Positions 1 through 64,000 of a stretch of 64,000 nucleotides of DNA are shown one piece after another. Location of the stretch: contig JBDXGY010000006.1 in assembly GCA_039989895.1 (NCBI GenBank), forward strand, positions 835,092-899,091, read 5' to 3'. Source of the stretch: Hyphomicrobiales bacterium (GTDB lineage Bacteria; Pseudomonadota; Alphaproteobacteria; Rhizobiales; JACESI01). The first letter of the stretch is position 1; each line of letters starts with the position of its first letter. The notes beneath the pieces were generated by a model, which did not search any database, was not told the origin of the DNA, and saw nothing but the letters and a program-made list of their open reading frames with translations. The position numbers and the translations under genes were made by a program.

Positions 1-919
1 TGCAACACCATCACAAATCGGCGGCTTTCTAATGGGGCTGCGGGTGCGCGGTGAGACGGTTGACGAGCTAATCGGTGCGGTAAGCACGATGCGCTCTAAA
101 ATGACGCCGGTAGCGGCACCAAAAGAGGCAGTTGATATCGTCGGCACGGGCGGCGACGGCTCCGGCACCTATAACATTTCAACTTGCTCAGCTTTCGTAC
201 TGGCTGGCGGCGGTGTTCCCGTTGCTAAACACGGCAACCGTGCCATGTCCTCTAAATCCGGCGCAGGCGATGTTTTGTCGGCTCTTGGAATCAATCTTGA
301 TATCGATGCGGCAACCATCACAAAATGTATTCATGAGGCCGGTATTGGTTTCATGTTTGCCCCAAACCACCACGCTGCCATGCGCTTTGTAGGCCCTACA
401 CGCGTTGAACTTGGCACACGCACAATTTTCAATCTGCTTGGTCCAATGTCCAGTCCTGCCAGCGTTAAGCGACAGATGATAGGGGTTTTTTCAAAAGACT
501 GGCTCATGCCGATGGCTGAAACATTAAAATCTCTCGGCTCAACCGACATATGGCTCGTGCATGGCGACGGCAATCTGGATGAAATATCTATTTCAGGTCC
601 CACACATATTGTTGCCCTAAAAGACAATAATATCAGTCAAATGACAGTAAAACCAGAAGATGTAGGCATCAAAAGCGAACCCCTATCAGCCATCAAAGGC
701 GGGGATGCCGTGGAAAACGCCGCAGCTCTTCGCGCTGTATTAGGTGGCGAGGTAAGCGCGCATACAGACACAGTCTTACTCAATGCTGGCGCAGGGTTCG
801 TAGTTGCCCGAAAAGCAGATACATTGGCAGACGGTATTGCACTAGCAAGAACCAGCATTTCATCAGGCAAAGCACTCAATGCCCTCGATAAACTCGTTGA
901 GGTATCAAACACCAAATGA
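1..919 (+). CDS. trpD: anthranilate phosphoribosyltransferase (5' end cut by window edge)
   Basis: The frame is open back to position 2 ([19 protein letters not shown]). It has the GTGGDG PRPP motif and TrpD-like sequence throughout. Its stop overlaps the trpC start (ATGA). Confidence 0.95.
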
Positions 920-1722
920 GTGATATTCTCAAAAAGATTGAGCTTTATAAACGCCAAGAAGTCGCCGCCGCAAAAAATGTGGTCTCACTTGATGAGTTAA
1001 AAGCGCGCGCGGCAGATCAATCTCCCCCTCGCGGTTTTCTCAAAGCGCTTGAAATCAAGAAGGCTGCTGGTGACTATGGTTTGATTGCAGAAATCAAAAA
1101 AGCCAGTCCATCGAAAGGTCTCATCCGTAAAAACTTTGATCCAGCAGACCATGCTCGTGCTTATGCAGCTGGCGGGGCGACTTGTCTTTCTGTTCTCACT
1201 GATGGTCCTTCTTTTCAAGGGAAGCCCGACTATCTGATAGCAGCACGTGAAGCCTGTGATCTGCCTGCCCTTCGCAAAGACTTTCTCTATGAACCTTATC
1301 AAGTCTATGAGGCTCGTTCTTGGGGGGCTGATTGTATTTTGATCATTTTGGCCTCAGTCACAGATGATGAAGCCAAAGCGCTTGAAGAGACCGCTTTTGA
1401 GCTTGGTATGGATGTTCTATTGGAAGTGCATAATGCCGAAGAACTAGAGCGCGCGCTTAAACTCACCTCACGGCTTCTTGGTATTAACAATCGCAATCTC
1501 AAAACATTTGATGTGACATTAGCCACATCTGAAGCCTTGGCACCACAAGTACCAAGCGACCGGCTTCTTGTGGGAGAAAGCGGTATATTTACAAGCGAAG
1601 ACACAGCACGGCTGGAAGCCATTGGCATCACAACCTATCTGGTCGGCGAGAGCTTAATGCGGCAAGATGATGTGGCAGCCGCCACTCGTATTATACTTGA
1701 ACGCAAAGAAGGAGCAGCGTGA
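916..1722 (+). CDS. trpC: indole-3-glycerol phosphate synthase
   Basis: [12 protein letters not shown] motif and IGPS-like TIM-barrel sequence, 268 aa, translationally coupled to trpD. Confidence 0.95.
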
Positions 1723-2207
1723 TGGCGAGGGAAACCGATACTCTCACTCACATCGACAGTGATGGCACAGCCAATATGGTTGATGTTGGCAACAAAGAAG
1801 TGACCACACGCATAGCTCGCGTTGAAGGTGCCGTGATAATGAAGCCTGAGACATTAGCAATGATTATAAAAGGCGACGCAAAAAAGGGTGATGTTATAGG
1901 CACTGCACGGCTAGCAGGTATTATGGGCGCAAAGCGCACATCTGATTTGATCCCGCTTTGTCATCCCTTGGCGCTCACCAAAGTAAGCGTTGATATCACA
2001 CCAGATGAAAGCTTGCCCGGCTTACGAGTAGAGAGTATGGCAAAATGTACAGGTCAAACAGGCGTTGAAATGGAAGCACTTACCGCTGCCTCCATTGCCT
2101 GTCTGACGATCTATGATATGGCAAAAGCAGTTGACCGCACCATGACCCTCACCGGCATTCGTTTAATTGAAAAAAGCGGTGGTGTCTCTGGCGACTTTAA
2201 GGCGTAA
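1719..2207 (+). CDS. moaC: cyclic pyranopterin monophosphate synthase
   Basis: [15 protein letters not shown] and DLIPLCHPL motifs. The start (GTGATG) overlaps the trpC stop; the ATG at 1722 is an equally possible start. Confidence 0.93.
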
Positions 2208-2210
2208 ATC

Positions 2211-3404
2211 ATGCTGCTGCCGGTCCATGAAGCTCTCACCCGTGTCTTAGAAGATGCACCAAAAACTCAAACTATACATGTGCCGCTTCATGAAGCCGAT
2301 GGCTATACGCTCGCGACAAATGTTGCTGCCACACGCACACAGCCACCCTTTGCAGCTTCCGCCATGGACGGCTATGCCGTGCGCCATGCGGATTTGGTGC
2401 TTGGAAAATCACTTGAAGTCATAGGTGAATCTGCTGCAGGACACCGATTTTCCGGCACGTTTCAAGCTGGCAGTGCTGTAAGAATATTCACCGGCGCGCC
2501 CCTGCCCGATGGCGCAGATACCATCTTAATACAGGAAGATGCAGAGCGCGATGGCGATACGATCATACCGCGCGAGATACCAAAATGTGGTCTTTATGTT
2601 CGCCCAGCAGGAATGGATTTTGCCGAAAATGAAGAACTGATCAGCGCTGGCACCATCTTAAACTTTCAATCAATATCCATTGCAGCCGCCATGAACCACC
2701 CGACCCTGCCGGTTCACAAAAAGCCAATCATTGGTATCATGTCAAACGGTGATGAATTGGTCCTGCCCGGTGAAGTTCCCAATGATGATCAAATTATTGC
2801 GTCAAACGCTTTTGGTGTTGCCAGCCTCGTGCGAGCAGCAGGCGGTGAAGTGATAGACCTTGGCATTGCACGGGACACAACATCAGATATCGTCAATGCC
2901 TTTGATCGCGCCCAAAGCGCGAAATGCGATGTTCTCGTCACACTTGGCGGCGCATCCGTGGGTGATCACGACCTCATCAAACCCGCATTAGCGAAAAAAG
3001 GCGTGACACTCGATTTTTGGAAAATCGCTATGCGTCCAGGCAAGCCTTTCATGTTTGGCAAATTAGACAACATGCGCATGCTCGGCATGCCGGGCAATCC
3101 TGTTTCCTCTCTTGTCTGTAGCCTGTTGTTTTTGCGCCCGCTCTTGCTTGCCATGCAGGGGCGCGATCCAGCCTATGATCTTGATACAGCCCTTGTTGGC
3201 ACCCCAATTCCTAAAAACTCACAACGCCCCGCCTATTTGCGCGCATTTGCTGCTAAAGTGGACGGGAAATGGGTGGTTGATACTTTTGCGCAGCAAGATA
3301 GTTCGATTTTATCAGTCTTAGCAAAATCCAACTGTCTCGTCTTGCGTGACTCTTTTGAAGAACCTGCAAAAACTGGTGATCGTTGCACCATAATGTGGAT
3401 TTAA
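2211..3404 (+). CDS. moeA: molybdopterin molybdenumtransferase
   Basis: MDGYAV and PGNPVS MoeA motifs, 397 aa, starting 3 nt after moaC. Confidence 0.9.
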   Translation: MLLPVHEALTRVLEDAPKTQTIHVPLHEADGYTLATNVAATRTQPPFAASAMDGYAVRHADLVLGKSLEVIGESAAGHRFSGTFQAGSAVRIFTGAPLPDGADTILIQEDAERDGDTIIPREIPKCGLYVRPAGMDFAENEELISAGTILNFQSISIAAAMNHPTLPVHKKPIIGIMSNGDELVLPGEVPNDDQIIASNAFGVASLVRAAGGEVIDLGIARDTTSDIVNAFDRAQSAKCDVLVTLGGASVGDHDLIKPALAKKGVTLDFWKIAMRPGKPFMFGKLDNMRMLGMPGNPVSSLVCSLLFLRPLLLAMQGRDPAYDLDTALVGTPIPKNSQRPAYLRAFAAKVDGKWVVDTFAQQDSSILSVLAKSNCLVLRDSFEEPAKTGDRCTIMWI

Positions 3405-3407
3405 GCC

Positions 3408-4295
3408 GTGTTTGATCTTCGAGATATGGAACTGCTAATCGCCCTTGATCACCATAGGCATTTTGCGCGTGCGGCGGCACAATGCGGCATATCACAACCC
3501 GCTTTTTCTGCGCGCATAAGGAACCTCGAACTAGAACTGGACACGTCGCTCATACAACGCGGCAATCGGTTTATGGGTTTCACACCAGAAGGCGATATTG
3601 CTCTTAAATGGGCTCGTAAATTAATGCTTGATGCAGACGGCTTTCGACAAGAACTCACATCCGCAACCAAAGAGCTTGAGGGTAATCTTAGCATTGGCGT
3701 GATACCAACGGCTCTGCCCATTGCGGGACAAATCCCGATGATCATCCAACAAAAGCACCCTCAATTGCGTATTGAGATTAGCTCGGCAACATCAATAGAG
3801 ATAAAACGTGGCTTGGAAAATTTCTCGTTTGGCGCGGGCATTTCCTATATCGAGGACGGACTTGGCTCCTCACTGGAAGTTACTCATTTATATAATGAAC
3901 AATATTATCTGTTGGCGCCAAAGAAACTGCTCAAGAACCAGAAACAGACAATTACATGGCATGACGCCGCAGAACTGCCTTTATGCCTTTTATCGCGCAC
4001 CATGCGTAATCGCCGTATCATTGAAGAAATATTCACTCAAATTGGTATAAGCATTGAACCTCTTATGGAAACAAATGCGCTGATGATCTCACTGGCTCAA
4101 GTCGAGGCAAGTGTCGCTGCGACAATTATCCCAAAAGCCCTAGTCGATGTCTTGCCATTAAGCGACAAAGTCATTGCGCTAAAAATGACAGACCCTGTCG
4201 TTGAACGTGAAATTGGACTTTTATTGCCCAAGCGCGAACCAGCTCCCCCTTCACATAAAGTATTGATGGACACCTTAGCGGCTATTTCACGATAA
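3408..4295 (+). CDS. LysR-family transcriptional regulator (FdsR-like position upstream of the FDH genes)
   Basis: N-terminal winged helix-turn-helix (HFARAAAQCGISQPAFSARIRNLE) followed by a LysR substrate-binding domain. GTG start. Confidence 0.85.
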   Translation: MFDLRDMELLIALDHHRHFARAAAQCGISQPAFSARIRNLELELDTSLIQRGNRFMGFTPEGDIALKWARKLMLDADGFRQELTSATKELEGNLSIGVIPTALPIAGQIPMIIQQKHPQLRIEISSATSIEIKRGLENFSFGAGISYIEDGLGSSLEVTHLYNEQYYLLAPKKLLKNQKQTITWHDAAELPLCLLSRTMRNRRIIEEIFTQIGISIEPLMETNALMISLAQVEASVAATIIPKALVDVLPLSDKVIALKMTDPVVEREIGLLLPKREPAPPSHKVLMDTLAAISR

Positions 4296-4382
4296 CTATA
4301 AGCTATCACGCCATTGCATCTTTGAATTTGATGTGATTCCTTGCTTTGACTAGATTCTTCTCTCTTAACGGGAGAATTACGC

Positions 4383-6080
4383 ATGCTCAAGAAAGTTGAA
4401 AACAGGCAAGGTGTCTGGAAAGACGGCACGGGCAAAGGCCGAAAAACACCAAAAGGCCGTCAACTTGATGATAAAGCTCTCACAGAAGTGCGTGATCTCC
4501 TAGGTGACAAACCGCGTCGACGCGATCTACTAATCGAGCATATGCATCTCATACAGGATAAATATAAGTGCCTATCTGCCGAGCATCTTCGCGCACTTGC
4601 CGAAGAAATGCGCCTTGCACAGGCAGAAGTCTATGAAGTGGCAACTTTCTACGCTCACTTTGATGTGGTCAAAGAAGGCGAACAAACGCCGCCCGACATC
4701 ACCATTCGAGTATGCGACAGTCTTTCTTGTGAATTGGCAGGCGCTCAAGAGCTTTTAAAAGACCTTGGCGATAAATATGGCGGCGGCGGTAACGTACGCG
4801 TTCTTCGTGCGCCTTGCATGGGCCGTTGTGACACGGCGCCAACCCTTGAACTGGGTCATAACCACATCGACCACGCTACTGTTGAAAAAGTCGAAACTGC
4901 GGTAAATGCCGGTGATACACATCATAAAATACCCGCTTATGAGACATTGAACGCCTATAAAGCTGATGGCGGCTATCAGGCTCTTGAAACGCTCAGATCT
5001 GGTGATCAAACACCAGACCAACTGCAAGAAACCATTCTCTCCTCTGGCCTTCGCGGGCTTGGTGGTGCTGGCTTTCCATCCGGCAAAAAATGGTCATTCG
5101 TGCGTGCAGAACCCGGGCCCCGCTATTTGGCGGTCAACGGCGATGAAGGTGAACCGGGGACTTTCAAAGACCGCTATTATCTAGAACGCACCCCACATCT
5201 TTTCCTTGAAGGCATGCTCATTGCCGCTTGGGCAATTGAGGCTGAAACCTGCTTTATCTATATGCGCGATGAATATCCTGCCGTGCTTGAAATACTAGCA
5301 ACTGAAATCAAAGCTTTGGAAGCCGCTGGTATTGCTCCTGAGGGTTATATCGACCTTCGTCGTGGTGCAGGCGCTTATATCTGTGGCGAAGAAAGCGCAA
5401 TGATAGAATCGATTGAAGGGAAACGAGGCATTCCCCGTCATCGCCCCCCCTTTGTGGCGCAAGTTGGCATCTTTAATCGACCGACACTGGTTCACAACAT
5501 TGAGACATTGCATTGGATTGCTAAAATTTGCCGTGAAGGACCACAAGTTCTGTCTTCTACAGAATTAAATGGCCGCAAAGGTCTGCGCTCTTATTCGGTC
5601 TCAGGCCGTGTAAAAAAACCGGGCGTGAAGCTTCTTCCTGCAGGTTCCACCATCACAGATATCATTGAAGCTTGTGGCGGCATGTTAGACGGCCATGAGT
5701 TCAAAGCCTATCAACCGGGTGGACCATCATCGGGCCTCCTTCCCGCCTCCATCAACGATGTGCCGCTTGATTTTGATACACTTCAACCGCTTGGCACCTT
5801 CATAGGTTCTGCTGCTGTTGTTATTTTATCAGACAAAGATTCAGCCCGCGACGCAGCGCTTAACATGTTGAAGTTCTTTGAAGATGAAAGCTGTGGCCAA
5901 TGCACACCTTGCCGCAATGGTTGCGAGAAAGCTGTAAAACTGATGCAGGCCGACGCATGGGATCAAGACCTGCTCACCGACCTATGCGATGTGATGGCTG
6001 ATGCCTCTATCTGCGGCCTTGGCCAAGCAGCGCCAAACCCGATTAAGCTGACAATGCAACATTTCTCAGACGAGATTTAA
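4383..6080 (+). CDS. fdsB: NAD-dependent formate dehydrogenase beta subunit, a NuoE-like/NuoF-like fusion
   Basis: The N-terminus carries a 2Fe-2S thioredoxin-like module (CDSLSC...CMGRC). It is fused to an FMN/NADH module (GLGGAGFPSGKKW, GDEGEPG) and a 4Fe-4S site (ESCGQCTPCR). SD GGGAGA lies 7 nt upstream. Confidence 0.9.
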   Translation: MLKKVENRQGVWKDGTGKGRKTPKGRQLDDKALTEVRDLLGDKPRRRDLLIEHMHLIQDKYKCLSAEHLRALAEEMRLAQAEVYEVATFYAHFDVVKEGEQTPPDITIRVCDSLSCELAGAQELLKDLGDKYGGGGNVRVLRAPCMGRCDTAPTLELGHNHIDHATVEKVETAVNAGDTHHKIPAYETLNAYKADGGYQALETLRSGDQTPDQLQETILSSGLRGLGGAGFPSGKKWSFVRAEPGPRYLAVNGDEGEPGTFKDRYYLERTPHLFLEGMLIAAWAIEAETCFIYMRDEYPAVLEILATEIKALEAAGIAPEGYIDLRRGAGAYICGEESAMIESIEGKRGIPRHRPPFVAQVGIFNRPTLVHNIETLHWIAKICREGPQVLSSTELNGRKGLRSYSVSGRVKKPGVKLLPAGSTITDIIEACGGMLDGHEFKAYQPGGPSSGLLPASINDVPLDFDTLQPLGTFIGSAAVVILSDKDSARDAALNMLKFFEDESCGQCTPCRNGCEKAVKLMQADAWDQDLLTDLCDVMADASICGLGQAAPNPIKLTMQHFSDEI

Positions 6081-6090
6081 GGGTAAAATA

Positions 6091-8892
6091 ATGCTTGAAA
6101 CAAACTCAAATAACCGCGTTACCTTTTCTCTTAACGGCAAAGAAGTCTCCGCCACAAAAGGCGAAACCATTTGGGATGTTGCCAAAGGTCAAGGCACAAC
6201 AATTCCCCACCTTTGCCACAAAGACACAACTGGCTATCGTCCTGATGGCAATTGTCGTGCCTGTATGGTGGAAGTGGAAGGCGAGCGTACGCTTGTGGCG
6301 TCTTGCATTCGCCCTGTCAGCGAAGGCATGGTTGTTAAAACATCGAGCGAGCGCGCTGAAAAATCACGTAAAATGGTGATGGAGCTTTTACTAGCAGACC
6401 AGCCAGCACGTAATGAAGCACATGATAAATCCTCCCATTTTTGGGACATGGCAGATGCGCAAAATGTGGCAACGAGCCGTTTCCCTAAAATCGAAAAAGA
6501 GTTTATTCCCCTCCTAGACTCAAGCCATGTGGCCATGAATGTTAATCTGGATGCCTGCATTCAGTGTAACCTGTGCACCCGCGCCTGCCGCGAAGTGCAG
6601 GTCAATGACGTGATCGGCATGTCCGGCCGTGGCCGCACCTCTGAAATCATCTTTGATATTCATGATCCAATGGGCTCATCGACCTGTGTAGCCTGTGGCG
6701 AATGTGTTCAGGCCTGCCCGACAGGCGCGCTCATGGAAGCCAGTGTGCTTGACGATAATCAACTAGGCGATAGCAAAGACCATGACCGCGAGGTTCAATC
6801 TGTATGCCCTTATTGTGGTGTTGGCTGTCAGCTTTCCTATAAAATAAAAGACGACAAAATCATCCGCGTAGAAGGTGTTGATGGTCCTGCCAATGAAAGC
6901 CGCCTTTGTGTCAAAGGTCGTTTCGGCTTTGATTATGTAGACCACAAACACCGCCTAACAAAGCCACTTATTCGCCGCGATGACGCGCCAGAAAAAGGCC
7001 TCAATGTTGACCCTAACAATCCATTGACGCATTTCCGCGAAGCCACATGGACAGAAGCGCTTGGTGTCGCAGCAGACGGTCTTGGCGGCTTACGTGACAG
7101 GCTTGGCGGCGAAAGCGTTGCAGGCTTTGGCTCAGCGAAATGTTCCAATGAAGAGGCCTATTTATTTCAAAAACTGATCCGCACGGGCTTTGGCCACAAT
7201 AATGTTGATCACTGCACACGGCTTTGCCACGCTTCATCCGTTGCAGCCCTCATGGAAAATGTCGGCTCAGGTGCTGTAACAGCAACCTTCAATGAAATAG
7301 AGAACGCTGATGTTGCAATTGTGATTGGTGCAAATCCAACAGAAAATCACCCCGTTGCGGCCACCTATTTCAAGCAATTCACTAAGCGTGGCGGCAAGCT
7401 CATTGTCATGGACCCACGCGGTCAAGGCCTAAAACGTCATGCATCGCACATGCTGCAATTCCGCCCCGGCTCTGATGTCGCCATGCTGAATGCTCTCATG
7501 CATGTCATCGTTGAAGAAAAGCTATACGACGAACAATATATTCAAACCTACACTGAAAATTGGGATGCGATGAAGGATCATCTAACCGGGTTTTCACCAG
7601 AAAAAATGGCCCCGCTCTGCGGCGTTGAGGCTGATGTCTTACGCGATGTGGCGCGAACCTTTGCATCCGCCAAAGCTGGCATGATCTTCTGGGGCATGGG
7701 TATTTCACAACATATCCACGGCACAGATAATTCACGCTGCCTCATCTCACTTGCACTTATGTGTGGTCAAATAGGACGCCCGGGCGCCGGTCTTCACCCA
7801 CTACGTGGACAAAACAACGTACAAGGCGCATCAGATGCAGGCCTTATTCCGATGTTCCTGCCTGATTATCAGTCAGTGGCTGATGATGGCGTACGCTCAC
7901 TCTTTAACGGAATTTGGGAGCGCGATGATTGGAACCCTCAACGAGGATTAACAGTGGTTGAAATCATGGACGCGGTCCATGATGATAAAATCAAAGGCAT
8001 GTATGTGCTGGGTGAAAATCCTGCGATGTCTGATCCTGATGTAGAACACGCCCGCGACGCTCTCGCCAAACTCGAATGTTTGGTCGTTCAAGATATTTTC
8101 TTAACTGAGACGGCCAATTACGCCGATGTCATTTTACCAGCATCCGCATGGGCTGAAAAAACCGGCACAGTCACCAATACAAACCGTCAGGTGCAAATGG
8201 GCCGTCCAGCCACCACCCCTCCAGGTGAAGCGCGCGAAGATTGGGCAATCATCACCGACCTTGCCAACCGACTTGGTCTCAATTGGCACTATGGACACCC
8301 ATCTGAAGTCTTTGCCGAAATGAAGCTTGGCATGAAATCACTTGATAATATTACATGGGAGCGGCTCGAAAATCAGGATGTTGTCACCTATCCATCCCTA
8401 TCACCGGAAGACCCCGGTCAAGCGATCGTATTTGGTGACGGGTTCCCACGCGCTGATAGCCGCGCTCGGTTTACGCCAGCGCAAGTGACACCACCCGCTG
8501 AGGTGCCAGATGAAGAATACCCGATGATCCTCACAACGGGTCGTCAGTTAGAGCATTGGCATACGGGCTCTATGACACGGCGCACCAATGTTCTTGATGC
8601 TGTGGAACCACAAGCCAATGCATCGCTACACCCCAAAACTTTACGTAAAATGGGCGTGGCACCGGGTCAGATGATCGATATTGAGACCCGTCGCGGGGTG
8701 ATCTCTATCATGGCACGCGCAGACCGTGCGGTGGCTGAAGACATGGTATTCATGCCGTTTGCCTTCGTGGAGGCTGCCGCCAACACGCTGACCAACCCGC
8801 AGCTTGACCCTTTTGGCAAAATTCCAGAGTTCAAATTCTCCGCCTGTCGCGTTGCAGCGACCAAGAGCGGTGATTTGGAAGCGGCAGAGTAA
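6091..8892 (+). CDS. fdsA: NAD-dependent formate dehydrogenase alpha (catalytic, molybdopterin) subunit
   Basis: NuoG-like Fe-S N-terminus with several CxxCxxC clusters, then a molybdopterin oxidoreductase body. The active-site motif HCTRLCHASSV uses a Cys codon (TGC at 7225), not TGA. 933 aa. Confidence 0.92.
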   Translation: MLETNSNNRVTFSLNGKEVSATKGETIWDVAKGQGTTIPHLCHKDTTGYRPDGNCRACMVEVEGERTLVASCIRPVSEGMVVKTSSERAEKSRKMVMELLLADQPARNEAHDKSSHFWDMADAQNVATSRFPKIEKEFIPLLDSSHVAMNVNLDACIQCNLCTRACREVQVNDVIGMSGRGRTSEIIFDIHDPMGSSTCVACGECVQACPTGALMEASVLDDNQLGDSKDHDREVQSVCPYCGVGCQLSYKIKDDKIIRVEGVDGPANESRLCVKGRFGFDYVDHKHRLTKPLIRRDDAPEKGLNVDPNNPLTHFREATWTEALGVAADGLGGLRDRLGGESVAGFGSAKCSNEEAYLFQKLIRTGFGHNNVDHCTRLCHASSVAALMENVGSGAVTATFNEIENADVAIVIGANPTENHPVAATYFKQFTKRGGKLIVMDPRGQGLKRHASHMLQFRPGSDVAMLNALMHVIVEEKLYDEQYIQTYTENWDAMKDHLTGFSPEKMAPLCGVEADVLRDVARTFASAKAGMIFWGMGISQHIHGTDNSRCLISLALMCGQIGRPGAGLHPLRGQNNVQGASDAGLIPMFLPDYQSVADDGVRSLFNGIWERDDWNPQRGLTVVEIMDAVHDDKIKGMYVLGENPAMSDPDVEHARDALAKLECLVVQDIFLTETANYADVILPASAWAEKTGTVTNTNRQVQMGRPATTPPGEAREDWAIITDLANRLGLNWHYGHPSEVFAEMKLGMKSLDNITWERLENQDVVTYPSLSPEDPGQAIVFGDGFPRADSRARFTPAQVTPPAEVPDEEYPMILTTGRQLEHWHTGSMTRRTNVLDAVEPQANASLHPKTLRKMGVAPGQMIDIETRRGVISIMARADRAVAEDMVFMPFAFVEAAANTLTNPQLDPFGKIPEFKFSACRVAATKSGDLEAAE

Positions 8893-8923
8893 TAATGCTT
8901 CAGCTCTTTTCAATGCTAGAAAC

Positions 8924-8955
8924 AAAAAAGCCCCGCAACATATGCGGGGCTTTTT
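8924..8955. terminator. bidirectional rho-independent terminator between fdsA and the convergent porin gene
   Basis: A6 run, stem GCCCCGC (8930-8936), 7-nt loop, stem GCGGGGC (8944-8950), then T5. Confidence 0.8.
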
Positions 8956-8975
8956 AATTCAAATTATGTCGTCAA

Positions 8976-9662
8976 CTACCGACCAAAAACTTTATTCCAA
9001 AGTGGTGCCGTTTTGATGGAGACACCAGCACGGATTGCATGGATGCCACCAAGGTCAACGTTTACACCGCCAAACACATCAGGTAAAAACCCATCACTAC
9101 CTAAATCAGAGTAGGTGTATTGCACGCGTGCAGACACATAGTCGGTTAGTGCTGCTTCAACACCTGCACCCACAGTCCAGCCAAATTGAAATTCGCTCTC
9201 CGAACCGAAACCAGGTAAATTAACTCGAACATTCCCGTAAGCGAGGCCGCCCGTTACATAAGGTAAAACACGGTCAAAAGCATACCCAACTCGACCACGA
9301 ACAGATGACAAAGTTCTCAGATCAGCAGTCGCAGGCCCCCCATCGAGTATGGTATCTGAGCTTGTGAATGAAAAGTCGTTATCAATGCCGAAAACAACAT
9401 TGCCACTTTGGAAGTTGTAACCGCCAAATATTCCGCCATGTACGCCGTCTAAATTTGTGCCAGTAACGAAATCAAATGGTGCCACTATTGGAGTCGATGC
9501 GGTTACATTAGAACCAAACACGCCACCACCTTGGATACCAAAGTAACCGCCGCGCCAATCGTGTGCTTCTTCGACGACGGGCGCTGGATCGATGTCCGCA
9601 GCATGTGCGCTTACGCCTGCAAGCATGGTTGATGCGAGGGCTAAGGAGATGAGGTACTTCAT
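8976..9662 (-). CDS. outer-membrane beta-barrel protein (Omp25/Omp31-like porin family)
   Basis: Signal peptide MKYLISLALASTMLAGVSAHA, alternating Gly/aromatic beta-strand pattern, 228 aa. Confidence 0.8.
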   Translation of the reverse strand: MKYLISLALASTMLAGVSAHAADIDPAPVVEEAHDWRGGYFGIQGGGVFGSNVTASTPIVAPFDFVTGTNLDGVHGGIFGGYNFQSGNVVFGIDNDFSFTSSDTILDGGPATADLRTLSSVRGRVGYAFDRVLPYVTGGLAYGNVRVNLPGFGSESEFQFGWTVGAGVEAALTDYVSARVQYTYSDLGSDGFLPDVFGGVNVDLGGIHAIRAGVSIKTAPLWNKVFGR

Positions 9663-9787
9663 GATGATCGCTTACTTTTAGAATTTGATTCAAGTATTTG
9701 TCCAATGTAGACGCTACCGATAGAGGGAGCGCAACTCAATAATCGCAAATCGTGCGCTTTCGCTCGAATTTGTGACGCAAATACCAC

Positions 9788-9812
9788 AAAAGCCCGACAT
9801 GATCGGGCTTTT
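9788..9812 (-). terminator. rho-independent terminator downstream of pntB
   Basis: 10-bp stem AAAAGCCCGA/TCGGGCTTTT with a 5-nt loop, 22 nt beyond the pntB stop. Confidence 0.6.
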
Positions 9813-9833
9813 GTTTCTCGAAATTGCTAGAAT

Positions 9834-11267
9834 TCAGCTAATTTTTTGAAGCAATGAATCCACCGACGCTTTCGCGTCACCATAGAACATCCGCGTATTC
9901 TCTTTATAAAACAATGGGTTTTCGATACCAGAATAGCCCGTACCCTGCCCACGTTTTGAAACAAACACCTGCTTTGATTTCCAAACTTCCAACACCGGCA
10001 TGCCAGCGATTGGGCTGTTTGGATCATCTTGTGCAGCCGGATTTACAATGTCATTGGAACCAACAATGATTGTGACATCCGTATTCGGGAAATCGTCATT
10101 GATCTCATCCATTTCCATCACAATATCATAGGGCACCCTTGCTTCCGCCAAAAGTACATTCATGTGACCTGGCAGACGCCCTGCAACAGGGTGGATTGCA
10201 AAGCGAACTTCTTTGCCCTTCGCCCGTAGCCGTTTAGTAAGCTCAGAAATAGATTGCTGCGCCTGCGCCACCGCCATGCCGTAGCCTGGCACGATCACAA
10301 CGCTATCAGCTTCTTCTAAAGCGGCTGCAACACCATCAGAATCAATAGCAATCTGCTCACCTTCAATTTCCATCGCCGGACCACTTGCACCACCAAAGCC
10401 ACCAAGAATGACCGAGATAAAGTTGCGGTTCATCGCCTTACACATGATGTAAGACAGGATTGCACCAGATGAGCCGACCAATGCGCCCACAACAATCAAA
10501 AGATCATTGCCGAGTGAGAAACCAATCGCGGCAGCCGCCCAACCGGAATATGAATTGAGCATAGAGACCACAACCGGCATATCAGCGCCGCCGATACCCA
10601 TAATGAGGTGATAACCGATAAACAGCGCCAGAAGGGTCAAAAGAACCAAGCTCCAGCTGCCAGAGCCATTAAGATACATCAGCATCATAATGACAGATAA
10701 ACCAGCCGCGCCCGCATTGAGCATATGGCCACCGTTTAACTGTTTTGCAGATGAATCGACCCGCCCCGCCAATTTGCCATAAGCAATAAGCGAGCCCGTG
10801 AATGTCACCGCACCAATCCACACACCGAGCACAAGCTCAATGCGCAAGATATTAATTTCAACAGGCGTTTTCTTGGCGACAAGTTCAGCAAAGACACCCG
10901 TGATGGCATCACCGCCAGATTGGGCTGCTTGCACACCAAGGATCGTAATATCAGCGTTAAAACCAACAATGACCGCCGCAAGGCCAACGAGCGAGTGCAT
11001 GATAGCCACAAGCTCAGGCATTTGTGTCATTTGCACTTTGGTTGCTAGTTGATAACCAACAGCAGCGCCAAGTGCAATCAGCACCAGTGAAGCGCCCCAA
11101 AGGCCACTACCCGGCCCCATAAGAGTTGCAAGCACGGCAATCGCCATACCAGCAATACCATACCACACCGCGCGTTTTGCGCTTTCTTGATCGCTCAACC
11201 CACCCAGTGAGAGAATGAAAAGAACAGCTGCCACTACATAGGCTGCAATTGTAAATCCGAAATCCAT
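9834..11267 (-). CDS. pntB: NAD(P) transhydrogenase subunit beta
   Basis: Polytopic N-terminal membrane domain plus a C-terminal NADP(H) domain ([29 protein letters not shown]). 477 aa. Confidence 0.95.
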
Positions 11268-11280
11268 GACGCGATGCTCC

Positions 11281-12852
11281 TTACGACTTTTGGAACATGG
11301 CGAGCATACGCCGTGTTACGAGGAAACCGCCGAAAATATTGATTGAGGCCATAAAAATGGCCGCAGCGGATAAAATGGTAATCAACCACGAACTTGATCC
11401 TAGCTGGATCAGCGCACCGAGGATGATGATGGATGAAATTGCGTTAGTCACCGCCATTAAAGGTGTGTGCAGGCTGTGTGCGACATTCCAAATGACTTGG
11501 AAGCCGATGAACACTGACAAGACAAAAACGATGAAGTGCTGCATAAAGCTTGCAGGAGCCACAAGCCCCATCAGCAAAAGAGCGGCCGCAGAAACACCAA
11601 TCAAAGCAACTTGGTTTTTTGTTTGTGCTTTAAAGGCTTCTTCTTCTTCTGCTCTCACTTCTTCAGCGGTCTTTTCAGGTGCTTTTGGCTTTTGAGCCGC
11701 AATCGCCTGTACCTTTGGTGGTGGTGGTGGGAATGTTATCTTACCGGCATGCGTCACCGCCGCCCCACGGATCACATCATCCTTCATATCAATTTTTGTC
11801 TTACCGTCTTTTTTCGGCGTCAAATCATCCATCATATGACGGATGTTGGTTGAATAGAGCGTCGATGATTGCGTTGCCATACGGCTTGGGAAATCAGTGT
11901 AACCAATCACGGTCACACCGCCTTTGGTTTCGATTTTCTCATCCATAACAGTGTAGTCGCAATTGCCACCACGTTCAGCCGCAAGGTCAATCACGACGGA
12001 ACCGGGCTTCATGGCGTCGACCATGTCTTTGAGCCACAACTTAGGGGCATCACGGCCTGGTATCAGCGCTGTTGTAATAACAATATCAACGTCAGGGGCT
12101 TGTTCGCGGAAGAGCTCTAACTGCTTCTCGCGGAACTCTGGTGACGACGGCGGCGCATAACCACCCGTTGCTGCACCATCAACTTGTGTGTCTGTAAAAT
12201 CGAGGAACAGAAATTCTGCGCCCATTGATTCAATTTGTTCGGCAACTTCAGGGCGCACATCAAAGGCACGAACAATCGCGCCCATGCTTTGAGCTGCACC
12301 GATCGCGGCAAGACCGGCAACGCCCGCGCCAACCACAAGAATTTTCGCAGGCGGCACTTTACCGGCAGCTGTAATTTGACCCGTAAAGAAACGACCGAAA
12401 TTATTGCTTGCCTCAATCACAGCCCGATAGCCCGCAATATTGGCCATAGATGACAAAGCATCCATTTTCTGAGCGCGTGAAATACGCGGCACCATGTCCA
12501 TCGCAAGACAGGTCACTTTTTTCTTCTTGAGATGCTCAAGCAGCTTTTCATTCTGGGCAGGCCAAATAAAGGAAATCAGTGTTTGTCCAGGCTGGATACG
12601 TTTTAGTTCAGCTGCCCCTTCAGGCGCACGCACTTTCACAACAATATCACAGGCTTTCCAAAGAGCCGCCGCTCCCTTGATAACCTCAACGCCCACAGCC
12701 TTATAATCAGCATCGGAAAAACGTGCAGCTTTGCCCGCACCGCTTTCAATCGCCACATCATAGCCAAGCTTTTGAAGCTGCACTGCACTTTGTGGCGTCA
12801 GCGCCACTCTGTCTTCACCAGCAAATATCTCTTTAGGACTTCCAATTTTCAT
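11281..12852 (-). CDS. pntA: NAD(P) transhydrogenase subunit alpha (fused dI plus membrane part)
   Basis: Alanine-dehydrogenase-like dI domain with [11 protein letters not shown], and C-terminal transmembrane helices. 523 aa, 13 nt upstream of pntB. Confidence 0.95.
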
Positions 12853-13012
12853 GGACTAACTTCCCTATCCTTTGTAATTCTCACACTCTGCAACAAATAG
12901 AGCGCCGCCTTTGATCAACCCATTAGGCGTCAGCCGCATTCTTTAATACGGTTTAATACAAAAGTATATATTCAATATTAGATTTGGTCTATTGTTGAAC
13001 AACCATTCTTGA

Positions 13013-13360
13013 TCAATCAGCGAATAAAGATTCCTGACCCTTTGACCATCCAACACTTATCGTTCCTTGATTGATAATAACGGGCCGTTTGATCAAAGTG
13101 GGATAAAGAATTAAAAGTCGCTTTGCGTCTTCATCATTTTCCATAACGCGCTCATCATCACTCAGTGCTCGCCATGTGGTAGAGCGTGTGTTGACAAGCT
13201 TATCGCGCCCGACAGCGGCAAGCCATTCATCAAGGCTTTCCTTGGAAATACCATCATTGCGCACGTCAAAGAATGTTATCGCCTTGCCAGTTGCCTCAAT
13301 AGCCTTGATTGCTTTCTTACAACTGTCGCAGTTTTTTAATCCATAAAGTATCAATGTCAT
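13013..13360 (-). CDS. ArsC/Spx/YffB-family thioredoxin-fold protein
   Basis: The N-terminus LYGLKNCDSCKKA is typical of the ArsC-family fold. 115 aa. Confidence 0.75.
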   Translation of the reverse strand: MTLILYGLKNCDSCKKAIKAIEATGKAITFFDVRNDGISKESLDEWLAAVGRDKLVNTRSTTWRALSDDERVMENDEDAKRLLILYPTLIKRPVIINQGTISVGWSKGQESLFAD

Positions 13361-13369
13361 TTTATGCTT

Positions 13370-14350
13370 CTAGTCAGGTATTAGAACGGTAGAGCCAGTC
13401 GTAATGCGGCTTTCTAGCGCTTTATGAGCATCGGCAGCTTCGCGCAATGAATATTGCTGATTGACGGGAATGCTAACCGCTCCTTTTTCCACCACATCGA
13501 ACAAATCTTTTGACATTGCAATCAAATCTTCACGCGCCGCTATATAGTTGAATAAGGTCGGTCGGGTTGCAAATAGCGAGCCATTTTTAGCTAAAAGTGC
13601 CAGATCAAAATCGACGATGGGACCAGATGACTGACCAAAGGTTACCCATGTTCCTAAGCGTTTAAGGCATTCCAATGAGCCGGGATAAGTATCCTTGCCG
13701 ATAGAGTCATAAACAACATCCGTGCCCACACCCTCTGTGATTTCTTGTACACGCTCAACAAAGTTTTCCTCACGATACAAAATCGTATGGGTACAGCCGT
13801 TTTCTTTTGCAAGATTTGCTTTTTCTTCTGATCCAACAGTGCCTATCACCGTAGCGCCAAGATGCTTTGCCCACTGACAAACAAGCAGACCAACACCGCC
13901 TGCGGCTGCATGAATAAGTATTGTATCCCCTGCCTTCACATCATAAGTCCGACGCAGAAGATATTGTGCTGTCAGACCTTTGAGCATCATGCCCGCTGCG
14001 GTTTGGTCATCAATGCCATCAGGAATGGCCACCAAACGATCCACTGGCACCACACGCTCATGTCTATACGAGCCTGTGGGAATGACATAAGCAACACGAT
14101 CACCCGGATCAACTTCCGTCACTCCTTCCCCAATCACTTCAACAACACCCGCAGCTTCTGCTCCCGGCGTAAACGGCAAACCACTTGGCGAAGGATAAAG
14201 ACCTGATCTAAAATAAACATCGATGAAATTAACACCAATGGCTGTATGGCGAACAAGAACCTCGCCCGGTCCCGGCTTCGGCGTTTCAATCGAGGTATAC
14301 TTCATAACCTGCGGCTCGCCAGTTTCACTTACAATTATAGCATTGCCCAT
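13370..14350 (-). CDS. qor: NADPH:quinone oxidoreductase (zeta-crystallin-type MDR)
   Basis: Sequence is MDR-family with AAGGVG. I moved the start to the ATG at 14350 because AGGAGA lies 9 nt upstream; the track ORF begins 21 nt earlier. Confidence 0.85.
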   Translation of the reverse strand: MGNAIIVSETGEPQVMKYTSIETPKPGPGEVLVRHTAIGVNFIDVYFRSGLYPSPSGLPFTPGAEAAGVVEVIGEGVTEVDPGDRVAYVIPTGSYRHERVVPVDRLVAIPDGIDDQTAAGMMLKGLTAQYLLRRTYDVKAGDTILIHAAAGGVGLLVCQWAKHLGATVIGTVGSEEKANLAKENGCTHTILYREENFVERVQEITEGVGTDVVYDSIGKDTYPGSLECLKRLGTWVTFGQSSGPIVDFDLALLAKNGSLFATRPTLFNYIAAREDLIAMSKDLFDVVEKGAVSIPVNQQYSLREAADAHKALESRITTGSTVLIPD

Positions 14351-14473
14351 TTTAAAGTTCTCCTGTTCCACGCATCATGTAAGCGATTAGCTCAATCGCT
14401 TATTGTTTACATGCTTCGTAGTATGATAAAAGCGGCGCTGCAAACTAAATTACCAAAAGGGACAACACTTATC

Positions 14474-15628
14474 ATGTCACATCCCATTATTGTTGGCGCG
14501 GGCCCACTTGGACTAATGGCGGCACTTTCCCTTGGTAATCACTACGAAAAAATAACATTGATTGGCCCTGATGCTCCCAAAGATGGACGGACGACTGCCA
14601 TTTTGAATGAGGGTGTTGATTTCCTTAACTCGCTTGGGGTTTGGGAAAAGCTCAACAACAAAACAGCACCCCTCAAAGTTATGCGCATTGTGGATGGCAC
14701 GAAACGTTTGATACGGGCCCCTGAAGCACGCTTTGATAGCAGTGAACTTAATGCCGATTGTTTCGGACATAACATAAGAAACCAAGACCTCTTAATAGCG
14801 CTCAATGAAACTATAAAAAAGCATTCCAATATCAAGCGCATTAAAATGCCCGCTCTCAGTGTCAAATTCGATAACGAAGAAAAGGCGTCCATAACACTCG
14901 AAGACGACACAGTGCTGAATACTGGTTTACTGGTTGCCACTGATGGTCGCAATTCTATGGTGCGAAGTGCCGCTGGCATTCAAACCACACAATGGTCCTA
15001 CCCACAAATTGCTATGGTTATGGACCTATCGCATACCCGCGATCATGATTTTATTTCAACAGAATTTCACACTGAGAGCGGCCCCTTTACGCTTGTTCCC
15101 CTGCCGGGAAAAAACTCCTCACTGGTATGGGTTGAAAAGCCCGATGAGGCGCAGAAAATTCTTGACTTACCTCTCGTTGAATTAGCCCAGCGCATTAGTG
15201 AGAAATCTCATTATCTTTTAGGCGATGTAACGATTAAGGCCAAACCAATGGCCTATCCACTAAGTGGTTTGACTGCAGATGAGTTTGGCAAAGGCCCTGT
15301 CGTTTTGATTGGTGAAAGTGCCCATGTCTTTCCTCCTATAGGTGCTCAAGGCATGAATCTCGGCATTCGCGACATCAAAGCATTGAGTGACTGCCTCACC
15401 CAGCAATCATCCAATCATAACTCAGCTCCATCATCATTATCAGATCAATATTCCAAAGCACGAAAAACAGATGTTACTATCCGCACAAAAGCAGTTGATA
15501 CACTCAACCGCTCGCTTTTAACTGAGATACTTCCGGTTCACCTTGGCCGTGGCATCGGCCTTTACGCTATTAATTCTTTGCCGTTTTTGAGAAAATTCGT
15601 GATGAAACGTGGTCTTAGCGCAGAATAA
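14474..15628 (+). CDS. UbiH/UbiF/VisC/COQ6-family FAD-dependent monooxygenase
   Basis: N-terminal Rossmann motif MSHPIIVGAGPLGLMAA and a later GDAAH-like IGESAHVFPPIGAQG. The track ORF (14246) would overlap qor, so I chose the ATG at 14474. Confidence 0.8.
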   Translation: MSHPIIVGAGPLGLMAALSLGNHYEKITLIGPDAPKDGRTTAILNEGVDFLNSLGVWEKLNNKTAPLKVMRIVDGTKRLIRAPEARFDSSELNADCFGHNIRNQDLLIALNETIKKHSNIKRIKMPALSVKFDNEEKASITLEDDTVLNTGLLVATDGRNSMVRSAAGIQTTQWSYPQIAMVMDLSHTRDHDFISTEFHTESGPFTLVPLPGKNSSLVWVEKPDEAQKILDLPLVELAQRISEKSHYLLGDVTIKAKPMAYPLSGLTADEFGKGPVVLIGESAHVFPPIGAQGMNLGIRDIKALSDCLTQQSSNHNSAPSSLSDQYSKARKTDVTIRTKAVDTLNRSLLTEILPVHLGRGIGLYAINSLPFLRKFVMKRGLSAE

Positions 15629-15678
15629 AGGCCGTTATAGCTTACACCCACTCAGGCAAATAGCGGATCACCTATGTA

Positions 15679-16599
15679 ATGAAAAAAAAGTTCATACCCA
15701 CAAGATATAAACATTACACAGAGTATATCCTGCTACGCTTTATACGGTTCATACTGCTGTACATGCCTGTCGATATGGCTTCCTATTTAATGGGAAAAGC
15801 ATGGCGGATCATCGCACCCTTTAACAAGCGCCATCAACGCGCAATACGTCATATGGAATGGGCCTTGGGTGATGACAGCACGCCTATTGAACGTGAGAAA
15901 ATTGCACGTGCCATGTGGGAGAATATTGGCCGCACTTTTTGTGAGGGCTTGATCTCTGATCGCATATTAAAAAACCCAAAACGCATTATCGCTGACAGCG
16001 AGACTTTTCGGTATTGGAATGAAGAATGCAAAGATGGTGCCCTCTTGCTTACACACCATTTTGGAAATTGGGAATTAAGCAGCGCCCCCACCGTATTATA
16101 TAGCGACCACAAAATATTAGGCATTTATAAAAGTATAAGAAATCCGCTAGTAGAAGCTTTTTTTCTAAAATTACGAAAGCCACTATTTCCCGGAGGGATT
16201 TACTCACAACAAGATGGGGCAGCAAAAAAATCCATTGAAAAAATACGCAACGGTATTGATATGGCAATGGTCTGCGATCTTCGCTTTAACCGTGGCATAC
16301 CAATCAAATTTTTTAATATGCCATTCCCTGTATCAAGTTTCCCTGAGACATTGGCAATTAAATATAAAAAGCCTGTATTTGCTGCTCAATTGCGCCGCGT
16401 CAAAGGTGCCCATTTCGCGCTAGATATGAAGCAAATACACTATGAAGCAACTGGCAATCTAAAGGTTGATAGCCGCAATTTAACGCAAGCTCTTCATAGC
16501 CAATTTGAATTATGGATCCGTGAAAACCCAGAACAATGGATGTGGGCGCCTTATCGCTGGACCCATCGTCTGCAACCAATTAAAAAGCCAATGTGTTAG
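15679..16599 (+). CDS. lipid A biosynthesis lauroyl/late acyltransferase family protein (LpxL/HtrB-like)
   Basis: N-terminal membrane anchor and an HFGNWE acyltransferase motif. 306 aa. Confidence 0.75.
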   Translation: MKKKFIPTRYKHYTEYILLRFIRFILLYMPVDMASYLMGKAWRIIAPFNKRHQRAIRHMEWALGDDSTPIEREKIARAMWENIGRTFCEGLISDRILKNPKRIIADSETFRYWNEECKDGALLLTHHFGNWELSSAPTVLYSDHKILGIYKSIRNPLVEAFFLKLRKPLFPGGIYSQQDGAAKKSIEKIRNGIDMAMVCDLRFNRGIPIKFFNMPFPVSSFPETLAIKYKKPVFAAQLRRVKGAHFALDMKQIHYEATGNLKVDSRNLTQALHSQFELWIRENPEQWMWAPYRWTHRLQPIKKPMC

Positions 16600-16703
16600 A
16601 AGTAATTTTGTGCATTAAATCAAAAACTTGCACGAAATCGTCTTGGCGAATAAGATATACAGAATTACGACAGATAGATTATTATCATTGGACGACAAGT
16701 GTA

Positions 16704-17042
16704 ATGGAAACAAATAAACAGCGGACAGCTCGCTTTAAAATTGGGCAAGTTGTTCAGCACCGTATTTTTGATTTTCGTGGTGTTATCTTCGATATCGACC
16801 CTGTGTTCAACAACACAGAAGAATGGTGGCTGGCTATTCCAGAAGACGTGCGCCCAAAAAAAGACCAACCATTTTATCATCTACTGGCAGAGAATGACGA
16901 AATTGAATATATAGCCTATGTTTCCGAACAAAATCTCATAATTGATAAAACAGGACTACCTATCAGACACCCCCAAATACGGGAGGTATTTGGTGAGCTG
17001 CGCAATGGTGTTTATGAAAATACCGGACAAGTCATCCATTAA
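16704..17042 (+). CDS. hspQ: heat-shock protein HspQ / hemimethylated-DNA-binding YccV family
   Basis: FKIGQVVQHRIFDFRGVIFDIDPVF and QPFYHLL motifs. The start was trimmed to the ATG at 16704; the track ORF is extended at its 5' end. Confidence 0.85.
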   Translation: METNKQRTARFKIGQVVQHRIFDFRGVIFDIDPVFNNTEEWWLAIPEDVRPKKDQPFYHLLAENDEIEYIAYVSEQNLIIDKTGLPIRHPQIREVFGELRNGVYENTGQVIH

Positions 17043-17086
17043 ATATCTGCAAAAAACACCTTCAAACAATCATAAAGTCAAAATTA

Positions 17087-17114
17087 AAGGCGGCCAATTC
17101 TGAGCCGCCTTTAA
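17087..17114. terminator. bidirectional terminator between hspQ and ialB
   Basis: Stem AAGGCGGC/GCCGCCTT with a 9-nt loop, flanked by A-rich and T-rich runs. Confidence 0.7.
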
Positions 17115-17151
17115 TTAAAAATCATCTTAAATGACTGCGTCATTAAAACGC

Positions 17152-17838
17152 TTATTCTGCTGCTTTTGCAGGCTCGGCAGCCGCACCTTCTTTATTCTCT
17201 TTTTCAAGAAGGTTTTTACGCGCTTCATCGGCCTTACGTTGCAAGCGGTCTTGCAATGTCTCTTGAGTTTTAGCAAGAGCCTTCGGATCAACTGCTGGCC
17301 CATCATAGGCCGCGGTGAAACCTGTTAATGTTATTGGGAACTCAGCCTGCTTGCCTGCTGGGTTGATGCCAATAATTTTCATCTCATTACCACGCTTCAA
17401 GTTTGAGATGAAACCCTTATCAAACCGAGCTTCAGCAAAGCACGCCTGTTGAGTACAGACCTGAAATTTAGCGGTTCCCGTTTTAGCTCCATCAATTTGA
17501 ATGCGCATACCAGGTTGAATCAAAAGTCCTGGTGGAAGGGCAAAACTAAACCCTTTCTGAGCTGCACCCGCCTGCTCTATAATACGAGCCTGAGCAACTA
17601 CGGCACCCTTCTCATTAGCCAAGCTGAAGTTCAAAGTACATAATTTTGCTTTTGATCGCGGATCAACTTCACAAATCTTATACCAGCTATTTGTATTTGA
17701 AATTGCGGAAGCAGCTTGCGGTGCAGCAGCTTGCGGTGCCGCAGGTTTTGTTTCCTGTGACAAAGCGCCAGATGTCAATAAGCCACAAACTGCGGTTGCG
17801 GCTATTAGTGTAGAAACAGGTCGAAAAAACATCTTCAT
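17152..17838 (-). CDS. ialB: invasion-associated locus B (IalB) family periplasmic protein
   Basis: Signal peptide, conserved Cys pairs (WYKICE...KLCTL, FQVCTQQACFAE) and the IalB-type domain pattern. 228 aa. Confidence 0.85.
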   Translation of the reverse strand: MKMFFRPVSTLIAATAVCGLLTSGALSQETKPAAPQAAAPQAASAISNTNSWYKICEVDPRSKAKLCTLNFSLANEKGAVVAQARIIEQAGAAQKGFSFALPPGLLIQPGMRIQIDGAKTGTAKFQVCTQQACFAEARFDKGFISNLKRGNEMKIIGINPAGKQAEFPITLTGFTAAYDGPAVDPKALAKTQETLQDRLQRKADEARKNLLEKENKEGAAAEPAKAAE

Positions 17839-18266
17839 AAAAACCTCAATATAGTTTTGATAGAGTAGTTAACTCCGTCTAAGCATGAAATGACTGTAGT
17901 TTCCATACCAATAAGGGAAGAAATGCGGCAATTATATACTTAGGCCAGAATTTGAATCAGCGTATATCGTGTACAACATCAAAAAATGGAAACCAAGTTT
18001 TCTGCCTTCTTAATTCCTGGTTATACGCAATTGTGATCACTTTATGAGTTATATATTCCCTAACAAAACCGATAGCAGTGCCTCAGTTTTCATTAAAATG
18101 AACCGATGCCAGTTTGATTCTAATAAAACCAGATGAATTCTAATAAACAAGGTGGAACACATTATGATTTTAAAGGAATATCTTTCCTAACAATGATTGT
18201 TCTGGTCAAATCCCAAAACATGATTCGCCAAATCAAAATTTTGATAATCATTAGGAACAATAAAAC

Positions 18267-20111
18267 ATGAAAATAGGAATGCACTCTATACCGTGTTGCT
18301 TGAGAGCCATGTTTGGTTTCATGGTTTTATCTATTTTGTTGCTAACCGCATCATTGTCATCAGCTACAGAAATCAAACCAACACACGGCATATCAATGCA
18401 CGGCTTACCAGAGCACGAGAATAACTTTGAGCATCTTCCCTATGCAGATCCAGATGCCATCAAGGGTGGCACCATTACTTATGGCATTAGAGGGTCGTTC
18501 GATAGTGTGAATCCATTCATTCTGCGTGGCCAAAAAGTCGCAGGATTAAGGGATACCTTTTTTGGAAATAACGTCTATGAAAGCTTGATGTTACGAAGCC
18601 GCGATGAGCCTTTCACTATGTATGGATTGCTGGCTGAAAGCGTCTACATGCCGGAAGACCGGTCATTTATTGAATTTACAATGAACCCAAAGGCGCGTTT
18701 TTCAGACGGCAATCCTGTCACAGTCGACGATGTGATATTTTCCGCTGATCTATTAGCACAAAAAGGACGGCCCAATTACCAAGGATACTACGCAAGCATT
18801 GAAGATATTAAAAAGACTGGTGAGCGAAAAATACGCATCACCTTCAAAAAAGGTACCGACCGCGAGTTGCCGCTCCTTATAAGCCTGCTGCCTATTTTAC
18901 CAAAACATGCGATTGATCCTGAAACATTCGATCAAACCACATTAACGCCGCTTATGGGTAGCGGACCCTATATCTTGAGCGATGTTGATCAAGGCTCGTC
19001 CATCACTCTCACACGTGATCCTAATTACTGGGCCAAAGATTTACCTGTCAAACGTGGCTTTGATAATTTCGATGAAATTCGTTTTACTTATTATCGTGAA
19101 ACCAACACGCTTTTTGAAGCCTTCAAAAAAGGATTAGTCGATGTCTTTTTTGAAACAGATCCCAACAGTTGGAAAAGCAATTATCAAAGCGTACAAGATC
19201 GTATTGTCCAATCGACATTTATGACTGGTGTGTCAACCGGGATGCGCGGATATGCCTATAACACAAGACGCCCTCCCCTAAACGATGTACGCGTTCGCGC
19301 GGCTCTTAGTAAACTTTTCGATTTTGAATGGCTAAACAACAATTTGTTTTCCGGCGGGTTCACCCGTACTTCCAGCTTTTTTCAATCCTCTATTCTGTCT
19401 TCTCTCAATGTACCAGCATCAAAGCGCGAGCGTGAATTATTGAAGGATTACATGGACGAGATTAATCTTGACGTTCTTGAGGGCACATTTTCACAAACAA
19501 AAACGGATGGAACGGGTCGCGATCGCACGGTCTTGCGCGATGCTATAAAAATGTTGAGCACAGCTGGCTATCAATTAAAAGACCGCGTTATGATTGGGCC
19601 TGATGGCAAGCCATTAGAGCTTGAGCTTTTGCTACCTGCTGGTGGAGCGGCGGGTCGTATCGCAATATCTTATTCAGAAAACCTGCGCAAACTAGGTATT
19701 AATTTGACCATCCGCCAAGTCGATGCCGCGCAGTTTGAAGAACGTCGCAAAAGTTTTGATTTTGATATGATATTATGGCGCTGGTCCGGTTCTCTGTCGC
19801 CAGGCAATGAACAATATTTTAGATGGAGTTCGCCCTTTGCCGAACGGCAAGGCTCTTTCAATTTCTCTGGGGTTAAAAGCCCTGGCGTTGATGCAATGAT
19901 TGACGCCATGCTAGCAGCCCGTGAAAAAGAACATTTTATCGATGCCGTGCGGGCGCTCGATAGACTGTTGATATCCGGCCATTACGTTCTTCCCCATTAT
20001 CATCTGGGGAAACAGCTTGTAGCCCATAGTACTCGCATAGGCATGCCAGCTAGAGTATCTGTGTATGGAACCCGTCCTGAGACTTGGTGGATCAAAAAGG
20101 CTAGTCAATGA
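18267..20111 (+). CDS. ABC-transporter substrate-binding protein, family 5 (YejA/peptide-nickel-opine type), with no permease or ATPase nearby
   Basis: Signal peptide, about 600 aa, and family-5 SBP sequence pattern (GGTITYG..., NPNYW, YYRE). The next gene is not a permease. Confidence 0.8.
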   Translation: MKIGMHSIPCCLRAMFGFMVLSILLLTASLSSATEIKPTHGISMHGLPEHENNFEHLPYADPDAIKGGTITYGIRGSFDSVNPFILRGQKVAGLRDTFFGNNVYESLMLRSRDEPFTMYGLLAESVYMPEDRSFIEFTMNPKARFSDGNPVTVDDVIFSADLLAQKGRPNYQGYYASIEDIKKTGERKIRITFKKGTDRELPLLISLLPILPKHAIDPETFDQTTLTPLMGSGPYILSDVDQGSSITLTRDPNYWAKDLPVKRGFDNFDEIRFTYYRETNTLFEAFKKGLVDVFFETDPNSWKSNYQSVQDRIVQSTFMTGVSTGMRGYAYNTRRPPLNDVRVRAALSKLFDFEWLNNNLFSGGFTRTSSFFQSSILSSLNVPASKRERELLKDYMDEINLDVLEGTFSQTKTDGTGRDRTVLRDAIKMLSTAGYQLKDRVMIGPDGKPLELELLLPAGGAAGRIAISYSENLRKLGINLTIRQVDAAQFEERRKSFDFDMILWRWSGSLSPGNEQYFRWSSPFAERQGSFNFSGVKSPGVDAMIDAMLAAREKEHFIDAVRALDRLLISGHYVLPHYHLGKQLVAHSTRIGMPARVSVYGTRPETWWIKKASQ

Positions 20112-21805
20112 TTTTGGTCACAGAAGAACAGCGGCAAACCTATATTAATTCTGGGTTGTGGGGTGAAAATTCAGAAACACATTCGCTAGACAGCATCTTA
20201 CGAACAAATGGGCGCGAGAAAGCAGACACACTCGCTTTTTGTGATGCACCTAACCGTAGTCAATGGACCAGCGGCGAAACGAAGAGCCTCACATGGGGGG
20301 CGCTCAACAAAGAAGTAGATATTCTCGCCACCTTCATCAAAGGGCTAGGCTTAGCAAAAGATGCCGTTGTGGCACTTTATGGTCCCAACACCGTCAATAT
20401 GGCGGTATCTATCTTGGCTATTAATCGCGCGGGATTAATAGCAGCCCCCATACCGCTTTTTTGGCGACAAGCTGAAATGCAAGACTATTTGAGCGAGATC
20501 CATGCCCGTGCAATGATCACAGTAGACAGGGTTGAAAATGACTCTCCTGCCCTTCGCTGTCGTGATTTAACACAGCATCTCTTTTCCATGAAATATGTTT
20601 TAGCCTTCGGCTATGCTTTGCCCGATGGTGTGGTCAGCCTCGACAAGATACTACCATCCGTTTCAGAGATGATGGAATCTGAACCTGTTTTTGATGTCAT
20701 TCATCCAGATGCAATAATAAGTCTGCATCCAACCAGTCTACAATCACGAGACACTGAGATCGCGATCCCGCGCACATCAAATCAGTGGCTAAGCACTGAG
20801 CGGGCTATTTTTGATGTCATTGAAGAAACAACAAATACACTTTTGCCTTTTGCATTATCTGGGTTGATTGGTTTTTGTGCAGGTATCGTACGAACACTGA
20901 CACAAAAGGGAGCTGTAAATTTTCACCATTTCCAAACTGATAACATGCTGGCTGGTCATCTTGATTTGGTAAAACCTGATCTCGTGCTCCTTCCACAACA
21001 TTGTGTTGCTCAACAAATGAACCGGTTTTCAGCCAACCAAAAGGTGACCATCGGCTGTGTATGGAAAAACAATCATTTAGCCCAAATGCCCGTTGAGCAA
21101 AGCGATAGTGGCAATCAATTATTCGATGTCAGTATTTTGAATGAGATTGTGGCTCTTGGCCAATTACGCACCCCTGGCCAACATACCCCCAGCTCCTTAC
21201 CTCTCACCGAAGACGTTCAAGATCTTAGTCTTCGATTGAAAAAACCAACCAACACAAAATTAAAACAGTCCACAAAATTGGCCGGAGGTGAACTTATTGC
21301 AACCGGAGCATCTGTCCCTGAAGCCTTGTTCCCAAGCAATAGTGAGAAACGAGCCTTATCACGGCTGAGAAACAAAACAGTTTATGCAGGCGCGTGCACT
21401 CATGTTGCCTGCCGTTTGAATGAAAATGACCCTACACAATGCGAGCCGATTGGCTTTTTAATCGATACAATTCAACGCTCCAACCAATTAGCGGTGGCAG
21501 GAGAACTTGATGATCTTTATAAATCCGTTGCCAATATCATTGACGCGGCTCATTTTATTGACCCCATAACAGATGAACTAAATGTCGCAGTGGTCACACG
21601 TGATCTTACCCTATCAATAGAAACATTTAGCAATCAGCTATCGGAAATGGGCGTTTCTCACCTGAAGATACCCGTAGCGCTTTACCCAATAAATGAAATA
21701 AAACGAGGGGTTGGTGGTGTTGTCATGCGCCATGAACTCGTCGAGCTTATTGAGGAAAACAAATCTCGAAAATTGATGGAAGATAGACAACAAGTAGCGA
21801 TATAA
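20108..21805 (+). CDS. adenylate-forming (ANL) superfamily homolog with degenerate catalytic motifs
   Basis: The N-terminal region aligns by eye to acyl-CoA ligase/FAAL N-domains (LTWGALNKEVDILATFIKGLGLAKDAVVALYGPN...RAGLIAAPIP). The P-loop position reads TSLQSRDTEI instead of TSGTTGxPKG. The C-terminal GK lysine position reads GGVVMR. ATGA overlap with the SBP gene. Confidence 0.5.
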   Translation: MILVTEEQRQTYINSGLWGENSETHSLDSILRTNGREKADTLAFCDAPNRSQWTSGETKSLTWGALNKEVDILATFIKGLGLAKDAVVALYGPNTVNMAVSILAINRAGLIAAPIPLFWRQAEMQDYLSEIHARAMITVDRVENDSPALRCRDLTQHLFSMKYVLAFGYALPDGVVSLDKILPSVSEMMESEPVFDVIHPDAIISLHPTSLQSRDTEIAIPRTSNQWLSTERAIFDVIEETTNTLLPFALSGLIGFCAGIVRTLTQKGAVNFHHFQTDNMLAGHLDLVKPDLVLLPQHCVAQQMNRFSANQKVTIGCVWKNNHLAQMPVEQSDSGNQLFDVSILNEIVALGQLRTPGQHTPSSLPLTEDVQDLSLRLKKPTNTKLKQSTKLAGGELIATGASVPEALFPSNSEKRALSRLRNKTVYAGACTHVACRLNENDPTQCEPIGFLIDTIQRSNQLAVAGELDDLYKSVANIIDAAHFIDPITDELNVAVVTRDLTLSIETFSNQLSEMGVSHLKIPVALYPINEIKRGVGGVVMRHELVELIEENKSRKLMEDRQQVAI

Positions 21806-21911
21806 TTGCTTAACTCTATTTTCAATTACACATCCGCCTTTCACCCTCGATTCATATTCAACCTTTATCCATGTTCAAAGAAGCGTTCATGAATGGGGAA
21901 ATAGTGAGCAT

Positions 21912-23237
21912 ATGTATAGAGCGGCGCGTGCACTTGTAATCAAGCCATCCAAAGATCAAAAGCTACCAGCCACGGCTTATGACAGCCCTTTGGAGCAGAT
22001 CATCAATCATGGTGTTATCACCGAAACGGTCTATGCAGGCAGCGACGTTGATTTGAGCGTCATTGACGTCTTACCAGATGTTGTAATTTTGGATGTTGGC
22101 TCCGCTTTAGACCCATCCGTTATGTCTGATTATTCAAAGCGTCTGTTATCCAACAAACTCTCTAAAGTGTTGCCAATCGTTGTGGTCGGCTCACCAAATG
22201 ACTTCAGTCTTTTTGATGTCAATCTACATCTTAATCACCGTGCACCTGCCCATGTGATTGCAAAGAAATTGAAACATCTCATTCGCGTAAACGCTATGAA
22301 AATTGAATATGCGCGTAGAATTGAAACCGCCCGTCTGTTTAATGTAGCTGCACCCGCTATTGAGAGTTTGCAAAGCCCTTCTTCTGAACGCTTATTGGTG
22401 GTCGGAAAAGGTGAGCGTTATTTTCAGCTTGCGTCAATTTTCAACGGCAGTGCTACCTTGAAATCAGCAGCAAATTTTGAAGAAGCGCGGACTTTGTTTG
22501 AGACCCATTCATTTGATTGCCTGATTATCGATACATTGGCCTATACAAATTTCGATATTGATACATTGAAGCAATTCAAACTGGATGCACGCTATTTCAC
22601 CCTTCCCGTACTACTTTTGCAAGAAGGGCTGGACACGAGCGAACAAGAAGCCCTTGTTGAAACCGGTATTTGTGATCTTTTTGATCTACATGGCGAGGCG
22701 AATGAAATTGTGACCCATACCAAGACGCTCATTCAGGCTGAAAAACTGCGAAGCGCCTTGTTGATGGCCTTTAAATCTCGCGGTTTTGACAAAATACGTG
22801 ATAAATCCACCAATCTGCCAAGCAACGAATTCTTTGAACGTCATCTCGATAAACTGGTACGACAAAGTCAAGCTTGGAAAACACCAATCGCATTTGGAAT
22901 GCTTGATGTTTCCGTCCTTTTCAACACCGAGACAGCAAGCGATAAGCAACGACAAGATGGCATCTTCGGACAAGTGGGTCAGACGATCGCCTCGCTCGTG
23001 CGCGCAGAGGACATTGCAACATATCGCGGCGATGGAAAGTTCATCGTAGCAGCTCCAAATTCATCAGGTCTGACCATCTCTGTTTTGATTGGCCGCATTA
23101 GTGCGGTTTTAAGCATGACAGAATTTTCAGTCGGCGGCCTTATGGGTAAAGTCGATGTTGATACTCATTATTTCGACTCCAAGCCTGAAGATAGTCTGGT
23201 GCAAATAATGGAAAGCCTCACCACAGCCTATGCTTGA
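21912..23237 (+). CDS. REC-like/REC-like/degenerate-GGDEF protein (PleD/PopA architecture)
   Basis: Two receiver-like folds lack the N-terminal acidic pair (VIKPSKD, VVGKGE). The C-terminal GGDEF-like domain has GDGKF at the active-site motif. An RAED (RxxD) sits five residues upstream of it. Confidence 0.6.
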   Translation: MYRAARALVIKPSKDQKLPATAYDSPLEQIINHGVITETVYAGSDVDLSVIDVLPDVVILDVGSALDPSVMSDYSKRLLSNKLSKVLPIVVVGSPNDFSLFDVNLHLNHRAPAHVIAKKLKHLIRVNAMKIEYARRIETARLFNVAAPAIESLQSPSSERLLVVGKGERYFQLASIFNGSATLKSAANFEEARTLFETHSFDCLIIDTLAYTNFDIDTLKQFKLDARYFTLPVLLLQEGLDTSEQEALVETGICDLFDLHGEANEIVTHTKTLIQAEKLRSALLMAFKSRGFDKIRDKSTNLPSNEFFERHLDKLVRQSQAWKTPIAFGMLDVSVLFNTETASDKQRQDGIFGQVGQTIASLVRAEDIATYRGDGKFIVAAPNSSGLTISVLIGRISAVLSMTEFSVGGLMGKVDVDTHYFDSKPEDSLVQIMESLTTAYA

Positions 23238-23311
23238 GAACCTCTGTGATTGTGCTATCTCTTGATTCAAGTCCTCAAAAGTGCGGGCTTGTATAATTCA
23301 GGAGAGTAGAA

Positions 23312-23968
23312 ATGATTGCCGAGCCACTCACCATAGATATTATTTCAGATGTAATGTGCCCATGGTGCTACATCGGGAAGCGGCGGTTAGAGCAGGCATT
23401 AGAGCTTGAGCCCAATATGAATGTGGAAATCAATTGGCGCCCTTTTCAACTCGATGCCACTATTCCAGCCAATGGTATGTCTCGACAAGAATATCTCAGC
23501 AAAAAATTTGGCAGTGAAGAAGACGCGCGGCAAATCTATTCACAAATCGAAGAAGCAGGCGAAGTCGAAGGCTTAGCCTTTGCCTTTGATTTAATTGAAA
23601 AATCCCCCAACACACTCAATGCGCACCGTCTAATTCGCTGGTCAAAAACAACAGGTCATCAAGGGCCATTGGTCGAGAAGCTGTTTAAATTGTTTTTTAT
23701 GGAAGGTGCAGACATCGGCGACAAAGCAGTACTCAGTGACGCGGCAGAAGAAATTGGCATGGACCGCGACGTCGTTGAACGATTGCTTGATGGCGACAGT
23801 GACATGAAGGAAGTTAAAGACGAGATTACCCATGCACAAACAATCGGCGTCACCGGTGTTCCGTGTTTTATCATCGACCAAAAATACGCCATTATGGGCG
23901 CTCAACAGCCGGAAACTTTGGTGCAAGCGCTACAACAAGCTTTAGCTGAACGCGACGCAGACACTTAA
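23312..23968 (+). CDS. DsbA/FrnE-family thiol oxidoreductase (2-hydroxychromene-2-carboxylate isomerase-like)
   Basis: N-terminal CPWC motif (DVMCPWCYIGKRRL) and FrnE-like length of 218 aa. Confidence 0.8.
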   Translation: MIAEPLTIDIISDVMCPWCYIGKRRLEQALELEPNMNVEINWRPFQLDATIPANGMSRQEYLSKKFGSEEDARQIYSQIEEAGEVEGLAFAFDLIEKSPNTLNAHRLIRWSKTTGHQGPLVEKLFKLFFMEGADIGDKAVLSDAAEEIGMDRDVVERLLDGDSDMKEVKDEITHAQTIGVTGVPCFIIDQKYAIMGAQQPETLVQALQQALAERDADT

Positions 23969-26900
23969 GTTTTTGCCAGTTTAGCAAGCTGCTTCAAGAT
24001 CACAGCACTGCCTTTAAGGCGTTTGGTCGGCACTGGCCAATCGCGCAAAATAACAACTCGCTGATCTGGCTTGATTTTAGCCAATCGTCCCTGCTCGCCA
24101 ATAAATTGAACCAGTCCTGCAGGGTTGGGAAACTCTTTGTTGCGGAAGGTCAAAACAACACCTTTTGGCCCCGCATCAACTTTTTCAACATTGGCAGTAC
24201 GACACAGGCCTTTGATGAAGACAATCTTCAAAAGATGCTCGACCTCATCTGGCAATGGTCCGAATCTGTCGATCAACTCAGCCCCAAAACCATCAATCTC
24301 TTTAGCATCTTGAAGGTCAGCAAGGCGACGATAAAGCGTTAGGCGCAAATTGAGATCAGGCACATAGTCCTCTGGTATTAAAACCGGCGTACCAACGGTA
24401 ATTTGTGGCGACCATTTGCCATCATCTTCCAGCTCACCACCAGCTTTTTGTTGGGCAACGGCTTCCTCTAGCATTTGTTGATAAAGTTCAAAACCAACCT
24501 CGCGCACATGGCCAGATTGTTCTTCACCCAAAAGATTACCCGAACCGCGCTGGTCAAGGTCATGACTAGCAAGCTGAAAACCCGCACCAAGGCTATCAAG
24601 CGATTGCAGTACTTTAAGGCGACGCTCGGCTGATTTCGTCAGTATCTTATTCACTGGCGTTGTCATGATCGCATAAGCGCGGGTTTTAGAACGCCCCACC
24701 CGCCCACGGATTTGATAAAGCTGTGACAGACCAAACATATCCGCTCTATGCACAATCAATGTATTGGCGCGCGGCACATCAAGGCCGGACTCGACAATTG
24801 TGGTGGCTAAAAGCACATCAAAACGCCCCTCGTAAAAGGCATTCATGATATCCTCCAACTCAGTTGGAGCCATTTGACCATGAGCAACCGCAACTTTCAG
24901 CTCTGGTACCTTTTCTCCTAAAAACTCTTTGATAGTGCGAATATCACTGACCCGCGGACACACATAAAAACTCTGTCCACCGCGATAATGTTCACGAAGT
25001 AGTGCCTCTCGCACGGTCAACCCATCAAAAGGAGAAACAAAAGTGCGGACTGCCAGCCTATCAATCGGCGCGGTGGTGATGAGTGATAATTCGCGCACGC
25101 CTGTTAAAGCCAACTGCAAGGTGCGCGGAATAGGTGTCGCGGATAGCGTCAACACATGCACATCACTCTTAAGCTCTTTCAGCCGTTCTTTGTGCTTCAC
25201 CCCAAAACGCTGTTCTTCATCAATAATAAGAAGGCCAAGGTCATTAAATTCAACCGCCTTACCAAGCAGCGCATGGGTGCCAACAACGATATCAACATCG
25301 CCCTCTTTCATGCCCGCTTTGGTATCACTCAAGGCTTTGCCGCCCACAAGGCGTGATGCCTGTTCAATACGCACAGGAAGACCGGCGAAACGCTCTTTGA
25401 AGGTTTTATGATGCTGACGAGCTAAAAGAGTTGTCGGCACAACGACCGCCACTTGTTTGCCATTCATCACCGCTACAAAGGCAGCGCGCAGTGCAACTTC
25501 TGTTTTACCAAAACCAACATCACCACAAATAAGCCGATCCATCGGGCGACCGGCAACCAGATCATCCAAAACGCTATCAATCGCATTCATCTGGTCTTCG
25601 GTTTCATCATAAGGAAACCGCGCTGCAAATTCACCATAAAGACCATCAGGCGTGGGAAGTGCTGTGGCAGTTCGAAGCGCGCGTTTGGCGGCGACGGCAA
25701 TCAACTGATCCGCCATTTCCAAAAGACGCTTTTTCAGCTTCGCCTTGCGTGACTGCCATGCTGTGCCACCAAGCCGATCAAGATGGGCATCCCCTTCAGC
25801 GGAAGAACCATAGCGCGACAAAAGCTCGATGTTTTCAACTGGCAAAAACAGACGGTCACCACCGTGATAGACAATCTCTAAACAATCATGTGGCGCACCA
25901 GCTGCCTCTATCGAGCGCAAGCCCTCAAAACGACCAATGCCGTGGTCAATATGAACAACCAGATCGCCTTCGCCAAGTGTGCCCACTTCAGAAATAAAAT
26001 CGGCATCCTTGCGGCGGCGCTTTGATTTGCGCACCATTCTGTCGCCTAAAATATCTTGTTCGCCAATGATGGAAAAGTTTGGCGCCTCAAAACCAGTTTC
26101 GAGCGGAAGTACAATCAAGGCTGCATGGTTTAGCGGTAGCGCCTGCACATCGTCCCATGTTTCACAGGTTTTAACCTGCTCCAACCCATGGTCCACAAGC
26201 ATTTGCCCCATGCGCTCGGCAGTCCCAACCGACCAACACGCGATAGCCACCCGAGATTTCTTCTTCTGCAAATCTATAATGTGAGTACCCGTTGCATCAA
26301 ATACATTGGCATTCTCATTACTACGCTCAGGCCCAAAATTACGACCTTGATTGCCTTGCAGATCAATCACGCGTCGGTCCGTTTCCATGATATTAAACGG
26401 CGACATATCAATACGCTGGCGTGCAACAATACCCTCCGCCAAAAGATTCGGTGATTGATAAAGCGTATCAGGCTGGACAGGCTTATAGGGTGTTGAGCCA
26501 TCGGATAACGCCTCATCCAGCGCGCTTTGGCGAGCATCAAAATGATCTTTCACCTGCGCAAAGCGGGCCTTCATCGCTTCATCGCACAAATGATCGAATA
26601 CAATGGGTGCTTTGCCAGTAAAACTTAAAATATCCTTCAATTCGTCGTGGAAAAACGGCAGCCAATGCTCCATACCCGCAAAACGCCGCCCTTCGCTCAC
26701 CGCCTGATAAAGGGCATCATCGCGTGTGGTGGCGCCAAAAGTCCGAACATAGGTTTCTCTAAAGCGTTTGATCCCTGCGTCATTCAATTGAATTTCGCTC
26801 ATGGGAACGAGTTCAAAGTTTGCTTTTTTTACAACCGATAACTGAGTATCTGCATCAAAAGTACGGATTGATTCCAATGTATCGCCAAAGAAATCGAGCC

Positions 26901-27456
26901 GCAGTGGTTCACCATCGCCGGGTGCATAAAGATCGATAATACCGCCACGCACAGCATATTCCCCGCGCTCGCGTACGCTCGGCGTTCGTTCAAACCCGTT
27001 ATCTTCCAACCAACCAACAATCTCATCCATATCAAACCGACTGCCCGGTTTTCCTGAAAGCGCTTGGCCGGTGAGCGTATGCGTTGCCGGTATTTTTTGA
27101 AGCGCTGCATTGGCTGTCATCAATAAAATGGTGGGCTTAGTGATGGCGTCCAAATTGCCAAGTTTCGATAAAGCCGCCATGCGTTCGGCGGAAACAGAAG
27201 CTGATGGCGACACACGGTCATAGGGAAGACAGTCCCATGCTGGTAGCGTGATGATATCGACATTTGGCGCAAAGAACCGCAGCGCCTCTTCAATCATCGA
27301 AAGACGGTTACCATCGCGCGCTACAAAAACCAGAGACAAGCCCTCGCCTTTTTTCGCTCGGATCATATCCGAAAGGACAAGCCCTTCCATCCCGTCCGGC
27401 ACACCCGACAGAATAACATCTTCTTCATTCTCAATAAATTCAGCGGTTGAATTCAT
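23965..27456 (-). CDS. mfd: transcription-repair coupling factor
   Basis: 1163 aa with a UvrB-homology region, the RNAP-interacting domain and SF2 translocase motifs (GDVGFGKTEVA, DEEQRFGV, TATPIPRT). Confidence 0.97.
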   Translation of the reverse strand: MNSTAEFIENEEDVILSGVPDGMEGLVLSDMIRAKKGEGLSLVFVARDGNRLSMIEEALRFFAPNVDIITLPAWDCLPYDRVSPSASVSAERMAALSKLGNLDAITKPTILLMTANAALQKIPATHTLTGQALSGKPGSRFDMDEIVGWLEDNGFERTPSVRERGEYAVRGGIIDLYAPGDGEPLRLDFFGDTLESIRTFDADTQLSVVKKANFELVPMSEIQLNDAGIKRFRETYVRTFGATTRDDALYQAVSEGRRFAGMEHWLPFFHDELKDILSFTGKAPIVFDHLCDEAMKARFAQVKDHFDARQSALDEALSDGSTPYKPVQPDTLYQSPNLLAEGIVARQRIDMSPFNIMETDRRVIDLQGNQGRNFGPERSNENANVFDATGTHIIDLQKKKSRVAIACWSVGTAERMGQMLVDHGLEQVKTCETWDDVQALPLNHAALIVLPLETGFEAPNFSIIGEQDILGDRMVRKSKRRRKDADFISEVGTLGEGDLVVHIDHGIGRFEGLRSIEAAGAPHDCLEIVYHGGDRLFLPVENIELLSRYGSSAEGDAHLDRLGGTAWQSRKAKLKKRLLEMADQLIAVAAKRALRTATALPTPDGLYGEFAARFPYDETEDQMNAIDSVLDDLVAGRPMDRLICGDVGFGKTEVALRAAFVAVMNGKQVAVVVPTTLLARQHHKTFKERFAGLPVRIEQASRLVGGKALSDTKAGMKEGDVDIVVGTHALLGKAVEFNDLGLLIIDEEQRFGVKHKERLKELKSDVHVLTLSATPIPRTLQLALTGVRELSLITTAPIDRLAVRTFVSPFDGLTVREALLREHYRGGQSFYVCPRVSDIRTIKEFLGEKVPELKVAVAHGQMAPTELEDIMNAFYEGRFDVLLATTIVESGLDVPRANTLIVHRADMFGLSQLYQIRGRVGRSKTRAYAIMTTPVNKILTKSAERRLKVLQSLDSLGAGFQLASHDLDQRGSGNLLGEEQSGHVREVGFELYQQMLEEAVAQQKAGGELEDDGKWSPQITVGTPVLIPEDYVPDLNLRLTLYRRLADLQDAKEIDGFGAELIDRFGPLPDEVEHLLKIVFIKGLCRTANVEKVDAGPKGVVLTFRNKEFPNPAGLVQFIGEQGRLAKIKPDQRVVILRDWPVPTKRLKGSAVILKQLAKLAKT

Positions 27457-27457
27457 A

Positions 27458-27751
27458 TTAGACGCTATGAAATGCCGCGATGCGGTCTATCACATGAGAA
27501 CGGTATTCTTCTGGCGTTTCTTGTTCCCCAGATATCCATTTGAAAAGTTCAATGTCGGGGGCACTCATCAAATGCTCCAAAATATCAAGGTCAGCCTCTG
27601 TCATTGTTGCCAGATGTTCATCTGCAAAATTTCCAAGCACAATGTCCATTTCTTTAATGCCGCGATGCCACGCGCGAAATAGAATTTTCTTGCGTCTGGC
27701 ATCAAGGCCACTGGATGAGATGGAAGGTCCGCTCGAATTTGCCATTGTCAT
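27458..27751 (-). CDS. sdhE: succinate dehydrogenase assembly factor 2 (FAD assembly factor SdhE)
   Basis: 97 aa with an RGxxExD-type motif (HRGIKEMDIVL). Lies 1 nt upstream of mfd. Confidence 0.85.
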   Translation of the reverse strand: MTMANSSGPSISSSGLDARRKKILFRAWHRGIKEMDIVLGNFADEHLATMTEADLDILEHLMSAPDIELFKWISGEQETPEEYRSHVIDRIAAFHSV

Positions 27752-27892
27752 TTATCCGTCTTGTCATCAAAGGGCTGTGGAAGGCTTTCACTTCACACAC
27801 GCTAAACGGTTCTATACCGCCTACAAAGCAACTAGGCTATAGTGTGTGACTTCAGTTATGATTTTATTCATTCGGTAGACCTAACCCTAGCT

Positions 27893-30007
27893 ATGACAAC
27901 CCGCCCAAACAATCTTGATTCCATGTTCAAACCGGCCACAACATTGGACGGTATCGGGCCAAAACTCGCTAAAATATTAGAAAAACTATTCCCCGCATTA
28001 CGTGTGGATCTGGAACCACGCGTTCTTGATTTAATACTGCATATGCCATCGGGCATGGTCGACAGACGCCAACAACCCGGCATTGCCAATGCTGAACCGG
28101 GGAAAATCGTTACCTTGAAGGTAAAAATTGACGAACATCGCCCACCCCCGCGCGGCAACAAAAGAGTGCCGTATAAAATTTCTGTCCATGATGAAACTGG
28201 CGATCTAACACTGATTTTCTTTCATGCCCATGGTGATTATCTAGCCAAGCAAATGCCAATTGGCGACATGCGCTATATCAGCGGTAAAGTGGATGATTTT
28301 GGCGGCATGCCGCAAATGACCCACCCTGACCACATCGTCAATGAAGAGCAATTCAAAAAACTACCTCTGATTGAGCCAATTTACCCAATGACAGCAGGCC
28401 TCTCGCCGAAAACATTTGGTAAAGCTTTGCGCCAAGGGCTTGGCCTTGTGCCTCCACTGCCAGAATGGATTGATCCATCTGTAATGGCACGAGAGAAATG
28501 GCCTTCATTCAAGACGGCGATTGAAACTGTGCATCTTCCCGTAGATGCCGAGCATTTTGGGCCTGAGAGTGCCGGTTTCCAGCGCCTTGCCTATGATGAG
28601 CTTCTGGCAAGCCAGCTAGCGCTTGCGTTGACACGGGCAAAGGTGCGTAAAACGCGCGGTATCGTAAAAACAGGCACAGGCACACACAAACAAAAGATTA
28701 TAAACGCCTTACCCTTTACCTTGACTGAATCGCAAGTTCAGGCGTTACAAGAAATAGAACTTGATTTAGAGGCACCTGAGCGCATGTTGCGTCTGCTACA
28801 AGGCGATGTAGGGGCTGGGAAAACGGTCGTCGGTCTTATGGCTATGGCGCACTCAGCCGAGGCTGGTTTTCAATCAGCCCTCATGGCCCCAACCGAAATT
28901 CTAGCTCGCCAGCACATGAAAACCATTGCACCGCTAGCTGAAGCCGCTGGTCTTCGGGCCGAAATTCTAACGGGGCGTGAAAAAGGCGCTCAGCGGACAG
29001 AGATACTGGACGCACTGCAACGCGGTGATATTCATATCATCATCGGCACTCATGCATTGTTTCAAGAAAGCGTTGTTTTCAACAAGCTTGGGTTTGTCAT
29101 CATCGACGAGCAGCACCGTTTTGGTGTCCATCAGCGCTTAGCTCTAACCTCTAAGGGTGAAGCCACGGACCTTTTGGTTATGACGGCAACTCCGATCCCA
29201 CGCACGTTGGTTTTGACCTATTTTGGCGACATGGATGTCTCAAAACTCCATGGAAAACCCGCAGGACGATTGCCGATTGACACACGCACCGTCTCAATAG
29301 ATCGTTTGCCCGACATCGCGGCCCGTATAAAAGCCGCCATCGATGAGGGTGAGAAAGTCTATTGGGTCTGCCCATTGGTGGAAGAAAATGAAGACCTTGA
29401 TTTTACCGCCGCCGAAGAACGCTACGCCTCGCTTTCAAAATTAGTGGGCGAAAAGGTAGCCCTCGTGCATGGACAAATGCCCGCAGACCAAAAAGACGCC
29501 GCCATGCAGCGCTTTGCAACAGGAGATGCCCGCATTTTGGTAGCAACTACCGTGATTGAAGTGGGCGTTGATGTGCCTGATGCCACCATCATGGTCATTG
29601 AACACGCCGAGCGCTTTGGTCTTGCCCAGCTACACCAATTACGTGGTCGCGTTGGGCGTGGACAGAAAAAATCCAACTGTGTCTTAATTTATAAAGGCCC
29701 ACTAAGTGAGGTGGGACGTGCGCGCCTTCAGGTGATGAAGGATACCGAAGACGGCTTCATTATTGCCGAAGAAGATTTGAAACTACGCGGCGAAGGCGAT
29801 CTGCTAGGTACACGACAAAGCGGCATGCCAGGTTTTAAAGTGGCTGACATGGCCTTTCACGCAGACCTTCTCGCAACAGCGAGAGACGATGCACGCCTGT
29901 TTTTATCAAAAGACCCTGATTTAACAGGCGCTCGCGGCGATGCGCTTCGTCGGCTTTTGTATATATTTGATAGAGATGAAGCGATAAGGCTGTTGCGAGC
30001 AGGATAA
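27893..30007 (+). CDS. recG: ATP-dependent DNA helicase RecG
   Basis: Wedge domain plus SF2 motifs (GDVGAGKT, DEQHRFGV, TATPIPRT, QLRGRVGRG). I prefer the ATG at 27893 to the track's GTG at 27842. Confidence 0.95.
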   Translation: MTTRPNNLDSMFKPATTLDGIGPKLAKILEKLFPALRVDLEPRVLDLILHMPSGMVDRRQQPGIANAEPGKIVTLKVKIDEHRPPPRGNKRVPYKISVHDETGDLTLIFFHAHGDYLAKQMPIGDMRYISGKVDDFGGMPQMTHPDHIVNEEQFKKLPLIEPIYPMTAGLSPKTFGKALRQGLGLVPPLPEWIDPSVMAREKWPSFKTAIETVHLPVDAEHFGPESAGFQRLAYDELLASQLALALTRAKVRKTRGIVKTGTGTHKQKIINALPFTLTESQVQALQEIELDLEAPERMLRLLQGDVGAGKTVVGLMAMAHSAEAGFQSALMAPTEILARQHMKTIAPLAEAAGLRAEILTGREKGAQRTEILDALQRGDIHIIIGTHALFQESVVFNKLGFVIIDEQHRFGVHQRLALTSKGEATDLLVMTATPIPRTLVLTYFGDMDVSKLHGKPAGRLPIDTRTVSIDRLPDIAARIKAAIDEGEKVYWVCPLVEENEDLDFTAAEERYASLSKLVGEKVALVHGQMPADQKDAAMQRFATGDARILVATTVIEVGVDVPDATIMVIEHAERFGLAQLHQLRGRVGRGQKKSNCVLIYKGPLSEVGRARLQVMKDTEDGFIIAEEDLKLRGEGDLLGTRQSGMPGFKVADMAFHADLLATARDDARLFLSKDPDLTGARGDALRRLLYIFDRDEAIRLLRAG

Positions 30008-30751
30008 TTATTCTGCCGTGTTATTTATGCATGTTTCAGCAAGCTCTTTCAATTTCTCATTATGGTCTGGCGAAACAAGACCCGCAGAAATAACCAGTTT
30101 AGCAGCCTCTTCAACGCTCATATCGAGAATACGAACATCGGATTCTTTTACAAACAGCAAAAAGCCAGACGTCGGATTTGGCGTGGTTGGCAAAAAGACG
30201 CCAATCACTTCATCGTTGCCCTTTTGCAATTTCTCTTTTACTTCGCCTTTGGCTTCAGTTGAAATAAAGACGACCGCATAAATACCTTTTCTCGGATATT
30301 CTATTAGGCCTGCTTGCTGAAAACTTTTTTGCTGTTGCGATAGTGCTGTTTCAAATATCTGTTTTAAGCCACTATAAAGATTGCGGATTAAGGGCATACG
30401 GCTGAGCAGGCGCTCGCCTGTCGCAATGATGCTGCGGCCTAAATAATTAGCTGTAATAAAGCCAAGAATGGTCAAGCCAAAAATTGCAACAAACAGACCA
30501 ACACCAGGAACAGAGAACGGCAGATAATTATCAGGGTTATAGATCGCCGGTATGAGCGGCTTTACTTTTTTATCGACGAAAGAAACAAAGGTCCACGTCA
30601 AGTAAAGTGTGATGCTAATGGGGGCCGCAATAACAAGGCCGGTCAAAAAATAGTTGCGAAGCCGCGTGAATAGGCCAGCCTTCTTAGGCGGAACATCACT
30701 TCCATTGCGTCTTTTCTTATTCGTCCTAATCGCGGCCATTAATCTTACCAA
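30008..30751 (-). CDS. DUF502-domain membrane protein
   Basis: Two N-terminal transmembrane helices and the conserved SRMPLIRNLYSGLKQ segment typical of DUF502. 247 aa. Confidence 0.7.
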   Translation of the reverse strand: MVRLMAAIRTNKKRRNGSDVPPKKAGLFTRLRNYFLTGLVIAAPISITLYLTWTFVSFVDKKVKPLIPAIYNPDNYLPFSVPGVGLFVAIFGLTILGFITANYLGRSIIATGERLLSRMPLIRNLYSGLKQIFETALSQQQKSFQQAGLIEYPRKGIYAVVFISTEAKGEVKEKLQKGNDEVIGVFLPTTPNPTSGFLLFVKESDVRILDMSVEEAAKLVISAGLVSPDHNEKLKELAETCINNTAE

Positions 30752-30846
30752 TTATAATATATAAGCACTTCACCAATGCACATAGTCCATTACATAGCTA
30801 TTTGTGACAAAGAACCAAGCTTAAACACTGTGCGAATGCTAAAGAT

Positions 30847-32673
30847 TTATTCTACCGTGACTGATTTTGCCAGATTTCGTGGTTGATCGACATCTGTTCC
30901 CATGAAAACAGCCGTATGATAGGCCAACAACTGAATAGGTATAGAATAGACCAAAGGTGTGATGGCTGAAGGCATATCGGGCAGCACAATCGTTTCAAGC
31001 GCCTCGATCGACGCTTCTTTCGCCCCTCGTCTGTCAGTAATCAAAACAATTTTGCCACCACGTGCAGCAACTTCCTGCATATTAGAGACTGTTTTTTCAA
31101 AAATATCATCAAAAGGCGCTATCACCACCACCGGCATATTTTCATCAATCAAGGCAATAGGCCCATGCTTCAACTCACCTGCCGCATAACCCTCTGCATG
31201 AATATATGAAATTTCTTTCAGCTTTAGCGCACCCTCAAGGGCGAGAGCGAATGATGTGCCACGGCCAAGATATAAAACATCCGTTGCTTTCGAGAGGTCT
31301 TTAGAAAGATGATCAATCGATTTTTCAAGCTGCAACGCCTGTTCAATATAGCTTGGCACCTCATTAAAGGCTGTAATGAGTTCTTTTTCGGCAACTGCAT
31401 CCAAATGTCCGCGCTGAACAGCGGCCGCAACCACAAGAGACGCAAGTGCGGCCAACTGACAAGTGAAAGCTTTTGTTGAAGCAACCCCAATTTCGGGTCC
31501 TGCAAGTGTGGGAAACACAATCGTGCTCTCACGCGCAATGGTGGATTCTTGCACATTTACAATCGATGCAATGGGCAAGCCTTCACTCTTACAATAACGC
31601 AGAGACGCAAGCGTATCAGCCGTTTCACCAGATTGAGAGATAAAAAGAGCCATCCCGTCTTTATCAAGCGGCATTTCGCGATACCGAAATTCTGAAGCCA
31701 CATCCATATCAACGGGCAAACGGGCAATTTTTTCAAACCAATATTTAGCCACAAGACCAGCATAATAAGCCGTGCCACAGGCAGAAAGATAAATACGGTT
31801 TATCTTTTTAAAATCAACAGGCAGTTCCTGTGGCAAGCGCACTTTACCCGCTTCAAGGTCAAGGTAGTGATTAAACGTACGCGCAACCACTTCGCCTTGT
31901 TCATAAATTTCCTTTTGCATGAAATGGCGATGATTGCCTTTTTCTGTCATTGTGGAAACAGCTATTGACGTTTGTATAGCGCGCGTTACTGGCGCATCAT
32001 TTTCATCAAAAATCTCAATTGACGTACGCGTGACAATCACCCAATCACCATCTTGCAAATAGGTGATATCGTTGGTGAAGGGCGATAAAGCGATAGCATC
32101 AGACCCAAGGAAATTTTCACCCTCGCCGTGCCCAATAGCAAGCGGACTGCCCTGACGCGCACCAATCATCAAGTCATTTTCACCGTGAAACAAAATCGCT
32201 AATGCAAAAGCGCCGGTTAACTTCTTAAGAGAAAGACGCACAGCATTGGCTGGTGTTTCTCCATTTGTGAGATAAACATCAATCAAATGAGCAATCACCT
32301 CAGTGTCGGTATCTGACTCAAAAGAATATCCCGCTGCCTCCAGCTCATCACGTAGCTCGCGAAAATTCTCGATAATTCCATTATGAACAACGGCAACCCG
32401 TTTGCTGCGATGCGGGTGCGCATTGCTAATGCTTGGCACGCCATGCGTTGCCCATCGGGTATGACCAATGCCGCTATGACCTGTAAGCGAGGTCTCTTCC
32501 AGCTTTTTCTCAAGATTGATGAGTTTGCCTTGAGCGCGGCAACGATCGAGAACATTATTTTCAAGCGTAGCAACACCCGCAGAATCATATCCGCGATATT
32601 CGAGCCGCTTCAATGCGTCGACCAATAATGGCGCAACAGGTTGCTTGCCTAAGATACCTACAATACCGCACAT
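30847..32673 (-). CDS. glmS: glutamine--fructose-6-phosphate aminotransferase
   Basis: N-terminal MCGIVG nucleophile, two SIS domains and a C-terminal ...SVTVE. 608 aa. Confidence 0.97.
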   Translation of the reverse strand: MCGIVGILGKQPVAPLLVDALKRLEYRGYDSAGVATLENNVLDRCRAQGKLINLEKKLEETSLTGHSGIGHTRWATHGVPSISNAHPHRSKRVAVVHNGIIENFRELRDELEAAGYSFESDTDTEVIAHLIDVYLTNGETPANAVRLSLKKLTGAFALAILFHGENDLMIGARQGSPLAIGHGEGENFLGSDAIALSPFTNDITYLQDGDWVIVTRTSIEIFDENDAPVTRAIQTSIAVSTMTEKGNHRHFMQKEIYEQGEVVARTFNHYLDLEAGKVRLPQELPVDFKKINRIYLSACGTAYYAGLVAKYWFEKIARLPVDMDVASEFRYREMPLDKDGMALFISQSGETADTLASLRYCKSEGLPIASIVNVQESTIARESTIVFPTLAGPEIGVASTKAFTCQLAALASLVVAAAVQRGHLDAVAEKELITAFNEVPSYIEQALQLEKSIDHLSKDLSKATDVLYLGRGTSFALALEGALKLKEISYIHAEGYAAGELKHGPIALIDENMPVVVIAPFDDIFEKTVSNMQEVAARGGKIVLITDRRGAKEASIEALETIVLPDMPSAITPLVYSIPIQLLAYHTAVFMGTDVDQPRNLAKSVTVE

Positions 32674-32802
32674 GATGTTATACCCAACCTTGCGTCATAA
32701 TTTTCATACTCTTAACTTGCGTTCTCATTATAGGAAAATCACGCCTCATTACATATTTTTACATGGTCAAGGTAAAGAAGCGCCATTGATAAGCGTATAA
32801 CG

Positions 32803-34161
32803 CTATTTTTTCGCTGCCTTTGCACGAAACGTACGCGCCCAACCGCTTTTTTCAATCTGTTTGCCCCGTGCGATTGCTAAAGCATCAGCGGATACATCTT
32901 TTGTTATGACACTACCGGAACCAACATAAGCACCATCGGCCACCGTTACAGGCGCAACCAATGAAGAGTTTGACCCGATAAAAGCGCCTGCACCAACAAT
33001 GGTTTTGAACTTAGAATAACCATCATAATTACAGGTAATTGTACCCGCCCCGATATTCGCGCCCTCGCCTAGTTCAGCGTCACCAATATAAGTCAGATGA
33101 TTAATCTTCGCGCCGCGCGCCACTATGGCATTTTTAACTTCACAAAAATTCCCGACTTTCGCATCGGCATGAATGTTTGCACCCGGGCGCAGCCGCGCAT
33201 AAGGACCGATTTGCGCACCAGCGGCTACTTCAACCAAAAGCCCCTTCTTCAAATCGCCCTCAAGATATGAATTCGCTTTGATAATAGCACCATCGGCAAT
33301 TTGAACACCTGGCGCAAAGTAGCAATTGGGTTCGATAATGGTATCGCGCCCGATTTTTGTATCAAACGAGAAATGAACTGTGTCTGGCGCGGTCAATGTA
33401 ACGCCTTCAAGCATGAACTCTGTACGTCGACGATCCTGATAGATGGCTTCTGCTTGACTCAATTCCACACGATTATTAACGCCGAGCGTGTCTTCCTCCC
33501 GCCCACTCACAGCACGCACATTAAGCCCGCGCTCGCGAGCGATCTCAACGGCATCCGTGAGATAATATTCGCCTTTTACGTTGTCATTACCAATCGCCTC
33601 CAAAAGCGACAGAGCGTGTTTGGCTTTCAAGCCCATAATACCACTATTACAAAAGGTAACGCGGCGTTCTTCGGCGCTTGCATCTTTTTCTTCCCTAATG
33701 GCGCTTAACGTTTCACCATCCATGAGCAAACGACCATAGCCCGTGGGATCTTCCGCTTCAAAGCCTAGAACCGCAACATCAGCCCCCTGCTCCAGCGCAT
33801 TGACCACAGAAGCAAAAAGCTCAGGCGTCACAAGCGGCGTATCGCCGTAACCGATTATAATGTCGTGAGTGCCATCAGCAAAAGCCTCTTTGGCCGCAAG
33901 AACAGCATGAGCCGTGCCAAACCGCTCACTTTGGACATATGTTTCCAAGCCTGGCTTCATCAGGCTCGCCGCCTCTTCCACCTGTTTTGCACCATTACCA
34001 ACAACAAGCGATACATTATCACATCCCGCTAGTTCAATGGCACGGATAACGTGTCCCACCATCGGCAAGCCACCAACTTCATGCAAAACCTTAGGTAAAT
34101 TGGAACGCATCCGCGTTCCCTCACCAGCCGCTAGAACTACAGCGAGCAACATCTCAGCCAT
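32803..34161 (-). CDS. glmU: bifunctional UDP-GlcNAc pyrophosphorylase / GlcN-1-P acetyltransferase
   Basis: LAAGEGTRM motif and C-terminal left-handed beta-helix hexapeptide repeats. 452 aa. Confidence 0.95.
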   Translation of the reverse strand: MAEMLLAVVLAAGEGTRMRSNLPKVLHEVGGLPMVGHVIRAIELAGCDNVSLVVGNGAKQVEEAASLMKPGLETYVQSERFGTAHAVLAAKEAFADGTHDIIIGYGDTPLVTPELFASVVNALEQGADVAVLGFEAEDPTGYGRLLMDGETLSAIREEKDASAEERRVTFCNSGIMGLKAKHALSLLEAIGNDNVKGEYYLTDAVEIARERGLNVRAVSGREEDTLGVNNRVELSQAEAIYQDRRRTEFMLEGVTLTAPDTVHFSFDTKIGRDTIIEPNCYFAPGVQIADGAIIKANSYLEGDLKKGLLVEVAAGAQIGPYARLRPGANIHADAKVGNFCEVKNAIVARGAKINHLTYIGDAELGEGANIGAGTITCNYDGYSKFKTIVGAGAFIGSNSSLVAPVTVADGAYVGSGSVITKDVSADALAIARGKQIEKSGWARTFRAKAAKK

Positions 34162-34259
34162 CCTTCACCTTTTCTTTGTCTTATTCGTTAAATATCAACG
34201 AATCTAGTATCATTAATATAGTCGAAACTTTTAACAACGAACGGGACGTTGAAGAGACC

Positions 34260-35210
34260 ATGCTATCTTCTACACAAAAAGATATAAAAACAGATAAACG
34301 TTTGTTGGACGATTCAAAAAAATCCACATTTACAACTTCAGCTATTAGCGTTTTTTGGGGTGCTTTGGCTCTGCTTGCGCTTCTTACAGTCGGCATCTCC
34401 TTTTTAGTAACCGACTTTGACGATAGACTTGCCCAAAACTTCAATCCTCAGATCGATAGAATTACAACCGCAAGTACTTCCTCTGGAACACGCAGTATCA
34501 AAGTAGCTAGACGAAACAAACATGTTTTCGATTCGAAAGCTCAAAAAAAGAAAATTGATGATATATCTATTGTTATTCAACGCCTTCGAGGTGAACAGGT
34601 TTCCTTAAATAACAGAGTTATTGAATTGGAAAAACAGCTCGATAAAACGCGTACTCACACAAAAACTTTAGAAAAAGAGATACAATATACACAAAATAAA
34701 AACAAAATCGCCTCTCAAACCCCACGTATTATAACTCCGCAGCGGGGACCTAATCTAAATCCAGAGCGGAGTGGAAAAGCTATAGCGAAAGCGCGGAACT
34801 CTTTTAAAGCAAAAACAAATCAGGCCTTGCCTGACAAGCTCGTAAAAGAAGTAAAGAAATCAAAAGCAACTTCTGGCACTACGATTGTAGCCAAGACCAA
34901 TAAATCGACAAAACCAAGCGTTGATAAAACTGTCGTGGGAAGCATCAACATTGTTAACAGCTCAAAATTTGCCATTGATCTTGGCGTGAATTCGACAAAA
35001 GCCCGCGCCAAGGGGCTATGGAAAGAGCTCAGCACTAAAAGACCAGGTATTTTGGCTAATCTTACTCCACGCTATATTTCTACAGGCAAAGCAGATGGTG
35101 AAACACGTGTTGTTGCTGGCCCGTTTTTAGATGCCAGTGACGCAATCAAAGCATGTGTAGCTGTGCGTTCCACTGAGGGATTTTGTAAAACCTCATTATT
35201 TCCCAATTAG
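34260..35210 (+). CDS. SPOR-domain (peptidoglycan-binding) membrane protein
   Basis: One transmembrane segment, a Lys-rich coiled/linker region and a C-terminal SPOR-like domain (FAIDLGVNSTKARAKGLW...RVVAGPFLDASDAIKAC). I prefer the ATG at 34260 to the track start at 34176. Confidence 0.7.
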   Translation: MLSSTQKDIKTDKRLLDDSKKSTFTTSAISVFWGALALLALLTVGISFLVTDFDDRLAQNFNPQIDRITTASTSSGTRSIKVARRNKHVFDSKAQKKKIDDISIVIQRLRGEQVSLNNRVIELEKQLDKTRTHTKTLEKEIQYTQNKNKIASQTPRIITPQRGPNLNPERSGKAIAKARNSFKAKTNQALPDKLVKEVKKSKATSGTTIVAKTNKSTKPSVDKTVVGSINIVNSSKFAIDLGVNSTKARAKGLWKELSTKRPGILANLTPRYISTGKADGETRVVAGPFLDASDAIKACVAVRSTEGFCKTSLFPN

Positions 35211-35215
35211 CCAGC

Positions 35216-35947
35216 TTATCCAATAGTTGCAAGTGCCGGAAAAAACTCAATCAGATAGTTAGCAATCCATGTAATGGAGCCGGTGACAAAGAGAATTCCG
35301 GTGGCAACAAGCATTCCACCCATTGCCTTTTCCACAGAACCAAGATGCCGGCGAAACTTCATCATAAAGGCCATAAAAGGCTTTGCGAAAAAGGCCGCTA
35401 ACATGAACGGGATGCCTATACCCATTGAATAAACACCAAGCAACAACGCACCTTTTGAAGCACTGTCTTCTGTGCCTGCTAAGGCTAGAATAGTTGCCAA
35501 AATCGGACCTATACAAGGGGTCCAACCAAAAGCAAAAGCCAAGCCCATCACATAAGAACCAACAGGACCAGATGTTACTTTGCTCGCATCAGGTCTCGCT
35601 TCTTTATATAAAAAGCCTAGTTTAAACAGACCAAGAAAATGCAGGCCCATAACGATGATAACCACACCTGCAATCTGAGCCAGAATTGTTTGATGCTTCA
35701 ATAGCACCTGCCCTATCAATGAGGCACTTGTTCCCAAAGCAACGAAGACGGTTGTAAAACCGAGCACAAAACAAAGGGACACAAATAAAATATAACTTTG
35801 TGGCCGCTCTGATTCCTCTTCGCCAACCAATTGATCGATTGAAACCCCAGCCATATAGCAAAGATAAGGTGGAACAAGCGGCAAAACACAAGGTGATACG
35901 AATGATATAACACCACCCAATAAAGCACCTATCAATGAAATTTCCAT
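35216..35947 (-). CDS. ccdA: cytochrome c biogenesis thiol-disulfide transporter CcdA (DsbD-family core)
   Basis: Six transmembrane helices with the conserved Cys motifs SPCVLPLVPPY and WTPCIGPIL. Confidence 0.9.
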   Translation of the reverse strand: MEISLIGALLGGVISFVSPCVLPLVPPYLCYMAGVSIDQLVGEEESERPQSYILFVSLCFVLGFTTVFVALGTSASLIGQVLLKHQTILAQIAGVVIIVMGLHFLGLFKLGFLYKEARPDASKVTSGPVGSYVMGLAFAFGWTPCIGPILATILALAGTEDSASKGALLLGVYSMGIGIPFMLAAFFAKPFMAFMMKFRRHLGSVEKAMGGMLVATGILFVTGSITWIANYLIEFFPALATIG

Positions 35948-36234
35948 ATATTATTCGTCTTTCACATTATCATTCTTGGTCAACGAACAAGTTTTCATTC
36001 ATTTAAGCCAAGATAAATACTAACTTGCATTAACATGATGTCAGCAGCTTAAGTTACCCAGATAATATATGCTGGCATATCTTGTTTTTAAATATTGAAC
36101 AACGCACATCTATTAACATCTTCTTGAGCAGCCAAACCACGGCGTTAACCTGATGTTCAAACGGTGTAAATATATTGGCATAAAAGCTATTGACTGACTA
36201 AGTCACACAGCCTAAGAAGCCCGTCTATGCGTTG

Positions 36235-36310
36235 GAGCCGGTAGCTCAGTTGGTAGAGCAACTGACTTTTAATCAGTAGGTCCAGGGTTCGAATCCCTGC
36301 CGGCTCACCA
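36235..36310 (+). tRNA. tRNA-Lys (anticodon UUU)
   Basis: Cloverleaf read by hand: acceptor GAGCCGG/CCGGCUC, anticodon loop CUUUUAA, T-loop GGTTCGAATCC, encoded CCA. Confidence 0.93.
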
Positions 36311-36454
36311 TAGATCTCAATAAAATCAATAATTATATGATATGAACGCAGTTCGTGTACACTCGGCGCCAGTTACATGACTTGCACGTTATTTTCGATA
36401 CTAAAGCACCCTTATATTCACGACCAATTTAGTAGCATTGCCGCTTAGCTTTAT

Positions 36455-37432
36455 TCAGCCCTCAGCGATTTGTTTGACTTTTTCAACCATGATTTCTGCT
36501 TGGCGGATGGATGCATAATCGATCAATTGTCCGTCCAGTGATACTGCACCTTGGCCTGCTGTTTCGGCTTTAGCCATAGCTTTCAAGATACGTTTTGCGA
36601 GATCAACCTCGCTGCTCGAAGGGCTCATAACCTCGTTAGCTAATGCGATTTGACTCGGGTGAATGGCCCATTTTCCTTCACAGCCCAGAACTGCAGCCCG
36701 TTTTGCAGCAGCTTTGAAACCATCAGGATCTTTAATATTACCAAACGGACCATCAACAGGACGCAATCCATTGGCACGCGCAGCCACGACTATCCGTGCG
36801 AGTGCATAGTGCCACATATCTCCCCAATGGACATCGCGATTTTCATCTGAATCCGGATCAGTCAAGACGGCATAATCTTCATTCACACCTCCGATGAGTG
36901 TGGTTCGTGCGCGTACACTTGCAGCATAGTCTGCGCTCCCAAAATGAAGACTTTCATTTCGCTTGGAAGCACTGGCAATTTCCGAAACGTTTTGCATCCC
37001 CAAAGCGGTCTCAATTATATGCTCAAAACCGATGCGTTTTTTGTACCCTTTTGCATCTTCGATTTGAGTCACCAACATATCCACTGCATAGACATCTGCG
37101 GCCGTCCCAATTTTCGGTATCATGATCATATCGAGCCTCTCACCAGCCTGCTCAATAACGTCAACCACATCGCGATACATGTAGTGTGTATCCAAACCGT
37201 TGATGCGGACCGACATCGATTTGGTTCCCCAGTCAATTTCGTTCAAGCCCTTGATGACGTTTTTTCTCGCCTGTTCTTTCTCGTCTGGTGCAACGGCATC
37301 TTCAAGATCAAGGAAGATTACATCAACATCAGATTTTGCAGCCTTTTCAAACATTTGAGGCTTGCTTCCTGGTACCGCGAGTTCGCTACGGTTTAGTCGT
37401 ACAGTCGCTTGCTCGATGGGATGAAAGCTCAT
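36455..37432 (-). CDS. mcl: L-malyl-CoA/beta-methylmalyl-CoA lyase (HpcH/HpaI-CitE family)
   Basis: Close by eye to Rhodobacter Mcl1 as I recall it (SVRINGLDT..YRDVVD..EQAG.RLD.IMIPK.G.AADVYAVD). 325 aa. Confidence 0.75.
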   Translation of the reverse strand: MSFHPIEQATVRLNRSELAVPGSKPQMFEKAAKSDVDVIFLDLEDAVAPDEKEQARKNVIKGLNEIDWGTKSMSVRINGLDTHYMYRDVVDVIEQAGERLDMIMIPKIGTAADVYAVDMLVTQIEDAKGYKKRIGFEHIIETALGMQNVSEIASASKRNESLHFGSADYAASVRARTTLIGGVNEDYAVLTDPDSDENRDVHWGDMWHYALARIVVAARANGLRPVDGPFGNIKDPDGFKAAAKRAAVLGCEGKWAIHPSQIALANEVMSPSSSEVDLAKRILKAMAKAETAGQGAVSLDGQLIDYASIRQAEIMVEKVKQIAEG

Positions 37433-38016
37433 CTTTTATTATCCTTAGCATTATGTTCCTGAACTGGGTGAAACACAGAAAGCAAAAACATTATGTCTGT
37501 CAAGCGTATTATTTTGGCCGGTTTTTCTGCTTACAAGACAATCGGCAACTTAGGTCTGACCACCCCCATTTATAGCAAGTCGCGATAAAAAGAAAAAGGC
37601 AACTGCCAGCGCACGACTCGTCACAGACAACTTTTCATAAAGGTCAGACAAGTGAATAAACTTCTGTCAGAAAACAGCACCTTTTCCTGCAATTTTCTTG
37701 CAGATTACAACTCTTATAAAGTTTTGAAATAACCAATCACAATGATGAACGAGTGACACTCGATCACCCTAAAAGGGAAGAACAATCATCATCATCACGC
37801 TTTGGAGACAAAAATGTGATTAAATACTCGACAAAAGAGTTATGAGATGGACTATTGTGCATATATTGAAGTGTGTGAGCCAATGACCCGTTCCCAACAG
37901 CCTGCTCATTGTATCTATAGTCATATTTCAGCCATGAGTTTGCAGCAATTATCAAACCATATTTGAGAACGCGCAGATACGATGGTATTACAACGCCATA
38001 ACAAAAGGTAATTTGA

Positions 38017-39399
38017 ATGATATTAAATTTTCGCTCCCCCCTTAAAACTATTGGCGCCACACTCCTTTCAGGTGTGATTGCATCCTCCGCATTCGTTTCC
38101 TCAGCAAACGCCCAGCGAGGCATATCTCTCGTGCGTGATGCGGAAATTGAAGCTTTAATGCGTGATTATTCAAATCCGATTTTCAAGGCGGCGGGCTTGG
38201 GAACAAACTACGTGAATATCCACCTTGTCAGATCCAACGATTTCAACGCCTTTGTTGCTGATGGCAAACGTATGTTTATGAATACCGGCACGCTAAAACA
38301 GGCAAAGACGCCCAATGAAGTGATTGGCGTGATTGCGCATGAGGTTGGTCATATCACAGGGGGCCACCTCTCCAGCATTAGATCAGCTGCCGCGAATGCG
38401 CGAACAATTTCGATTTTTGCACAAATTTTAGCTGGTGTAGCAGCCGCCGCTGGTGCAGCAGCTGGCAATGCCCAAGTAATACAAGGTGGCTTAGCCGGCA
38501 TTCAAGGAGGCGGTGCTCTTGGACAACGCAACTTACTCGCCCATGTGCGCGCTCAGGAAGTGGCCGCCGATCGTTCAGCGATGAAATATCTTGAAAAAAC
38601 GCAACAATCAGGCGAAGGGATGCTGCGTACATTTGAAACATTACAGCGCCAAATCCCGATTTCATCAAGATTTATTGACCCCTTCACCCAATCACACCCA
38701 CTACCACGTGAACGTATATCGTTGATCACAAGATTAGTGGAGCAAAGCAAATATAGAGATCGCAAAGACCCACCAAGAATGCTGGCTAGACATACCCTCA
38801 TGCATGCCAAGTTAGCGGCTTTCACAGAGCACCCTCAACAAGTGGGCAAGCTCTATCCCAAAAAGGATAAATCACTAGCAGCTGATTATGCTCGCGCCAT
38901 TATTGGTTACCGCTTTGGCAATGTAAAAAAAGCACAAAAAAGCATTGACGCTCTTATTAAACGCGCTCCCAATTACCCGTATTTTTGGGAATTGAAAGGC
39001 CAAGCCTATCTTGAAAGCGGGAAACCTCGAGAAGCCATAGCACCTCTACGCAAAGCATTGAAGCTTTCTCCCGGGCAACCACTTATGTTGTCTCAACTGG
39101 GACATGCACTTGTCGCCACTGAAGATGCAAAGCACACCAATGAAGCCATTAAGGTTTTAACAGCAGCCGTATCGCGTGATCAAAGTCTCGGACTTGCACA
39201 CAGACAGCTTGCCATCGCCTATAACAGACAAGGCAAAATCGGTGATGCAACTCTAGCACATGCAAACGGACTTTTTTATCTCGGTGATGTACGAGGAGCA
39301 AAGGTTCAAGCAAAGCGAGCCCAAAAATTACTCCCCCGCGGATCAAGAGGCTGGCTAGAAGCTGATGATATTTTAGCTTTCCGCAAACCAAAATTATGA
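38017..39399 (+). CDS. M48-family zinc metalloprotease with C-terminal TPR repeats (BepA-like)
   Basis: Signal peptide, HEVGH zinc motif (AHEVGHITGGH) and TPR-like C-terminal half. Confidence 0.85.
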   Translation: MILNFRSPLKTIGATLLSGVIASSAFVSSANAQRGISLVRDAEIEALMRDYSNPIFKAAGLGTNYVNIHLVRSNDFNAFVADGKRMFMNTGTLKQAKTPNEVIGVIAHEVGHITGGHLSSIRSAAANARTISIFAQILAGVAAAAGAAAGNAQVIQGGLAGIQGGGALGQRNLLAHVRAQEVAADRSAMKYLEKTQQSGEGMLRTFETLQRQIPISSRFIDPFTQSHPLPRERISLITRLVEQSKYRDRKDPPRMLARHTLMHAKLAAFTEHPQQVGKLYPKKDKSLAADYARAIIGYRFGNVKKAQKSIDALIKRAPNYPYFWELKGQAYLESGKPREAIAPLRKALKLSPGQPLMLSQLGHALVATEDAKHTNEAIKVLTAAVSRDQSLGLAHRQLAIAYNRQGKIGDATLAHANGLFYLGDVRGAKVQAKRAQKLLPRGSRGWLEADDILAFRKPKL

Positions 39400-39450
39400 T
39401 ATGATTTTGTTATCATAAATAATAACAATAATTACGACAGGGTCTTTTGG

Positions 39451-40242
39451 ATGTTTTCAATTCTTCGAGCATGTAGCACTGCAACTCTTGTTTTTAGTGC
39501 CATTTTCTTCAGCCAAACCCTGAGCTCAACATCCACGCTTGCGCAAAGTGTGAAACAAAGCACCCGCCCTCTCACCGAGACAGAACAAGTGGTGCGCGAT
39601 TATATTTTGAAAAATCCTGAGGTCATAATAGAAGCGCTACAAATTCTCGAAGACCGCCGGGAAGCTGAGCAAAGTCAACAGCAAAAACTGTCGATTACAA
39701 GAAATAAAGATGATTTAGAATCATCGGTTCATCAAACCATTCTTGGCAATCCAGAGGGCGACGTCACTTTAATTGAATTCTTTGATTACAATTGTGCCTT
39801 TTGCCGTGAATCACTCCAACATATCGAGAAACTTGTTGAAGAAGACAATAACCTAAGAGTTGTTTTAAAAGAATTTCCGGTTCTTGGGCCTGGGTCGCAA
39901 GCTGCCGCACGCGTTGCTATTGCCGCCGCAAAAATTGATTCAGAAAAATATTTGGAACTCCATGTCAAACTTTTGAAAACGCGCGGGCAAGCCGATGAAC
40001 GCGTCGCTCTCTTGCTGGCTGAAGGCCTTGGCTATGACATGAGTGTCCTACGCACAATGATGGAAAAGCCCGTTATCGAAGAAGCTATTACGGAAGTATA
40101 TGGCCTTGCGAATGTAATTGGATTAACTGGTACACCTACATTTATCATTGGTAGTGAAGTCTTGCCTGGTGCTGTCGGCCATAACATTTTGAAACAAAAA
40201 ATCGATTCAATGCGCGAATGCGGTGAGACTGTATGTTCATAA
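39451..40242 (+). CDS. periplasmic DsbA-family thiol:disulfide oxidoreductase
   Basis: Signal peptide and the CAFC active site in FFDYNCAFCRES. 263 aa. Confidence 0.85.
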   Translation: MFSILRACSTATLVFSAIFFSQTLSSTSTLAQSVKQSTRPLTETEQVVRDYILKNPEVIIEALQILEDRREAEQSQQQKLSITRNKDDLESSVHQTILGNPEGDVTLIEFFDYNCAFCRESLQHIEKLVEEDNNLRVVLKEFPVLGPGSQAAARVAIAAAKIDSEKYLELHVKLLKTRGQADERVALLLAEGLGYDMSVLRTMMEKPVIEEAITEVYGLANVIGLTGTPTFIIGSEVLPGAVGHNILKQKIDSMRECGETVCS

Positions 40243-40336
40243 AATCAATTGATTGATAAGAATGCGAGACTTATTCTTTTAAGTTAAATCATCACTATGA
40301 TATAACAGCGCAACAAAACTCTGATATAAAATCAAT

Positions 40337-40777
40337 ATGACTGATGTTCTGATTCTTAATGGACCTAATCTCAACCTGCTTGGCACGCGGGAACCGGAGA
40401 TTTATGGGGAAACTACTTTGAGTGATGTTGAAAAACAATGTTCGCTTGAAGGAAGCCGCTTGGGTTTAAATATAACCCACAAACAGTCTAACCACGAAGG
40501 TGAACTTGTATCTACACTGCAAGACGCAGGAGCAGCAGGTACATGGGTTGTGTTTAACTCTGGCGCTTACACACACACTTCCGTCGCTCTTCATGATGCA
40601 ATTGTCGGCAGTAGCTGCAAGGTCATTGAGGTTCATATATCAAATGTCCACGCCCGCGAAACATTCAGACATCACTCATTCATATCCCCTGTTGCACAAG
40701 GCACTATTGTAGGTCTTGGCACATATGGGTATATACTCGCTCTTCAGGCTATCGCTGAACAAACGAAAGACCTATAA
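40337..40777 (+). CDS. aroQ: type II 3-dehydroquinate dehydratase
   Basis: ILNGPNLNLLGTREPEIYG N-terminus and the HISN motif. 146 aa. Confidence 0.95.
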   Translation: MTDVLILNGPNLNLLGTREPEIYGETTLSDVEKQCSLEGSRLGLNITHKQSNHEGELVSTLQDAGAAGTWVVFNSGAYTHTSVALHDAIVGSSCKVIEVHISNVHARETFRHHSFISPVAQGTIVGLGTYGYILALQAIAEQTKDL

Positions 40778-40839
40778 GGATTTGTCAAAACAATAATTTG
40801 CCAAATATGTGTCCGCTTAAATTTTGAGAAAAAGAAAAA

Positions 40840-41310
40840 ATGTCATCATCTGATCCAATTGACCACGATCTCATCCGCAAACTTGCTCAACTACTGTCTG
40901 ATACGGACTTAAATGAAATCGAGATAGAGCACGAAACATTGCGCTTGCGCCTATCCCGTAATCCGGCGCCTGTACAAACTGTGGTACAAGCAGCACCCCC
41001 TGTAGCAGCGCCTCAAGCAGTCGCCACAAGCGCCCCAGCAGAGATTGCAGCGCCTACACCTACAGCAGGATCAATGGAAGGTGCCCTCAGCTCGCCAATG
41101 GTTGGCACAGCTTATTTGTCAGCAGAACCTGGAAACCCGCCCTTTGTAAAAGTAGGCGATAGCGTAAAAGCAGGCCAAACGGTTCTCATTATTGAAGCCA
41201 TGAAGACGATGAATCAGATACCAGCCCAAAAAGACGGCAAAGTTACAGCTATCCTCATTGATGATGCCCAGCCAGTCGAATTCGGCGAACCACTCATCGT
41301 GATCGAATAA
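40840..41310 (+). CDS. accB: acetyl-CoA carboxylase biotin carboxyl carrier protein
   Basis: Ala/Pro linker and the biotinylation motif IEAMKTMN. Lies directly upstream of accC. Confidence 0.93.
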   Translation: MSSSDPIDHDLIRKLAQLLSDTDLNEIEIEHETLRLRLSRNPAPVQTVVQAAPPVAAPQAVATSAPAEIAAPTPTAGSMEGALSSPMVGTAYLSAEPGNPPFVKVGDSVKAGQTVLIIEAMKTMNQIPAQKDGKVTAILIDDAQPVEFGEPLIVIE

Positions 41311-41320
41311 GGAAAGCGGC

Positions 41321-42676
41321 GTGTTTAACAAGCTTCTGATTGCCAATCGCGGCGAAATCGCCCTTAGAGTCCTGCGTGCCTGTAAAGAACTTGGCATTAA
41401 AACCGTTGCCGCTCATTCCGCAGCTGATGCAAACGCAATGCATGTACGCCTTGCCGATGAGAGCGTGTGTATTGGTCCGCCTGCGGCCCGTGATTCTTAT
41501 TTGAAAATTCCGGAAATTCTGGCAGCCTGTGAAATCACTGGCGCCGATGCCGTACACCCTGGTTATGGCTTTTTATCAGAAAACGCCCGTTTTTCTGAAA
41601 TTTTAGCAGCTCACAACATCACCTTCGTTGGTCCCTCAGCAGAACACATCTCCATTATGGGAGATAAAATAACCGCGAAACAAACAGCCCAGCGATTAGG
41701 TATTCCGGTTGTTCCTGGCTCAGACGGTGCCATTAAAGATATTAAGACGGCTAAAAAAGTTGCCGCACAGATCGGTTATCCCGTTATTGTAAAGGCAGCA
41801 TCTGGTGGTGGCGGTCGCGGCATGAAAGTGGCAATGACCGAGGCTGATTTACCCGAAGCAGTCTCAACTGCAAAAACTGAATCAAAAGCAGCATTCGGTG
41901 ATGATGCCCTTTATCTCGAAAAATACCTCATTACCCCACGCCATATTGAAATTCAGGTATTTGGTGACGGCAAAGGCAATGCGATCCATTTAGGAGAACG
42001 CGATTGCTCCTTGCAAAGACGTCATCAAAAAGTATGGGAAGAAGCGTTATCCCCGACATTGAATGAAAATGAACGAGCAAAAATAGGTGATATTTGCGCT
42101 AAAGCCGTTGCTGAAATTGGTTATTCAGGCGCAGGTACGGTTGAATTTCTCTATGAAAATGGCGAGTTTTATTTCATTGAGATGAACACGCGCCTACAAG
42201 TTGAACACCCAATCACCGAGGCGGTCACAGGCGTTGATCTCGTTCACGAACAATTACGCATCGCGTCAGGTGGCTCTTTATCTGTGAAACAGGAAGACAT
42301 CGTGTTCACCGGCCACGCAATTGAATGCCGCATTAACGCCGAACATGCTAAAACTTTCGCGCCATCACCGGGAACGATTACTCAGTATCATCCGCCGGGC
42401 GGTTTCGGTGTGCGCGTTGATTCAGGTGTCTATCAGGGATATACAATTCCTCCCTACTACGACAGTTTGATCGGCAAATTGATTGTCCATGGCCGCAATC
42501 GTACTGACTGTTTGATGCGCCTACGCCGTGCCTTAGATGAATTTATCATTGATGGTGTAGAAACAACGATCCCCCTCTTCCACAATCTTCTGGCGGAACG
42601 GGATATTCAAGACGGTAATTATGATATTCACTGGCTTGAAAATTACCTCGCGAAAGACGATGCTTCGACATCTTGA
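41321..42676 (+). CDS. accC: acetyl-CoA carboxylase biotin carboxylase subunit
   Basis: LIANRGEIA, the ATP-grasp GGGGRGM motif and EMNTRLQVEHP. GTG start, 451 aa. Confidence 0.95.
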   Translation: MFNKLLIANRGEIALRVLRACKELGIKTVAAHSAADANAMHVRLADESVCIGPPAARDSYLKIPEILAACEITGADAVHPGYGFLSENARFSEILAAHNITFVGPSAEHISIMGDKITAKQTAQRLGIPVVPGSDGAIKDIKTAKKVAAQIGYPVIVKAASGGGGRGMKVAMTEADLPEAVSTAKTESKAAFGDDALYLEKYLITPRHIEIQVFGDGKGNAIHLGERDCSLQRRHQKVWEEALSPTLNENERAKIGDICAKAVAEIGYSGAGTVEFLYENGEFYFIEMNTRLQVEHPITEAVTGVDLVHEQLRIASGGSLSVKQEDIVFTGHAIECRINAEHAKTFAPSPGTITQYHPPGGFGVRVDSGVYQGYTIPPYYDSLIGKLIVHGRNRTDCLMRLRRALDEFIIDGVETTIPLFHNLLAERDIQDGNYDIHWLENYLAKDDASTS

Positions 42677-42696
42677 ATAACAGATTGATGAAATAG

Positions 42697-43365
42697 GTGG
42701 ACAGCAACGCGACCTTAAAGATAACGCCCAATGTGTTGTTAAAAGCCTATGCTTGCGGCATTTTTCCTATGTCAGAAGGCGCAGAAGATAAAGGCCTGTT
42801 TTGGGTCGAACCTGAAGAACGTGGCATTTTACCTTTAAACGAGTTCCACATACCGCGCAGTCTTCGCAAGACTGTGCGCAATACAGCCTATCGCGTTGTC
42901 GTTAATCAAAATTTTGCAGGCGTAATCGAAGGCTGTGCCGCATCAAAAACAGGACGTGAAGTCACCTGGATCAATGCAGAAATCAAAAAATTATACACTG
43001 GCCTTTATGATATGGGGCAATGCCATACGGTTGAAGTCTATGATGAGGAAAAACTTATCGGCGGCCTTTATGGCGTTCAGCTTGGCAGTGCATTTTTTGG
43101 TGAAAGCATGTTTTCACATGCAACCGATACTTCAAAAATAGCGCTGGTGCATTTGGTCGCGCGCCTGATCGCAGGCGGCTTCAGCCTTCTTGATACACAA
43201 TTCACAACCGAGCATTTAGAAAAATTCGGGGCGAGAGAAATTCCACGCGCCCGCTATCATTTACTGTTGGACACCGCCATCCGTAATCACACCGACTACC
43301 ATATGATCGGCGATAGCATGACAGGCACTCAAACATTAGAAATTATTGATAGTTTTCAAAACTAG
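42697..43365 (+). CDS. aat: leucyl/phenylalanyl-tRNA--protein transferase
   Basis: GIFPM, VIEGCA and GESMFS motifs characteristic of Aat. GTG start. Confidence 0.9.
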   Translation: MDSNATLKITPNVLLKAYACGIFPMSEGAEDKGLFWVEPEERGILPLNEFHIPRSLRKTVRNTAYRVVVNQNFAGVIEGCAASKTGREVTWINAEIKKLYTGLYDMGQCHTVEVYDEEKLIGGLYGVQLGSAFFGESMFSHATDTSKIALVHLVARLIAGGFSLLDTQFTTEHLEKFGAREIPRARYHLLLDTAIRNHTDYHMIGDSMTGTQTLEIIDSFQN

Positions 43366-43994
43366 TTGAGAGTGGGTTTAATTTTTGGTGCTGGTACAGC
43401 ACCTTCTTCCACAGGTGCATCTCCAGCTGGCGGCGTATCATTACCAAATCCACGCCCTCCCAAATCATCATTTGACGTGGTTATCGGTTTTTCTGAAAAC
43501 TGTTCACCAGATTTGCAATCAGCAAGCCAAACATCATAAACCGCATGTTCAACGGCGTGTAGACCAGGACTTGCTGCAAACATCCACCCATTGAAAAGCG
43601 GCTGCACCTTACGATCAAGCGTCACTTCAGCCACCTCAACAAAACTCGTTGTTTGCGGCGTTTGCGTAGCTGGTCGCGTATAGCAAATTTTTGGTGTGAC
43701 CTGCAAAGCGCCAAATTGCACCGTTTCGTCAACTTTAACGTCAAATCGAATGATCCGACCTGTAATTTTATCGAGGCCTGCAAAAACGGCCACTTCGTTT
43801 TCAATCTTAGTCTCTACAGAAGGCGCTTGATTTCCACTCTGATCCACTGGAGCTAACGATCTAACTTTAATCTCATTTGCCAAGACAAAACTCGGATAAA
43901 GGACGCCTGCTGCCAAAACAACAGCGAACCGATTCAATATATTCAAACTGAAATTATTTCGATGTTTAATCATATATCCGGACTGCGGTGTCAT
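43362..43994 (-). CDS. DUF2155-domain periplasmic protein
   Basis: Signal peptide and a GLDKITGR motif, with the usual alphaproteobacterial pairing to an NDUFA12-like gene. The start may instead be the ATG at 43973. Confidence 0.65.
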   Translation of the reverse strand: MTPQSGYMIKHRNNFSLNILNRFAVVLAAGVLYPSFVLANEIKVRSLAPVDQSGNQAPSVETKIENEVAVFAGLDKITGRIIRFDVKVDETVQFGALQVTPKICYTRPATQTPQTTSFVEVAEVTLDRKVQPLFNGWMFAASPGLHAVEHAVYDVWLADCKSGEQFSEKPITTSNDDLGGRGFGNDTPPAGDAPVEEGAVPAPKIKPTLN

Positions 43995-44021
43995 CTTGAA
44001 ATTCTTATTGTGAGTTCAAAA

Positions 44022-44402
44022 CTATGGTGTCCAAGCTTCATATTCACCATTTGTGGTTGTTTTAGGTTCCGCATTCAAAAGCGAACTGGCCGGACGATAG
44101 GCATTTACCGTTCCTGTTGCATTTCTTTTATGCTCAAGTTCCCAATCCTTTTTCAGATAGGATTGATCGCTCGGCGGTGTTTTGACTTTATGATGTATCC
44201 ACCCGTGCCATCCAGATGGAATCGAAGACGCCTCAACAAGATCGTCGTAAATCACCCAACGGCGCGTATCATCGAAATTACGATAGTAGACATTGCCAGA
44301 ATCATCCTCGCCAACACGTTCCCCATGTCTCCATGTATAAAACCGTGTGCCGAGGGTTTGACCGCGCCACCATGTGAATATTTGCAATAAGAAATTTTTC
44401 AT
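44022..44402 (-). CDS. NADH:ubiquinone oxidoreductase subunit NDUFA12-family protein
   Basis: FTWWRGQTLGTRFYTW...YYRN...RRWVIY...GWHGWIHH pattern. The start was trimmed to the ATG at 44402. Confidence 0.8.
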   Translation of the reverse strand: MKNFLLQIFTWWRGQTLGTRFYTWRHGERVGEDDSGNVYYRNFDDTRRWVIYDDLVEASSIPSGWHGWIHHKVKTPPSDQSYLKKDWELEHKRNATGTVNAYRPASSLLNAEPKTTTNGEYEAWTP

Positions 44403-44578
44403 TATCCACCGTTTTGGAAGAATCCACACTATATCCCCTTATCGCCAATTCATACGCGGATGTCCAGCATAGTTATAGCTCATCAACATAGCTGAAACAT
44501 GTTGGTTTTAAGCAGGTTTCAATCACGCAATGGGGTAAGCTGATTTTTTTATGAATATCCCCGCTATCCTCATAAACA

Positions 44579-44594
44579 GCACTATATTTAGACA
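44579..44594 (+). promoter_or_regulatory. third NrdR-box-like site (distal copy)
   Basis: GCACTATATTTAGACA, sharing CACTATATTTAG..ATTTG with the 44877 box. No convincing partner box lies 31 bp away. Confidence 0.3.
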
Positions 44595-44845
44595 TTTGCA
44601 ATTTTCCATATACTAGTGCTTGACGAGCAAAACCGATTCACATTAGTTTCATTTTCATGTGAGGATAACTTCTTCACTGAAGTTTCTCAGTAATCAGTAA
44701 AAACTGACTTTCGACCTCTTTTCCTTGGCTAACCGCCATAGAAAGAGACGGATCTGTTTGGTCAATTTTCTAAATTGAATAAACGTCGCAGGGGATAGAA
44801 CAATTGACGAAGCACACTAAAAAGGCTGTGGGGAACTAAAAATAG

Positions 44846-44892
44846 ACACAAAATATAGCGACAATATCGCTTAGTAACACTATATTTAGTAT
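44846..44892 (+). promoter_or_regulatory. pair of NrdR-box-like sites overlapping a candidate nrdJ promoter
   Basis: ACACAAAATATAGCGA (44846-44861) and ACACTATATTTAGTAT (44877-44892) start 31 bp apart. Both resemble the recalled NrdR consensus acaCwAtATaTwGtgt. They overlap GCGACA (44858) - N17 - TATATT (44881). Confidence 0.5.
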
Positions 44893-45173
44893 TTGGGGGC
44901 AAATCTTATACATATTGATTACAGTGATTCTTATTAAAGAAATCACTACAAAAGACGCTCGAATTGCGTGAAGTAAAACTGAATAAGAAAATAACGACCA
45001 TTCATCACAATGGTAGGTGAAACGAATTTAAGTAAGAGCCGAAAGGCTCGATTATGGGAACAAGCAGGTAGTTTGGTGGCAAACGTTGATGAACGAATGA
45101 GTTGATCAAACGATTATTTAAACACCCGCTTTATGAACACACAAATAAGGCTGAATGGCCAGAGGGAAAAAAC

Positions 45174-48100
45174 GTGCGGATTGAAAGACATTATACTAAG
45201 AAGAGCAAGTCAGCCTACGGCAACATCGAATTTCGTGAAGCAACAAGTGAAATTAAAAATCCGGACGGAACAATTGTTTTTAAACTTGATAATATTCAAG
45301 TTCCAAGTCAATTCAGCCAAGTTGCAAGCGATATCCTTGCACAAAAATATTTCCGCAAGGCTGGCGTCCCTGCACGTTTGAAAAAGGTCGAAGAAAACGA
45401 TGTGCCCTCTTTCTTGTGGCGCTCGGTGGCCGACGAAAAAGCTTTAGAAAAACTACCAGAGGACGAGCGTTATGGCTCTGAAATAGATGCCCGCCAAGTT
45501 TTTGATCGTCTTGCTGGCACATGGACCTATTGGGGTTGGAAAGGCGGCTATTTCGATAGTGATGATGACGCGCAGGCTTTTTATGACGAGTTACGCTACA
45601 TGCTTGCAACCCAGCGCTGTGCACCAAACAGCCCGCAGTGGTTTAATACTGGGCTACATTGGGCTTATGGCATTGATGGACCGGGCCAAGGTCACCACTA
45701 TGTTGATTATAAAACCGGCAAGCTGACAAAATCTAAGTCCTCCTATGAGCACCCGCAGCCTCATGCGTGTTTCATTCAGTCTGTTGCTGATGATCTCGTC
45801 AATGAAGGCGGCATTATGGATCTTTGGGTCCGTGAAGCGCGCCTATTCAAATATGGTTCAGGCACCGGCTCAAACTTCTCGCATCTACGCGGATCAGGTG
45901 AATCACTCGCAGGCGGCGGCAAATCATCTGGCCTTATGAGCTTCCTCAAAATCGGTGACCGCGCAGCAGGCGCCATTAAATCAGGCGGCACAACACGCCG
46001 CGCCGCTAAAATGGTTGTTGTTGATATCGATCACCCAGATATCGAGGAGTACATCAACTGGAAGGTGAAAGAAGAGCAAAAAGTTGCAGCCCTTGTCACC
46101 GGCTCAAAAATCGCCTCAAAACACCTTAAAGCCATCATGAAAGCCTGTGTGAACTGTTCGGGTTCTGGCGATGATTGTTTTGATGTTTTGAAAAACCCTG
46201 TGCTGAAGCGCGAAGTTCGTGCTGCCAAGAAAGCACTCGTGCCTGAAAACTACGTGCAGCGCGTTATTCAATTTGCCAAGCAAGGCTATAAGAATATTGA
46301 ATTCCCCGTTTATGACACAGATTGGGATAGCGAAGCTTATCTGACTGTTGCAGGCCAAAACTCTAACAATTCCGTACGCGTCACTGATGACTTCCTTCGT
46401 GCCGTAGAAGAAGACAGCACATGGGACCTCACGGGCCGCATTTCTCGTCAAGTTGTGAAAACAGTTCAAGCGCGTGATCTATGGGAACAAGTTGGCCATG
46501 CCGCATGGGCATCAGCTGATCCGGGCATTCAATATCACACCACAATCAACGACTGGCACACCTGCCCTGCCGCTGGTGAAATCAGAGCCTCCAATCCTTG
46601 TTCTGAATATATGTTCTTGGATGACACGGCCTGTAACCTTGCCTCTCTCAATCTGCTTCAGTTCCGCGATAAAGACGGCACTTTTCAGGTCAATGAATTT
46701 GAGCATGGCGTGCGCCTTTGGATGATCGTTCTGGAAATTTCGGTTTTGATGGCGCAATTCCCATCAAAAGAGATTGCTCAGCTTTCTTATAAATACCGCA
46801 CAACTGGCCTTGGCTTTGCCAATATCGGCGGATTTCTTATGACGTCTGGCATTCCTTATGACAGTGACGAAGGCCGCGCGATTTGTGGTGCGATCTCAGC
46901 TATTATGACGGGTGTTTGTTATGCGACATCGGCGGAGATGGCGAAAGAACAAGGCCCCTTCCCGGGCTATAAACCAAACCGCGATGCGATGCTGCGTGTG
47001 ATGCGCAATCACCGTCGCGCTGCCTATGGCGAAAGCAGCGGCTATGAAGCATTGAGCGTTGATCCTGTGCCACTCGTGGCAAGCGACTGCCCACAAGCAA
47101 GCTTGATTGAACGAGCGAAACTGGCTTGGGATAATGCGGTTGAGCTTGGCGAAAAACACGGCTATCGCAATGCGCAAGCCACGGTGGTTGCACCAACAGG
47201 CACAATTGGCCTTGTGATGGATTGTGACACGACAGGCATTGAGCCTGATTTTGCCTTGGTCAAATTCAAGAAGCTCGCCGGCGGTGGTTATTTCAAAATC
47301 ATCAACCGTGCGGTGCCTGAGGCTCTGCGCACTCTCGGCTATAGCGAAAGCGAATTGGCAGAAATTGAAGCTTATGCCGTGGGCCATGGCTCATTAGCAC
47401 AAGCACCGGCCATCAATCACTCAACGTTGAAAACCAAAGGTTTCACCGATGAGAAAATTGCAGCCGTTGAAGCAGGCCTTGCCTCCGCCTTTGACATCAA
47501 ATTCATGTTCAACAAATGGACGCTGGGCGAAGATTTCTGCAAAGAAACATTGAACCTTAGCGATGAACAGCTAAACGACATGAACTTCGATCTTCTTTCA
47601 GCCATTGGCTTTTCGAAAGACGACATTGAAGCGGCCAACAATCACGTCTGTGGCACGATGACGCTAGAAGGCGCGCCTTTCCTCACAGAAGAGCATTATC
47701 CAGTCTTTGATTGTGCCAATCCATGTGGTCGCATCGGCAAGCGTTTCTTGTCCGTCAACAGCCATATCGACATGATGGCCGCCTCACAGCCGTTCATCTG
47801 TGGTGCAATTTCAAAAACCATCAACATGCCAAATGCGGCGACGGTTGAAGATTGTAAAGACGCCTATATGCGCTCATGGCAAAAAGCCTTGAAAGCAAAC
47901 GCGCTTTACCGTGATGGCTCCAAACTCTCACAACCTCTCAATGCCTCTCTTCTTGAAGATGAGGATATGGAGGACGATGAGACAGCAGAAGAATTGGCTG
48001 CAATGCCGCAAACAGCGCAAGTTGAAAAGGTCTCTGAGAAAATCGTTGAGCGGATCATCGAGCGCGCGGTACGCGAACGCGAAAAAATGCCAGATCGCCG

Positions 48101-48923
48101 TAAAGGCTACACTCAAAAAGCCCGTGTTGGCGGCCATAAGGTCTATGTCACCACTGGCGAATATGGTGATGGTCGTCTTGGCGAAATCTTCATCGATATG
48201 CACAAAGAAGGCGCTGCCTTCCGTGCGATGATGAATAACTTTGCGATCGCTATCTCGCTCGGTCTTCAATATGGCGTGCCACTAGAAGAATATGTCGAGG
48301 CCTTTACCTTCACCCGCTTTGAACCAGCCGGTATGGTGCAGGGTAATGAAGCGATCAAAAACGCAACATCTATCCTTGATTATATCTTCCGTGAATTGGC
48401 GGTCTCTTATCTTGGTCGTCATGATTTGGCCCATGTGGACACATCAGACTTCGGCAATACGTCGCTTGGCAAAACCCAGCCAGAAGATAATGGCGCGGGC
48501 CATGTGGTTTCACGCGGCTTAGTGCGCGGTCAAACGCTGAAGCTTCACTCAAATAACGACATAAGCAGCAGCGACAAAGGCTCCTCAGCGAGCGCTTCTG
48601 ATGGCGGATCAAATATCACCGCAATTGGTGGCGCGAGCACAAGCGGCGCCTCTGCCGGTCTTGCCACATCAGGCGCCACAGCTTTGATGCGCGAAGTGGA
48701 AGCAGAGATCGAAGTCAACTCCGGCTTCGCCTCACCGGCACAAGATGCCTATGAGGACACCGAGCCAATGCCAAAGCCGCTCGATACGGCTGAACAGCGC
48801 GCTCAAGCCCGTATGAAAGGCTATGAAGGCGAAGCCTGCTCCGAATGCGCCAACTTCACCATGGTGCGCAACGGCACCTGCCTGAAGTGCGACACCTGCG
48901 GCAACACGAGTGGGTGTAGCTAG
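45174..48923 (+). CDS. nrdJ: class II (adenosylcobalamin-dependent) ribonucleoside-diphosphate reductase
   Basis: Long alphaproteobacterial NrdJ pattern: RIERHYTK N-terminus, SNPCSEY active-site loop and a Cys-rich C-terminal tail (CSECANF...[14 protein letters not shown]). I chose the GTG at 45174, with SD AGAGGGA 6 nt upstream, over the track's TTG at 45102. Confidence 0.93.
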
Positions 48924-48949
48924 AACGGCTTAGGGATGAAATGAAGATG

Positions 48950-48974
48950 CGGCGCCCGAGGGCGCCGTTTCTTT
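48950..48974 (+). terminator. rho-independent terminator of nrdJ
   Basis: Stem CGGCGCC/GGCGCCG with a 4-nt loop, followed by TTTCTTT. Confidence 0.75.
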
Positions 48975-49189
48975 ATGGGGATTGTTGGGTTTAATGGGAT
49001 TGGGAATGGCATTAGCTTTTGAGGATTATCTCATTAAATTTTATTACTCAATGACAGCAATGCGGACAAAGTGACACTGAAAAGCTCACCGGGCGCCTTG
49101 ATTGCGCCACCGGATCGATTGTCGACTCAATCTCAAGTCAATATTCATTTTACAATGCCGCGCTGACGGAGTTTCAGAGGCCGAGGTAA

Positions 49190-49939
49190 TCAGAATCGGT
49201 ATGTAAAGGCACCGGAAACAGTCGCGCCCCAAACATTATCTATCTCGAATTCACCAATCGGATCTGCGGGAGGGGCACCGAAAGGCAATCTTGATGAACC
49301 GGTCTCAAAATCTCCATAATAATCCAATCCAGCATTCAAAGTGAACGAAAGAGAATCATTGAAGTCGTGTTCTATCCCCGCAGTGACCCTCGCTGCGAAA
49401 TTGGTTGTTTGTCCATCATCAACAATAGCAAAAAATGGATTCGGAGGCGGGGCATTTTCCAAGATATCTCTAAATTCATTAAACGCTACCCCGACTCCAA
49501 GTCCTAGCTTTAAACGGCTGGATTCAAGAATGGGCATTGAATAGGCGACATTAGCCAAAACCAAATCAGTTGTGGCCTTGCCTCCGTATCTCTGGTCAAA
49601 ATTAGCAATAGCCGGAAAATCGGCTCGAAAATCTAGATCCCCGTCAATGCGATCATAGCTAATGAAGTAACTAAATTCAGGGCTCACTTCGTAGCCAAGG
49701 CGACCACCGATGCTATATGCTGATCCAAATTTGACGTCACGAGATACGCCGCCCCCCGCAAAAGCACTGCCACCGTTGGTTGTGTTTGTAGACCCGCTTC
49801 TGAAACTAGCCCCTGCTTCAACTGCCCCGTAAAACCCGCCAGTTCTGAAGACATCTGCTGAAACATCATCTTCCGCAAAAGCGGCACCTGTCAAAAAGCA
49901 TGATGAAGAAAATAATGCTGCTGTTAATAGCTTTTTCAT
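49190..49939 (-). CDS. outer-membrane beta-barrel protein (second porin-like paralog)
   Basis: Signal peptide MKKLLTAALFSSSCFLTGAAFA, beta-strand periodicity and a C-terminal ...FTYRF. The track ORF's 80-aa N-terminal extension was rejected. Confidence 0.8.
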   Translation of the reverse strand: MKKLLTAALFSSSCFLTGAAFAEDDVSADVFRTGGFYGAVEAGASFRSGSTNTTNGGSAFAGGGVSRDVKFGSAYSIGGRLGYEVSPEFSYFISYDRIDGDLDFRADFPAIANFDQRYGGKATTDLVLANVAYSMPILESSRLKLGLGVGVAFNEFRDILENAPPPNPFFAIVDDGQTTNFAARVTAGIEHDFNDSLSFTLNAGLDYYGDFETGSSRLPFGAPPADPIGEFEIDNVWGATVSGAFTYRF

Positions 49940-50240
49940 GATTTCAATGAATCCCAACCAAACCCATACAGATTGTTCAGTACCACAATACGAGCCTACG
50001 TATACGATATATGTAACACAACCCGATAAACCATTCAATATTAACGAAAAACAGATTCTGATGGAGCGGCAACTCTGGTTCGAGCAGCCACATTTCGCAA
50101 AGTTAATCAGTATCGGATCTGGGCCATAACTGAAGACAAATAGCATTGATGGTAATTCAACTTGCGACACCAATCGCATGTCTGCTTAGGGCTCAAAGCT
50201 GACCTCCAGAACACCCATGCAGATATTTTCTCATCCCCCA

Positions 50241-50288
50241 CCAAAAACCAAAGACCCCGTTGCGCTTTGTATACTTGCGCCAACGGGG
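50241..50288 (-). terminator. rho-independent terminator closing the tRNA-Tyr/tRNA-Gly transcription unit
   Basis: On the minus strand, an 11-bp stem with one bulge (CCCCGTTGGCGC/GCGCAACGGGG) is followed by TCTTTGGTTTTTGG. It lies about 430 nt beyond the tRNA-Gly 3' end. Confidence 0.55.
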
Positions 50289-50672
50289 TATGAGTTCAGT
50301 CGATTTTTCGAGTTGTTTGATACGGCCCGATCAGATCAAGCCGTTATATATAATAGATTTTGATTTTAAACTGCGGGCCATGGCGTCTTTAAGGCTTTAC
50401 TCTCAAAGCGTCGTGGTCCGTGACCGTCCCTTCGGACTTGATCAATACGCACACGTTGGTGGACTCATGGTTCCTCCAGTCTGGCCGCCTCTCCTGTTTA
50501 GCCTTCCTCCAATCATGCCCTGTTGCCGTGTGGGGATACACAGTTCAACACAGCGCATAAGGATGCTAACCAATTGTTTTGGTTGCGATATTAGGCGACA
50601 TAGGGCAAAGCGTGCGCCTCACTTGTTGATTTGTCAAGGATGCTGCTTGAAATGTGAACAATGTTAAAAGCT

Positions 50673-50722
50673 GTCTGGGTAAAGTCTGGGTAAAGTCTGG
50701 GGAAAGTCTGGGGAAAGTCTGG
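50673..50722. repeat. 11-bp tandem repeat, 4.5 copies, running into the CCA end of tRNA-Gly
   Basis: GTCTGGGTAAA x2, GTCTGGGGAAA x2, then GTCTGG. The TGG of that last partial unit (50720-50722) is the complement of the encoded CCA. Confidence 0.9.
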
Positions 50723-50793
50723 AGCGGGTAGCGGGAATCGAACCCGCATATTCAGCTTGGAAGGCTGCTGCACTACCATTGTGCTATACCCGC
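50720..50793 (-). tRNA. tRNA-Gly (anticodon UCC)
   Basis: Acceptor GCGGGUA/UACCCGC, anticodon loop CUUCCAA, T-arm GCGGG-UUCGAUU-CCCGC, discriminator U, encoded CCA. Confidence 0.92.
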
Positions 50794-50832
50794 ACCATAG
50801 GTGCGCAAATAAACTCACGATACAAAAAACGA

Positions 50833-50916
50833 TGGTGGAGGAGGTTGGATTCGAACCAACGTAGCATACGCAGCGGATTTACAGTCCGCCCCCTTTAGCC
50901 ACTCGGGCACTCCTCC
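50833..50916 (-). tRNA. tRNA-Tyr (anticodon GUA)
   Basis: Acceptor GGAGGAG/CUCCUCC, anticodon loop CUGUAAA, long variable arm, T-arm GUUGG-UUCGAAU-CCAAC, encoded CCA. Confidence 0.92.
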
Positions 50917-50978
50917 CAATCGTTTCAACACATTGCAAAAACAATGGGATCGATATCGCACAGCGATCACCGAGGGCG

Positions 50979-51007
50979 TTTATGCCGATAGCATGGCGCC
51001 CTGTCAA
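50979..51007 (-). promoter_or_regulatory. candidate sigma70-type promoter for the tRNA-Tyr/Gly unit
   Basis: On the minus strand, TTGACA (51007-51002), a 17-nt spacer and CATAAA (50984-50979), about 60 nt upstream of tRNA-Tyr. Confidence 0.4.
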
Positions 51008-51123
51008 TGGGGAAATCATATGCAATCGCTTAGCCCCTCTATTCTTTCTCTCAAGAAGCGACTAATGCTGTTGTTATTGTTCCTGATTTTAACACAAAAG
51101 GCAGAACTGAAAGACCGTGATTG

Positions 51124-51924
51124 ATGGCAGATAAAAAGAAAAAAGCCCCGCGCAAGCAATGGAATAATAGGCCTAAAAAACAATCGAGTGGTGCGCCAAC
51201 GCTCAACCCCGATGAGATTGTGCTTTATGGCATCCATGCCGTCAAAGCAGCGCTTTTGAACAAGAAGCGTCGCTTTATCAAAGTCCTCGCCACGCGCAAT
51301 GCTGCCGATCGCTTGACTGAGAGCCTCAACGCACGCGGTTTAAGCGCCGATATTGTAGAACCAGAGGCAATCAACGCCCTCACCGGGCCTGAAGCCGTAC
51401 ATCAAGGCATGGCAGCCCTCGTCAGGCCCATAGAGACACAAGACATCCACGATGTGCAAGATGCAAAGCTTGTGATCGTGCTGGACCAGATAACAGACCC
51501 TCATAATGTCGGTGCGATTATGCGCTCAGCCACAGCGCTTGGGGTTGATGCCATCATCACAACCCACCGCAACGCACCCAGAGAAACCGGATTATTGGCC
51601 AAAACAGCATCCGGCGGTCTTGAGCACATCAATCTTGTGAATGTGACAAACCTTGCCCAAGCACTCACCAAACTGAATGATTTCGGCTTTGTGACCATCG
51701 GACTTGATAGCGAAGGGCCGCAAGGCTTAAATGAGACGCTCTACGGCGATAAAATAGCCCTCGTCTTGGGTGCAGAAGGCAAAGGCCTGCGCCGCCTCAC
51801 CCGTGAGCGCTGTGACGTGCTCGCGCGGCTTGATATGCCAGGCCCAATCAAAAGCCTGAACGTCTCAAATGCCGCAACACTTTCCACATTTATGGCGTCG
51901 CAATATTTAAACAAGAAGACATAA
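51124..51924 (+). CDS. rlmB: 23S rRNA (guanosine-2'-O)-methyltransferase, SpoU/TrmH family
   Basis: Lys-rich N-terminus, an L30e-like substrate-binding domain and SpoU motifs (DQITDPHNVGAIMRSA, LVLGAEGKGL, LNVSNA). Confidence 0.9.
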   Translation: MADKKKKAPRKQWNNRPKKQSSGAPTLNPDEIVLYGIHAVKAALLNKKRRFIKVLATRNAADRLTESLNARGLSADIVEPEAINALTGPEAVHQGMAALVRPIETQDIHDVQDAKLVIVLDQITDPHNVGAIMRSATALGVDAIITTHRNAPRETGLLAKTASGGLEHINLVNVTNLAQALTKLNDFGFVTIGLDSEGPQGLNETLYGDKIALVLGAEGKGLRRLTRERCDVLARLDMPGPIKSLNVSNAATLSTFMASQYLNKKT

Positions 51925-51999
51925 TGAAAATATAGTTTTGATATTTGACTACATGGCACTGATATTCTATTAGGAAAATACCATTTTAAGGGGGAAGTT

Positions 52000-52116
52000 A
52001 TGAATAAAAAGAAATATACAAAGCCAACTTTGAATAAGAAAATCAACTTAACAAAAGTAGTTGCGGTACAAGCTTCACCGGTAGTAAGCGGCAAATTTTT
52101 TGGCACACTAGATTAA
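52000..52116 (+). CDS. small ORF, 38 aa: MNKKKYTKPTLNKKINLTKVVAVQASPVVSGKFFGTLD
   Basis: SD AAGGGGGA 5 nt upstream of the ATG, own terminator, and a paralog whose leader differs only by synonymous changes. It is below the ORF-track size cutoff. Confidence 0.6.
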   Translation: MNKKKYTKPTLNKKINLTKVVAVQASPVVSGKFFGTLD

Positions 52117-52146
52117 ATATCAAAATTGATATATTGAACTATAACA

Positions 52147-52178
52147 AGAACCCGCTTCATTGAAGCGGGTTCTTTTTT
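52147..52178 (+). terminator. rho-independent terminator of small ORF 1
   Basis: 12-bp stem AGAACCCGCTTC/GAAGCGGGTTCT followed by a T6 run. Confidence 0.85.
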
Positions 52179-52304
52179 GCAATTAACTTGGAAATTGAGC
52201 GAAATAAGAATAGAGCTATATTGGCAATACGTTAGGATATCAATATTTGACTGAATAGTAATTATATCTTACTCGTAGAAAACATCATTTTAAGGGGAGA
52301 AGTT

Positions 52305-52418
52305 ATGAATAAAAAGAAATATACAAAGCCAACTTTGAATAAAAAAATCAACCTCACAAAAGTAGTTTCAGGTGGCCCAAATCTAGAAGGTGTAGCACCG
52401 GTAGCAAGCGGCGCATAG
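52305..52418 (+). CDS. small ORF, 37 aa: MNKKKYTKPTLNKKINLTKVVSGGPNLEGVAPVASGA
   Basis: SD AAGGGGAGA, first 21 codons encoding the same peptide as ORF 1, own terminator. The stop codon is created by a 14-nt internal tandem duplication (TAGCAAGCGGCG-CA-TAGCAAGCGGCG, 52402-52427). Confidence 0.55.
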   Translation: MNKKKYTKPTLNKKINLTKVVSGGPNLEGVAPVASGA

Positions 52419-52476
52419 CAAGCGGCGTATTTTTGAGTAGGATTAAATATCAAAATTGATATATTGAACTATAACA

Positions 52477-52508
52477 AGAACCCGCTTCATTGAAGCGGGT
52501 TCTTTTTT
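52477..52508 (+). terminator. rho-independent terminator of small ORF 2 (also faces the convergent 52548-53321 gene)
   Basis: Identical hairpin AGAACCCGCTTC/GAAGCGGGTTCT plus T6. Confidence 0.85.
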
Positions 52509-52547
52509 GCAATTAACTTGGAAATTGAGCGCAATAAAAATAGAGCT

Positions 52548-53321
52548 CTATTGGCAATACGTTAGGTTTTCGATCTTCACTGCTGCGTCTTTGCTCTCGC
52601 CAACGGTGCGCAAAGATCGTTTGCAATGCTCAAGCTCTTCCTCGCTCAAAACATAAAAAGGCCGAGGAAAATCCGTGATACCAATCAGCTTATCTGAAGG
52701 AACATCGACACCACTATCGCGAATTTCCTTCACATTGCGGATAATCGTCACGCCATTGCTCTCCTCTTTCACCACAACAGCGACCTGTATTGCCTTTTGC
52801 GATGAAGGGGCGCGCATCGCCAACTGCCCAGCAACATATGCTGGTATCGGCAGCACATCTATAAGCGACGAATGTGGCTTAGGGTTTGGCCATTTCTTAG
52901 CACTGGGACTGATGTTGATGAAATCATCTGAACGATGGGTATGCGTCAAATAACGGCCATGTTTATGATTCACCGCCCCTATTTTCTGGTGCCCGCCATG
53001 ATAGCCCTTCACAAAATGATCGTGCCGCTTGGTTTTAGGTTTTATAAGTTTAGCGCGCTTTGTTTTCACCTTATGAGAAGAAGCTGATCTTGCTTTGTCA
53101 TGTGAATGTACATGCGGCTTTTTGACGTATTTCCTTTTAGAAGACTTATGCCCACTCACCGTGCGCGTTTTGGTGACAGTTTCAGTCACAGTTTCAGTCG
53201 TCGTGACTGTTGTTGTTTTGGACTTAAAAACTTTATGGCCTGCAAGCGCTGCTTGCTGTGGGAAAGTAAAGGCAGCAAAGGCCAAAAGAAGGCCTGCGGC
53301 TGTATTCGATCGTTTCATCAT
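52548..53321 (-). CDS. secreted His/Lys-rich protein of unknown function
   Basis: Signal peptide MMKRSNTAAGLLLAFAAFTFPQQAALA, a TTVTTTETVTETVTKT low-complexity run and several His clusters (HVHSHDK, HDHFVKGYHGGHQK, HKHGRYLTHTHR). SD GGAGA. I recognise no family. Confidence 0.6.
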   Translation of the reverse strand: MMKRSNTAAGLLLAFAAFTFPQQAALAGHKVFKSKTTTVTTTETVTETVTKTRTVSGHKSSKRKYVKKPHVHSHDKARSASSHKVKTKRAKLIKPKTKRHDHFVKGYHGGHQKIGAVNHKHGRYLTHTHRSDDFINISPSAKKWPNPKPHSSLIDVLPIPAYVAGQLAMRAPSSQKAIQVAVVVKEESNGVTIIRNVKEIRDSGVDVPSDKLIGITDFPRPFYVLSEEELEHCKRSLRTVGESKDAAVKIENLTYCQ

Positions 53322-53578
53322 AGCTCGTTATCTCCGTACTATACAAAGGAGTAAAAAGCGCGCCGCATCAAGCCACCGCTCCCGGCGACCTACACTGTAA
53401 AAATATTAAAATCATTCCACTTTTAAATCAAGAGCTTATTCGTAACTGGTCGATAGTTGCGCGAAATCGCAGCTTTCTAAGCCCCCCTCCCTGCATCTCA
53501 TCATCTTTTTCCATTCTCTTTGCATAAGAACCCAATTTCAGCTTGATCTAGCTTATTCTTTTCTGTAGTCCGGTACGT

Positions 53579-53668
53579 GGAGACGTGGCCGAGTGGCTGA
53601 AGGCGCGCCCCTGCTAAGGGCGTATACGGGAGACCGTATCGAGGGTTCGAATCCCTTCGTCTCCGCCA
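53579..53668 (+). tRNA. tRNA-Ser (anticodon GCU)
   Basis: Acceptor GGAGACG/CGUCUCC, anticodon loop CUGCUAA, long variable arm (UACGG/CCGUA stem), T-loop UUCGAAU, encoded CCA. Confidence 0.92.
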
Positions 53669-53769
53669 CCTACCTTATTTCTCCTATTCAGCTCCAAAGC
53701 TATGGCATATTGCAAGGCTCGGTCGCTGCATCTTAAGCATAAGGCACCCAAAATCTGGAGGATAATGGC

Positions 53770-54684
53770 GTGAGCGTATTAGACCAAGCCATGAGAGACT
53801 GCGCGCAAGAAGGCATTGTCTTTGATCGCGCCCAGACAAATGGCATCACTATGTTTTATGCGCGCAAGGGCACAGGTTACCCGCTCGTCCTTCTCCATGG
53901 ATGGCCAGAATTCTGGATGGTCTATCGCCCCATAATCAATGCTCTGGCAGACGAATTTGATATTATTGTTCCTGATCTACGCGGATTTGGCGATACCGGA
54001 AAGGCCACATCCGGCCCTGATGATCAAGCCAATGCTGACGTGCATACTGAAGATATCAAAGGCCTCATAGACAATCTCGGCATTAAAAAATTTGGACTGG
54101 TTAGTGGTGACGTTGGAGCCAATATTGCGCAAGCTTTCGCCCGATCCTATCCAGAAAGCTTGTCAGGGCTCTTCTTCTTCTCGACACCCTACCCCGGTCT
54201 AGGAAAACGATACGCACAAGCCGACCACTTGACGGAAGTCTGGTACCAATACTTTCAGCAAATACCATTGGCTGTTGAATTGGCGGGCAGCTCAAGAGAC
54301 GCTTGCAAAATGTATATCTCACATTTTCTCAACCACTGGTCCAGCGATAATCCAGCAGTCTTTGAGCATTTGATCGAAATCTACACAGACAATTTCATGA
54401 AGAATGACAATCTTCAAGGCGGGTTTGATTGGTATTTAAGTTCTGCTAAAAACAGGCGGTTGTGGATTGAAGAGAAACTTCCCCACCCCCCCGTTATCAA
54501 TACCCCATCGCACTTTATGTGGGGCAAAAAAGACCCGCTGATCCGACCTGAGTGGAGCGATCGATTGAGCGAGTATTTTAATGATTACACCATCGAGTTT
54601 GTCGATGCTGGCCACTTTGTCCATGCCGAAATACCGGATAAGGCTGCGGCCAACATTAGAAAGTTCTTTAAAGACAAGGTATAG
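53770..54684 (+). CDS. alpha/beta-fold hydrolase, Asp-nucleophile type (epoxide hydrolase / haloacetate dehalogenase-like)
   Basis: HGWPEFW oxyanion motif and SGDVGA at the nucleophile elbow (Asp rather than Ser). GTG start with GGAGGA 7 nt upstream. Confidence 0.75.
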   Translation: MSVLDQAMRDCAQEGIVFDRAQTNGITMFYARKGTGYPLVLLHGWPEFWMVYRPIINALADEFDIIVPDLRGFGDTGKATSGPDDQANADVHTEDIKGLIDNLGIKKFGLVSGDVGANIAQAFARSYPESLSGLFFFSTPYPGLGKRYAQADHLTEVWYQYFQQIPLAVELAGSSRDACKMYISHFLNHWSSDNPAVFEHLIEIYTDNFMKNDNLQGGFDWYLSSAKNRRLWIEEKLPHPPVINTPSHFMWGKKDPLIRPEWSDRLSEYFNDYTIEFVDAGHFVHAEIPDKAAANIRKFFKDKV

Positions 54685-54723
54685 TGGCTAAGATCTCATA
54701 CTCACTTTTCGAGGAATAAAGAA

Positions 54724-55569
54724 TTGTCTTCTTCATTGCCCCCAAATCCTTGCATTCTTTGTTGTGCTATAACGGGTGCGGTACCCACACAGAAGGATAA
54801 TCCAGCCCTCCCCGTAACAATTGCCGAACAGATAGAAAGTTCACATGAAGCTGTGGAGGCAGGTGCGTCAATATTGCATTGTCATGTACGCGATGATGAA
54901 GGCAATCCGACATCTGACCCCGAGCGTTTTGCGGCCCTCAAAGAAGGCCTTGAGAAATATGTGCCCGGAGCGATCATTCAATTTTCAACCGGTGGGCGAA
55001 ATGGTGCAGGCCATGAGCGTGGTGCTATGTTATCACTTCGCCCTGATATGGCTTCTTTAACGGTAGGCTCCAACAACTTCCCAAATCGAGTTTACGAAAA
55101 CCCTCCTAATCTGGTTGAATGGCTCTCGGCAGAAATGCGTCAATATGAGGTTATGCCAGAGATCGAGGCCTTTGACCTGTCGCATATTATCAATGCCGTC
55201 AAAATGCACGCCAATGGCGCCATTAGCGGTAAACTTTATGTACAATTTGTCATGGGAATCAAGAACGCCATGCCCGTCGACAAACATGTGTTTGATTTCT
55301 ATGTTGAGACGATGAAACGCCTCGCGCCCGATGCCCCGTGGTGCGCTGCAGGCATTGGTCCTGGACAGGTTATTGTCAATGAATGGGCAATTGCGGCTGG
55401 CGGCCACACTAGAGCCGGTCTTGAGGATAATATACGTCTCAACAAAACAACCCTCGCTCCCTCCAATGCGGCTTTAATCAAAAGAGCAGCAGAGCTATGC
55501 GACAAATACGAGCGCCCCGTCGCAACAATAAGTGAAGCACGTAATATCCTTGGGCTACGCGCTGCATGA
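54724..55569 (+). CDS. beta-keto acid cleavage enzyme family protein (BKACE/DUF849, 3-keto-5-aminohexanoate cleavage enzyme-like)
   Basis: N-terminus CAITGAVPTQKDNPALPVTIAEQIESSHEAVEAGASILHCHVRDDEG is typical of the BKACE TIM barrel. 281 aa. TTG start with GAGGA 8 nt upstream. Confidence 0.75.
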   Translation: MSSSLPPNPCILCCAITGAVPTQKDNPALPVTIAEQIESSHEAVEAGASILHCHVRDDEGNPTSDPERFAALKEGLEKYVPGAIIQFSTGGRNGAGHERGAMLSLRPDMASLTVGSNNFPNRVYENPPNLVEWLSAEMRQYEVMPEIEAFDLSHIINAVKMHANGAISGKLYVQFVMGIKNAMPVDKHVFDFYVETMKRLAPDAPWCAAGIGPGQVIVNEWAIAAGGHTRAGLEDNIRLNKTTLAPSNAALIKRAAELCDKYERPVATISEARNILGLRAA

Positions 55570-55587
55570 CGAGGCGATAAAGATAAC

Positions 55588-56916
55588 TTAAGAGGCGATC
55601 ACCTCATTCTTCTGACCAACTAAAGCATCTTCAAACCATTTGGCTACTTGCAATAGTTGTACATCTCGCCTTGGGCGAGCAGCCAATTGTATGCCATATG
55701 AAAGCCCACTCGCATTCGTGCCACAGGGCACTGTGATACTCGGCAAGCCCAACAAGGTCCACGCTCTGCTCATCACAGGATCGCCCGTGCCTGCTTGCGA
55801 CAATGGCGCCACATCTGGAGCACTTGGCAAAACAAGCACATCCGCATCACCAAAAATCTGTTCAAGATTATGCAGGCAGTAATCGCGCAGCTGATAAGCA
55901 TCATCATAATCACTGCTTACGGTTCCATCGGCCAATGCAAACAATTCATGGAGTGACATGCTTAGTTTGTCATAGGCCGTATAGCGTTCATGTGAAAGTT
56001 CACGCGCAGCCTCGACAGCCATGATAATCGTTTGCGCTTCACACAGCTGAGTGAAAGGATCAGGCACAGTGTCTCGCCCAACATGCGCGCCTTTTTCGAC
56101 AATCAATTGAAGTGTTTTTTCAATTGCAAGATTGGCGCCTTTTGAGGCCTTATCCCATTCTGGACCCATCCATAATCTGACATTGGGTTCTTCTTTGATT
56201 GGTGCGATACAAGCAAGGTCAGGACGATTTGCCATAACACTGGCGATTAAAGCTATATCCGATACGCATCGACCAAACATACCAACAGTATCCAATCCAT
56301 TCGCCAGCGCTTTAACACCCGCCAGACTGATCATACCACGGGTTGGTTTGTAACCGACAATACCGCAATAAGCGGCAGGACGAATGGTGGAAGCCGCTGT
56401 CTGCGACCCAATGGCAAGTGGCACCATATAATCACTAACGGCTGCGGCGGAGCCGCTGGACGAGCCTCCGGGCGAACGCGCTGCATCATTTGGGTGCTTC
56501 GTTTTACCCGCTTGCCAATAAGCAAATTCGGTCGAAACCGATTTACCCATTATAATCGCCCCTGCTGCACGAAGACGACTAACGCAGGCTGCATCAGCTA
56601 CTGGTCGGAATCCAGCATAGATTTTGGAGCCATAACTTGTTGGCATATCAAATGTATCAAAAATATCTTTGATAGAAACGGGCAAGCCCCAAAGCAATCC
56701 CCTCTTCTCAATTGGCTGTTGCGAGAGAGTTGATAGCTGGCGCTCAACATTAAGCCAATCAAGGTGCTGCCATGCTTCAACATCGTCTTCTCTATTCTCA
56801 ATGCGTTCACGACAAGAAGACACGAGTACGTCAGGCGTCAATTCGCCAGAAATCAGCAAACTTCGTGCGTGTGTTGCTGTTAATTCATTAAAAGTATTAT
56901 AGACTGAACCAAACAA
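55588..56916 (-). CDS. amidase-signature (AS) family amidase
   Basis: GGSSSGSAAAV signature with the upstream catalytic Lys context (PVSIKDIF). 442 aa. Confidence 0.85.
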   Translation of the reverse strand: MFGSVYNTFNELTATHARSLLISGELTPDVLVSSCRERIENREDDVEAWQHLDWLNVERQLSTLSQQPIEKRGLLWGLPVSIKDIFDTFDMPTSYGSKIYAGFRPVADAACVSRLRAAGAIIMGKSVSTEFAYWQAGKTKHPNDAARSPGGSSSGSAAAVSDYMVPLAIGSQTAASTIRPAAYCGIVGYKPTRGMISLAGVKALANGLDTVGMFGRCVSDIALIASVMANRPDLACIAPIKEEPNVRLWMGPEWDKASKGANLAIEKTLQLIVEKGAHVGRDTVPDPFTQLCEAQTIIMAVEAARELSHERYTAYDKLSMSLHELFALADGTVSSDYDDAYQLRDYCLHNLEQIFGDADVLVLPSAPDVAPLSQAGTGDPVMSRAWTLLGLPSITVPCGTNASGLSYGIQLAARPRRDVQLLQVAKWFEDALVGQKNEVIAS

Positions 56917-56970
56917 ATAATAATTTCTACCTATATTAAATTTGCTAGCTTTCTAATTAAAACCGCAATT

Positions 56971-57008
56971 ATTATGAGCAAATGCAACCATTATGAGCAA
57001 ATGCAACC
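56971..57008. repeat. perfect 19-bp tandem direct repeat in the divergent amidase/TAXI promoter region
   Basis: ATTATGAGCAAATGCAACC at 56971-56989 and again at 56990-57008, followed by a degenerate third copy containing GCAAATGAG. Confidence 0.85.
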
Positions 57009-57319
57009 TATTACATTGCAAGCAAATGAGCCCATTTCAAATAAGTAAGCTTTCATTTGACGATGTCACTGTCAACATGCTCTTATATAAAAAACCACAC
57101 CGTACTCCCATTTAAGTAAGCGCTTAATTACGGTTTTAAAAAACAAAAGAAATTTAAAAAATTTAAGCTTGTTACAAAAGGAAATTAAAAATTTAGGGCT
57201 TGTAAATTGGATTTAAAAACAATGGTATGTCCTAATAGTATGGAGGCATGATTTAGCGATACATTTTGAATGTTGTTGAATTAGCTTCTTCACAAAAAAA
57301 AGCGCAGGGAGTACACAGA

Positions 57320-58408
57320 ATGAAACTATTAAGAAAATACAAGAAAACAGCGACGTTAGCTGTTGCAGCCGTTGCTTTAGCCGCAGCCGGAGCAGGCAGC
57401 GTTCAATATTCAAAGGCGGCTGACGCTATCGCCGTTCTTCTATGTCCATTTGGCTGTGGTCCAATTGCTGGTGACACCATCTTAATGAACCAGATGATCA
57501 AAGAAGGTTCAGATGTGTTGCTGCTTCCGCAGGAAACACCAGGTTACATGTACAACATCAGAGAGATGGGCCGTGAAGAGCGCAAATGGAAAACATCCGT
57601 TTTTGCCACTGAAGACACTCTCATCCAAATCGCCTATTCAGGTGGTTCTGACGAAGTTAAAGAATTTCTCCCTGAGCCAGTACAGGTCCCGTGGAAGCTT
57701 CTTTATGGTGAAGCATGGTGGGGCCAAGGCAAATTCCTTGTGACCTTCGATTGTAACTTGAAGTCAATGGCTGATTTGAAAGGCAAGCGTATCTCGCTCG
57801 GTCTGCGCGGTCAGTCTGATTGGGGCGTATTCTCACGCTTGTTCTTAGAGCATGCATTTGGTGTAACACCAGATAATGCAGATATTCGCCACATGACTCC
57901 AGGGCAGCTAACACAGCAGCTCATTGATGGTGCAACTGATGCAGCTGTCACACCAATCGGTGCGGAGCCAAGTCTTGAAACATTCATCATACCTGGTCCT
58001 GTTCGTCAGCTTGAAGCAACCGGTAATAAGATGTGTTACCTCGGCGTGACGGAAGAAGACGTAGCAAAGGTGAATGAAAAATTCGGCACAAGTTGGTTCC
58101 ATGTGAATCTACCAGCTGGAACACTTCCTCACCAAGATGAGCCTCTTGGTATTGGATTTAACCGCGCCTTTAAGGCCGCTCATGAAAGTTTCGATGAAGA
58201 GCGCGCTTACAACTTTGTAAAATCGGTCGGTAAAATTGGGCCTAAAATGAAAGAACTTCATGCCCTATGGAAAATCTGGTCACCAGAACTGATGACATGT
58301 GGTTTGTCAGAAGAGAACACGCATGCTGGTGCAATCAGAGCCTACAAAGAGCTGGGTTGGTGGGACAAACGCAAAGAGTGCGAACCAATGACTTACCCTA
58401 AGAGCTAA
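57320..58408 (+). CDS. TAXI-family TRAP transporter solute-binding protein
   Basis: Signal peptide MKLLRKYKKTATLAVAAVALAAAGAG and an NMT1/TAXI-like periplasmic fold pattern. It lies directly upstream of a fused TRAP permease. ATG at 57320 with AGGGAG 8 nt upstream. Confidence 0.7.
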   Translation: MKLLRKYKKTATLAVAAVALAAAGAGSVQYSKAADAIAVLLCPFGCGPIAGDTILMNQMIKEGSDVLLLPQETPGYMYNIREMGREERKWKTSVFATEDTLIQIAYSGGSDEVKEFLPEPVQVPWKLLYGEAWWGQGKFLVTFDCNLKSMADLKGKRISLGLRGQSDWGVFSRLFLEHAFGVTPDNADIRHMTPGQLTQQLIDGATDAAVTPIGAEPSLETFIIPGPVRQLEATGNKMCYLGVTEEDVAKVNEKFGTSWFHVNLPAGTLPHQDEPLGIGFNRAFKAAHESFDEERAYNFVKSVGKIGPKMKELHALWKIWSPELMTCGLSEENTHAGAIRAYKELGWWDKRKECEPMTYPKS

Positions 58409-58537
58409 CTTACTGAACACATAAACGAAATGGCCGATCCAGTTGAAAATTAAACGATTGGGTCGGCTATTAATGTGCGACAATTCGTCACATGAATTAA
58501 ACACAAGAACGATACATACCTAAAATAAGGACTTAAG

Positions 58538-60493
58538 ATGACTGGCTGGAAAACCCTCAGGCAACTGGTTGATATACCATTCATATTAGTTGGCCTTGTG
58601 CTCACCGTATACATTGGGTTTTCAGCTTTTGGATATGTAAAAAACTCATCAGAACATTATTCAAATTTCATCCTTGGCACGTGCCTGATGACCGGTTTTC
58701 TCGCCCTTCGCAATTTGTGCGACGAAAAACTGGGCATGAAAGACATTATGAGCGATACGGGCGACACTATGCGCGTGCGCCCTTTCTTTTGGCCACGGTT
58801 TAGCCTGGCGGTTTTCGCGCTCATAATAAGTGCCATTGCGATGGGATACATTCGCTATCACGCCGTCTACCTTGAAAAAGCCCAACCCTATTTTGCTGAT
58901 ATAGATATTGTTGTCGGCTGGATGATGACCGTGTCAATTCTAGCGCTGTGCTACATCCACTGGGGTTTACTCCTGACATCTGTGATCGCAGTCGCGATCA
59001 GCTATTTCTTCTTCGGTTATCTGATTGAAAATCCGCTTTTCGTAACCCCAAAATATGACACCGGATTCATCATGAATTACATTGGTCTTGGGACCAACCA
59101 AGGCTTTTACTATCTCGCTCAAGTTGCAGCAGATTCGATCTATTTCTTGATCATTTATGCCGCCATTCTTTTAGGCGTTGGCATGCTTGATATGATCCTT
59201 GAAGTCGGCAAAGTAACAGGACGCCGCATGGCTGGTGGTGCTGCTGGACCAGCACTCATTGGCTCAGGCATTGTATCTTCAATTATGGGGCAAGCTGTCT
59301 CAAACGTTGTGCTGACAGGTCGATTGACCATCCCGATGATGAAACGTTATGGCTATTCAAACTCTATGGCAGGTGCGATTGAAGCAACAGCTTCTACTGC
59401 AGGACAGATCATGCCCCCAATCATGGGTTTGGCTGCATTCATTATCGCCTCATTCTTGAACCGCCCCTACATCGACGTTGCACTTTCTGCCATGGTGCCG
59501 GGCCTTTTATATTTAGTGGGTTGCGGCATCGCGATCTATATCTATGCAAAACGTCACAAACTACCAAAGCTGACGGAAAAAGCCGATATGCAAATGATCT
59601 TGCGTCTTTTGCCGACATTCATTATTTCCTTCGGTATTGTTCTGTGGCTTTTGCTTGGCTATCGCTCACCGGCAATTGCAGGAATGTGGGGTATTATCCT
59701 TGCTCTCGCCTTGTCATTTTTTCAAGGAAAATGGCAACCCAAATTGTCAACGCTCTATGCGGCTCTTCAAGAAGGCTTCTACCTTGTGGCGGTGCTCTCA
59801 CTGCTATTGATTGCCATTGGCCCGCTCGGTCAGGTAATGTTGACGACTAACCTCTCCGGACGGTTAGGTGCAGCGCTGATCCAATATTTGCCAGATAGCC
59901 AACTACTCTTGTTGATTGGTGCCATGTGCGTATCGCTGGTTCTGGGTATGGGACTACCAACACCGGTGGCCTATATCATTGTAGCGCTTGCTCTCGTACC
60001 CTTCATGCAACAGATCGGCGTTCCGCCGCTACAAGCCCATTTCTTCGTCTTCTATTTTGCCGTATTCTCAACATTGACGCCTCCTGTGGCCGTCAGCGTG
60101 TTGGCGGCGGCCAAACTCGCGGACGCCTCATTCCTGAGAACTGCTGCGGATTCATTGAAAATCGCCTCAACAACTTTCATCATTCCATTTGCATTTGTTT
60201 TTTCACCTGAACTGATGACATTTCCGAATATGACAACAGCGATCATCCCTCCTTTGCTGGAAGTTCTCGGAATCCAGATCACAATGTCGATTGCATCTTA
60301 TGGGTACTTTTTCAGGGCTTTGAGCGGATGGGAACGTATTGTATTCTTAGCCACAGCTGTCTTCGGATTTTTGTATATGACCTTGGCATATGATTTTTAC
60401 CTCTACGCCTCGCTCTCATTATTTGGTGCGATGACTCTATGGGTATTAAAGAGTTACTTGTCTGAAAAATTCATGGGAAACACGCCTCAATAA
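58538..60493 (+). CDS. TRAP transporter fused 4TM/12TM permease (TAXI-type)
   Basis: 651 aa, highly hydrophobic with many predicted transmembrane helices. The size and position match the fused permease of TAXI-TRAP systems. Confidence 0.8.
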   Translation: MTGWKTLRQLVDIPFILVGLVLTVYIGFSAFGYVKNSSEHYSNFILGTCLMTGFLALRNLCDEKLGMKDIMSDTGDTMRVRPFFWPRFSLAVFALIISAIAMGYIRYHAVYLEKAQPYFADIDIVVGWMMTVSILALCYIHWGLLLTSVIAVAISYFFFGYLIENPLFVTPKYDTGFIMNYIGLGTNQGFYYLAQVAADSIYFLIIYAAILLGVGMLDMILEVGKVTGRRMAGGAAGPALIGSGIVSSIMGQAVSNVVLTGRLTIPMMKRYGYSNSMAGAIEATASTAGQIMPPIMGLAAFIIASFLNRPYIDVALSAMVPGLLYLVGCGIAIYIYAKRHKLPKLTEKADMQMILRLLPTFIISFGIVLWLLLGYRSPAIAGMWGIILALALSFFQGKWQPKLSTLYAALQEGFYLVAVLSLLLIAIGPLGQVMLTTNLSGRLGAALIQYLPDSQLLLLIGAMCVSLVLGMGLPTPVAYIIVALALVPFMQQIGVPPLQAHFFVFYFAVFSTLTPPVAVSVLAAAKLADASFLRTAADSLKIASTTFIIPFAFVFSPELMTFPNMTTAIIPPLLEVLGIQITMSIASYGYFFRALSGWERIVFLATAVFGFLYMTLAYDFYLYASLSLFGAMTLWVLKSYLSEKFMGNTPQ

Positions 60494-60520
60494 AAAGCAA
60501 CCTAGCCGTGGGAGAGGATC

Positions 60521-60997
60521 ATATCGTTATCGTTTAAGGAAGTTGCCGAAATACTCAAGATTATTGACGCATCAAACTGCGATGAAGTCGTTCTTGAACT
60601 GGAAGGCATAAAACTGGCTGTGCGTCGCGATACGTCTCATAGCCAAGGGGAATCGCGCAGCCTAGAAACGCCAGTGACTGAGCTAACGCAGACTGCCGCA
60701 CCCTCAGCACCTCAAACTGGCAAGAAAGCACCCACGGCTGAAGCAAGCACAGCTTCGGGGGTTCCCGTGCGCTCGCCTATGGTTGGATCCTTTTATCGTC
60801 GCCCTGCCCCAGACAAGCCTCCCTTCGTTGAAATCGGCTCAAAAGTAAAACAAGGTGATACGCTGTGTTTGATTGACGTTATGAAACTTTATACGACAAT
60901 CACAGCGACACACGCTGGTACTATCAATGAGATAGCCGCTGATGATGGCGATCTCGTCGAATTTGACCAACTGTTATTTGTCATATCTGCGGATTAG
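60521..60997 (+). CDS. biotin carboxyl carrier protein (second, accessory copy); start codon unresolved
   Basis: Biotinyl-lysine motif (LIDVMKLY). The in-frame region upstream of the track's GTG (60620) encodes a typical BCCP N-terminus (SFKEVAEILKIIDASNCDEVVLELEGIKLAV). No ATG, GTG or TTG occurs between the in-frame stop at 60503 and 60620. Confidence 0.8.
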   Translation: MSLSFKEVAEILKIIDASNCDEVVLELEGIKLAVRRDTSHSQGESRSLETPVTELTQTAAPSAPQTGKKAPTAEASTASGVPVRSPMVGSFYRRPAPDKPPFVEIGSKVKQGDTLCLIDVMKLYTTITATHAGTINEIAADDGDLVEFDQLLFVISAD

Positions 60998-61000
60998 ACG

Positions 61001-62374
61001 ATGAACCAATCGCATCGCGTTTTGATTGCAAACAGAGGAGAAATCGCGGTTCGCGCTGCGAAAGCTTGTCGTGCAATTGGATTGGAGAGCGTTGCAGTAT
61101 ACTCCACTGCTGATCGTTCTTCACCTCATGTGTGGCTTGCTGATAAAGCTGTTTGTATTGGCCCGCCTGCGAGCACTAAGAGCTATCTCAATGTGGATGC
61201 CTTGCTCCATGTGGCCAAGCAAACGGGATGTACGATGCTCTATCCCGGTTATGGATTTCTTGCTGAAAACGCGGCCTTTGCCGAACAGTGCGCCGAAGAA
61301 GAGTTGGTCTTCATCGGGCCGTCACCAGAAACAATCACAACTATGGGCGATAAAGCGCGCGCGAGAGACATGGCAAAGAAATTTAACGTGCCGATCGTAC
61401 CTGGATCAAAAGGCGCTTTTACCGATAGCAAAATAGCATTGAAAGAGGCAAAAAAAATCGGCTTTCCCTTGTTGTTGAAAGCAAGTTCAGGTGGCGGCGG
61501 TCGCGGGATGCGGGTCGCAGAAGACTTGACAACATTCAAAACAAAATTCGATGAAGCCTCACAAGAAGCACGCGAAGCTTTTGGTGACCCTTCAGTCTAC
61601 CTTGAACGGTATTTCTCCGCTGTGCGCCATCTTGAGGTACAGATATTCGGTGACAACCATGGATTAGTGCGCCATTTAGGCGAACGGGATTGCACGACAC
61701 AAAGACGCCACCAGAAACTGGTTGAAGAAAGCCCTTCTCCTGTTCTAACCGACAAGGAGCGAAACAGCCTGTTAGACGCTGCTGTACGTTTAGCAAAAGG
61801 CGTTGGCTATCTTGGCGCAGGCACCGTGGAATTTATATTCGATGAAGTATCACGTGAATTCTATTTCATAGAGATGAATACCCGCATTCAGGTCGAACAT
61901 CCGGTGACAGAAATGCGCATCGGCCACGACTTGATTGAAGAACAACTCCGTGTGGCACTCGGTGGGCCTCTTTCTATACCTGAAGAGAAAGACTGGTCCA
62001 GCAATCATGTGATGGAGTTTCGTATCAATGCGGAGAACCCTGATCAAGGCTTTGTCCCTTCCCCCGGTCGCATCACACGGCTACGGTTTCCAACAACGCC
62101 AGATGTGCGTTGCGATAGTTTCATCTATGAAGGCGCCACCATCCAGCCGTTTTACGATTCGATGATCGCAAAGTTAATTGTTACAGGAACTGACAGACAG
62201 GACGCTTTGAAAAATACGCGCAGAGCACTCGATGAACTTATCATTGACGGTATCCACACAACACGAAGTTTTCATCGCAATTTGCTTGATGATCCAGATT
62301 TTATTGGAGCGAAAATCCATACCCGCTGGGTAGAAAATACTTTCATTGATCGCTTAGATGCGCAGAGGATTTGA
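61001..62374 (+). CDS. biotin carboxylase subunit (second, accessory copy)
   Basis: LIANRGEIA, GGGGRGM and EMNTRIQVEHP motifs. 457 aa, starting 3 nt after the BCCP stop. Confidence 0.92.
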   Translation: MNQSHRVLIANRGEIAVRAAKACRAIGLESVAVYSTADRSSPHVWLADKAVCIGPPASTKSYLNVDALLHVAKQTGCTMLYPGYGFLAENAAFAEQCAEEELVFIGPSPETITTMGDKARARDMAKKFNVPIVPGSKGAFTDSKIALKEAKKIGFPLLLKASSGGGGRGMRVAEDLTTFKTKFDEASQEAREAFGDPSVYLERYFSAVRHLEVQIFGDNHGLVRHLGERDCTTQRRHQKLVEESPSPVLTDKERNSLLDAAVRLAKGVGYLGAGTVEFIFDEVSREFYFIEMNTRIQVEHPVTEMRIGHDLIEEQLRVALGGPLSIPEEKDWSSNHVMEFRINAENPDQGFVPSPGRITRLRFPTTPDVRCDSFIYEGATIQPFYDSMIAKLIVTGTDRQDALKNTRRALDELIIDGIHTTRSFHRNLLDDPDFIGAKIHTRWVENTFIDRLDAQRI

Positions 62375-62375
62375 C

Positions 62376-63851
62376 ATGCCAAAAAACAGCACCTCAAGCA
62401 CCATCGAAAAAAGAAAAGTCCGGCTCATTGATGTAACCCTGCGCGATGCTCATCAATGCTTGTGGGCAACCCGCATGACAACCGCGATGATGAAAGATAT
62501 TGCCCCTCGTCTAGACAATGCCGGTTTTGAGGCCATTGATCTTGTAGGTGGTGCCGTCTTTGATGTCATGGTGCGCTACCTGCGCGAAGACCCGTGGGAG
62601 CGGATGCGCATCTTAAATAAATGGATCACAAAAACGCCTTTGATTATTCATACGCGCGGGCAGAGTTTGTTTACCTTCGAATTTTTTGCTGACGACGTAG
62701 TTGAGCTCGCTGCCGAACGTTTTGCCGCAAACGGTATGACATACCACACCCCCTATGACGCCTTAAACGACATACGCAATCTGGGAATTCCGATCAAGGT
62801 TGCAAAGAAACATGGTCTTTATGTTGTGGGAGGGCTTGCCTATACCTATAGCCCTGTTCACACCGACGAATATTACGTTCGCAAGGCCAAAGAGCTTGTT
62901 GCCCATGGTGTTGATGCTGTGTTTGTGAAGGACGCAAGTGGACTTTTGCGACCTGAGCGCGTTGCAACGCTTTTTCCTGCGCTCAAAAAAGCAATCAAAA
63001 ACTTGCCGCTTCAAATCCACACCCACTGCAATTCTGGCCTTGCTCCTTATGTCACCTTACAAGCTGTGGAACATGGTGCCGAAGTAGTCCACACTGCCAC
63101 ATCAACACTCGCAAATGGTGTTTCTCATACGCCTACGGGACTTTTCACCAAGAACTGCCGCCGTCGAGGGTATGACGTTGATATTGATCTGGCTCCCATT
63201 GATGAGGTTGCGGAACGATTGGCTTATATTGCTGAGATGGAAGACAAGCCGGTGGGTACACCAAATCAATATGACGAATTCCATTTCCACCATCAATGCG
63301 CTGGCGGTATGGTGTCAAATCTTCAGTATCAACTGGAGACTATCGGTATTGAAGACAGACTAGAAGAAATTTTGGAAGAAGCAGGTCGGGTGCGCATGGA
63401 TTTAGGCTATCCAATCGTGATCAGCCCCTTCGCGCAATATATAATCACCATGGCAATCCTCAATGTTATGGGCAAGGATCAAGGCAAACCGCGTTACGAA
63501 ACTGTCCCTGATGAAGTACGACGCTATGTGCTTGGTGGATATGGCGAGATCGCAGGAAAAATTGACGGGACGCTCTACGACAAAATCACACGTGGAGCAC
63601 AACCCATCACACAGCGCCCCGGTGAACTTGTCCCACCAGCCTTGAAGCGTCTTCGTAAGGAGCGCGGCCCCTTCGCAAGCGACGACGATCTATTGCTCGC
63701 CGCATTTTATGATGACACTCAATACCAAGCCTTAAAAGCAGCCGGCCCCATTGAGACTGAATATCCCATCATGACGACACCGCTTTTGACGCTCATTAAA
63801 GAACTCAGCAATAGATCTCACATCAAGAGTTTTCATTTTTCAAAAAACTGA
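62376..63851 (+). CDS. pyruvate-carboxylase/oxaloacetate-decarboxylase-type carboxyltransferase subunit lacking a biotinyl domain
   Basis: HMGL-like TIM-barrel motifs: LIDVTLRDAHQ, the carbamyl-Lys context VKDASGLL and the metal ligands HTHCNSG. It ends without an xMKM biotinyl domain. ATG at 62376 with GAGGA 6 nt upstream. Confidence 0.85.
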   Translation: MPKNSTSSTIEKRKVRLIDVTLRDAHQCLWATRMTTAMMKDIAPRLDNAGFEAIDLVGGAVFDVMVRYLREDPWERMRILNKWITKTPLIIHTRGQSLFTFEFFADDVVELAAERFAANGMTYHTPYDALNDIRNLGIPIKVAKKHGLYVVGGLAYTYSPVHTDEYYVRKAKELVAHGVDAVFVKDASGLLRPERVATLFPALKKAIKNLPLQIHTHCNSGLAPYVTLQAVEHGAEVVHTATSTLANGVSHTPTGLFTKNCRRRGYDVDIDLAPIDEVAERLAYIAEMEDKPVGTPNQYDEFHFHHQCAGGMVSNLQYQLETIGIEDRLEEILEEAGRVRMDLGYPIVISPFAQYIITMAILNVMGKDQGKPRYETVPDEVRRYVLGGYGEIAGKIDGTLYDKITRGAQPITQRPGELVPPALKRLRKERGPFASDDDLLLAAFYDDTQYQALKAAGPIETEYPIMTTPLLTLIKELSNRSHIKSFHFSKN

Positions 63852-63959
63852 GACGATGACAGCCACATCATCATTTGCTGCATACAATGAATTCTGAATT
63901 ATGATAAAATACTTGGCTCATATTATCCAAAAAGGAATTATCATTGCCGCACAAAGCAC

Positions 63960-64000
63960 TGGCAGGGGCACACAGACTCGAACTGTGGACCTACGGTTTT
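63960..64000 (-). tRNA. tRNA, 3' part only (cut by window edge), most consistent with tRNA-Trp (CCA)
   Basis: The reverse complement reads ...AAAACCGUAGGUC-CACAG-UUCGAGU-CUGUG-UGCCCCU-G-CCA. The T-arm, acceptor 3' strand, discriminator G and the loop-end/stem context AAAACCG resemble E. coli tRNA-Trp as I recall it. The anticodon itself lies outside the window. Confidence 0.55.

What the first reader, a model, noticed from the sequence alone, without database searches (positions are those of the whole stretch)
51937..52566. Tandem small-peptide cassettes with a conserved basic leader and divergent core, a RiPP/bacteriocin-precursor-like layout missed by the ORF track
Two adjacent units share the same five-part layout:
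- a conserved ATATTTGACT (-35-like) element;
- a strong RBS (AAGGGGGA or AAGGGGAGA);
- a 38- or 37-codon ORF;
- a 16-bp palindrome, ATATCAAAATTGATAT;
- an identical 12-bp-stem terminator.
The first 21 residues, MNKKKYTKPTLNKKINLTKVV, are identical in both. The only three nucleotide differences in those 63 nt are synonymous (AAG/AAA Lys, TTA/CTC Leu), while the untranslated promoter-proximal DNA has diverged much more. That argues for selection on the peptide rather than on an RNA. After residue 21 the peptides diverge through indels: VAVQASPVVSGKFFGTLD versus SGGPNLEGVAPVASGA. Copy 2 carries a 14-nt internal tandem duplication that creates its stop codon. The leader contains KKYTKPTL, which resembles the YxxPxL recognition motif of RRE-dependent (lasso-type) leaders, and LTK, which resembles the QLTK at the end of the MccJ25 leader as I recall it. 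The duplication also copied the last codons of the convergent His-rich gene (ATTGGCAATACGTTAGG occurs in both units), which dates it as a local event. No maturation, export or immunity gene is visible in the window, so the class and function are open.
Basis: partly seen in the sequence, partly recalled or inferred. Interest (0 to 1): 0.8.

Follow-up and report, generated by a model that had tools for sequence, protein, structure and literature searches.

The report
Hypervariable small peptides with lasso-type leader
Two adjacent mini-genes encode 37-38-residue peptides from a tiny, previously undescribed family; the conserved front end looks like the docking tag of lasso-peptide precursors, the back end changes even between near-identical strains, and no processing enzyme is nearby, so what the peptides become is unknown.

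Summary
Two tandem units (51925-52236 and 52237-52566) each carry a -35-like box, a strong Shine-Dalgarno site, a 38- or 37-codon ORF, a 16-bp palindrome and a hairpin terminator.

Ten homologous ORFs sit at the same site, between rlmB and a convergent 257-aa secreted protein, in four lineages of uncultured Hyphomicrobiales. Two sister lineages lack the cassette.

All members share one architecture:
- a conserved 22-residue N-terminus with Tyr always at residue 6;
- a linker that varies in length but stays in frame;
- a conserved (P/S)V(V/A/G)S(G/D) motif;
- a dispensable tail.

Residues 6-11 fit the RRE-binding motif [Y/W]xxPx[L/V/I/A/F/Y]. The best PDB match to the family profile is the 22-residue TfuA (fusilassin) leader, though only at E=0.1.

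They are not lasso peptides as a family. Only 1 of 8 cores has the obligatory Asp/Glu at positions 7-9, against 40 of 40 known precursors. No RRE, protease, cyclase or exporter lies in the 64 kb.

The cassette is a variation hot spot between near-identical strains. The family is absent from Pfam, NCBIfam, GTDB representative genomes, JGI metagenomes, plasmids and phages.

Best reading (about 0.45): a stand-alone RRE-dependent precursor processed in trans. The main rival is an unmodified micro-protein.

The parts
51941..51950 (+). Unit 1 promoter-like box ATATTTGACT (-35 TTGACT at 51945-51950)
   Evidence: Read directly. TTGAC(T/A) is kept upstream of the ORF in L001, L006, L011 and L012. The consensus scan found only weak hexamer pairs.
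51988..51995 (+). Unit 1 Shine-Dalgarno AAGGGGGA, 4 nt before the ATG
   Evidence: An SD-like purine run precedes the start in most lineages; it is weak in L015.
52000..52116 (+). Peptide gene 1 (W1), 38 aa: MNKKKYTKPTLNKKINLTKVVA-VQAS-PVVSG-KFFGTLD
   Evidence: The tail ends in TLD, as does homolog P0002.
52117..52132 (.). 16-bp perfect palindrome ATATCAAAATTGATAT directly after the stop codon
   Evidence: Present in L001. Absent from the L005/L011, L012 and L015 lineages.
52143..52180 (.). Intrinsic terminator: 13-bp stem, 3-nt loop, T-run on the + strand and a T-rich tail on the - strand
   Evidence: A compensatory G:C to U:A change in the L006/L011 stem supports a real hairpin.
52220..52236 (.). 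Duplicated copy of the last codons of the convergent 257-aa gene (ATTGGCAATACGTTAGG); marks the unit junction
   Evidence: (family D1).
52243..52252 (+). Unit 2 promoter-like box ATATTTGACT
52292..52300 (+). Unit 2 Shine-Dalgarno AAGGGGAGA
52305..52418 (+). Peptide gene 2 (W2), 37 aa: MNKKKYTKPTLNKKINLTKVVS-GGPNLEGVA-PVASG-A
   Evidence: It corresponds to the single copy in L001: same leader codons and same truncated PVASGA* end.
52402..52429 (+). 14-nt tandem duplication (TAGCAAGCGGCGCA / TAGCAAGCGGCGTA) whose second copy begins with the TAG stop codon of gene 2; vestigial tail codons follow
   Evidence: Shared with L001.
52447..52462 (.). Second copy of the 16-bp palindrome
52473..52510 (.). 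Second copy of the terminator, shared with the convergent gene
51121..51924 (+). Flank: rlmB-like SpoU rRNA methyltransferase. Syntenic anchor, not part of the system.
52548..53321 (-). Flank: convergent 257-aa protein with an apparent N-terminal signal sequence (judged from the sequence), rich in Thr, Lys and His, of unknown family. Syntenic anchor; it is also present where the cassette is absent.

Best explanation
Each unit is an independent small transcription unit: a sigma-70-like promoter, a Shine-Dalgarno site, a 37-38-codon ORF and a hairpin terminator shared with the convergent gene. Each is translated into a precursor-type peptide.

Inferred mechanism:
1. The conserved 22-residue N-terminus acts as a leader.
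2. Tyr6, Pro9 and Leu11 (Phe or Tyr in relatives) dock as an extended strand on a PqqD-like RiPP recognition element (RRE), as in discrete-RRE lasso, LPP and PQQ pathways.
3. The RRE is encoded elsewhere in the genome.
4. Partner enzymes then cleave or modify the C-terminal part.

The only fixed feature of the C-terminal part is (P/S)V(V/A/G)S(G/D). The conserved Ser is the most obvious modification site. The linker is free to diversify, and the tail after the motif is dispensable.

The product is not a lasso peptide in most members.

Shown: the anatomy, coding-type constraint, family architecture, motif fit, hypervariability and absence of local enzymes.
Inferred: RRE binding, processing in trans, and any modification.
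For: 1. The genes are real and coding.
- Ten ORFs occupy the same site in four lineages.
- Each has an ATG or GTG start and, in most lineages, a clear Shine-Dalgarno site (weak in L015). Tyr is at residue 6 in every one.
- Leader pN/pS is about 0.15-0.35 in most pairs.
- Variable leader sites by codon position are 8/1/11 and 5/3/11.
- Linker lengths of 12-45 nt keep the downstream motif in frame. The motif codons vary mainly at third positions.
- W1 versus W2 shows 3 synonymous and 0 non-synonymous changes in 20 codons. Chance is about 0.008, from S=12.8 of 63 sites.

2. The leader looks like an RRE-binding leader.
- Residues 6-11 fit [Y/W]xxPx[L/V/I/A/F/Y] in all members (motif from PMC13381572).
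- In lasso leaders the motif spans -17 to -12 (PMC10368454; 34 of 40 known precursors). That predicts a 22-residue leader here, which is exactly where conservation stops.
- Residue -2 is Thr in one subfamily and Val or Ala in the other. Val, Ile and Ala are documented rare alternatives.
- The top hit among 177,635 PDB sequences is the 22-aa TfuA leader, aligned residue 1 to 1, E=0.1.
- A profile built from 40 known lasso leaders ranks 6 of 8 family members above all 452 other small ORFs of the window.

3. The pattern is precursor-like.
- Tandem paralogs have identical leaders and scrambled cores.
- Near-identical strains differ mainly in the cassette. Flanks are about 97% (window versus L001) to 97-99% (L005 lineage) identical, while the core cannot be aligned.
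- All 4 substitutions across 2136 nt between L012 and L013 lie in the 144-nt ORF.

4. There is precedent for linear, non-lasso RiPPs with this leader motif and variable C-termini that are Gly-, Pro- and Asn-rich in the one example read: the LPPs.
Against: - No RRE, leader peptidase, cyclase, kinase, radical-SAM enzyme, YcaO or peptidase-ABC exporter lies within 52 kb upstream or 11 kb downstream. Small ORFs were checked too. None lies within 6-10 kb in the related loci, where the contig extends that far.
- Precursors far from their enzymes are unusual for lasso-type systems.
- Similarity to known leaders is weak in score: 15.8 bits at E=0.1, and 5-6 bits against the lasso-leader profile.
- The bare motif occurs in about 2% of random small ORFs of this window.
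- No Pfam, NCBIfam or PHROG model matches.
- The acceptor Asp/Glu needed for lasso formation is missing in 7 of 8 cores.
- The tail is visibly decaying, with a stop-creating duplication and vestigial TLD codons. The linker could simply be unconstrained.
- Expression has not been shown.
Confidence: 0.45

Rival explanations
1. Unmodified micro-protein. The conserved basic N-terminal 22 residues, perhaps with the PVxSG motif, are themselves the functional module, for example binding a protein or nucleic-acid partner. The Gly/Pro/Ala-rich remainder is a disordered spacer under little constraint. No enzymatic maturation occurs.
For: - No maturation gene lies anywhere nearby.
- The tail tolerates truncation and frameshift.
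- There is no Cys and no invariant acidic residue to cross-link.
- Leader similarity to RRE-type leaders is statistically weak.
Against: - The conservation boundary coincides with the leader/core boundary predicted from the Tyr(-17) rule.
- The top PDB hit is a lasso leader.
- Substitutions between near-identical strains cluster in the cassette. That is more than simple relaxation predicts: none fall in about 2 kb of flanking sequence, including synonymous sites.
- A short internal motif stays conserved and in frame.
Confidence: 0.3
2. Stranded relics. These are former lasso-type precursor genes whose biosynthetic cluster has been lost. They are now drifting, which is why most cores no longer carry the acceptor residue and the tails are truncated.
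For: - The leader is lasso-like, but only 1 of 8 cores is lasso-competent in the canonical register.
- The tail is decaying.
- The cassette has been lost outright in two sister lineages.
Against: - The leader has stayed under purifying selection, including since the W1/W2 duplication: 0 non-synonymous against 3 synonymous changes.
- The start codon is kept in all lineages and a Shine-Dalgarno site in most.
- The (P/S)VxSG motif is conserved across subfamilies that are only about 40% identical in the leader (identity counted by eye from the aligned peptides).
- The frame is maintained through at least 5 independent indels.
Confidence: 0.12
3. The conservation reflects something other than the sense peptide: a small RNA, or a gene on the opposite strand. 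The antisense frame encodes a Phe/Leu-rich hydrophobic stretch.
For: - An antisense frame that shares wobble positions is open across the leader in all lineages and gives the same pN/pS as the sense frame.
- The transcript ends in a strong hairpin, like many sRNAs.
Against: - The antisense ORF is not conserved as a gene. Its length ranges from 17 to 121 aa, starts are GTG or TTG without a Shine-Dalgarno site, the longest ORF is in a different frame in L011 and L024, and in unit 1 it runs about 180 nt into rlmB.
- Predicted RNA structure is confined to the palindrome and the terminator; the leader region is unstructured.
- Rfam gives nothing at gathering threshold, and only terminator-driven sub-threshold hits.
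- In-frame indels and variation concentrated at third and first codon positions, with almost none at second, argue for coding.
Confidence: 0.04

Closest known systems
Lasso-peptide precursors served by a discrete RRE (B1), e.g. FusA/TfuA of fusilassin/fuscanodin and the Ruminococcus/Streptococcus 'cochonodin' type
   Same: - N-terminal (K)KxYxKPx[L/F] motif.
- A 22-residue leader, as in TfuA.
- Tyr sits 17 residues before the point where conservation ends.
- Thr, Val or Ala at -2 and a small residue at -1.
- Tandem precursor copies with the same leader and different cores.
- The L012 leader YIKPSFVKRANLSIITA shares 8 of 17 positions with YNKPSFEKVASFKDNTM of R. flavefaciens A2 (sequences).
- The TfuA leader is the top PDB hit.
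   Different: - Asp/Glu at core position 7-9 is present in 40 of 40 known precursors but in only 1 of 8 here. One member has no acidic residue at all.
- There is no B1, B2 or C gene in 64 kb.
- Core position 1 is often Val, Asn or Lys.
- A conserved internal (P/S)VxSG motif has no lasso counterpart.
Linear polyphosphorylated peptide (LPP) precursors of Bacillota (PMC13381572)
   Same: - YxxPx[V/L] RRE-binding motif in a conserved N-terminus.
- Highly variable C-termini; the one LPP example read is Gly-, Pro- and Asn-rich, and the variable regions here are Gly-, Pro- and Ala-rich.
- One to three precursor genes per locus.
- Linear, non-lasso products.
   Different: - The extended LPP consensus YxxPxVLxHQxIxFETxxS is not present here.
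- LPP precursors sit inside clusters with an RRE, a kinase and a signal-peptidase-like protease, none of which is nearby here.
- Different phylum.
PqqA, the precursor of pyrroloquinoline quinone
   Same: - A short stand-alone peptide with a lasso-like RRE-binding motif.
- Only a few conserved residues matter for the product.
- pqqA can occur in several copies (my own knowledge).
   Different: The conserved Glu...Tyr pair that becomes PQQ is absent (my own knowledge of PqqA, compared with the sequences). No pqq genes are in the window.
Dispersed hypervariable precursor families such as the prochlorosins (ProcA/ProcM); comparison from my own knowledge
   Same: - Conserved leader with a hypervariable core.
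- Precursor genes can lie far from the single modifying enzyme.
   Different: - Prochlorosin leaders are long, Nif11-type, and end in Gly-Gly.
- Their cores depend on Cys, and no member here has a Cys.

Membership tests
Lasso peptide precursor (discrete-RRE type) | Leader motif [Y/W]xxPx[L/V/I/A/F/Y] | tested here: met
   Y-x-K-P-x-(L/F/Y) at residues 6-11 in all 8 distinct variants. Motif definition from PMC13381572. Base rate in small ORFs of the window is about 2%.
Lasso peptide precursor (discrete-RRE type) | Motif spans -17 to -12, with Thr (rarely Ile/Val/Ala) at -2 | tested here: met
   Tyr6 predicts a leader of residues 1-22, which is exactly the conserved block. Residue 21 is Thr (L012, L015), Val (W1, W2, L001, P0002, P0011) or Ala (P0003). 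Rule from PMC10368454; it holds in 34 of 40 known precursors.
Lasso peptide precursor (discrete-RRE type) | Asp or Glu at core position 7-9 as macrolactam acceptor | tested here: not met
   Present in 40 of 40 known precursors. Here it is present only in L001 (Asp9). W1, P0002 and P0011 have no acidic residue before the C-terminal end, and P0003 has none at all.
Lasso peptide precursor (discrete-RRE type) | Adjacent RRE/B1, transglutaminase-like B2 protease and Asn-synthetase-like cyclase | tested here: not met
   Pfam scan of all ORFs of 110 aa or more, plus intergenic small ORFs, across the 64-kb window found only housekeeping genes. Nothing in up to 6-10 kb (as far as each contig extends) of the related loci. 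The rest of the genome could not be examined.
Lasso peptide precursor (discrete-RRE type) | Sequence-level match to known leaders or curated models | tested here: inconclusive
   The top PDB hit is the TfuA leader, but at E=0.1. A profile of known leaders ranks the family first in the window at only 5-6 bits. No Pfam or NCBIfam hit.
LPP (linear polyphosphorylated peptide) precursor | Consensus YxxPxVLxHQxIxFETxxS, with a cluster containing RRE, kinase and signal-peptidase-like protease | tested here: not met
   Only the YxxPx[L] part is present (one search compared). No such genes are in the window.
PqqA | Conserved Glu and Tyr (E-x3-Y) that are cross-linked into PQQ, with pqqBCDE | tested here: not met
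   No conserved Glu/Tyr pair follows the motif in any member. The feature itself is from established knowledge of PqqA. No pqq genes are in the window.
Cys-dependent RiPPs (lanthipeptides, sactipeptides, ranthipeptides, thiopeptides) | Cysteine residues in the core | tested here: not met
   No Cys in any of the 10 peptides.
Double-glycine-leader bacteriocins | Leader ending in GG/GA/GS with upstream hydrophobic spacing, plus a peptidase-domain ABC exporter | tested here: not met
   No GG-type leader end. The conserved VxSG has Ser at -2 and is replaced by VVSD in L012. No ABC exporter is in the window.
Known small RNA / cis-regulatory RNA (Rfam) | Covariance-model match at gathering score | tested here: not met
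   No hit at gathering threshold. Sub-threshold hits all sit on the terminator hairpin.

The most novel reading that the evidence does not exclude
This would be a new RRE-dependent peptide class, or a scaffold peptide for a small product built on the conserved (P/S)VxSG residues. Its precursor genes stand alone, far from their enzymes, at a chromosomal hot spot. There cassette number, promoter repeats and the core sequence change between otherwise near-identical strains, making it a contingency-type, diversifying peptide locus in uncultured Hyphomicrobiales.
Probability: 0.3. Interest if true: 0.8.

Novelty: new variant of a known kind. Interest (0 to 1): 0.6.

Why it matters
If the leader really recruits an RRE-containing enzyme, three things follow.
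- A lasso-type leader would be coupled to cores that cannot form a lasso.
- The precursors would be encoded tens of kilobases or more from any enzyme. Cluster-centred genome mining tools such as RODEO and antiSMASH miss that situation by design.
- Together with the recently described LPPs, this would extend the idea that the YxxP leader/RRE pair is a portable recruitment module reused by different chemistries.

The strain-level hypervariability is of interest on its own: substitutions and indels concentrate in a 150-nt gene while 2 kb of flanks stay identical. It points to diversifying selection or frequent cassette exchange, as seen in antagonism or host-interaction loci.

If instead it is an unmodified micro-protein, it is still a clean, evolutionarily validated example of a small gene that routine annotation often misses. 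It was left uncalled in two of the four lineages and is absent from the protein collection for this window's genome.

Tried and rejected
- **Direct protein search with the 38-aa peptide or the 2-sequence alignment.** A concatenated W1+W2 query worked.
- **GTDB representative genomes scanned with a back-translated KKYTKPTLN pattern.** Three hits (Sulfurimonas, Clostridia, Dehalococcoidales), none in a matching ORF, so chance.
- **JGI metagenome contigs.** A profile of the 257-aa neighbour found no relatives. The leader pattern found only the same chance Sulfurimonas hit.
- **IMG/VR, plasmids (tblastn and blastn).** Nothing.
- **HMM search of 1.84 billion cluster representatives.** Only the P0003 cluster and one spurious 812-aa protein.
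- **Pfam, NCBIfam and PHROGs on all family members and on the 257-aa neighbour.** No family.
- **AlphaFold2 of the 257-aa neighbour with a 7-sequence alignment.** pLDDT 38, unusable, so no fold search was run.
- **Functional link between the peptide and the 257-aa neighbour.** Rejected, because that gene sits next to rlmB without any cassette in L019-L022.
- **Diversity-generating retroelement.** Three clustered changes between L012 and L013 are at adenines of one allele. But no reverse transcriptase or template repeat is present, most variation is by indels, and one other change is C to T. Rejected.
- **Antisense hydrophobic ORF.** Considered seriously because it shares wobble positions and gives identical pN/pS. 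Rejected because it is not conserved as an ORF.
- **Alternative lasso registers.** With the core starting at residue 20 (Thr/Ser18 at -2), 5 of the 9 distinct peptides have an acidic residue at position 8-9. With the core starting at residue 22, 4 of 9 have one at position 7. Neither is significant against about 27% expected, and both break the Tyr(-17) rule.
- **Walking beyond the window with window proteins.** Searches returned 'not on record'.
- **Literature search for the peptide strings and for the sample accessions.** Nothing.
Full report
**1.

Window 51925-52566 contains two head-to-tail units of about 310-330 nt that align at 88% column identity. Each unit has:
- ATATTTGACT (51941-51950; 52243-52252);
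- a strong Shine-Dalgarno site (51988-51995; 52292-52300);
- an ATG ORF of 38 or 37 codons (52000-52116; 52305-52418);
- the perfect palindrome ATATCAAAATTGATAT (52117-52132; 52447-52462), whose only exact copies in the window are these two;
- an identical 13-bp-stem hairpin followed by a T-run (52143-52180; 52473-52510).

The first 21 residues are identical. The three nucleotide differences in those codons are synonymous. The 14-nt tandem duplication creates the stop of copy 2. Both units contain a 17-nt copy of the 3' end of the convergent gene. A back-translated leader pattern matches exactly twice, against 0.00 expected.

**2. It is a gene family, but a very small one**

No Pfam, NCBIfam or PHROG model matches the peptides. 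Searches of 5.8 billion protein clusters returned only four relatives (P0001, P0002, P0003, P0011). An exhaustive HMM search of 1.84 billion representatives found only that same cluster.

GTDB representative genomes, JGI metagenome contigs, IMG/VR and PLSDB plasmids hold nothing real.

Every relative lies at the same chromosomal site as in the window. That site is downstream of an rlmB-like SpoU methyltransferase and convergent with a 251-271-aa protein of unknown family that appears to carry an N-terminal signal sequence, next to tRNA-Ser. One source labels its assemblies 'Hyphomicrobiales bacterium'.

I used the neighbour protein as an anchor; it has only six homolog clusters. This pulled in more distant lineages. 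Two of them carry an uncalled small ORF on the rlmB strand:
- L012-14: (V/M)SKKSYIKPSFVKRANLSIITA...
- L015-18: MTQKTYIKPKYINRTNLSIITA....

Two other lineages have no cassette at all. L019-21 has a 9-nt gap and L022 a 111-nt gap. The cassette is therefore an old but dispensable insert at this site. The 257-aa gene does not depend on it.

**3. Family architecture**

| Peptide | Leader (1-22) | Linker | Motif | Tail |
|---|---|---|---|---|
| W1 | MNKKKYTKPTLNKKINLTKVVA | VQAS | PVVSG | KFFGTLD |
| W2 | MNKKKYTKPTLNKKINLTKVVS | GGPNLEGVA | PVASG | A |
| L001 | MNKKKYTKPTLNKKINLTKVVS | SEGLGEAGDTIVGPE | PVASG | A |
| P0003 | MQKKKYTKPTLNKDVNLTKIAA | GPVIGPPPPPG | PVGSG | PLIL |
| P0002 | MNKKKYTKPTLNKKFDVTKVVA | NASKGLG | PVGSG | FIPSTVVKGQYSTLD |
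| P0011 | MNKKKYAKPTLNKKFDVTKVVA | GTIKGPG | PVGSG | TIFGLES |
| L012 | (M)SKKSYIKPSFVKRANLSIITA | AVEAKDTGL | SVVSD | LVDTGDLAKGS |
| L015 | MTQKTYIKPKYINRTNLSIITA | KTTPETGL | SVVSG | QVKVDPTPNKS |

- Across both subfamilies the alignment reports Met1, Lys4, Tyr6, Lys8 and Pro9 as its invariant columns; reading the aligned peptides, residue 17 is Leu or Val and Asn16 is kept in all but P0002 and P0011.
- Position 11 is Leu, Phe or Tyr.
- Tyr is residue 6 in every member.
- No member contains Cys.

**4. Is it translated, and on which strand?**

Evidence for coding-type constraint:
- Leader pN/pS is about 0.15-0.35 in most informative pairs.
- Variable leader sites fall 8/1/11 and 5/3/11 on codon positions 1/2/3.
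- The linker differs in length (12, 21, 24, 27, 33 and 45 nt), yet the downstream motif always stays in frame. At least five independent indels were all multiples of three, which has a chance of about 0.004.
- The motif codons vary mainly at third positions: CCG/CCC/CCT, GTA/GTT, AGC/AGT, GGC/GGT/GGA.

One caveat applies. An antisense frame shares the wobble positions, is open across the leader in all lineages, and gives the same pN/pS. The dN/dS result therefore proves coding-type constraint but does not choose the strand.

Other evidence chooses the strand:
- The sense ORF has an ATG or GTG in every lineage, preceded in most by a clear Shine-Dalgarno site (weak in L015). It has a fixed N-terminus and a stop codon upstream of the terminator where one is present.
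- The antisense ORF ranges from 17 to 121 aa. It starts at GTG or TTG without a Shine-Dalgarno site, its longest version is in a different frame in L011 and L024, and in unit 1 it runs into rlmB.
- Second codon positions are the least variable in the sense frame only.

RNA folding shows structure only at the palindrome and the terminator. Rfam gives nothing at gathering score, and only terminator-driven sub-threshold hits. The terminator stem shows a compensatory change in the L006/L011 lineage.

**5. What the leader resembles**

- The literature defines the motif recognised by discrete lasso RREs as [Y/W]xxPx[L/V/I/A/F/Y]. It notes that PqqA and a new family of linear polyphosphorylated peptides (LPPs) carry it too (PMC13381572).
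- In lasso leaders the motif spans -17 to -12, with Thr at -2 and rarely Ile, Val or Ala (PMC10368454).
- I checked this on 40 published precursors from that paper's supplement. Tyr is at -17 in 34 of 40. An Asp/Glu acceptor within core positions 7-9 is present in 40 of 40.
- In the present family, Tyr6 predicts a 22-residue leader. That is exactly where conservation ends. Residue -2 is Thr (subfamily B) or Val/Ala (subfamily A), and -1 is Ala or Ser.
- A profile of the family searched against all PDB chains gives the 22-residue 'TfuA-Leader' (6jx3_A) as its best hit. MEKKKYTAPQLAK aligns residue 1 to 1 with MnKKkYtKPtlnK, at E=0.1.
- A profile built from the 40 known leader segments ranks six of the eight family members above all 452 other small ORFs of the window, but at only 5-6 bits.
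- The bare motif occurs in about 2% of random small ORFs here, and in 0.2% at exactly positions 6-11.

My judgement is that the leader works like an RRE-binding leader. The evidence is coherent but not statistically strong.

**6. It is not a lasso peptide family**

- In the canonical register only L001 has an acidic residue at core 7-9. P0003 has no acidic residue at all.
- Alternative registers rescue at most five of the nine distinct peptides, and they break the -17 rule.
- The whole window has no RRE/PqqD, transglutaminase-like protease, Asn-synthetase-like cyclase, kinase, radical-SAM enzyme, YcaO or peptidase-ABC exporter. I annotated every ORF of 110 aa or more and the intergenic small ORFs.
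- The window's genes are housekeeping: trpDC, moaC/moeA, formate dehydrogenase subunits, pntAB, mfd, recG, glmSU, accBC, class II RNR and others.
- The flanks of the related loci (up to 6-10 kb, where the contig extends that far) are equally empty.

**7. The locus is a variation hot spot**

- Window versus L001: flanking DNA is about 97% identical, but the core cannot be aligned. L001 has one gene with unit-1-type upstream DNA and unit-2-type leader codons and 3' end.
- L006 versus L024 and L005 versus L011: flanks are 97-99% identical, while the cassettes encode P0003, P0011 and P0002. Vestigial TLD-stop codons lie downstream of P0011. L024 breaks off inside the terminator hairpin and L011 begins at the cassette's promoter region, which fits a tandem pair collapsed by assembly.
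- L012 versus L013: all 4 substitutions across 2136 aligned nt lie in the 144-nt ORF (AAVE to ANIE; Ser to stop). By position alone p is about 2e-5. A 16-nt repeat upstream of the -35 box also differs in copy number.
- L015 versus L016-18: 4 of 6 variable sites fall in the ~175-nt cassette of a 2947-nt alignment, and none in either flanking gene.

Cassette number, promoter repeats, core and tail are therefore all unstable, while the leader and the (P/S)VxSG motif persist.

**8. Interpretation**

The best-supported reading is a stand-alone precursor-type peptide. Its 22-residue leader recruits an RRE-containing enzyme encoded elsewhere. Its C-terminal part, anchored by the conserved Ser-containing motif, is cleaved or modified. 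The LPPs are a precedent for linear products with this leader type. I put this at about 0.45.

| Reading | Confidence |
|---|---|
| RRE-dependent precursor processed in trans | about 0.45 |
| Unmodified micro-protein with the conserved N-terminus as functional module | 0.30 |
| Stranded relic of a lost lasso cluster | 0.12 |
| Small RNA or antisense gene | 0.04 |

The relic reading is disfavoured by continued purifying selection on the leader since the W1/W2 duplication.

The lasso/MccJ25 analogy is right for the YxxPxL part, wrong for the LTK register, and does not extend to the core.

**9. Novelty and score**

No publication in the searched library contains these sequences, and no curated model covers them. 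I class it as a new variant of a known kind: a precursor with an RRE-type leader, a non-lasso core, a stand-alone position and hypervariability.

Interest is 0.6. It is well validated as a gene family and has unusual population behaviour. However, it is confined to a narrow uncultured clade, and the key mechanistic step of RRE binding and modification is untested.

Noticed in passing
window 52548-53321 (-), and P0005-P0010: The convergent 257-aa protein belongs to a tiny orphan family of six clusters. It has what looks like an N-terminal signal sequence, a Thr-rich stretch, a Lys/His-rich middle and a conserved C-terminal domain with two invariant Cys. There is no Pfam, NCBIfam or PHROG hit, and AlphaFold2 gave pLDDT 38.
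   Followed up: partly
L012 7040-7110 (- strand) versus L013: A 16-nt repeat (GAGCCTAATTGGTCGT) lies just upstream of the -35 box of the peptide gene. Its copy number differs between otherwise identical strains; L013 also has an assembly gap there. This could give phase-variable expression.
   Followed up: no
L016 2869-3107 (+), and L012 around 7170-7300: In the L012 and L015 lineages an acyl-carrier-protein-like ORF lies between the peptide gene and rlmB on the opposite strand (…GSLEKWDSVAHFRS / MAFEEKLGRQMTTEEIISLETVENFVSIL…). It appears split by a frameshift or stop. The window has no counterpart.
   Followed up: no
L016 2305-2865 (+); L015 4001-4234: One or two 77-aa ORFs, with no Pfam hit, occupy the enlarged rlmB-peptide intergenic region in the L015 lineage. 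Their number differs between contigs (two in L016, one in L015, L017 and L018).
   Followed up: partly
L005 1954-5823; L015 651-1760; window 53579-53668: In two related lineages a tyrosine-integrase island lies just beyond the 253/267-aa gene; in L005 it comprises an integrase, HTH_17 and DUF3987. The window has tRNA-Ser (GCT) at the corresponding position. The window has no island there: an alpha/beta hydrolase follows.
   Followed up: no
window 51938-51950, 52238-52252, 52117-52132, 52447-52462: Half-sites of the palindrome (TTGATAT / ATATCAA) also abut each -35 box. The unit-2 half-site sits exactly at the duplication junction. This could be an operator or a recombination-prone sequence. 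The palindrome is specific to the window/L001 lineage.
   Followed up: partly
window 49190-50179 (-): A 329-aa ORF with no Pfam hit and only a far-sub-threshold NCBIfam match to the rickettsial adhesin Adr (19.9 bits against a cutoff of 210). It lies between the class II ribonucleotide reductase and the tRNA-Gly/tRNA-Tyr pair.
   Followed up: no
L011 1-35: The contig starts with a Nextera adapter sequence (…GTCTCGTGGGCTCGGAGATGTGTATAAGAGACAG), an assembly artefact in the public record. I recognised the adapter from my own knowledge.
   Followed up: no
L012, L015, P0011 peptide C-termini: Both subfamily-B peptides and P0011 end in Ser (…AKGS, …PNKS, …GLES). This resembles the C-terminal Ser of the paeninodin-type (BaceA, PadeA, PapoA, PsmA, ThcoA) and SyanA precursors in the list, which are phosphorylated lasso peptides (my own knowledge). 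L013 has lost this Ser through a nonsense change.
   Followed up: no

Follow-up and report, generated by a model that had tools for sequence, protein, structure and literature searches.

The window, a 64,000-nt stretch of contig JBDXGY010000006.1 from a Hyphomicrobiales bacterium, holds at its right end eight intact genes, and no others, between inward-facing tRNA-Ser(GCU) and tRNA-Trp(CCA) genes, the latter truncated by the window end (Table 1). A previous sequence-only reading had described this interval as a tRNA-bracketed block of eight metabolic genes, and both parts of that description were confirmed, by ARAGORN and Rfam for tRNA-Ser and by Pfam or NCBIfam matches for each gene. The 41-nt remnant of tRNA-Trp, as read directly from the sequence, ends in CCA and matches, with 100% identity, the full-length tRNA-Trp(CCA) genes of a sibling contig (L081, 12296-12371) and of a relative (L087, 4099-4174). 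No regulator, dehydrogenase, CoA-transferase or integrase was found inside the eight-gene block, and the 3' ends of tRNA-Ser and tRNA-Trp have no second copy across the whole window; the earlier observation that att duplication and integrase are lacking thus stands.

Table 1. Features of the tRNA-Ser/tRNA-Trp interval (positions in the window)
Feature	Position	Strand	Evidence and remarks
tRNA-Ser(GCU)	53579..53668	+	Left border, 3' end toward block; ARAGORN; Rfam tRNA, 57.4 bits
14-nt 3' core of tRNA-Ser, CTTCGTCTCCGCCA	53655..53668	+	Candidate att core; blastn and alignment
Alpha/beta hydrolase (ABH), epoxide-hydrolase/haloalkane-dehalogenase type	53770..54684	+	Pfam Abhydrolase_1
BKACE, an enzyme cleaving beta-keto acids, 3CHV/3FA5-like subgroup	54724..55569	+	PF05853, 301 bits
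Amidase-signature amidase, malonamidase E2-like	55588..56916	-	PF01425, 239 bits
Putative divergent control region, amidase versus transporter genes	56917..57319		Two tandem repeats
TAXI-family periplasmic solute-binding protein	57320..58408	+	Pfam NMT1_3, 70 bits; longest ORF from 57266
Fused TRAP permease, DctQ-DctM type	58688..60493	+	Pfam DctM; longest ORF from 58538
Stand-alone BCCP	60518..60997	+	Biotin_lipoyl domain, VMKL motif; TIGR00531, 104 bits
Biotin carboxylase (BC) subunit, ATP-grasp	61001..62374	+	Pfam three-domain architecture; NF006367, 619 bits
Carboxyltransferase (CT), pyruvate carboxylase beta/OadA/5S type	62358..63851	+	HMGL-like and PYC_OADA domains
tRNA-Trp(CCA), 3' 41 nt only	63960..64000	-	Cut by window end; 3' end toward block

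Gene content of the block

The ABH carries an Asp nucleophile (GDVGA) and an HGWP motif, and among solved proteins it comes closest to epoxide hydrolases (8hgu, 262 bits; isobutylene epoxide hydrolase; 1ehy); homologs with 47-48% identity adjoin the amidase at L001, L004, L005, L016 and L017. The amidase has malonamidase E2 as its best solved match, aligned along its full length at 230 bits, and keeps the GGSSSGS and S-x-IRPAA motifs. The divergent intergenic region at 56917-57319 contains repeats of 19 bp (2.2 copies, 56970-57013) and 31 bp (2 copies, 57143-57203), detected by Tandem Repeats Finder, and the repeat families D1 and D9. The TAXI protein scores slightly short of the NCBIfam TRAP_TAXI cut-off (TIGR02122, 77.5 versus 84.35 bits), and homologs 71-84% identical to it adjoin CT clusters in other genomes; the permease exceeds the TRAP_fused cut-off (TIGR02123, 350 versus 320.65 bits). 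On L081, whose DNA is 97% identical, these two genes were called at 362 and 601 aa, which makes 57320 and 58688 their most likely starts.

The remaining three genes encode the predicted components of a biotin enzyme. In-frame translation and sibling alignment of BCCP revealed a conserved N-terminal part, from about 60518, upstream of the first canonical start (GTG at 60620), and the gene is therefore placed from near 60518. The BC subunit is 50% identical to the housekeeping AccC (41321-42676), and the two are distinct paralogs. The CT, which lacks a fused BCCP domain, most likely starts at 62376, as called on L081, with 62358 as the alternative.

Variability and age of the interval

Comparison with L087, whose RlmB is 75% identical, revealed that the flanks of the interval are kept on the left (rlmB, a secreted protein, tRNA-Ser) and on the right (tRNA-Trp, a CHAP protein, a TPMT methyltransferase), and that two RoxA-like cytochromes and a catalase occupy the place of the eight genes. 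In both lineages, the 3' end of tRNA-Trp abuts the cargo. These observations support the tRNA-Ser/tRNA-Trp interval as a variable slot. On the sibling contig L081 (97% identical DNA), a P4-type integrase lies up against the tRNA-Ser 3' core of 14 nt; homology with this contig begins precisely at 53655, which makes CTTCGTCTCCGCCA, present once in the window and once in L081, a candidate att core. The integrase junction supports the 3' end of tRNA-Ser as a probable active integration site.

The proposal that the block is an islet acquired at a tRNA therefore fits the slot and the integrase junction, but it is not matched by other properties of the block. By GC content, GC3 and codon usage it cannot be told apart from the other parts of the window, so that the compositional check for foreign origin gave a negative answer, and each of the three sibling MAGs that were recovered (L081, L082 and L085) has it. 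The L081 integrase DNA lies outside the eight genes, and so the junction is no sign that the block itself is mobile. All eight genes are intact, and dN/dS values of 0.02-0.23, calculated against two sibling contigs, show purifying selection on them (0.16-0.23 for BCCP over 60518-60997). The native composition, the lack of att duplication and the purifying selection together suggest an old, domesticated accessory block rather than a fresh island.

The same data could be explained by ancestral core DNA that was never acquired, the block having been lost from L087 via local rearrangement of the tRNA pair. Both tRNAs of L087 are inverted, so its locus is clearly rearranged, and the cluster is not tRNA-linked in 60 other genomes; these facts agree with such a history, as do the composition, the missing att repeats and the distribution among siblings. 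However, the L087 slot holds different cargo rather than a simple deletion, the tRNA-Trp 3' end borders cargo in both lineages, an integrase is joined to the tRNA-Ser core in L081, and the gene order and BKACE type of the block are unique among 80 loci. We consider an ancestral origin rather unlikely.

Conservation of the carboxyltransferase neighborhoods

The CT is the founding member of a tight family, with copies of 70% identity or more in 80 genomes of alpha- and gammaproteobacteria, and pattern-level relatives numbering 418 in total. In 53 well-flanked loci, with about 10 kb of sequence on either side, we found BCCP (47 loci), BC (42), any BKACE (40), a type B short-chain dehydrogenase, SDR (34), a TAXI-TRAP permease (30), an IclR regulator (25), the amidase (9) and the ABH (4). 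BC, CT and BKACE lie side by side in 34 of these loci, one BKACE orthogroup lies directly downstream of CT in 34, and the CT-BKACE adjacency is conserved over two proteobacterial classes; about a quarter of the well-flanked loci have no BKACE nearby. Six loci combine the amidase, TAXI, TRAP, BCCP, BC, CT and a BKACE, and all eight families, ABH included, are combined in no fewer than two genomes besides this one (L001 and L004). Thus the juxtaposition of these genes is not due to chance, and their expected co-conservation is borne out. The absence of a regulator and a dehydrogenase, correctly reported for the block, turned out to be a peculiarity of this lineage, since IclR and SDR are normally part of the cluster elsewhere. 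The best family match of this IclR is to the PcaR/PcaU beta-ketoadipate regulators, below the cut-off.

The window lineage differs from the usual cluster in lacking the CT-linked BKACE as well as SDR and IclR. Its own BKACE is not an ortholog of the CT-linked orthogroup (about 52% versus 63-87% identity), belongs to a group otherwise found as a stand-alone core gene, and lies 5 kb away from CT, where it and the ABH form a two-gene unit of their own; the link between BKACE and carboxylase is therefore weaker here than elsewhere. The in-block BKACE appears to be the general 3-oxoadipate-type enzyme of this lineage, present here as a copy in place of the usual one. It matches PDB 3chv (455 bits) and the NCBIfam 3-oxoadipate:acetyl-CoA acetyltransferase equivalog (NF053568, 462 bits, cut-off 350), and the CT-linked BKACEs also exceed this cut-off (431-459 bits).

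Proposed pathway and alternative substrates

No published characterization of the cluster was found in the literature. We tentatively propose, at somewhat less than even probability, a long-resident accessory catabolic cluster in the tRNA-Ser/tRNA-Trp slot that carboxylates a keto acid and then cleaves the product by BKACE, with levulinate as the lead substrate; the step order and the substrate are inferred. A small organic acid would be imported by the TAXI-TRAP system, and precursors would be trimmed by the peripheral malonamidase-like amidase and epoxide-hydrolase-like ABH, while in most other genomes the SDR would turn a hydroxy acid into the keto acid. BC, BCCP and the CT with its presumably remodeled pocket would form a three-subunit biotin enzyme that would consume ATP and bicarbonate in adding a carboxyl group to the carbon beside the keto group, yielding a beta-keto dicarboxylate. 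BKACE would then move the acyl part to CoA with acetyl-CoA, giving an acyl-CoA and acetoacetate, and a separate CoA ligase or thiolase would not be needed. For levulinate (4-oxopentanoate), the predicted products are 3-oxoadipate and then succinyl-CoA plus acetoacetate. The carboxylase-then-BKACE logic, already suggested from the sequence, remains the most economical reading of the gene conservation.

An SDR combined with a BKACE is an established motif of catabolism (PMC6365646). Abiotic decarboxylation of beta-ketoadipate gives levulinate, for which the lva pathway is the only known bacterial route (PMC10482344). The proposed carboxylation would be the reverse of the spontaneous decarboxylation of 3-oxoadipate and a biotin-dependent counterpart of acetone carboxylation. 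Levulinate is not known as an abundant natural substrate, which counts against this scheme, and the scheme leaves no role for the amidase.

The simplest alternative, an ordinary anaplerotic pyruvate carboxylase in three polypeptides with BKACE, hydrolases and transporter unrelated or loosely co-regulated, draws on the kinship of the CT: its closest solved relatives are all pyruvate or oxaloacetate enzymes (PycB 5ks8, 289 bits; OadA, 269 bits; 5S, 257 bits), it exceeds the cut-off for NCBIfam "pyruvate carboxylase subunit B" (426 versus 402 bits), and its family keeps the metal ligands and catalytic motifs RD, HQ, RGQ, KD, HxH and GGM-SN. However, at 46 sites that do not vary among PycB, OadA and the 5S subunit, at least 90% of 64 family members carry a different residue (e.g., HQS to HQC, WGGAT to VGGAV, QMLLRGQNLLGYRHY to IIHTRGQSLFTFEFF, and KDMA to KDAS), and many of these sites fall within active-site motifs. 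With the missing BCCP fusion and the layout of an inducible catabolic cluster, which has an IclR, a transporter and an SDR as well as a BKACE whose adjacency is conserved across two proteobacterial classes, this makes an ordinary pyruvate carboxylase improbable. The CT still has the Arg/Gln/Arg residues by which pyruvate carboxylase holds pyruvate, so a 2-oxo acid could still be the substrate. The 2-oxoglutarate suggested by the sequence-only reading, imported by a TAXI system for 2-oxoglutarate or dicarboxylates, has precedents, in that 2-oxoglutarate carboxylase is a relative of pyruvate carboxylase and some TAXI systems carry 2-oxoglutarate; the amidase might even serve as an omega-amidase on 2-oxoglutaramate. 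But oxalosuccinate would make no sensible BKACE substrate, its cleavage leading to oxalyl-CoA and acetylsuccinate, and both BKACE types score as the 3-oxoadipate enzyme. The known 2-oxoglutarate carboxylase has CT fused to BCCP, which is separate here, and an isocitrate dehydrogenase partner is absent. This option is very improbable.

Three BKACE subfamilies (CT-linked, 34 of 53 loci; BK_a, 8; BK_b, 5) are found beside CT orthologs that share at least 73% identity with the window's CT, a pattern that would fit either a shared product, acetoacetate, or a shared substrate. Acetoacetate could accordingly be a hub, made by several BKACE subfamilies and 3-hydroxybutyrate-dehydrogenase-like enzymes and carboxylated to 3-oxoglutarate, from which BKACE could give malonyl-CoA plus acetoacetate. 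A BKACE, SDR or LcdH-like dehydrogenase is found near CT in 51 of the 53 loci, and ten loci have a true 3-hydroxybutyrate-dehydrogenase-like SDR; the common type B SDR, however, lacks every 3-hydroxybutyrate-binding residue and resembles generic GolD/DthD-like enzymes. A conserved downstream enzyme for 3-oxoglutarate is absent from these loci, and the net reaction would convert acetyl-CoA to malonyl-CoA at the cost of ATP, leaving acetoacetate unconsumed. An acetoacetate hub is as improbable as the ordinary pyruvate carboxylase. Conversion of a 2-hydroxy acid such as lactate via pyruvate to oxaloacetate, cleaved by BKACE with acetyl-CoA to oxalyl-CoA and acetoacetate, appears more doubtful still. 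Burkholderia ObcA/ObcB synthesize oxalate from oxaloacetate and acetyl-CoA, the same two substrates, and the kept pyruvate-binding residues would suit such a route, but the family-wide CT replacements and the 3-oxoadipate-type BKACE scores speak against it, the physiological gain is not evident, and no enzymes handling oxalyl-CoA (Oxc) were seen in the loci. In its favor, CT-linked BKACEs have an extra Arg-His (GRHQ) where the 3-oxoadipate type has PGQ, and in Arenicellales, BKACE is followed by CoA-transferases of family III that are kin to the oxalate/formyl-CoA transferases. LarA-type 2-hydroxy-acid racemase homologs with LarBCE partners in 11 loci, together with Ldh_2-type dehydrogenase or 2-haloacid-dehalogenase-like neighbors noted by eye in a few, hint at 2-hydroxy acids.

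Carboxyltransferase subfamily and its conserved gene cluster

The eight ORFs located between tRNA-Ser(GCU) and the partial tRNA-Trp(CCA), further called the block, belong to the families proposed in the sequence-only reading, which was also right in that genes for a regulator, a dehydrogenase, a CoA-transferase, and an integrase are absent from the block, as is any att duplication. The carboxyltransferase (CT) comprises an HMGL-like domain (PF00682, 54 bits) followed by a PYC_OADA domain (PF02436, 105 bits), and it scores 426 bits against NF006761 (cut-off 402). Among solved structures, PycB (5KS8), OadA, and the 5S subunit of transcarboxylase are closest to it, and in the alignment with 5ks8, 2nx9, and 1rqb, the metal ligands and catalytic residues are intact, including the RD Asp, KD Lys, HxH, HQ Gln, RGQ Arg, and GGM-SN Ser/Thr. 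The block shares with PycA/PycB (the alpha4beta4 enzyme of Methylobacillus flagellatus), OadA, and 5S the type of the biotin carboxylase (BC) subunit, the DRE-TIM and PYC_OADA fold, the metal ligands, and the catalytic motifs. Three features distinguish it from the pyruvate enzymes: (i) 46 positions identical in PycB, OadA, and 5S carry replacements in at least 90% of 64 CT family members, many of them in active-site motifs (HQS to HQC, WGGAT to VGGAV, QMLLRGQNLLGYRHY to IIHTRGQSLFTFEFF, and KDMA to KDAS), (ii) the 497-aa CT has no Biotin_lipoyl domain and the biotin carboxyl carrier protein (BCCP) is encoded by a separate gene, whereas in PycB and OadA it forms the C-terminus of the CT, and (iii) the block-type CT genes, unlike those of the pyruvate enzymes, belong to an inducible-looking catabolic cluster with an enzyme for beta-keto acid cleavage (BKACE), a short-chain dehydrogenase/reductase (SDR), and a transporter. 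Based on the replacements, the unfused BCCP, and the catalytic context, the CT represents a distinct subfamily, the substrate of which very probably differs from that of the pyruvate enzymes.

A housekeeping accB-accC pair is present elsewhere in the window; its products are 50% (BC) and 42% (BCCP) identical to the block copies. The conserved N-terminal part of the block BCCP (SFKEVAEILKIIDASNCDEVVLELEGIKLAV) lies between an in-frame TAG at 60503 and the first canonical start, GTG, at 60620, and translation probably starts at ATC 60518 or ATA 60521, where the sibling contig L081 has TTG.

Coordinates of the features discussed in the text
Feature	Sequence	Coordinates	Strand	Source
Housekeeping accB-accC pair	window	40840-42676		
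11-bp unit, 4.5 copies	window	50673-50722		
Structured elements, ~100 nt, two copies	window	52082-52180, 52431-52510		
Secreted protein, 257 aa	window	52548-53321	-	
tRNA-Ser(GCU)	window	53579-53668	+	ARAGORN, Rfam
tRNA-Ser segment compared with L087	window	53532-53668		
BKACE	window	54724-55569	+	
19-bp tandem repeat, 2.2 copies	window	56970-57013		
31-bp tandem repeat, 2 copies	window	57143-57203		
BCCP	window	60518-60997		
CT	window	62358-63851	+	
17-bp unit, single copy	window	63940-63962		
Partial tRNA-Trp(CCA)	window	63960-64000	-	
Integrase and 214-aa protein	L081	1-1989		
17-bp tandem duplication	L081	~12270-12300		
Adjacent tRNA-Ser and tRNA-Trp	L087	3670-4174		
Cargo between tRNA-Trp and the CHAP gene	L087	4209-9431		
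Second CT paralog	L006	5058-6449		
Second CT paralog	L008	5033-6478		
Conserved run downstream of BC-CT-BKACE	L056-L080	~11400-18200		

Scanning one genome per species with the CT revealed 418 relatives, and the best 80 of these, 70-91% identical, were analyzed. They belong to the Alphaproteobacteria (Anderseniella, Hyphomicrobiaceae, Methyloligellaceae, Afifella, Hyphomicrobium, Acidocella, Roseovarius, and Rhodospirillales) and Gammaproteobacteria (Arenicellales and Halofilum). For each locus, ORFs were called and clustered and the window proteins were mapped; partners within 8 kb of the CT were counted in the 53 loci having ~10 kb on either side of it. The sequence-only reading would have been undermined by genes that are scattered or not co-conserved, and the 53 loci instead demonstrate a co-conserved gene set. 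Its firm core consists of BC, BCCP, CT, BKACE, SDR, and an IclR regulator, and the periphery is optional. The window version lacks both the SDR and the IclR regulator. The amidase, TAXI, TRAP, BCCP, BC, CT, and BKACE genes occur together in six loci, two of which (L001 and L004) also have the alpha/beta hydrolase (ABH).

Partners found within 8 kb of the CT gene
Partner	Loci
BCCP	47/53
Biotin carboxylase	42/53
Any BKACE	40/53
CT-linked BKACE orthogroup, immediately 3' of CT	34/53
BKACE subfamily BK_a	8/53
BKACE subfamily BK_b	5/53
SDR dehydrogenase, type B	34/53
Fused TRAP permease	30/53
TAXI binding protein	27/53
IclR regulator	25/53
LarA-like protein	11/53
Amidase	9/53
LcdH-like dehydrogenase	9/53
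TauE-like protein	8/53
BDH-like SDR, type A	5/53
ABH homolog	4/53

Several loci have additional components. The extra neighbors of the minimal loci have no consistent theme; by eye, some resemble a sulfatase or a GMC oxidoreductase, and others an LLM monooxygenase or MFS transporters. In two CT loci, L006 and L008, a second CT paralog (40% identical) is encoded beside a LarA-like gene just upstream of BCCP-BC-CT, which suggests a single BC/BCCP pair serving several PC-type carboxyltransferases. In the Arenicellales loci L056-L080, BC-CT-BKACE is followed by a conserved run encoding a GST, a family III CoA-transferase, an enzyme similar to L-carnitine dehydrogenase (400 bits, slightly short of the threshold), an ADP-forming acyl-CoA synthetase, and an enoyl-CoA hydratase, and is preceded by larA, larB, larC, and larE genes upstream. 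One proteobacterial-type BC-CT-BCCP cluster (L032, CT 77% identical) lies on a contig labelled Leptospira interrogans strain LS0056, which probably reflects contamination or a mis-assigned contig.

BKACE, hydrolases, and transporter of the block

The BKACE of the window matches all 274 positions of PF05853 (1-274, 301 bits) and has the Zn-ligand motifs HxH and E (HCHVRD and GLEDN in the sequence). It falls into the 3CHV/3FA5 group (455 bits to 3CHV) and scores 462 bits against NF053568, the 3-oxoadipate:acetyl-CoA acetyltransferase equivalog (cut-off 350); the CT-linked BKACEs score 431-459 bits against the same model. The full-length match above the equivalog cut-off would group it with the Cupriavidus necator BKACE (NF053568) and with 3CHV, 3FA5, and 3NO5. 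The window enzyme is located 6.8 kb upstream of the CT gene rather than immediately 3' of it, and is placed outside the CT-linked orthogroup, to which it is 52% identical; members of that orthogroup are 63-87% identical among themselves. BKACEs of the window type were found in none of the 80 CT loci. The closest relatives in other lineages (78-81% identical) stand alone in the order mutS - histidine kinase - BKACE - comM, whereas the window copy is embedded in the carboxylase cluster. Most simply, this lineage would have exchanged its dedicated BKACE for a copy of the general one, and the scores of both kinds above one NF053568 cut-off are compatible with functional replacement. In four contigs with the stand-alone arrangement (L083, L084, L091, and L092), the neighborhood comprises asd, mutS, an acetyltransferase, a hybrid histidine kinase, the 3CHV-type BKACE, comM, an adenylate/guanylate cyclase, mrp, and hemY.

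The block ABH is an Asp-nucleophile enzyme with epoxide hydrolases as its best solved relatives. The amidase, encoded on the opposite strand, matches PF01425 with 239 bits, carries the amidase signature with the Ser-cisSer-Lys triad motifs, and passes no equivalog model; among solved proteins, it is closest to malonamidase E2 (full-length match of 230 bits, far from identity), with which the GGSSSGS and S-x-IRPAA motifs are conserved. The fused DctQ-DctM TRAP permease exceeds the cut-off of TIGR02123 (350 vs 320.65 bits). The adjoining TAXI-like binding protein scores 77.5 bits against TIGR02122 (cut-off 84.35) and 70 bits against Pfam NMT1_3 (threshold 27), and its matches to solved TAXI proteins are weak. 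Two tandem repeats between the divergent amidase and TAXI genes are possible operator sites, although the block itself encodes no regulator.

Proposed pathway and competing interpretations

Read most economically, the conserved trio would act in a linear order of SDR, carboxylase, and BKACE. A hydroxy acid would be oxidized to a keto acid by the SDR, the carbon adjoining the keto group would be carboxylated at the expense of ATP to form a beta-keto diacid, and the BKACE would convert the latter, together with acetyl-CoA, to an acyl-CoA and acetoacetate. The pairing of SDR with BKACE is a recognized motif in catabolism (PMC6365646). Were the BKACE annotation literally correct, the beta-keto acid would be 3-oxoadipate, and levulinate would be its sole chemically reasonable precursor for carboxylation, since only that carbon adjoins the ketone. 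Beta-ketoadipate decays abiotically to levulinate, and the lva pathway is the only known bacterial levulinate route (PMC10482344). The IclR regulators of the cluster have their best scores, though under the cut-off, against the PcaR/PcaU regulators. In ten loci, the BDH-like SDRs carry W187Y/F; W187 is reportedly one of the two positions changed in a 3-hydroxybutyrate dehydrogenase engineered to accept levulinate. The abiotic decay, the IclR similarity, and the W187Y/F replacements are in keeping with levulinate, which we treat as a lead and not as a result. In its complete form, which we consider rather unlikely, this reading would make BC, BCCP, and CT a new class of biotin-dependent carboxylase for a non-2-oxo keto acid, most plausibly converting levulinate (4-oxopentanoate) to 3-oxoadipate, and forming with the BKACE a pathway in which two enzymes, at the cost of one ATP, turn a methyl-keto acid into succinyl-CoA and acetoacetate; this pathway would be widespread in marine and soil Proteobacteria and wholly distinct from lva.

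Models with a 2-oxo acid as the substrate or centered on acetoacetate stay alive through the retained pyruvate-binding residues of the CT, its LarA-type neighbors, and the variety of BKACE subfamilies beside it. An acetoacetate hub with 3-hydroxybutyrate dehydrogenase as the universal partner was downgraded to a rival, as the SDRs are of two kinds, only ~10 sequences are BDH-like, and the common type B has none of the 3-hydroxybutyrate-binding residues. The LarA-like neighbor was discarded as a substrate clue: it scores 218 bits against the 'LarAH14/15/16' model, the cut-off of which is 740, and the characterized LarAH15 is a gluconate epimerase. As for a possible 2-oxoglutarate carboxylase (CfiAB), the block encodes an unfused BCCP and no isocitrate dehydrogenase that could serve as the oxalosuccinate-reducing partner. 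The SDR-carboxylase-BKACE scheme does not account for the amidase. Urea amidolyase (urea carboxylase plus allophanate hydrolase) likewise has a biotin carboxylase beside an amidase-signature enzyme, and we judge malonamate, the substrate of malonamidase E2, to be isosteric with allophanate. This analogy was rejected because the block CT is of the HMGL-like/PYC_OADA and not the KipA/KipI type, and the amidase is infrequent (9 of the 53 loci).

Among characterized BKACE pathways, the carnitine module combines LcdH with BKACE and the deoxyribonate module a lactonase and an SDR with BKACE; in such modules, as here, a hydrolase, a dehydrogenase, a transporter, and BKACE are clustered, and BKACE yields an acyl-CoA and acetoacetate (PMC6365646). 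These routes start from a beta-hydroxy acid and are carboxylase-free, whereas the ATP-dependent carboxylase is the most conserved member of the cluster described here. ATP-driven carboxylation beside a ketone makes an inert compound cleavable in the acetone carboxylase route, and the same is proposed here; that route continues with a CoA-transferase and a thiolase, whereas in the block BKACE would cleave the product. Unlike the block carboxylase, acetone carboxylase does not, to our knowledge, use biotin, and the two are not related in sequence. As a combination of genes, the block matches neither pyruvate carboxylase, urea amidolyase, acetone carboxylase, a carnitine or deoxyribonate BKACE module, nor the PcaIJF route. 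Its parts come from known families, and their combination matches no pathway that we found. Full-text literature searches revealed no description of the cluster, although an earlier mention in work on the BKACE family is possible.

Biotin carboxylases are known for few substrate classes, and the range of CO2-fixing reactions would grow by one if a PC-type carboxyltransferase had been retuned to another keto acid. BKACEs, which already serve in synthetic CO2-fixation cycles (PMC11961710), would gain a natural job downstream of a carboxylase. The scheme would also explain a cluster that occurs in hundreds of alpha- and gammaproteobacterial genomes and is annotated there as 'pyruvate carboxylase subunit B'. 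With levulinate as the substrate, the cluster would provide a second, much shorter levulinate pathway and recycle a spontaneous breakdown product of beta-ketoadipate. Such a cluster would be of real interest for enzymologists and pathway designers.

Variable slot between tRNA-Ser and tRNA-Trp

The last 41 nt of the window contain, on the minus strand, the T-arm and the acceptor 3' strand of a CCA-ended tRNA, and are identical to a complete tRNA-Trp(CCA) at the equivalent position of two related contigs. The 3' ends of both tRNAs are directed into the block, which lies next to them. Three MAG contigs (L081, L082, and L085), which belong to the same group at the species level and were reached via BKACE and RlmB searches, carry the block at 97-98% nucleotide identity. 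The left flank of L085 is that of the window. The homology of L081 to the window begins exactly at the last 14 nt of tRNA-Ser (CTTCGTCTCCGCCA, window position 53655), directly left of which is a tyrosine integrase of the P4 type (396 aa, with the domains Arm-DNA-bind_3, Phage_int_M, and Phage_integrase) accompanied by a charged 214-aa protein. This integrase sits across the tRNA-Ser core from the block, that is, outside it, and an integrative element seems to occupy tRNA-Ser in the L081 strain and not in the window or L085. Beyond tRNA-Trp, L081 encodes a PG_binding/CHAP protein and then a TPMT-type methyltransferase.

In a relative with 75% identical RlmB (L086/L087), the flanks are kept: the left one comprises rlmB, the gene of the secreted repeat protein, and tRNA-Ser, and the right one tRNA-Trp and the genes of the CHAP protein and the TPMT methyltransferase. 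None of the eight block genes is present in its slot; the cargo of L087 encodes two RoxA-like di-haem cytochromes and a catalase. Thus, the slot is variable, and presence/absence polymorphism between relatives, suggested as a check of the proposed islet, was observed. More distant RlmB relatives (64-66% identical) have unrelated neighborhoods that are uninformative for the slot.

The tRNA 3' end is a live integration site at tRNA-Ser in this population, and the block resembles P4-integrase tRNA islands in its location at a tRNA 3' end, in cargo varying between relatives, and in the integrase at the tRNA-Ser core of a sibling. It differs from them in having no integrase or att repeat inside and in its native composition. 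No integrase gene was detected anywhere in the window, and the 3' ends of tRNA-Ser and tRNA-Trp are single-copy in the window, L081, and L087 (at most 3 mismatches, plus general repeat finding). The block and the rest of the window have GC contents of 0.480 and 0.471 and GC3 values of 0.456 and 0.423, respectively, and the codon-usage distance between them is not anomalous (Mann-Whitney p = 0.37). All eight genes are free of stop codons, with dN/dS of 0.02-0.23 in the sibling comparison. The tRNA-islet interpretation held for location and variable cargo, and failed for an own integrase, att repeats, and atypical composition or codon usage. The native composition, the missing att repeats, the external position of the L081 integrase DNA, and the dN/dS values argue against a recent island, and the block appears to be fixed in the lineage. 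In 60 other genomes, the homologous cluster has no tRNA linkage. The slot is a small, clear case of metabolic cargo swapping between related lineages.

Both tRNAs of L087 are inverted in place relative to the window, each with ~47 bp of its own 5' flank, and the outer flanks are unchanged; the two tRNAs are adjacent and divergent there. The tRNA-Trp 3' end is abutted by cargo in both lineages. A single inversion cannot explain this arrangement, which corresponds to a circular permutation whose opening lies at the tRNA-Ser 3' end.

Only the tRNAs reached the gathering thresholds in the Rfam scans, and promoter and terminator scans were at the background level. The stretch from rlmB to the secreted repeat protein contains a structured element in two copies separated by 349 bp; they match ncr1015 and Leu/Thr leaders weakly, far under the gathering scores; the L085 alignment breaks at this region. 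The secreted protein, in which a repeat of the TVTTTETVTETVTKTRTV type and a stretch rich in His/Lys are present, has no family matches, and is kept beside tRNA-Ser in L087 (70% nucleotide identity). An 11-bp unit (GTCTGGGGAAA) abuts the 3' end of tRNA-Gly(UCC), and a 17-bp unit (ACGCACAAAGCACTGG...), single-copy in the window, is tandemly duplicated in L081, where it touches the CCA end of tRNA-Trp.

Follow-up and report, generated by a model that had tools for sequence, protein, structure and literature searches.

The stretch of DNA analysed here (64 kb, hereafter the window) holds a second group of biotin-dependent genes beside the housekeeping aroQ-accB-accC set, and raises the question of what this second group carboxylates. 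An earlier note on this DNA had described a tightly packed split set, formed by a BCCP, a biotin carboxylase (BC) and a carboxyltransferase (CT), together with a housekeeping accB-accC pair. Both descriptions hold: the open reading frames, the 3-nt gap between BCCP and BC, the 1-nt gap between BC and CT and the 491-aa length of the CT were all reproduced, and the housekeeping AccB and AccC exceed their NCBIfam equivalog cut-offs (Table 1). No canonical pyc gene was found within the 64-kb window, the 1163-aa open reading frame being Mfd. All eight genes of the cluster are under purifying selection (pN/pS 0.02-0.20 compared with a sister MAG contig of 97% nucleotide identity; 0.02 for the CT).

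Table 1 Positions, strands and identifying evidence of the carboxylase cluster genes and the housekeeping biotin genes in the window.
Feature	Position	Strand	Evidence
Alpha/beta-hydrolase	53770..54684	+	Pfam Abhydrolase_1, E=1e-24; pN/pS 0.20
BKACE	54724..55569	+	Pfam BKACE PF05853, E=8e-90; pN/pS 0.04
Amidase-signature amidase	55588..56916	-	Pfam Amidase, E=1.5e-70; pN/pS 0.04
TAXI-family TRAP solute-binding protein	57266..58408	+	Pfam NMT1_3; TIGR02122 TRAP_TAXI 77.5 (cut-off 84)
TRAP fused permease (DctQ-DctM type)	58538..60493	+	TIGR02123 TRAP_fused 350 (cut-off 321)
Free AccB-type BCCP	60521..60997	+	158 aa if read from ATA 60521; Pfam Biotin_lipoyl; biotinyl Lys in VMKL
BC subunit, 457 aa	61001..62374	+	Pfam Biotin_carb_N, CPSase_L_D2, Biotin_carb_C
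PC/OadA/5S-type (DRE-TIM) CT, 491 aa	62376..63851	+	Pfam HMGL-like, PYC_OADA only
Housekeeping aroQ	40337-40777		Part of aroQ-accB-accC set 40337-42676
Housekeeping accB	40840-41310		TIGR00531 139.9 (cut-off 115.2), passed
Housekeeping accC	41321-42676		TIGR00514 703.5 (cut-off 626.5), passed

The doubt about the length of the BCCP (125-158 aa in the earlier note) is genuine, the sole canonical start (GTG 60620) giving 125 aa. The alignment of orthologues, which start MSLSFKEVAEI..., fixes the N-terminus at ATA 60521; the conserved Met codon is ATA in the window, ATT (a known rare start codon) in the sister MAG contigs and ATG in locus L001. Read from 60521, the protein is an AccB-type BCCP (TIGR00531 124.9, cut-off 115.2, profile positions 2-155); read from GTG 60620 it scores 104 and fails, and the 158-aa form alone covers the whole AccB profile. 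A Shine-Dalgarno-like GGAGAGG lies 5' of the ATA, and three of the four changes past the start codon in the 33-codon N-terminal extension are synonymous (comparison with the sister contig). Identity to the housekeeping copies is 30% for the BCCP and 50% for the BC. The BC passes the subfamily model NF006367 (618.8, cut-off 597) and was rejected as an acetyl-CoA carboxylase (ACC) BC equivalog (TIGR00514, 595 against the 626.5 that the housekeeping copy exceeds); it stops 11 residues past WVEN, as AccC does, and therefore lacks a PycA-type C-terminal helix. The three genes encode a heteromeric biotin-dependent carboxylase, probably assembled like bacterial ACC; the BCCP keeps the AccB N-terminal domain. 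The difference lies in the CT, a crotonase-fold AccA/AccD in ACC and a DRE-TIM barrel of the pyruvate carboxylase (PC) type in the window.

This CT ends without a C-terminal biotinyl domain, as first described: Pfam detects none, and a biotinyl-domain HMM built for the analysis detects none in the CT clade. The fold is that of PC, OadA and 5S, with a TIM barrel and a PYC_OADA domain, and the metal ligands (Asp, carbamyl-Lys and HxH) and catalytic residues (Arg, Gln and Thr/Ser) are present. The motifs (numbered from ATG 62376) are RDAHQ (23-27), IIHTRGQSLFTFEFF (90-104), KDASGLL (185-191) and HTHCNSG (214-220). Within the clade R23, D24, Q27, R94, K185, H214 and H216 are invariant, H26 is also kept, and conservation of S314 reaches at least 90%; its counterpart in Methylobacillus flagellatus PycB is the Ser of GGMISNL, at a position where other PCs have the catalytic Thr. 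Foldseek gave TM scores of 0.69-0.72 for the moderate AF2 model of the CT (pLDDT 67) against 5ks8, 2nx9 and 1rqb.

Among solved structures, 5ks8_C comes closest (E=8e-85, TM 0.72, 36% identity when aligned structurally). It is from the two-subunit PC of M. flagellatus (PycA/PycB), which shares with the window the catalytic residues and a separate BC. PycB has 600-620 aa, with a BT-like sheet, an HGE motif and a fused C-terminal BCCP, and PycA ends in an Ala-rich helix nucleating the BT-like domain (PMC5059739). The window CT, with 491 aa, has no fused BCCP, BT-like sheet or HGE motif; it can be aligned with 5ks8_C only as far as residue 449, short of the BT-like region, its tail is unrelated, and it fails both PycB equivalogs (NF010644, 366 vs 734; NF010645, 297 vs 1182). 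The 5S subunit of the Propionibacterium transcarboxylase (PDB 1rqb; 32% identity, TM 0.71) is, like the window CT, a PC-type CT of about 500 aa that lacks a biotinyl domain and works with a free carrier, 1.3S, and this pair is a characterised precedent for such an arrangement. A BC is lacking in transcarboxylase, which depends on a 12S CT of the crotonase fold. In the window a BC is present, the carrier is of the two-domain AccB type and the CT fails the 5S model (NF008984, 308 vs 827); no 12S-like crotonase-fold CT was found in the Pfam-annotated neighbourhoods of two close relatives (L081 and L085). OadA, the alpha subunit of the Na+ pump oxaloacetate decarboxylase (PDB 2nx9), agrees with the window CT in fold and motifs (34% identity), and JGI names the CT family 'oxaloacetate decarboxylase alpha subunit'. 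The pump requires the membrane subunits OadB and OadG and has no ATP-dependent BC; in the window a BC adjoins the CT, which scores 386 vs 756 on TIGR01108, and no OAD_beta (OadB-type) gene was found in the annotated neighbourhoods L081 and L085.

The CT lies below every NCBIfam equivalog cut-off, including those just given for OadA, PycB and 5S, and passes only the generic domain model NF006761 (426 vs 402). A CT phylogeny had been proposed in the earlier note as a check; in our NJ tree the CT does not cluster with the biotinyl-domain-bearing PycB/OadA proteins, falling in a separate clade that is large and very conserved (72-91% identity across Alpha- and Gammaproteobacteria). About 14 positions conserved in the biotinyl-domain clade (70-93% consensus) carry other, clade-invariant residues in the CT clade, and 119 family members all share W57V, L92H, Y101F, Y104F, F112A, F124H, R125T, F127Y, A188S, D239H and T350S. 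Several of the changed positions map to barrel strand ends; in the moderate AF2 model H92, H124, T125 and H239 lie within predicted beta-strands and S188 just after one. The suggestion of an altered acceptor, originally drawn from the substrate loop, is plausible because the loop differences are clade-invariant and accompanied by other changes at conserved positions. The function of the clade is probably not anaplerotic pyruvate carboxylation.

The organisation of the genes, in contrast, is not unusual: among the 150 nearest, about 70 of the approximately 107 cluster representatives of full length are CTs without a biotinyl domain, other clades of such CTs likewise pair with a free accB-like gene and an accC-like gene, and sequence databases contain many cases of the combination with a free BCCP. 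Nor is the BCCP generally first in the operon, as in most relatives its gene either follows the CT or lies, together with IclR, on the other strand.

The informative context, which the earlier note had missed, consists of BKACE, TAXI-TRAP, SDR and IclR genes and, in some lineages, SauS/Xsc. Among 52 related loci with full flanks, the frequencies were: BCCP 88%, BC 79%, BKACE 75%, SDR 67%, IclR 54% and TRAP permease about 50%, with the TAXI solute-binding protein adjoining the carboxylase in about 48%. In 39 of these loci the BKACE is no more than 7 kb away from the CT, usually directly downstream; it is absent from three other clades of CTs without a biotinyl domain. In the window it is found 5 kb upstream and shares only about 50% identity with the BKACEs found next to the CT in most relatives; in Roseovarius indicus a BKACE with 75% identity to it stands without any carboxylase. 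Both the window BKACE and one CT-adjacent BKACE are predicted by NF053568 to be '3-oxoadipate:acetyl-CoA acetyltransferase' (462 and 459, cut-off 350). Among the other neighbours, the amidase cluster recurs in 13 related loci (49-54% identical to that of the window in nine), the alpha/beta-hydrolase is an accessory gene in a minority of clusters (homologues of 45-49% identity in seven loci), and the solute-binding protein has an uncertain start (it is called at 362 aa in the sister contig). SDR, IclR, SauS, Xsc and TauE are all absent from the window's own cluster, and in the sister contig L085 the cluster stops right after the CT, without SDR or IclR.

SauS is encoded inside the carboxylase operon in five relatives (L029, L045, L046, L053 and L077), once together with Xsc; both identities were confirmed (SauS 765 and 704, cut-off 600; Xsc 990, cut-off 676). 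Ordinary SauS loci carry SauCD- or SauT-type ligases, and no sulfoacetate-CoA ligase was found within 10 kb of these five operons. The carboxylase is present in only 3 of 80 metagenomic SauS loci. Acidocella and loci L022/L023 have a SauCD-like ligase, so that the adjacency of SauS and carboxylase there could reflect two side-by-side clusters.

The reading that best accommodates these observations, to which we assign a probability of roughly 40%, is that the enzyme turns an anionic ketone into a beta-keto acid by carboxylation, and that BKACE then cleaves this acid with acetyl-CoA. We infer the following order of reactions: the adjacent TAXI-TRAP transporter would import a small anionic oxo compound, which in most relatives would be made from the matching alcohol by the SDR; the BC would use ATP and bicarbonate to carboxylate biotin on the free two-domain BCCP; the BCCP would shuttle the carboxyl group to the separate PC-type CT, which would place it on the carbon next to the carbonyl; and the co-located BKACE would convert the resulting beta-keto acid and acetyl-CoA into an acyl-CoA and acetoacetate. 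That last reaction is the one described for the BKACE family (PMC11961710). The known BKACE pathways (lysine fermentation by Kce, dehydrocarnitine cleavage) use enzymes of the same family, PF05853, and differ in that their beta-keto acid arises from a beta-hydroxy acid through a dehydrogenase; the literature search returned no report of a biotin carboxylase supplying a BKACE substrate. Acetone carboxylase and the Xanthobacter 2-ketopropyl-CoM carboxylase use no biotin and are unrelated in sequence. By analogy the proposed logic would be shared with them: a secondary alcohol is oxidised by SDR(s), the methyl ketone is carboxylated to a beta-keto acid and acetoacetate enters central metabolism; to our knowledge, cleavage of their product by a BKACE has not been described. 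This best reading is also favoured by BioY, encoded in two of the related loci, and by a 3-hydroxybutyrate-dehydrogenase-like SDR in about nine, in keeping with acetoacetate as a metabolite of the pathway. Counting against it are the distance and divergence of the window's BKACE, its 3-oxoadipate-type annotation, a cluster lacking SDR, IclR, SauS, Xsc and TauE, the scarcity of the carboxylase among metagenomic SauS loci, the retention of R94 and the metal ligands, and a BCCP without a canonical start.

A narrower version names the substrate. Since SauS and Xsc are the next genes in several lineages, the acyl-CoA there is most likely sulfoacetyl-CoA, which would make sulfoacetone (2-oxopropane-1-sulfonate), or a compound closely similar to it, the substrate. 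The clade could be a biotin-dependent ketone carboxylase not recognised before, with sulfoacetone, or a C3 sulfonate ketone related to it such as sulfoacetol derived from DHPS or cysteinolate, as its substrate. Together with BKACE it would open a new aerobic path by which C3 organosulfonates reach sulfoacetyl-CoA, from which SauS would make sulfoacetaldehyde and Xsc, in turn, acetyl phosphate and sulfite, a route that would be widespread in marine Alpha- and Gammaproteobacteria; we hold this identification only tentatively, and consider it possible rather than likely. We know of no natural source of sulfoacetone, and the literature search found neither a paper on the proposed carboxylase and BKACE route nor an enzyme assay.

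An unlikely alternative, and the strongest of those considered, keeps the carboxylase and BKACE in sequence on a carboxylated ketone instead of a sulfonate: levulinate would be carboxylated to 3-oxoadipate, from which succinyl-CoA and acetoacetate would follow, or acetoacetate would be carboxylated to 3-oxoglutarate, the source of malonyl-CoA and acetoacetate. The 3-oxoadipate-type annotation of the BKACEs would suit levulinate, the TAXI transporters known so far take up carboxylates, sulfonate-specific genes are missing from the window's own cluster, and about nine loci contain the 3-hydroxybutyrate-dehydrogenase-like SDR. However, SauS, or SauS with Xsc, in five ligase-less operons is left unexplained, the variant that starts from acetoacetate would end with acetoacetate again, in effect a roundabout ACC, and the literature search found no paper tying levulinate to a biotin enzyme.

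We consider it rather improbable that the genes encode an ordinary PC in three subunits, making oxaloacetate for anaplerosis beside unrelated BKACE and TRAP genes. The fold, the complete set of PC-type catalytic residues and PGAP-style naming through NF006761 argue for it; against it stand the scores far under every PycB equivalog cut-off, the separate clade with its invariant substitutions at positions conserved in pyruvate/oxaloacetate enzymes, the tight and conserved linkage to BKACE, SDR, IclR and transporter genes, the two carboxylase copies in one Methyloligellaceae genome (L018 and L019) and the PEP carboxylase adjoining the Acidocella clusters. R94 (equivalent to R621 of RePC) and the metal ligands are kept, so that pyruvate or another 2-oxo acid is still conceivable. 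Carboxylation of another 2-oxo acid (2-oxoglutarate, 2-oxobutyrate or 3-sulfopyruvate), with a product that would bypass BKACE and enter, for example, reductive or biosynthetic metabolism, appears less probable again: RDAHQ, R94, the carbamylated-Lys position and HxH, the elements of PC that bind 2-oxo acids, are retained, and some loci contain 2-hydroxy acid enzymes (a ComC-like Ldh_2 dehydrogenase, LarA homologues), but BKACE cleavage would yield oxalyl-CoA, fitting neither SauS nor the BKACE subtype, the 75% BKACE linkage is left unexplained, and the 2-oxoglutarate carboxylase of the Hydrogenobacter type is a two-subunit enzyme whose BCCP is fused to its CT polypeptide, unlike the free BCCP of the window. 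Decay of the system in this genome, suggested by the loss of the BCCP ATG with no canonical start nearby and by the missing SDR, IclR and CT-adjacent BKACE of relatives (in L085, too, SDR and IclR are lacking), is very improbable given eight intact genes under constraint, the mostly synonymous changes in the BCCP extension, the Shine-Dalgarno-like sequence and the ATT in the sister contigs.

Biotin-dependent carboxylases have a short, well-studied list of substrate classes, and a clade that is conserved, widespread and uses a new acceptor would lengthen it. If the ketone reading is true, coupling to BKACE would be a new way of activating ketones that needs neither CoA ligase nor oxygenase. The sulfonate version, if true, would fill a gap in marine sulfur and carbon cycling, with a C3 sulfonate route converging on SauS and Xsc, and would mean that thousands of genes named 'pyruvate carboxylase subunit B', 'oxaloacetate decarboxylase alpha' or 'acetyl-CoA carboxylase' are mis-annotated. 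Cultured carriers of the carboxylase include Roseovarius sp. 217, R. lutimaris (DSM 28463), R. nitratireducens, R. halotolerans, Afifella sp. and Hyphomicrobium sp. CS1BSMeth3.

The main interest of the second biotin-enzyme set of the window lies in its conserved coupling to BKACE (beta-keto acid cleavage enzyme, PF05853), and in several lineages also to SauS and Xsc, rather than in its split architecture. The tightly packed order of biotin carboxyl carrier (BCCP), biotin carboxylase (BC) and then carboxyltransferase (CT) described in the earlier note was borne out by the ORF listing and the sequence, and the Pfam search agreed that the window CT has no biotinyl domain; all the CT signature motifs quoted there are present (RDAHQ, IIHTRGQSLFTFEFF, KDASGLL and HTHCNSG were found by reading). 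The housekeeping accB-accC pair is also genuine: aroQ, accB and accC all score above the NCBIfam equivalog cut-offs. The second BC shares 50% identity with the window AccC, and the second BCCP 30% with the window AccB. A 1163-aa ORF considered as a candidate pyc was rejected, as it corresponds to Mfd. Promoter and terminator scans remained at chance level, and the GC composition carried no genomic-island signal. Two ordinary housekeeping loci of the window, encoding a ribonucleotide reductase and a formate-dehydrogenase-like pair, are included in the table.

Positions of the features discussed, in the window or in the related locus indicated
Feature	Sequence	Position	Strand	Evidence or remark
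Formate-dehydrogenase-like pair, NAD-linked	window	4383-8892		Nuo51/2Fe-2S-type and molybdopterin subunits
aroQ-accB-accC	window	40337-42676		housekeeping
Ribonucleotide reductase, class II (B12-dependent)	window	45102-48923		1273 aa, TSCPD domain
tRNA-Ser (GCT)	window	53579-53668		border of the cluster
Abhydrolase	window	53770-54684
BKACE	window	54724-55569		PF05853
Amidase	window	55588-56916	-
TAXI	window	57266-58408
TRAP permease	window	58538-60493
BCCP	window	stop ends 60997	+	ORF listing, sequence reading; Pfam Biotin_lipoyl
BC	window	61001-62374	+	3 nt after BCCP; Pfam Biotin_carb_N, CPSase_L_D2, Biotin_carb_C
CT	window	62376-63851	+	491 aa; 1 nt after BC; Pfam HMGL-like and PYC_OADA only
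Phage-type integrase region	L085 (sister contig)	1-1975		left of the synteny point
Other PycB-like CT clade	L082	8001-13409		CT without biotinyl domain
Other PycB-like CT clade	L084	519-9485		CT without biotinyl domain
Other PycB-like CT clade	L088	8992-19428		CT without biotinyl domain

The window CT has thousands of homologues. The best 120 belong to Alpha- and Gammaproteobacteria of sea and soil, measure 481-498 aa (with one exception of 458 aa), share 78-91% identity with it and bear the name 'pyruvate carboxylase subunit B' or 'oxaloacetate decarboxylase alpha subunit'. A genome scan found orthologues at 71-91% identity in Anderseniella, Hyphomicrobiaceae, Methyloligellaceae, Roseovarius, Afifella, Hyphomicrobium, Acidocella and Arenicellales; homologues in the plasmid collection reached 44% identity at most. 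Among the NCBIfam models, the CT passed the generic domain model only (426, cut-off 402) and failed the equivalogs for OadA (386, cut-off 756), PycB (366 and 297, cut-offs 734 and 1182) and the 5S subunit (308, cut-off 827). The closest solved structures (M. flagellatus PycB, V. cholerae OadA and the 5S subunit) showed 32-36% identity and a TM of about 0.7. In a neighbour-joining tree the window family formed a tight clade, whose sister groups are other CTs of about 490 aa without biotinyl domain, well apart from the PycB/OadA clade bearing that domain; the tight clustering with bona fide PycB that the earlier note had set against its own reading was thus not found. In an exhaustive search (50%-identity representatives), the biotinyl domain was present in 33 of the best 150 matches and absent from about 70 full-length ones. 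The earlier observation stands, and its interpretation is right in part: the set is a split, pyruvate carboxylase (PC)-like biotin system, the second in the window, and its acceptor is probably altered. A free BCCP with a CT lacking the biotinyl domain is a common arrangement and not the different organisation it was taken for.

Bacterial PycA (about 471 aa) ends in an Ala-rich helix forming the core of the BT-like domain, and PycB (600-620 aa) has, besides the BT-like sheet and an HGE motif, a BCCP at its C-terminus (PMC5059739). Unlike PycA, the window BC terminates 11 residues past WVEN, as AccC does; and compared with M. flagellatus PycB (5ks8_C), the similarity of the window CT stops short of the BT-like region, its family having a strongly conserved tail of its own (residues 430-486). 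The absence of these PycA/PycB hallmarks indicates that the holoenzyme is organised differently from two-subunit PC, and most simply it would be ACC-like, with BCCP moving between BC and CT. Oxaloacetate decarboxylase or transcarboxylase function was rejected, since BC is present and the partner subunits are absent from the annotated neighbourhoods of the relatives L081 and L085.

The catalytic residues R23, D24, H26, Q27, R94, K185, H214, H216 and S314 are retained in the CT. Other positions differ from the consensus of the biotinyl clade (70-93%) and are invariant in 119 family members: W57V, M91I, L92H, G100T, Y101F, Y104F, F112A, F124H, R125T, F127Y, A188S, D239H, T350S and S353A, with a net gain of His, Thr and Ser and a net loss of one Arg, one Asp and two Tyr hydroxyls. 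In the AF2 model (moderate pLDDT of 67, used for the fold and strand positions only), H92, H124, T125 and H239 lie inside predicted barrel beta-strands and S188 just past one; the active-site face of TIM barrels is formed by the C-terminal ends of the strands. The substitutions fit a larger or differently charged acceptor, without naming one.

For the analysis of the neighbourhood, ORFs were called in 80 related loci and clustered, and the clusters were annotated. Within 7 kb of the CT in the 52 fully flanked loci, the most frequent features were BCCP (88%), BC (79%, an undercount due to the clustering thresholds), BKACE (75%), SDR (67%), IclR (54%), TRAP permease (50%) and TAXI (48%), followed by TauE-family permease (31%), GST (23%), ABC ATPase (21%), amidase (15%), LarA (15%) and SauS (13%). 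In the relatives, SDR(s)-BCCP-IclR mostly lie on the strand opposite to BC-CT-BKACE, so that the BCCP-first order, singled out in the earlier note, is peculiar to the lineage of the window. The window shares with a 97%-identical sister contig the arrangement abhydrolase-BKACE, amidase (minus strand) and TAXI-TRAP-BCCP-BC-CT, the cluster stopping after CT; this contig was found via BKACE, and an exact-sequence look-up of the window CT matched no contig. BKACE was absent from three other clades of CTs without biotinyl domain (free accB- and accC-like genes are present there, with other partners), indicating that the BKACE link is specific to the clade of the window.

All eight cluster genes are under purifying selection, as computed gene by gene against the sister contig (pN/pS of 0.02 for CT; BKACE and amidase have 0.04, TRAP has 0.05, and TAXI, BC, BCCP and hydrolase have 0.12-0.20, with BC and BCCP at 0.13-0.17). 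The CT is unusually constrained and evolves far slower than its partner proteins: identity to the related locus L001 is 91% for CT, 57% for BC, 63% for BCCP and 52% for BKACE.

The only canonical start of BCCP, GTG 60620, gives 125 aa. The N-terminus MSLSFKEVAEI... found in 60 orthologues aligns exactly to the in-frame ATA 60521, directly downstream of GGAGAGG, and the resulting 158-aa protein covers the full AccB profile (124.9, cut-off 115.2), the short form scoring 104, below the cut-off. The codon at the conserved Met is ATA in the window, ATT in two sister MAG contigs and ATG in L001; a TTG lies three codons after it in the sister contigs and none at that place in the window. Start-codon decay may also account for this pattern; in the extension past the start codon, three of the four sites differing from the sister contigs are synonymous. 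We conclude that the BCCP gene probably uses a non-canonical start codon at about 60521.

BKACE converts a beta-keto acid and acetyl-CoA into an acyl-CoA and acetoacetate (PMC11961710). Addition of CO2 beside a carbonyl yields a beta-keto acid of exactly the kind that BKACE takes. In the proposed route, the substrate would be imported and oxidised by the SDR to a ketone, which the biotin enzyme would carboxylate and BKACE would then cleave; the 3-hydroxybutyrate-dehydrogenase-like SDR, with its substrate-binding residues kept, in about nine loci, and BioY, in two, fit this scheme. Our literature search, covering such a carboxylase together with BKACE, DUF849, TRAP, sulfoacetyl-CoA, sulfoacetone and levulinate as well as 2-oxoglutarate carboxylase, found no paper on a system of this kind. 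For the TAXI protein and for the common SDR, PDB comparison gave matches too distant or too generic for naming a ligand.

Levulinate stays a candidate substrate, given the 3-oxoadipate annotation of the BKACE subtype. A sulfonate is another: SauS, a CoA-acylating aldehyde dehydrogenase, was detected in 10 loci (NCBIfam equivalog 704-782, cut-off 600) and Xsc in two (990, cut-off 676), in the orders BC-CT-BKACE-SauS (L045, L046, L053) and BC-CT-SauS-Xsc (L029), or with SauS immediately after CT (L077). A sulfoacetate-CoA ligase is missing within 10 kb in all five, leaving no obvious source of sulfoacetyl-CoA there but the BKACE reaction, in which case the BKACE substrate would be 3-oxo-4-sulfobutanoate and that of the carboxylase sulfoacetone. 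The specific sulfonate pathway is a hypothesis of rather low probability and comes with caveats: a SauCD-like ligase is present in Acidocella and in L022/L023, where the adjacency may reflect two side-by-side clusters; TauE and the NitT/TauT-type ABC systems are broad families; and no sulfonate gene occurs in the cluster of the window itself. No natural sulfoacetone source is known to us; sulfoacetol from DHPS or cysteinolate is a conceivable alternative, with less tidy BKACE chemistry. Two further substrates were discarded, 3-sulfopyruvate because BKACE cleavage would then yield oxalyl-CoA and not sulfoacetyl-CoA, and acetoacetate, as a catabolic route, because the cycle regenerates it.

In a set of 80 metagenomic SauS loci, sauS is followed by a succinyl-CoA-synthetase-like SauCD in about 39, and about 12 have a SauT-type ligase (the remaining contigs are mostly short); the ADP-forming ligase seems to be the commoner partner. 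Xsc was present in 17-19 and TctA/TctC or TauE transporters in several. The carboxylase accompanied SauS in only three of the 80, and SauS was rejected as a general marker of the carboxylase system.

Several related loci show variations of their own. A second BKACE type (about 304 aa) occurs in TAXI-TRAP-BKACE2-SDR operons with the common SDR (L045, L053, L024, L049, L054), adjoining the BC-CT-BKACE operon in Roseovarius and gammaproteobacterial loci, which points to two steps of beta-keto acid cleavage or to two routes of entry. In Arenicellales (L061-L076) the cluster additionally contains the nickel-pincer hydroxyacid racemase system LarA/LarB/LarC/LarE, along with GST, a family III CoA-transferase, a carnitine-dehydrogenase-like 3HCDH, an NDP-forming acyl-CoA synthetase and an enoyl-CoA hydratase. 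Of the three split carboxylase clusters of the other CT clades, for which no characterisation was found, one encodes an NDP-forming acyl-CoA synthetase beside BC, BCCP and two tandem CT paralogues; one encodes AcnX, DUF35/thiolase and an acyl-CoA synthetase; and one, on a Burkholderia plasmid, actP, carbonic anhydrase and bioAFDB. The Methyloligellaceae chromosome OZ245780.1 carries two distant CT copies (L018 and L019, 79% and 78% identical to the window CT), an unusual situation if the enzyme were anaplerotic. A 540-kb contig labelled Leptospira interrogans (L038, JBNOAI010000002.1) holds a CT cluster of 77% identity at 59% GC in the fetched stretch, which is at odds with that species and suggests a contaminant or mislabelled assembly. 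Finally, synteny with the sister contig begins at 53655, within the 3' end of the tRNA-Ser gene; to the left of this point that contig has a phage-type integrase in place of the window sequence; this border of the cluster looks like an integration hotspot.
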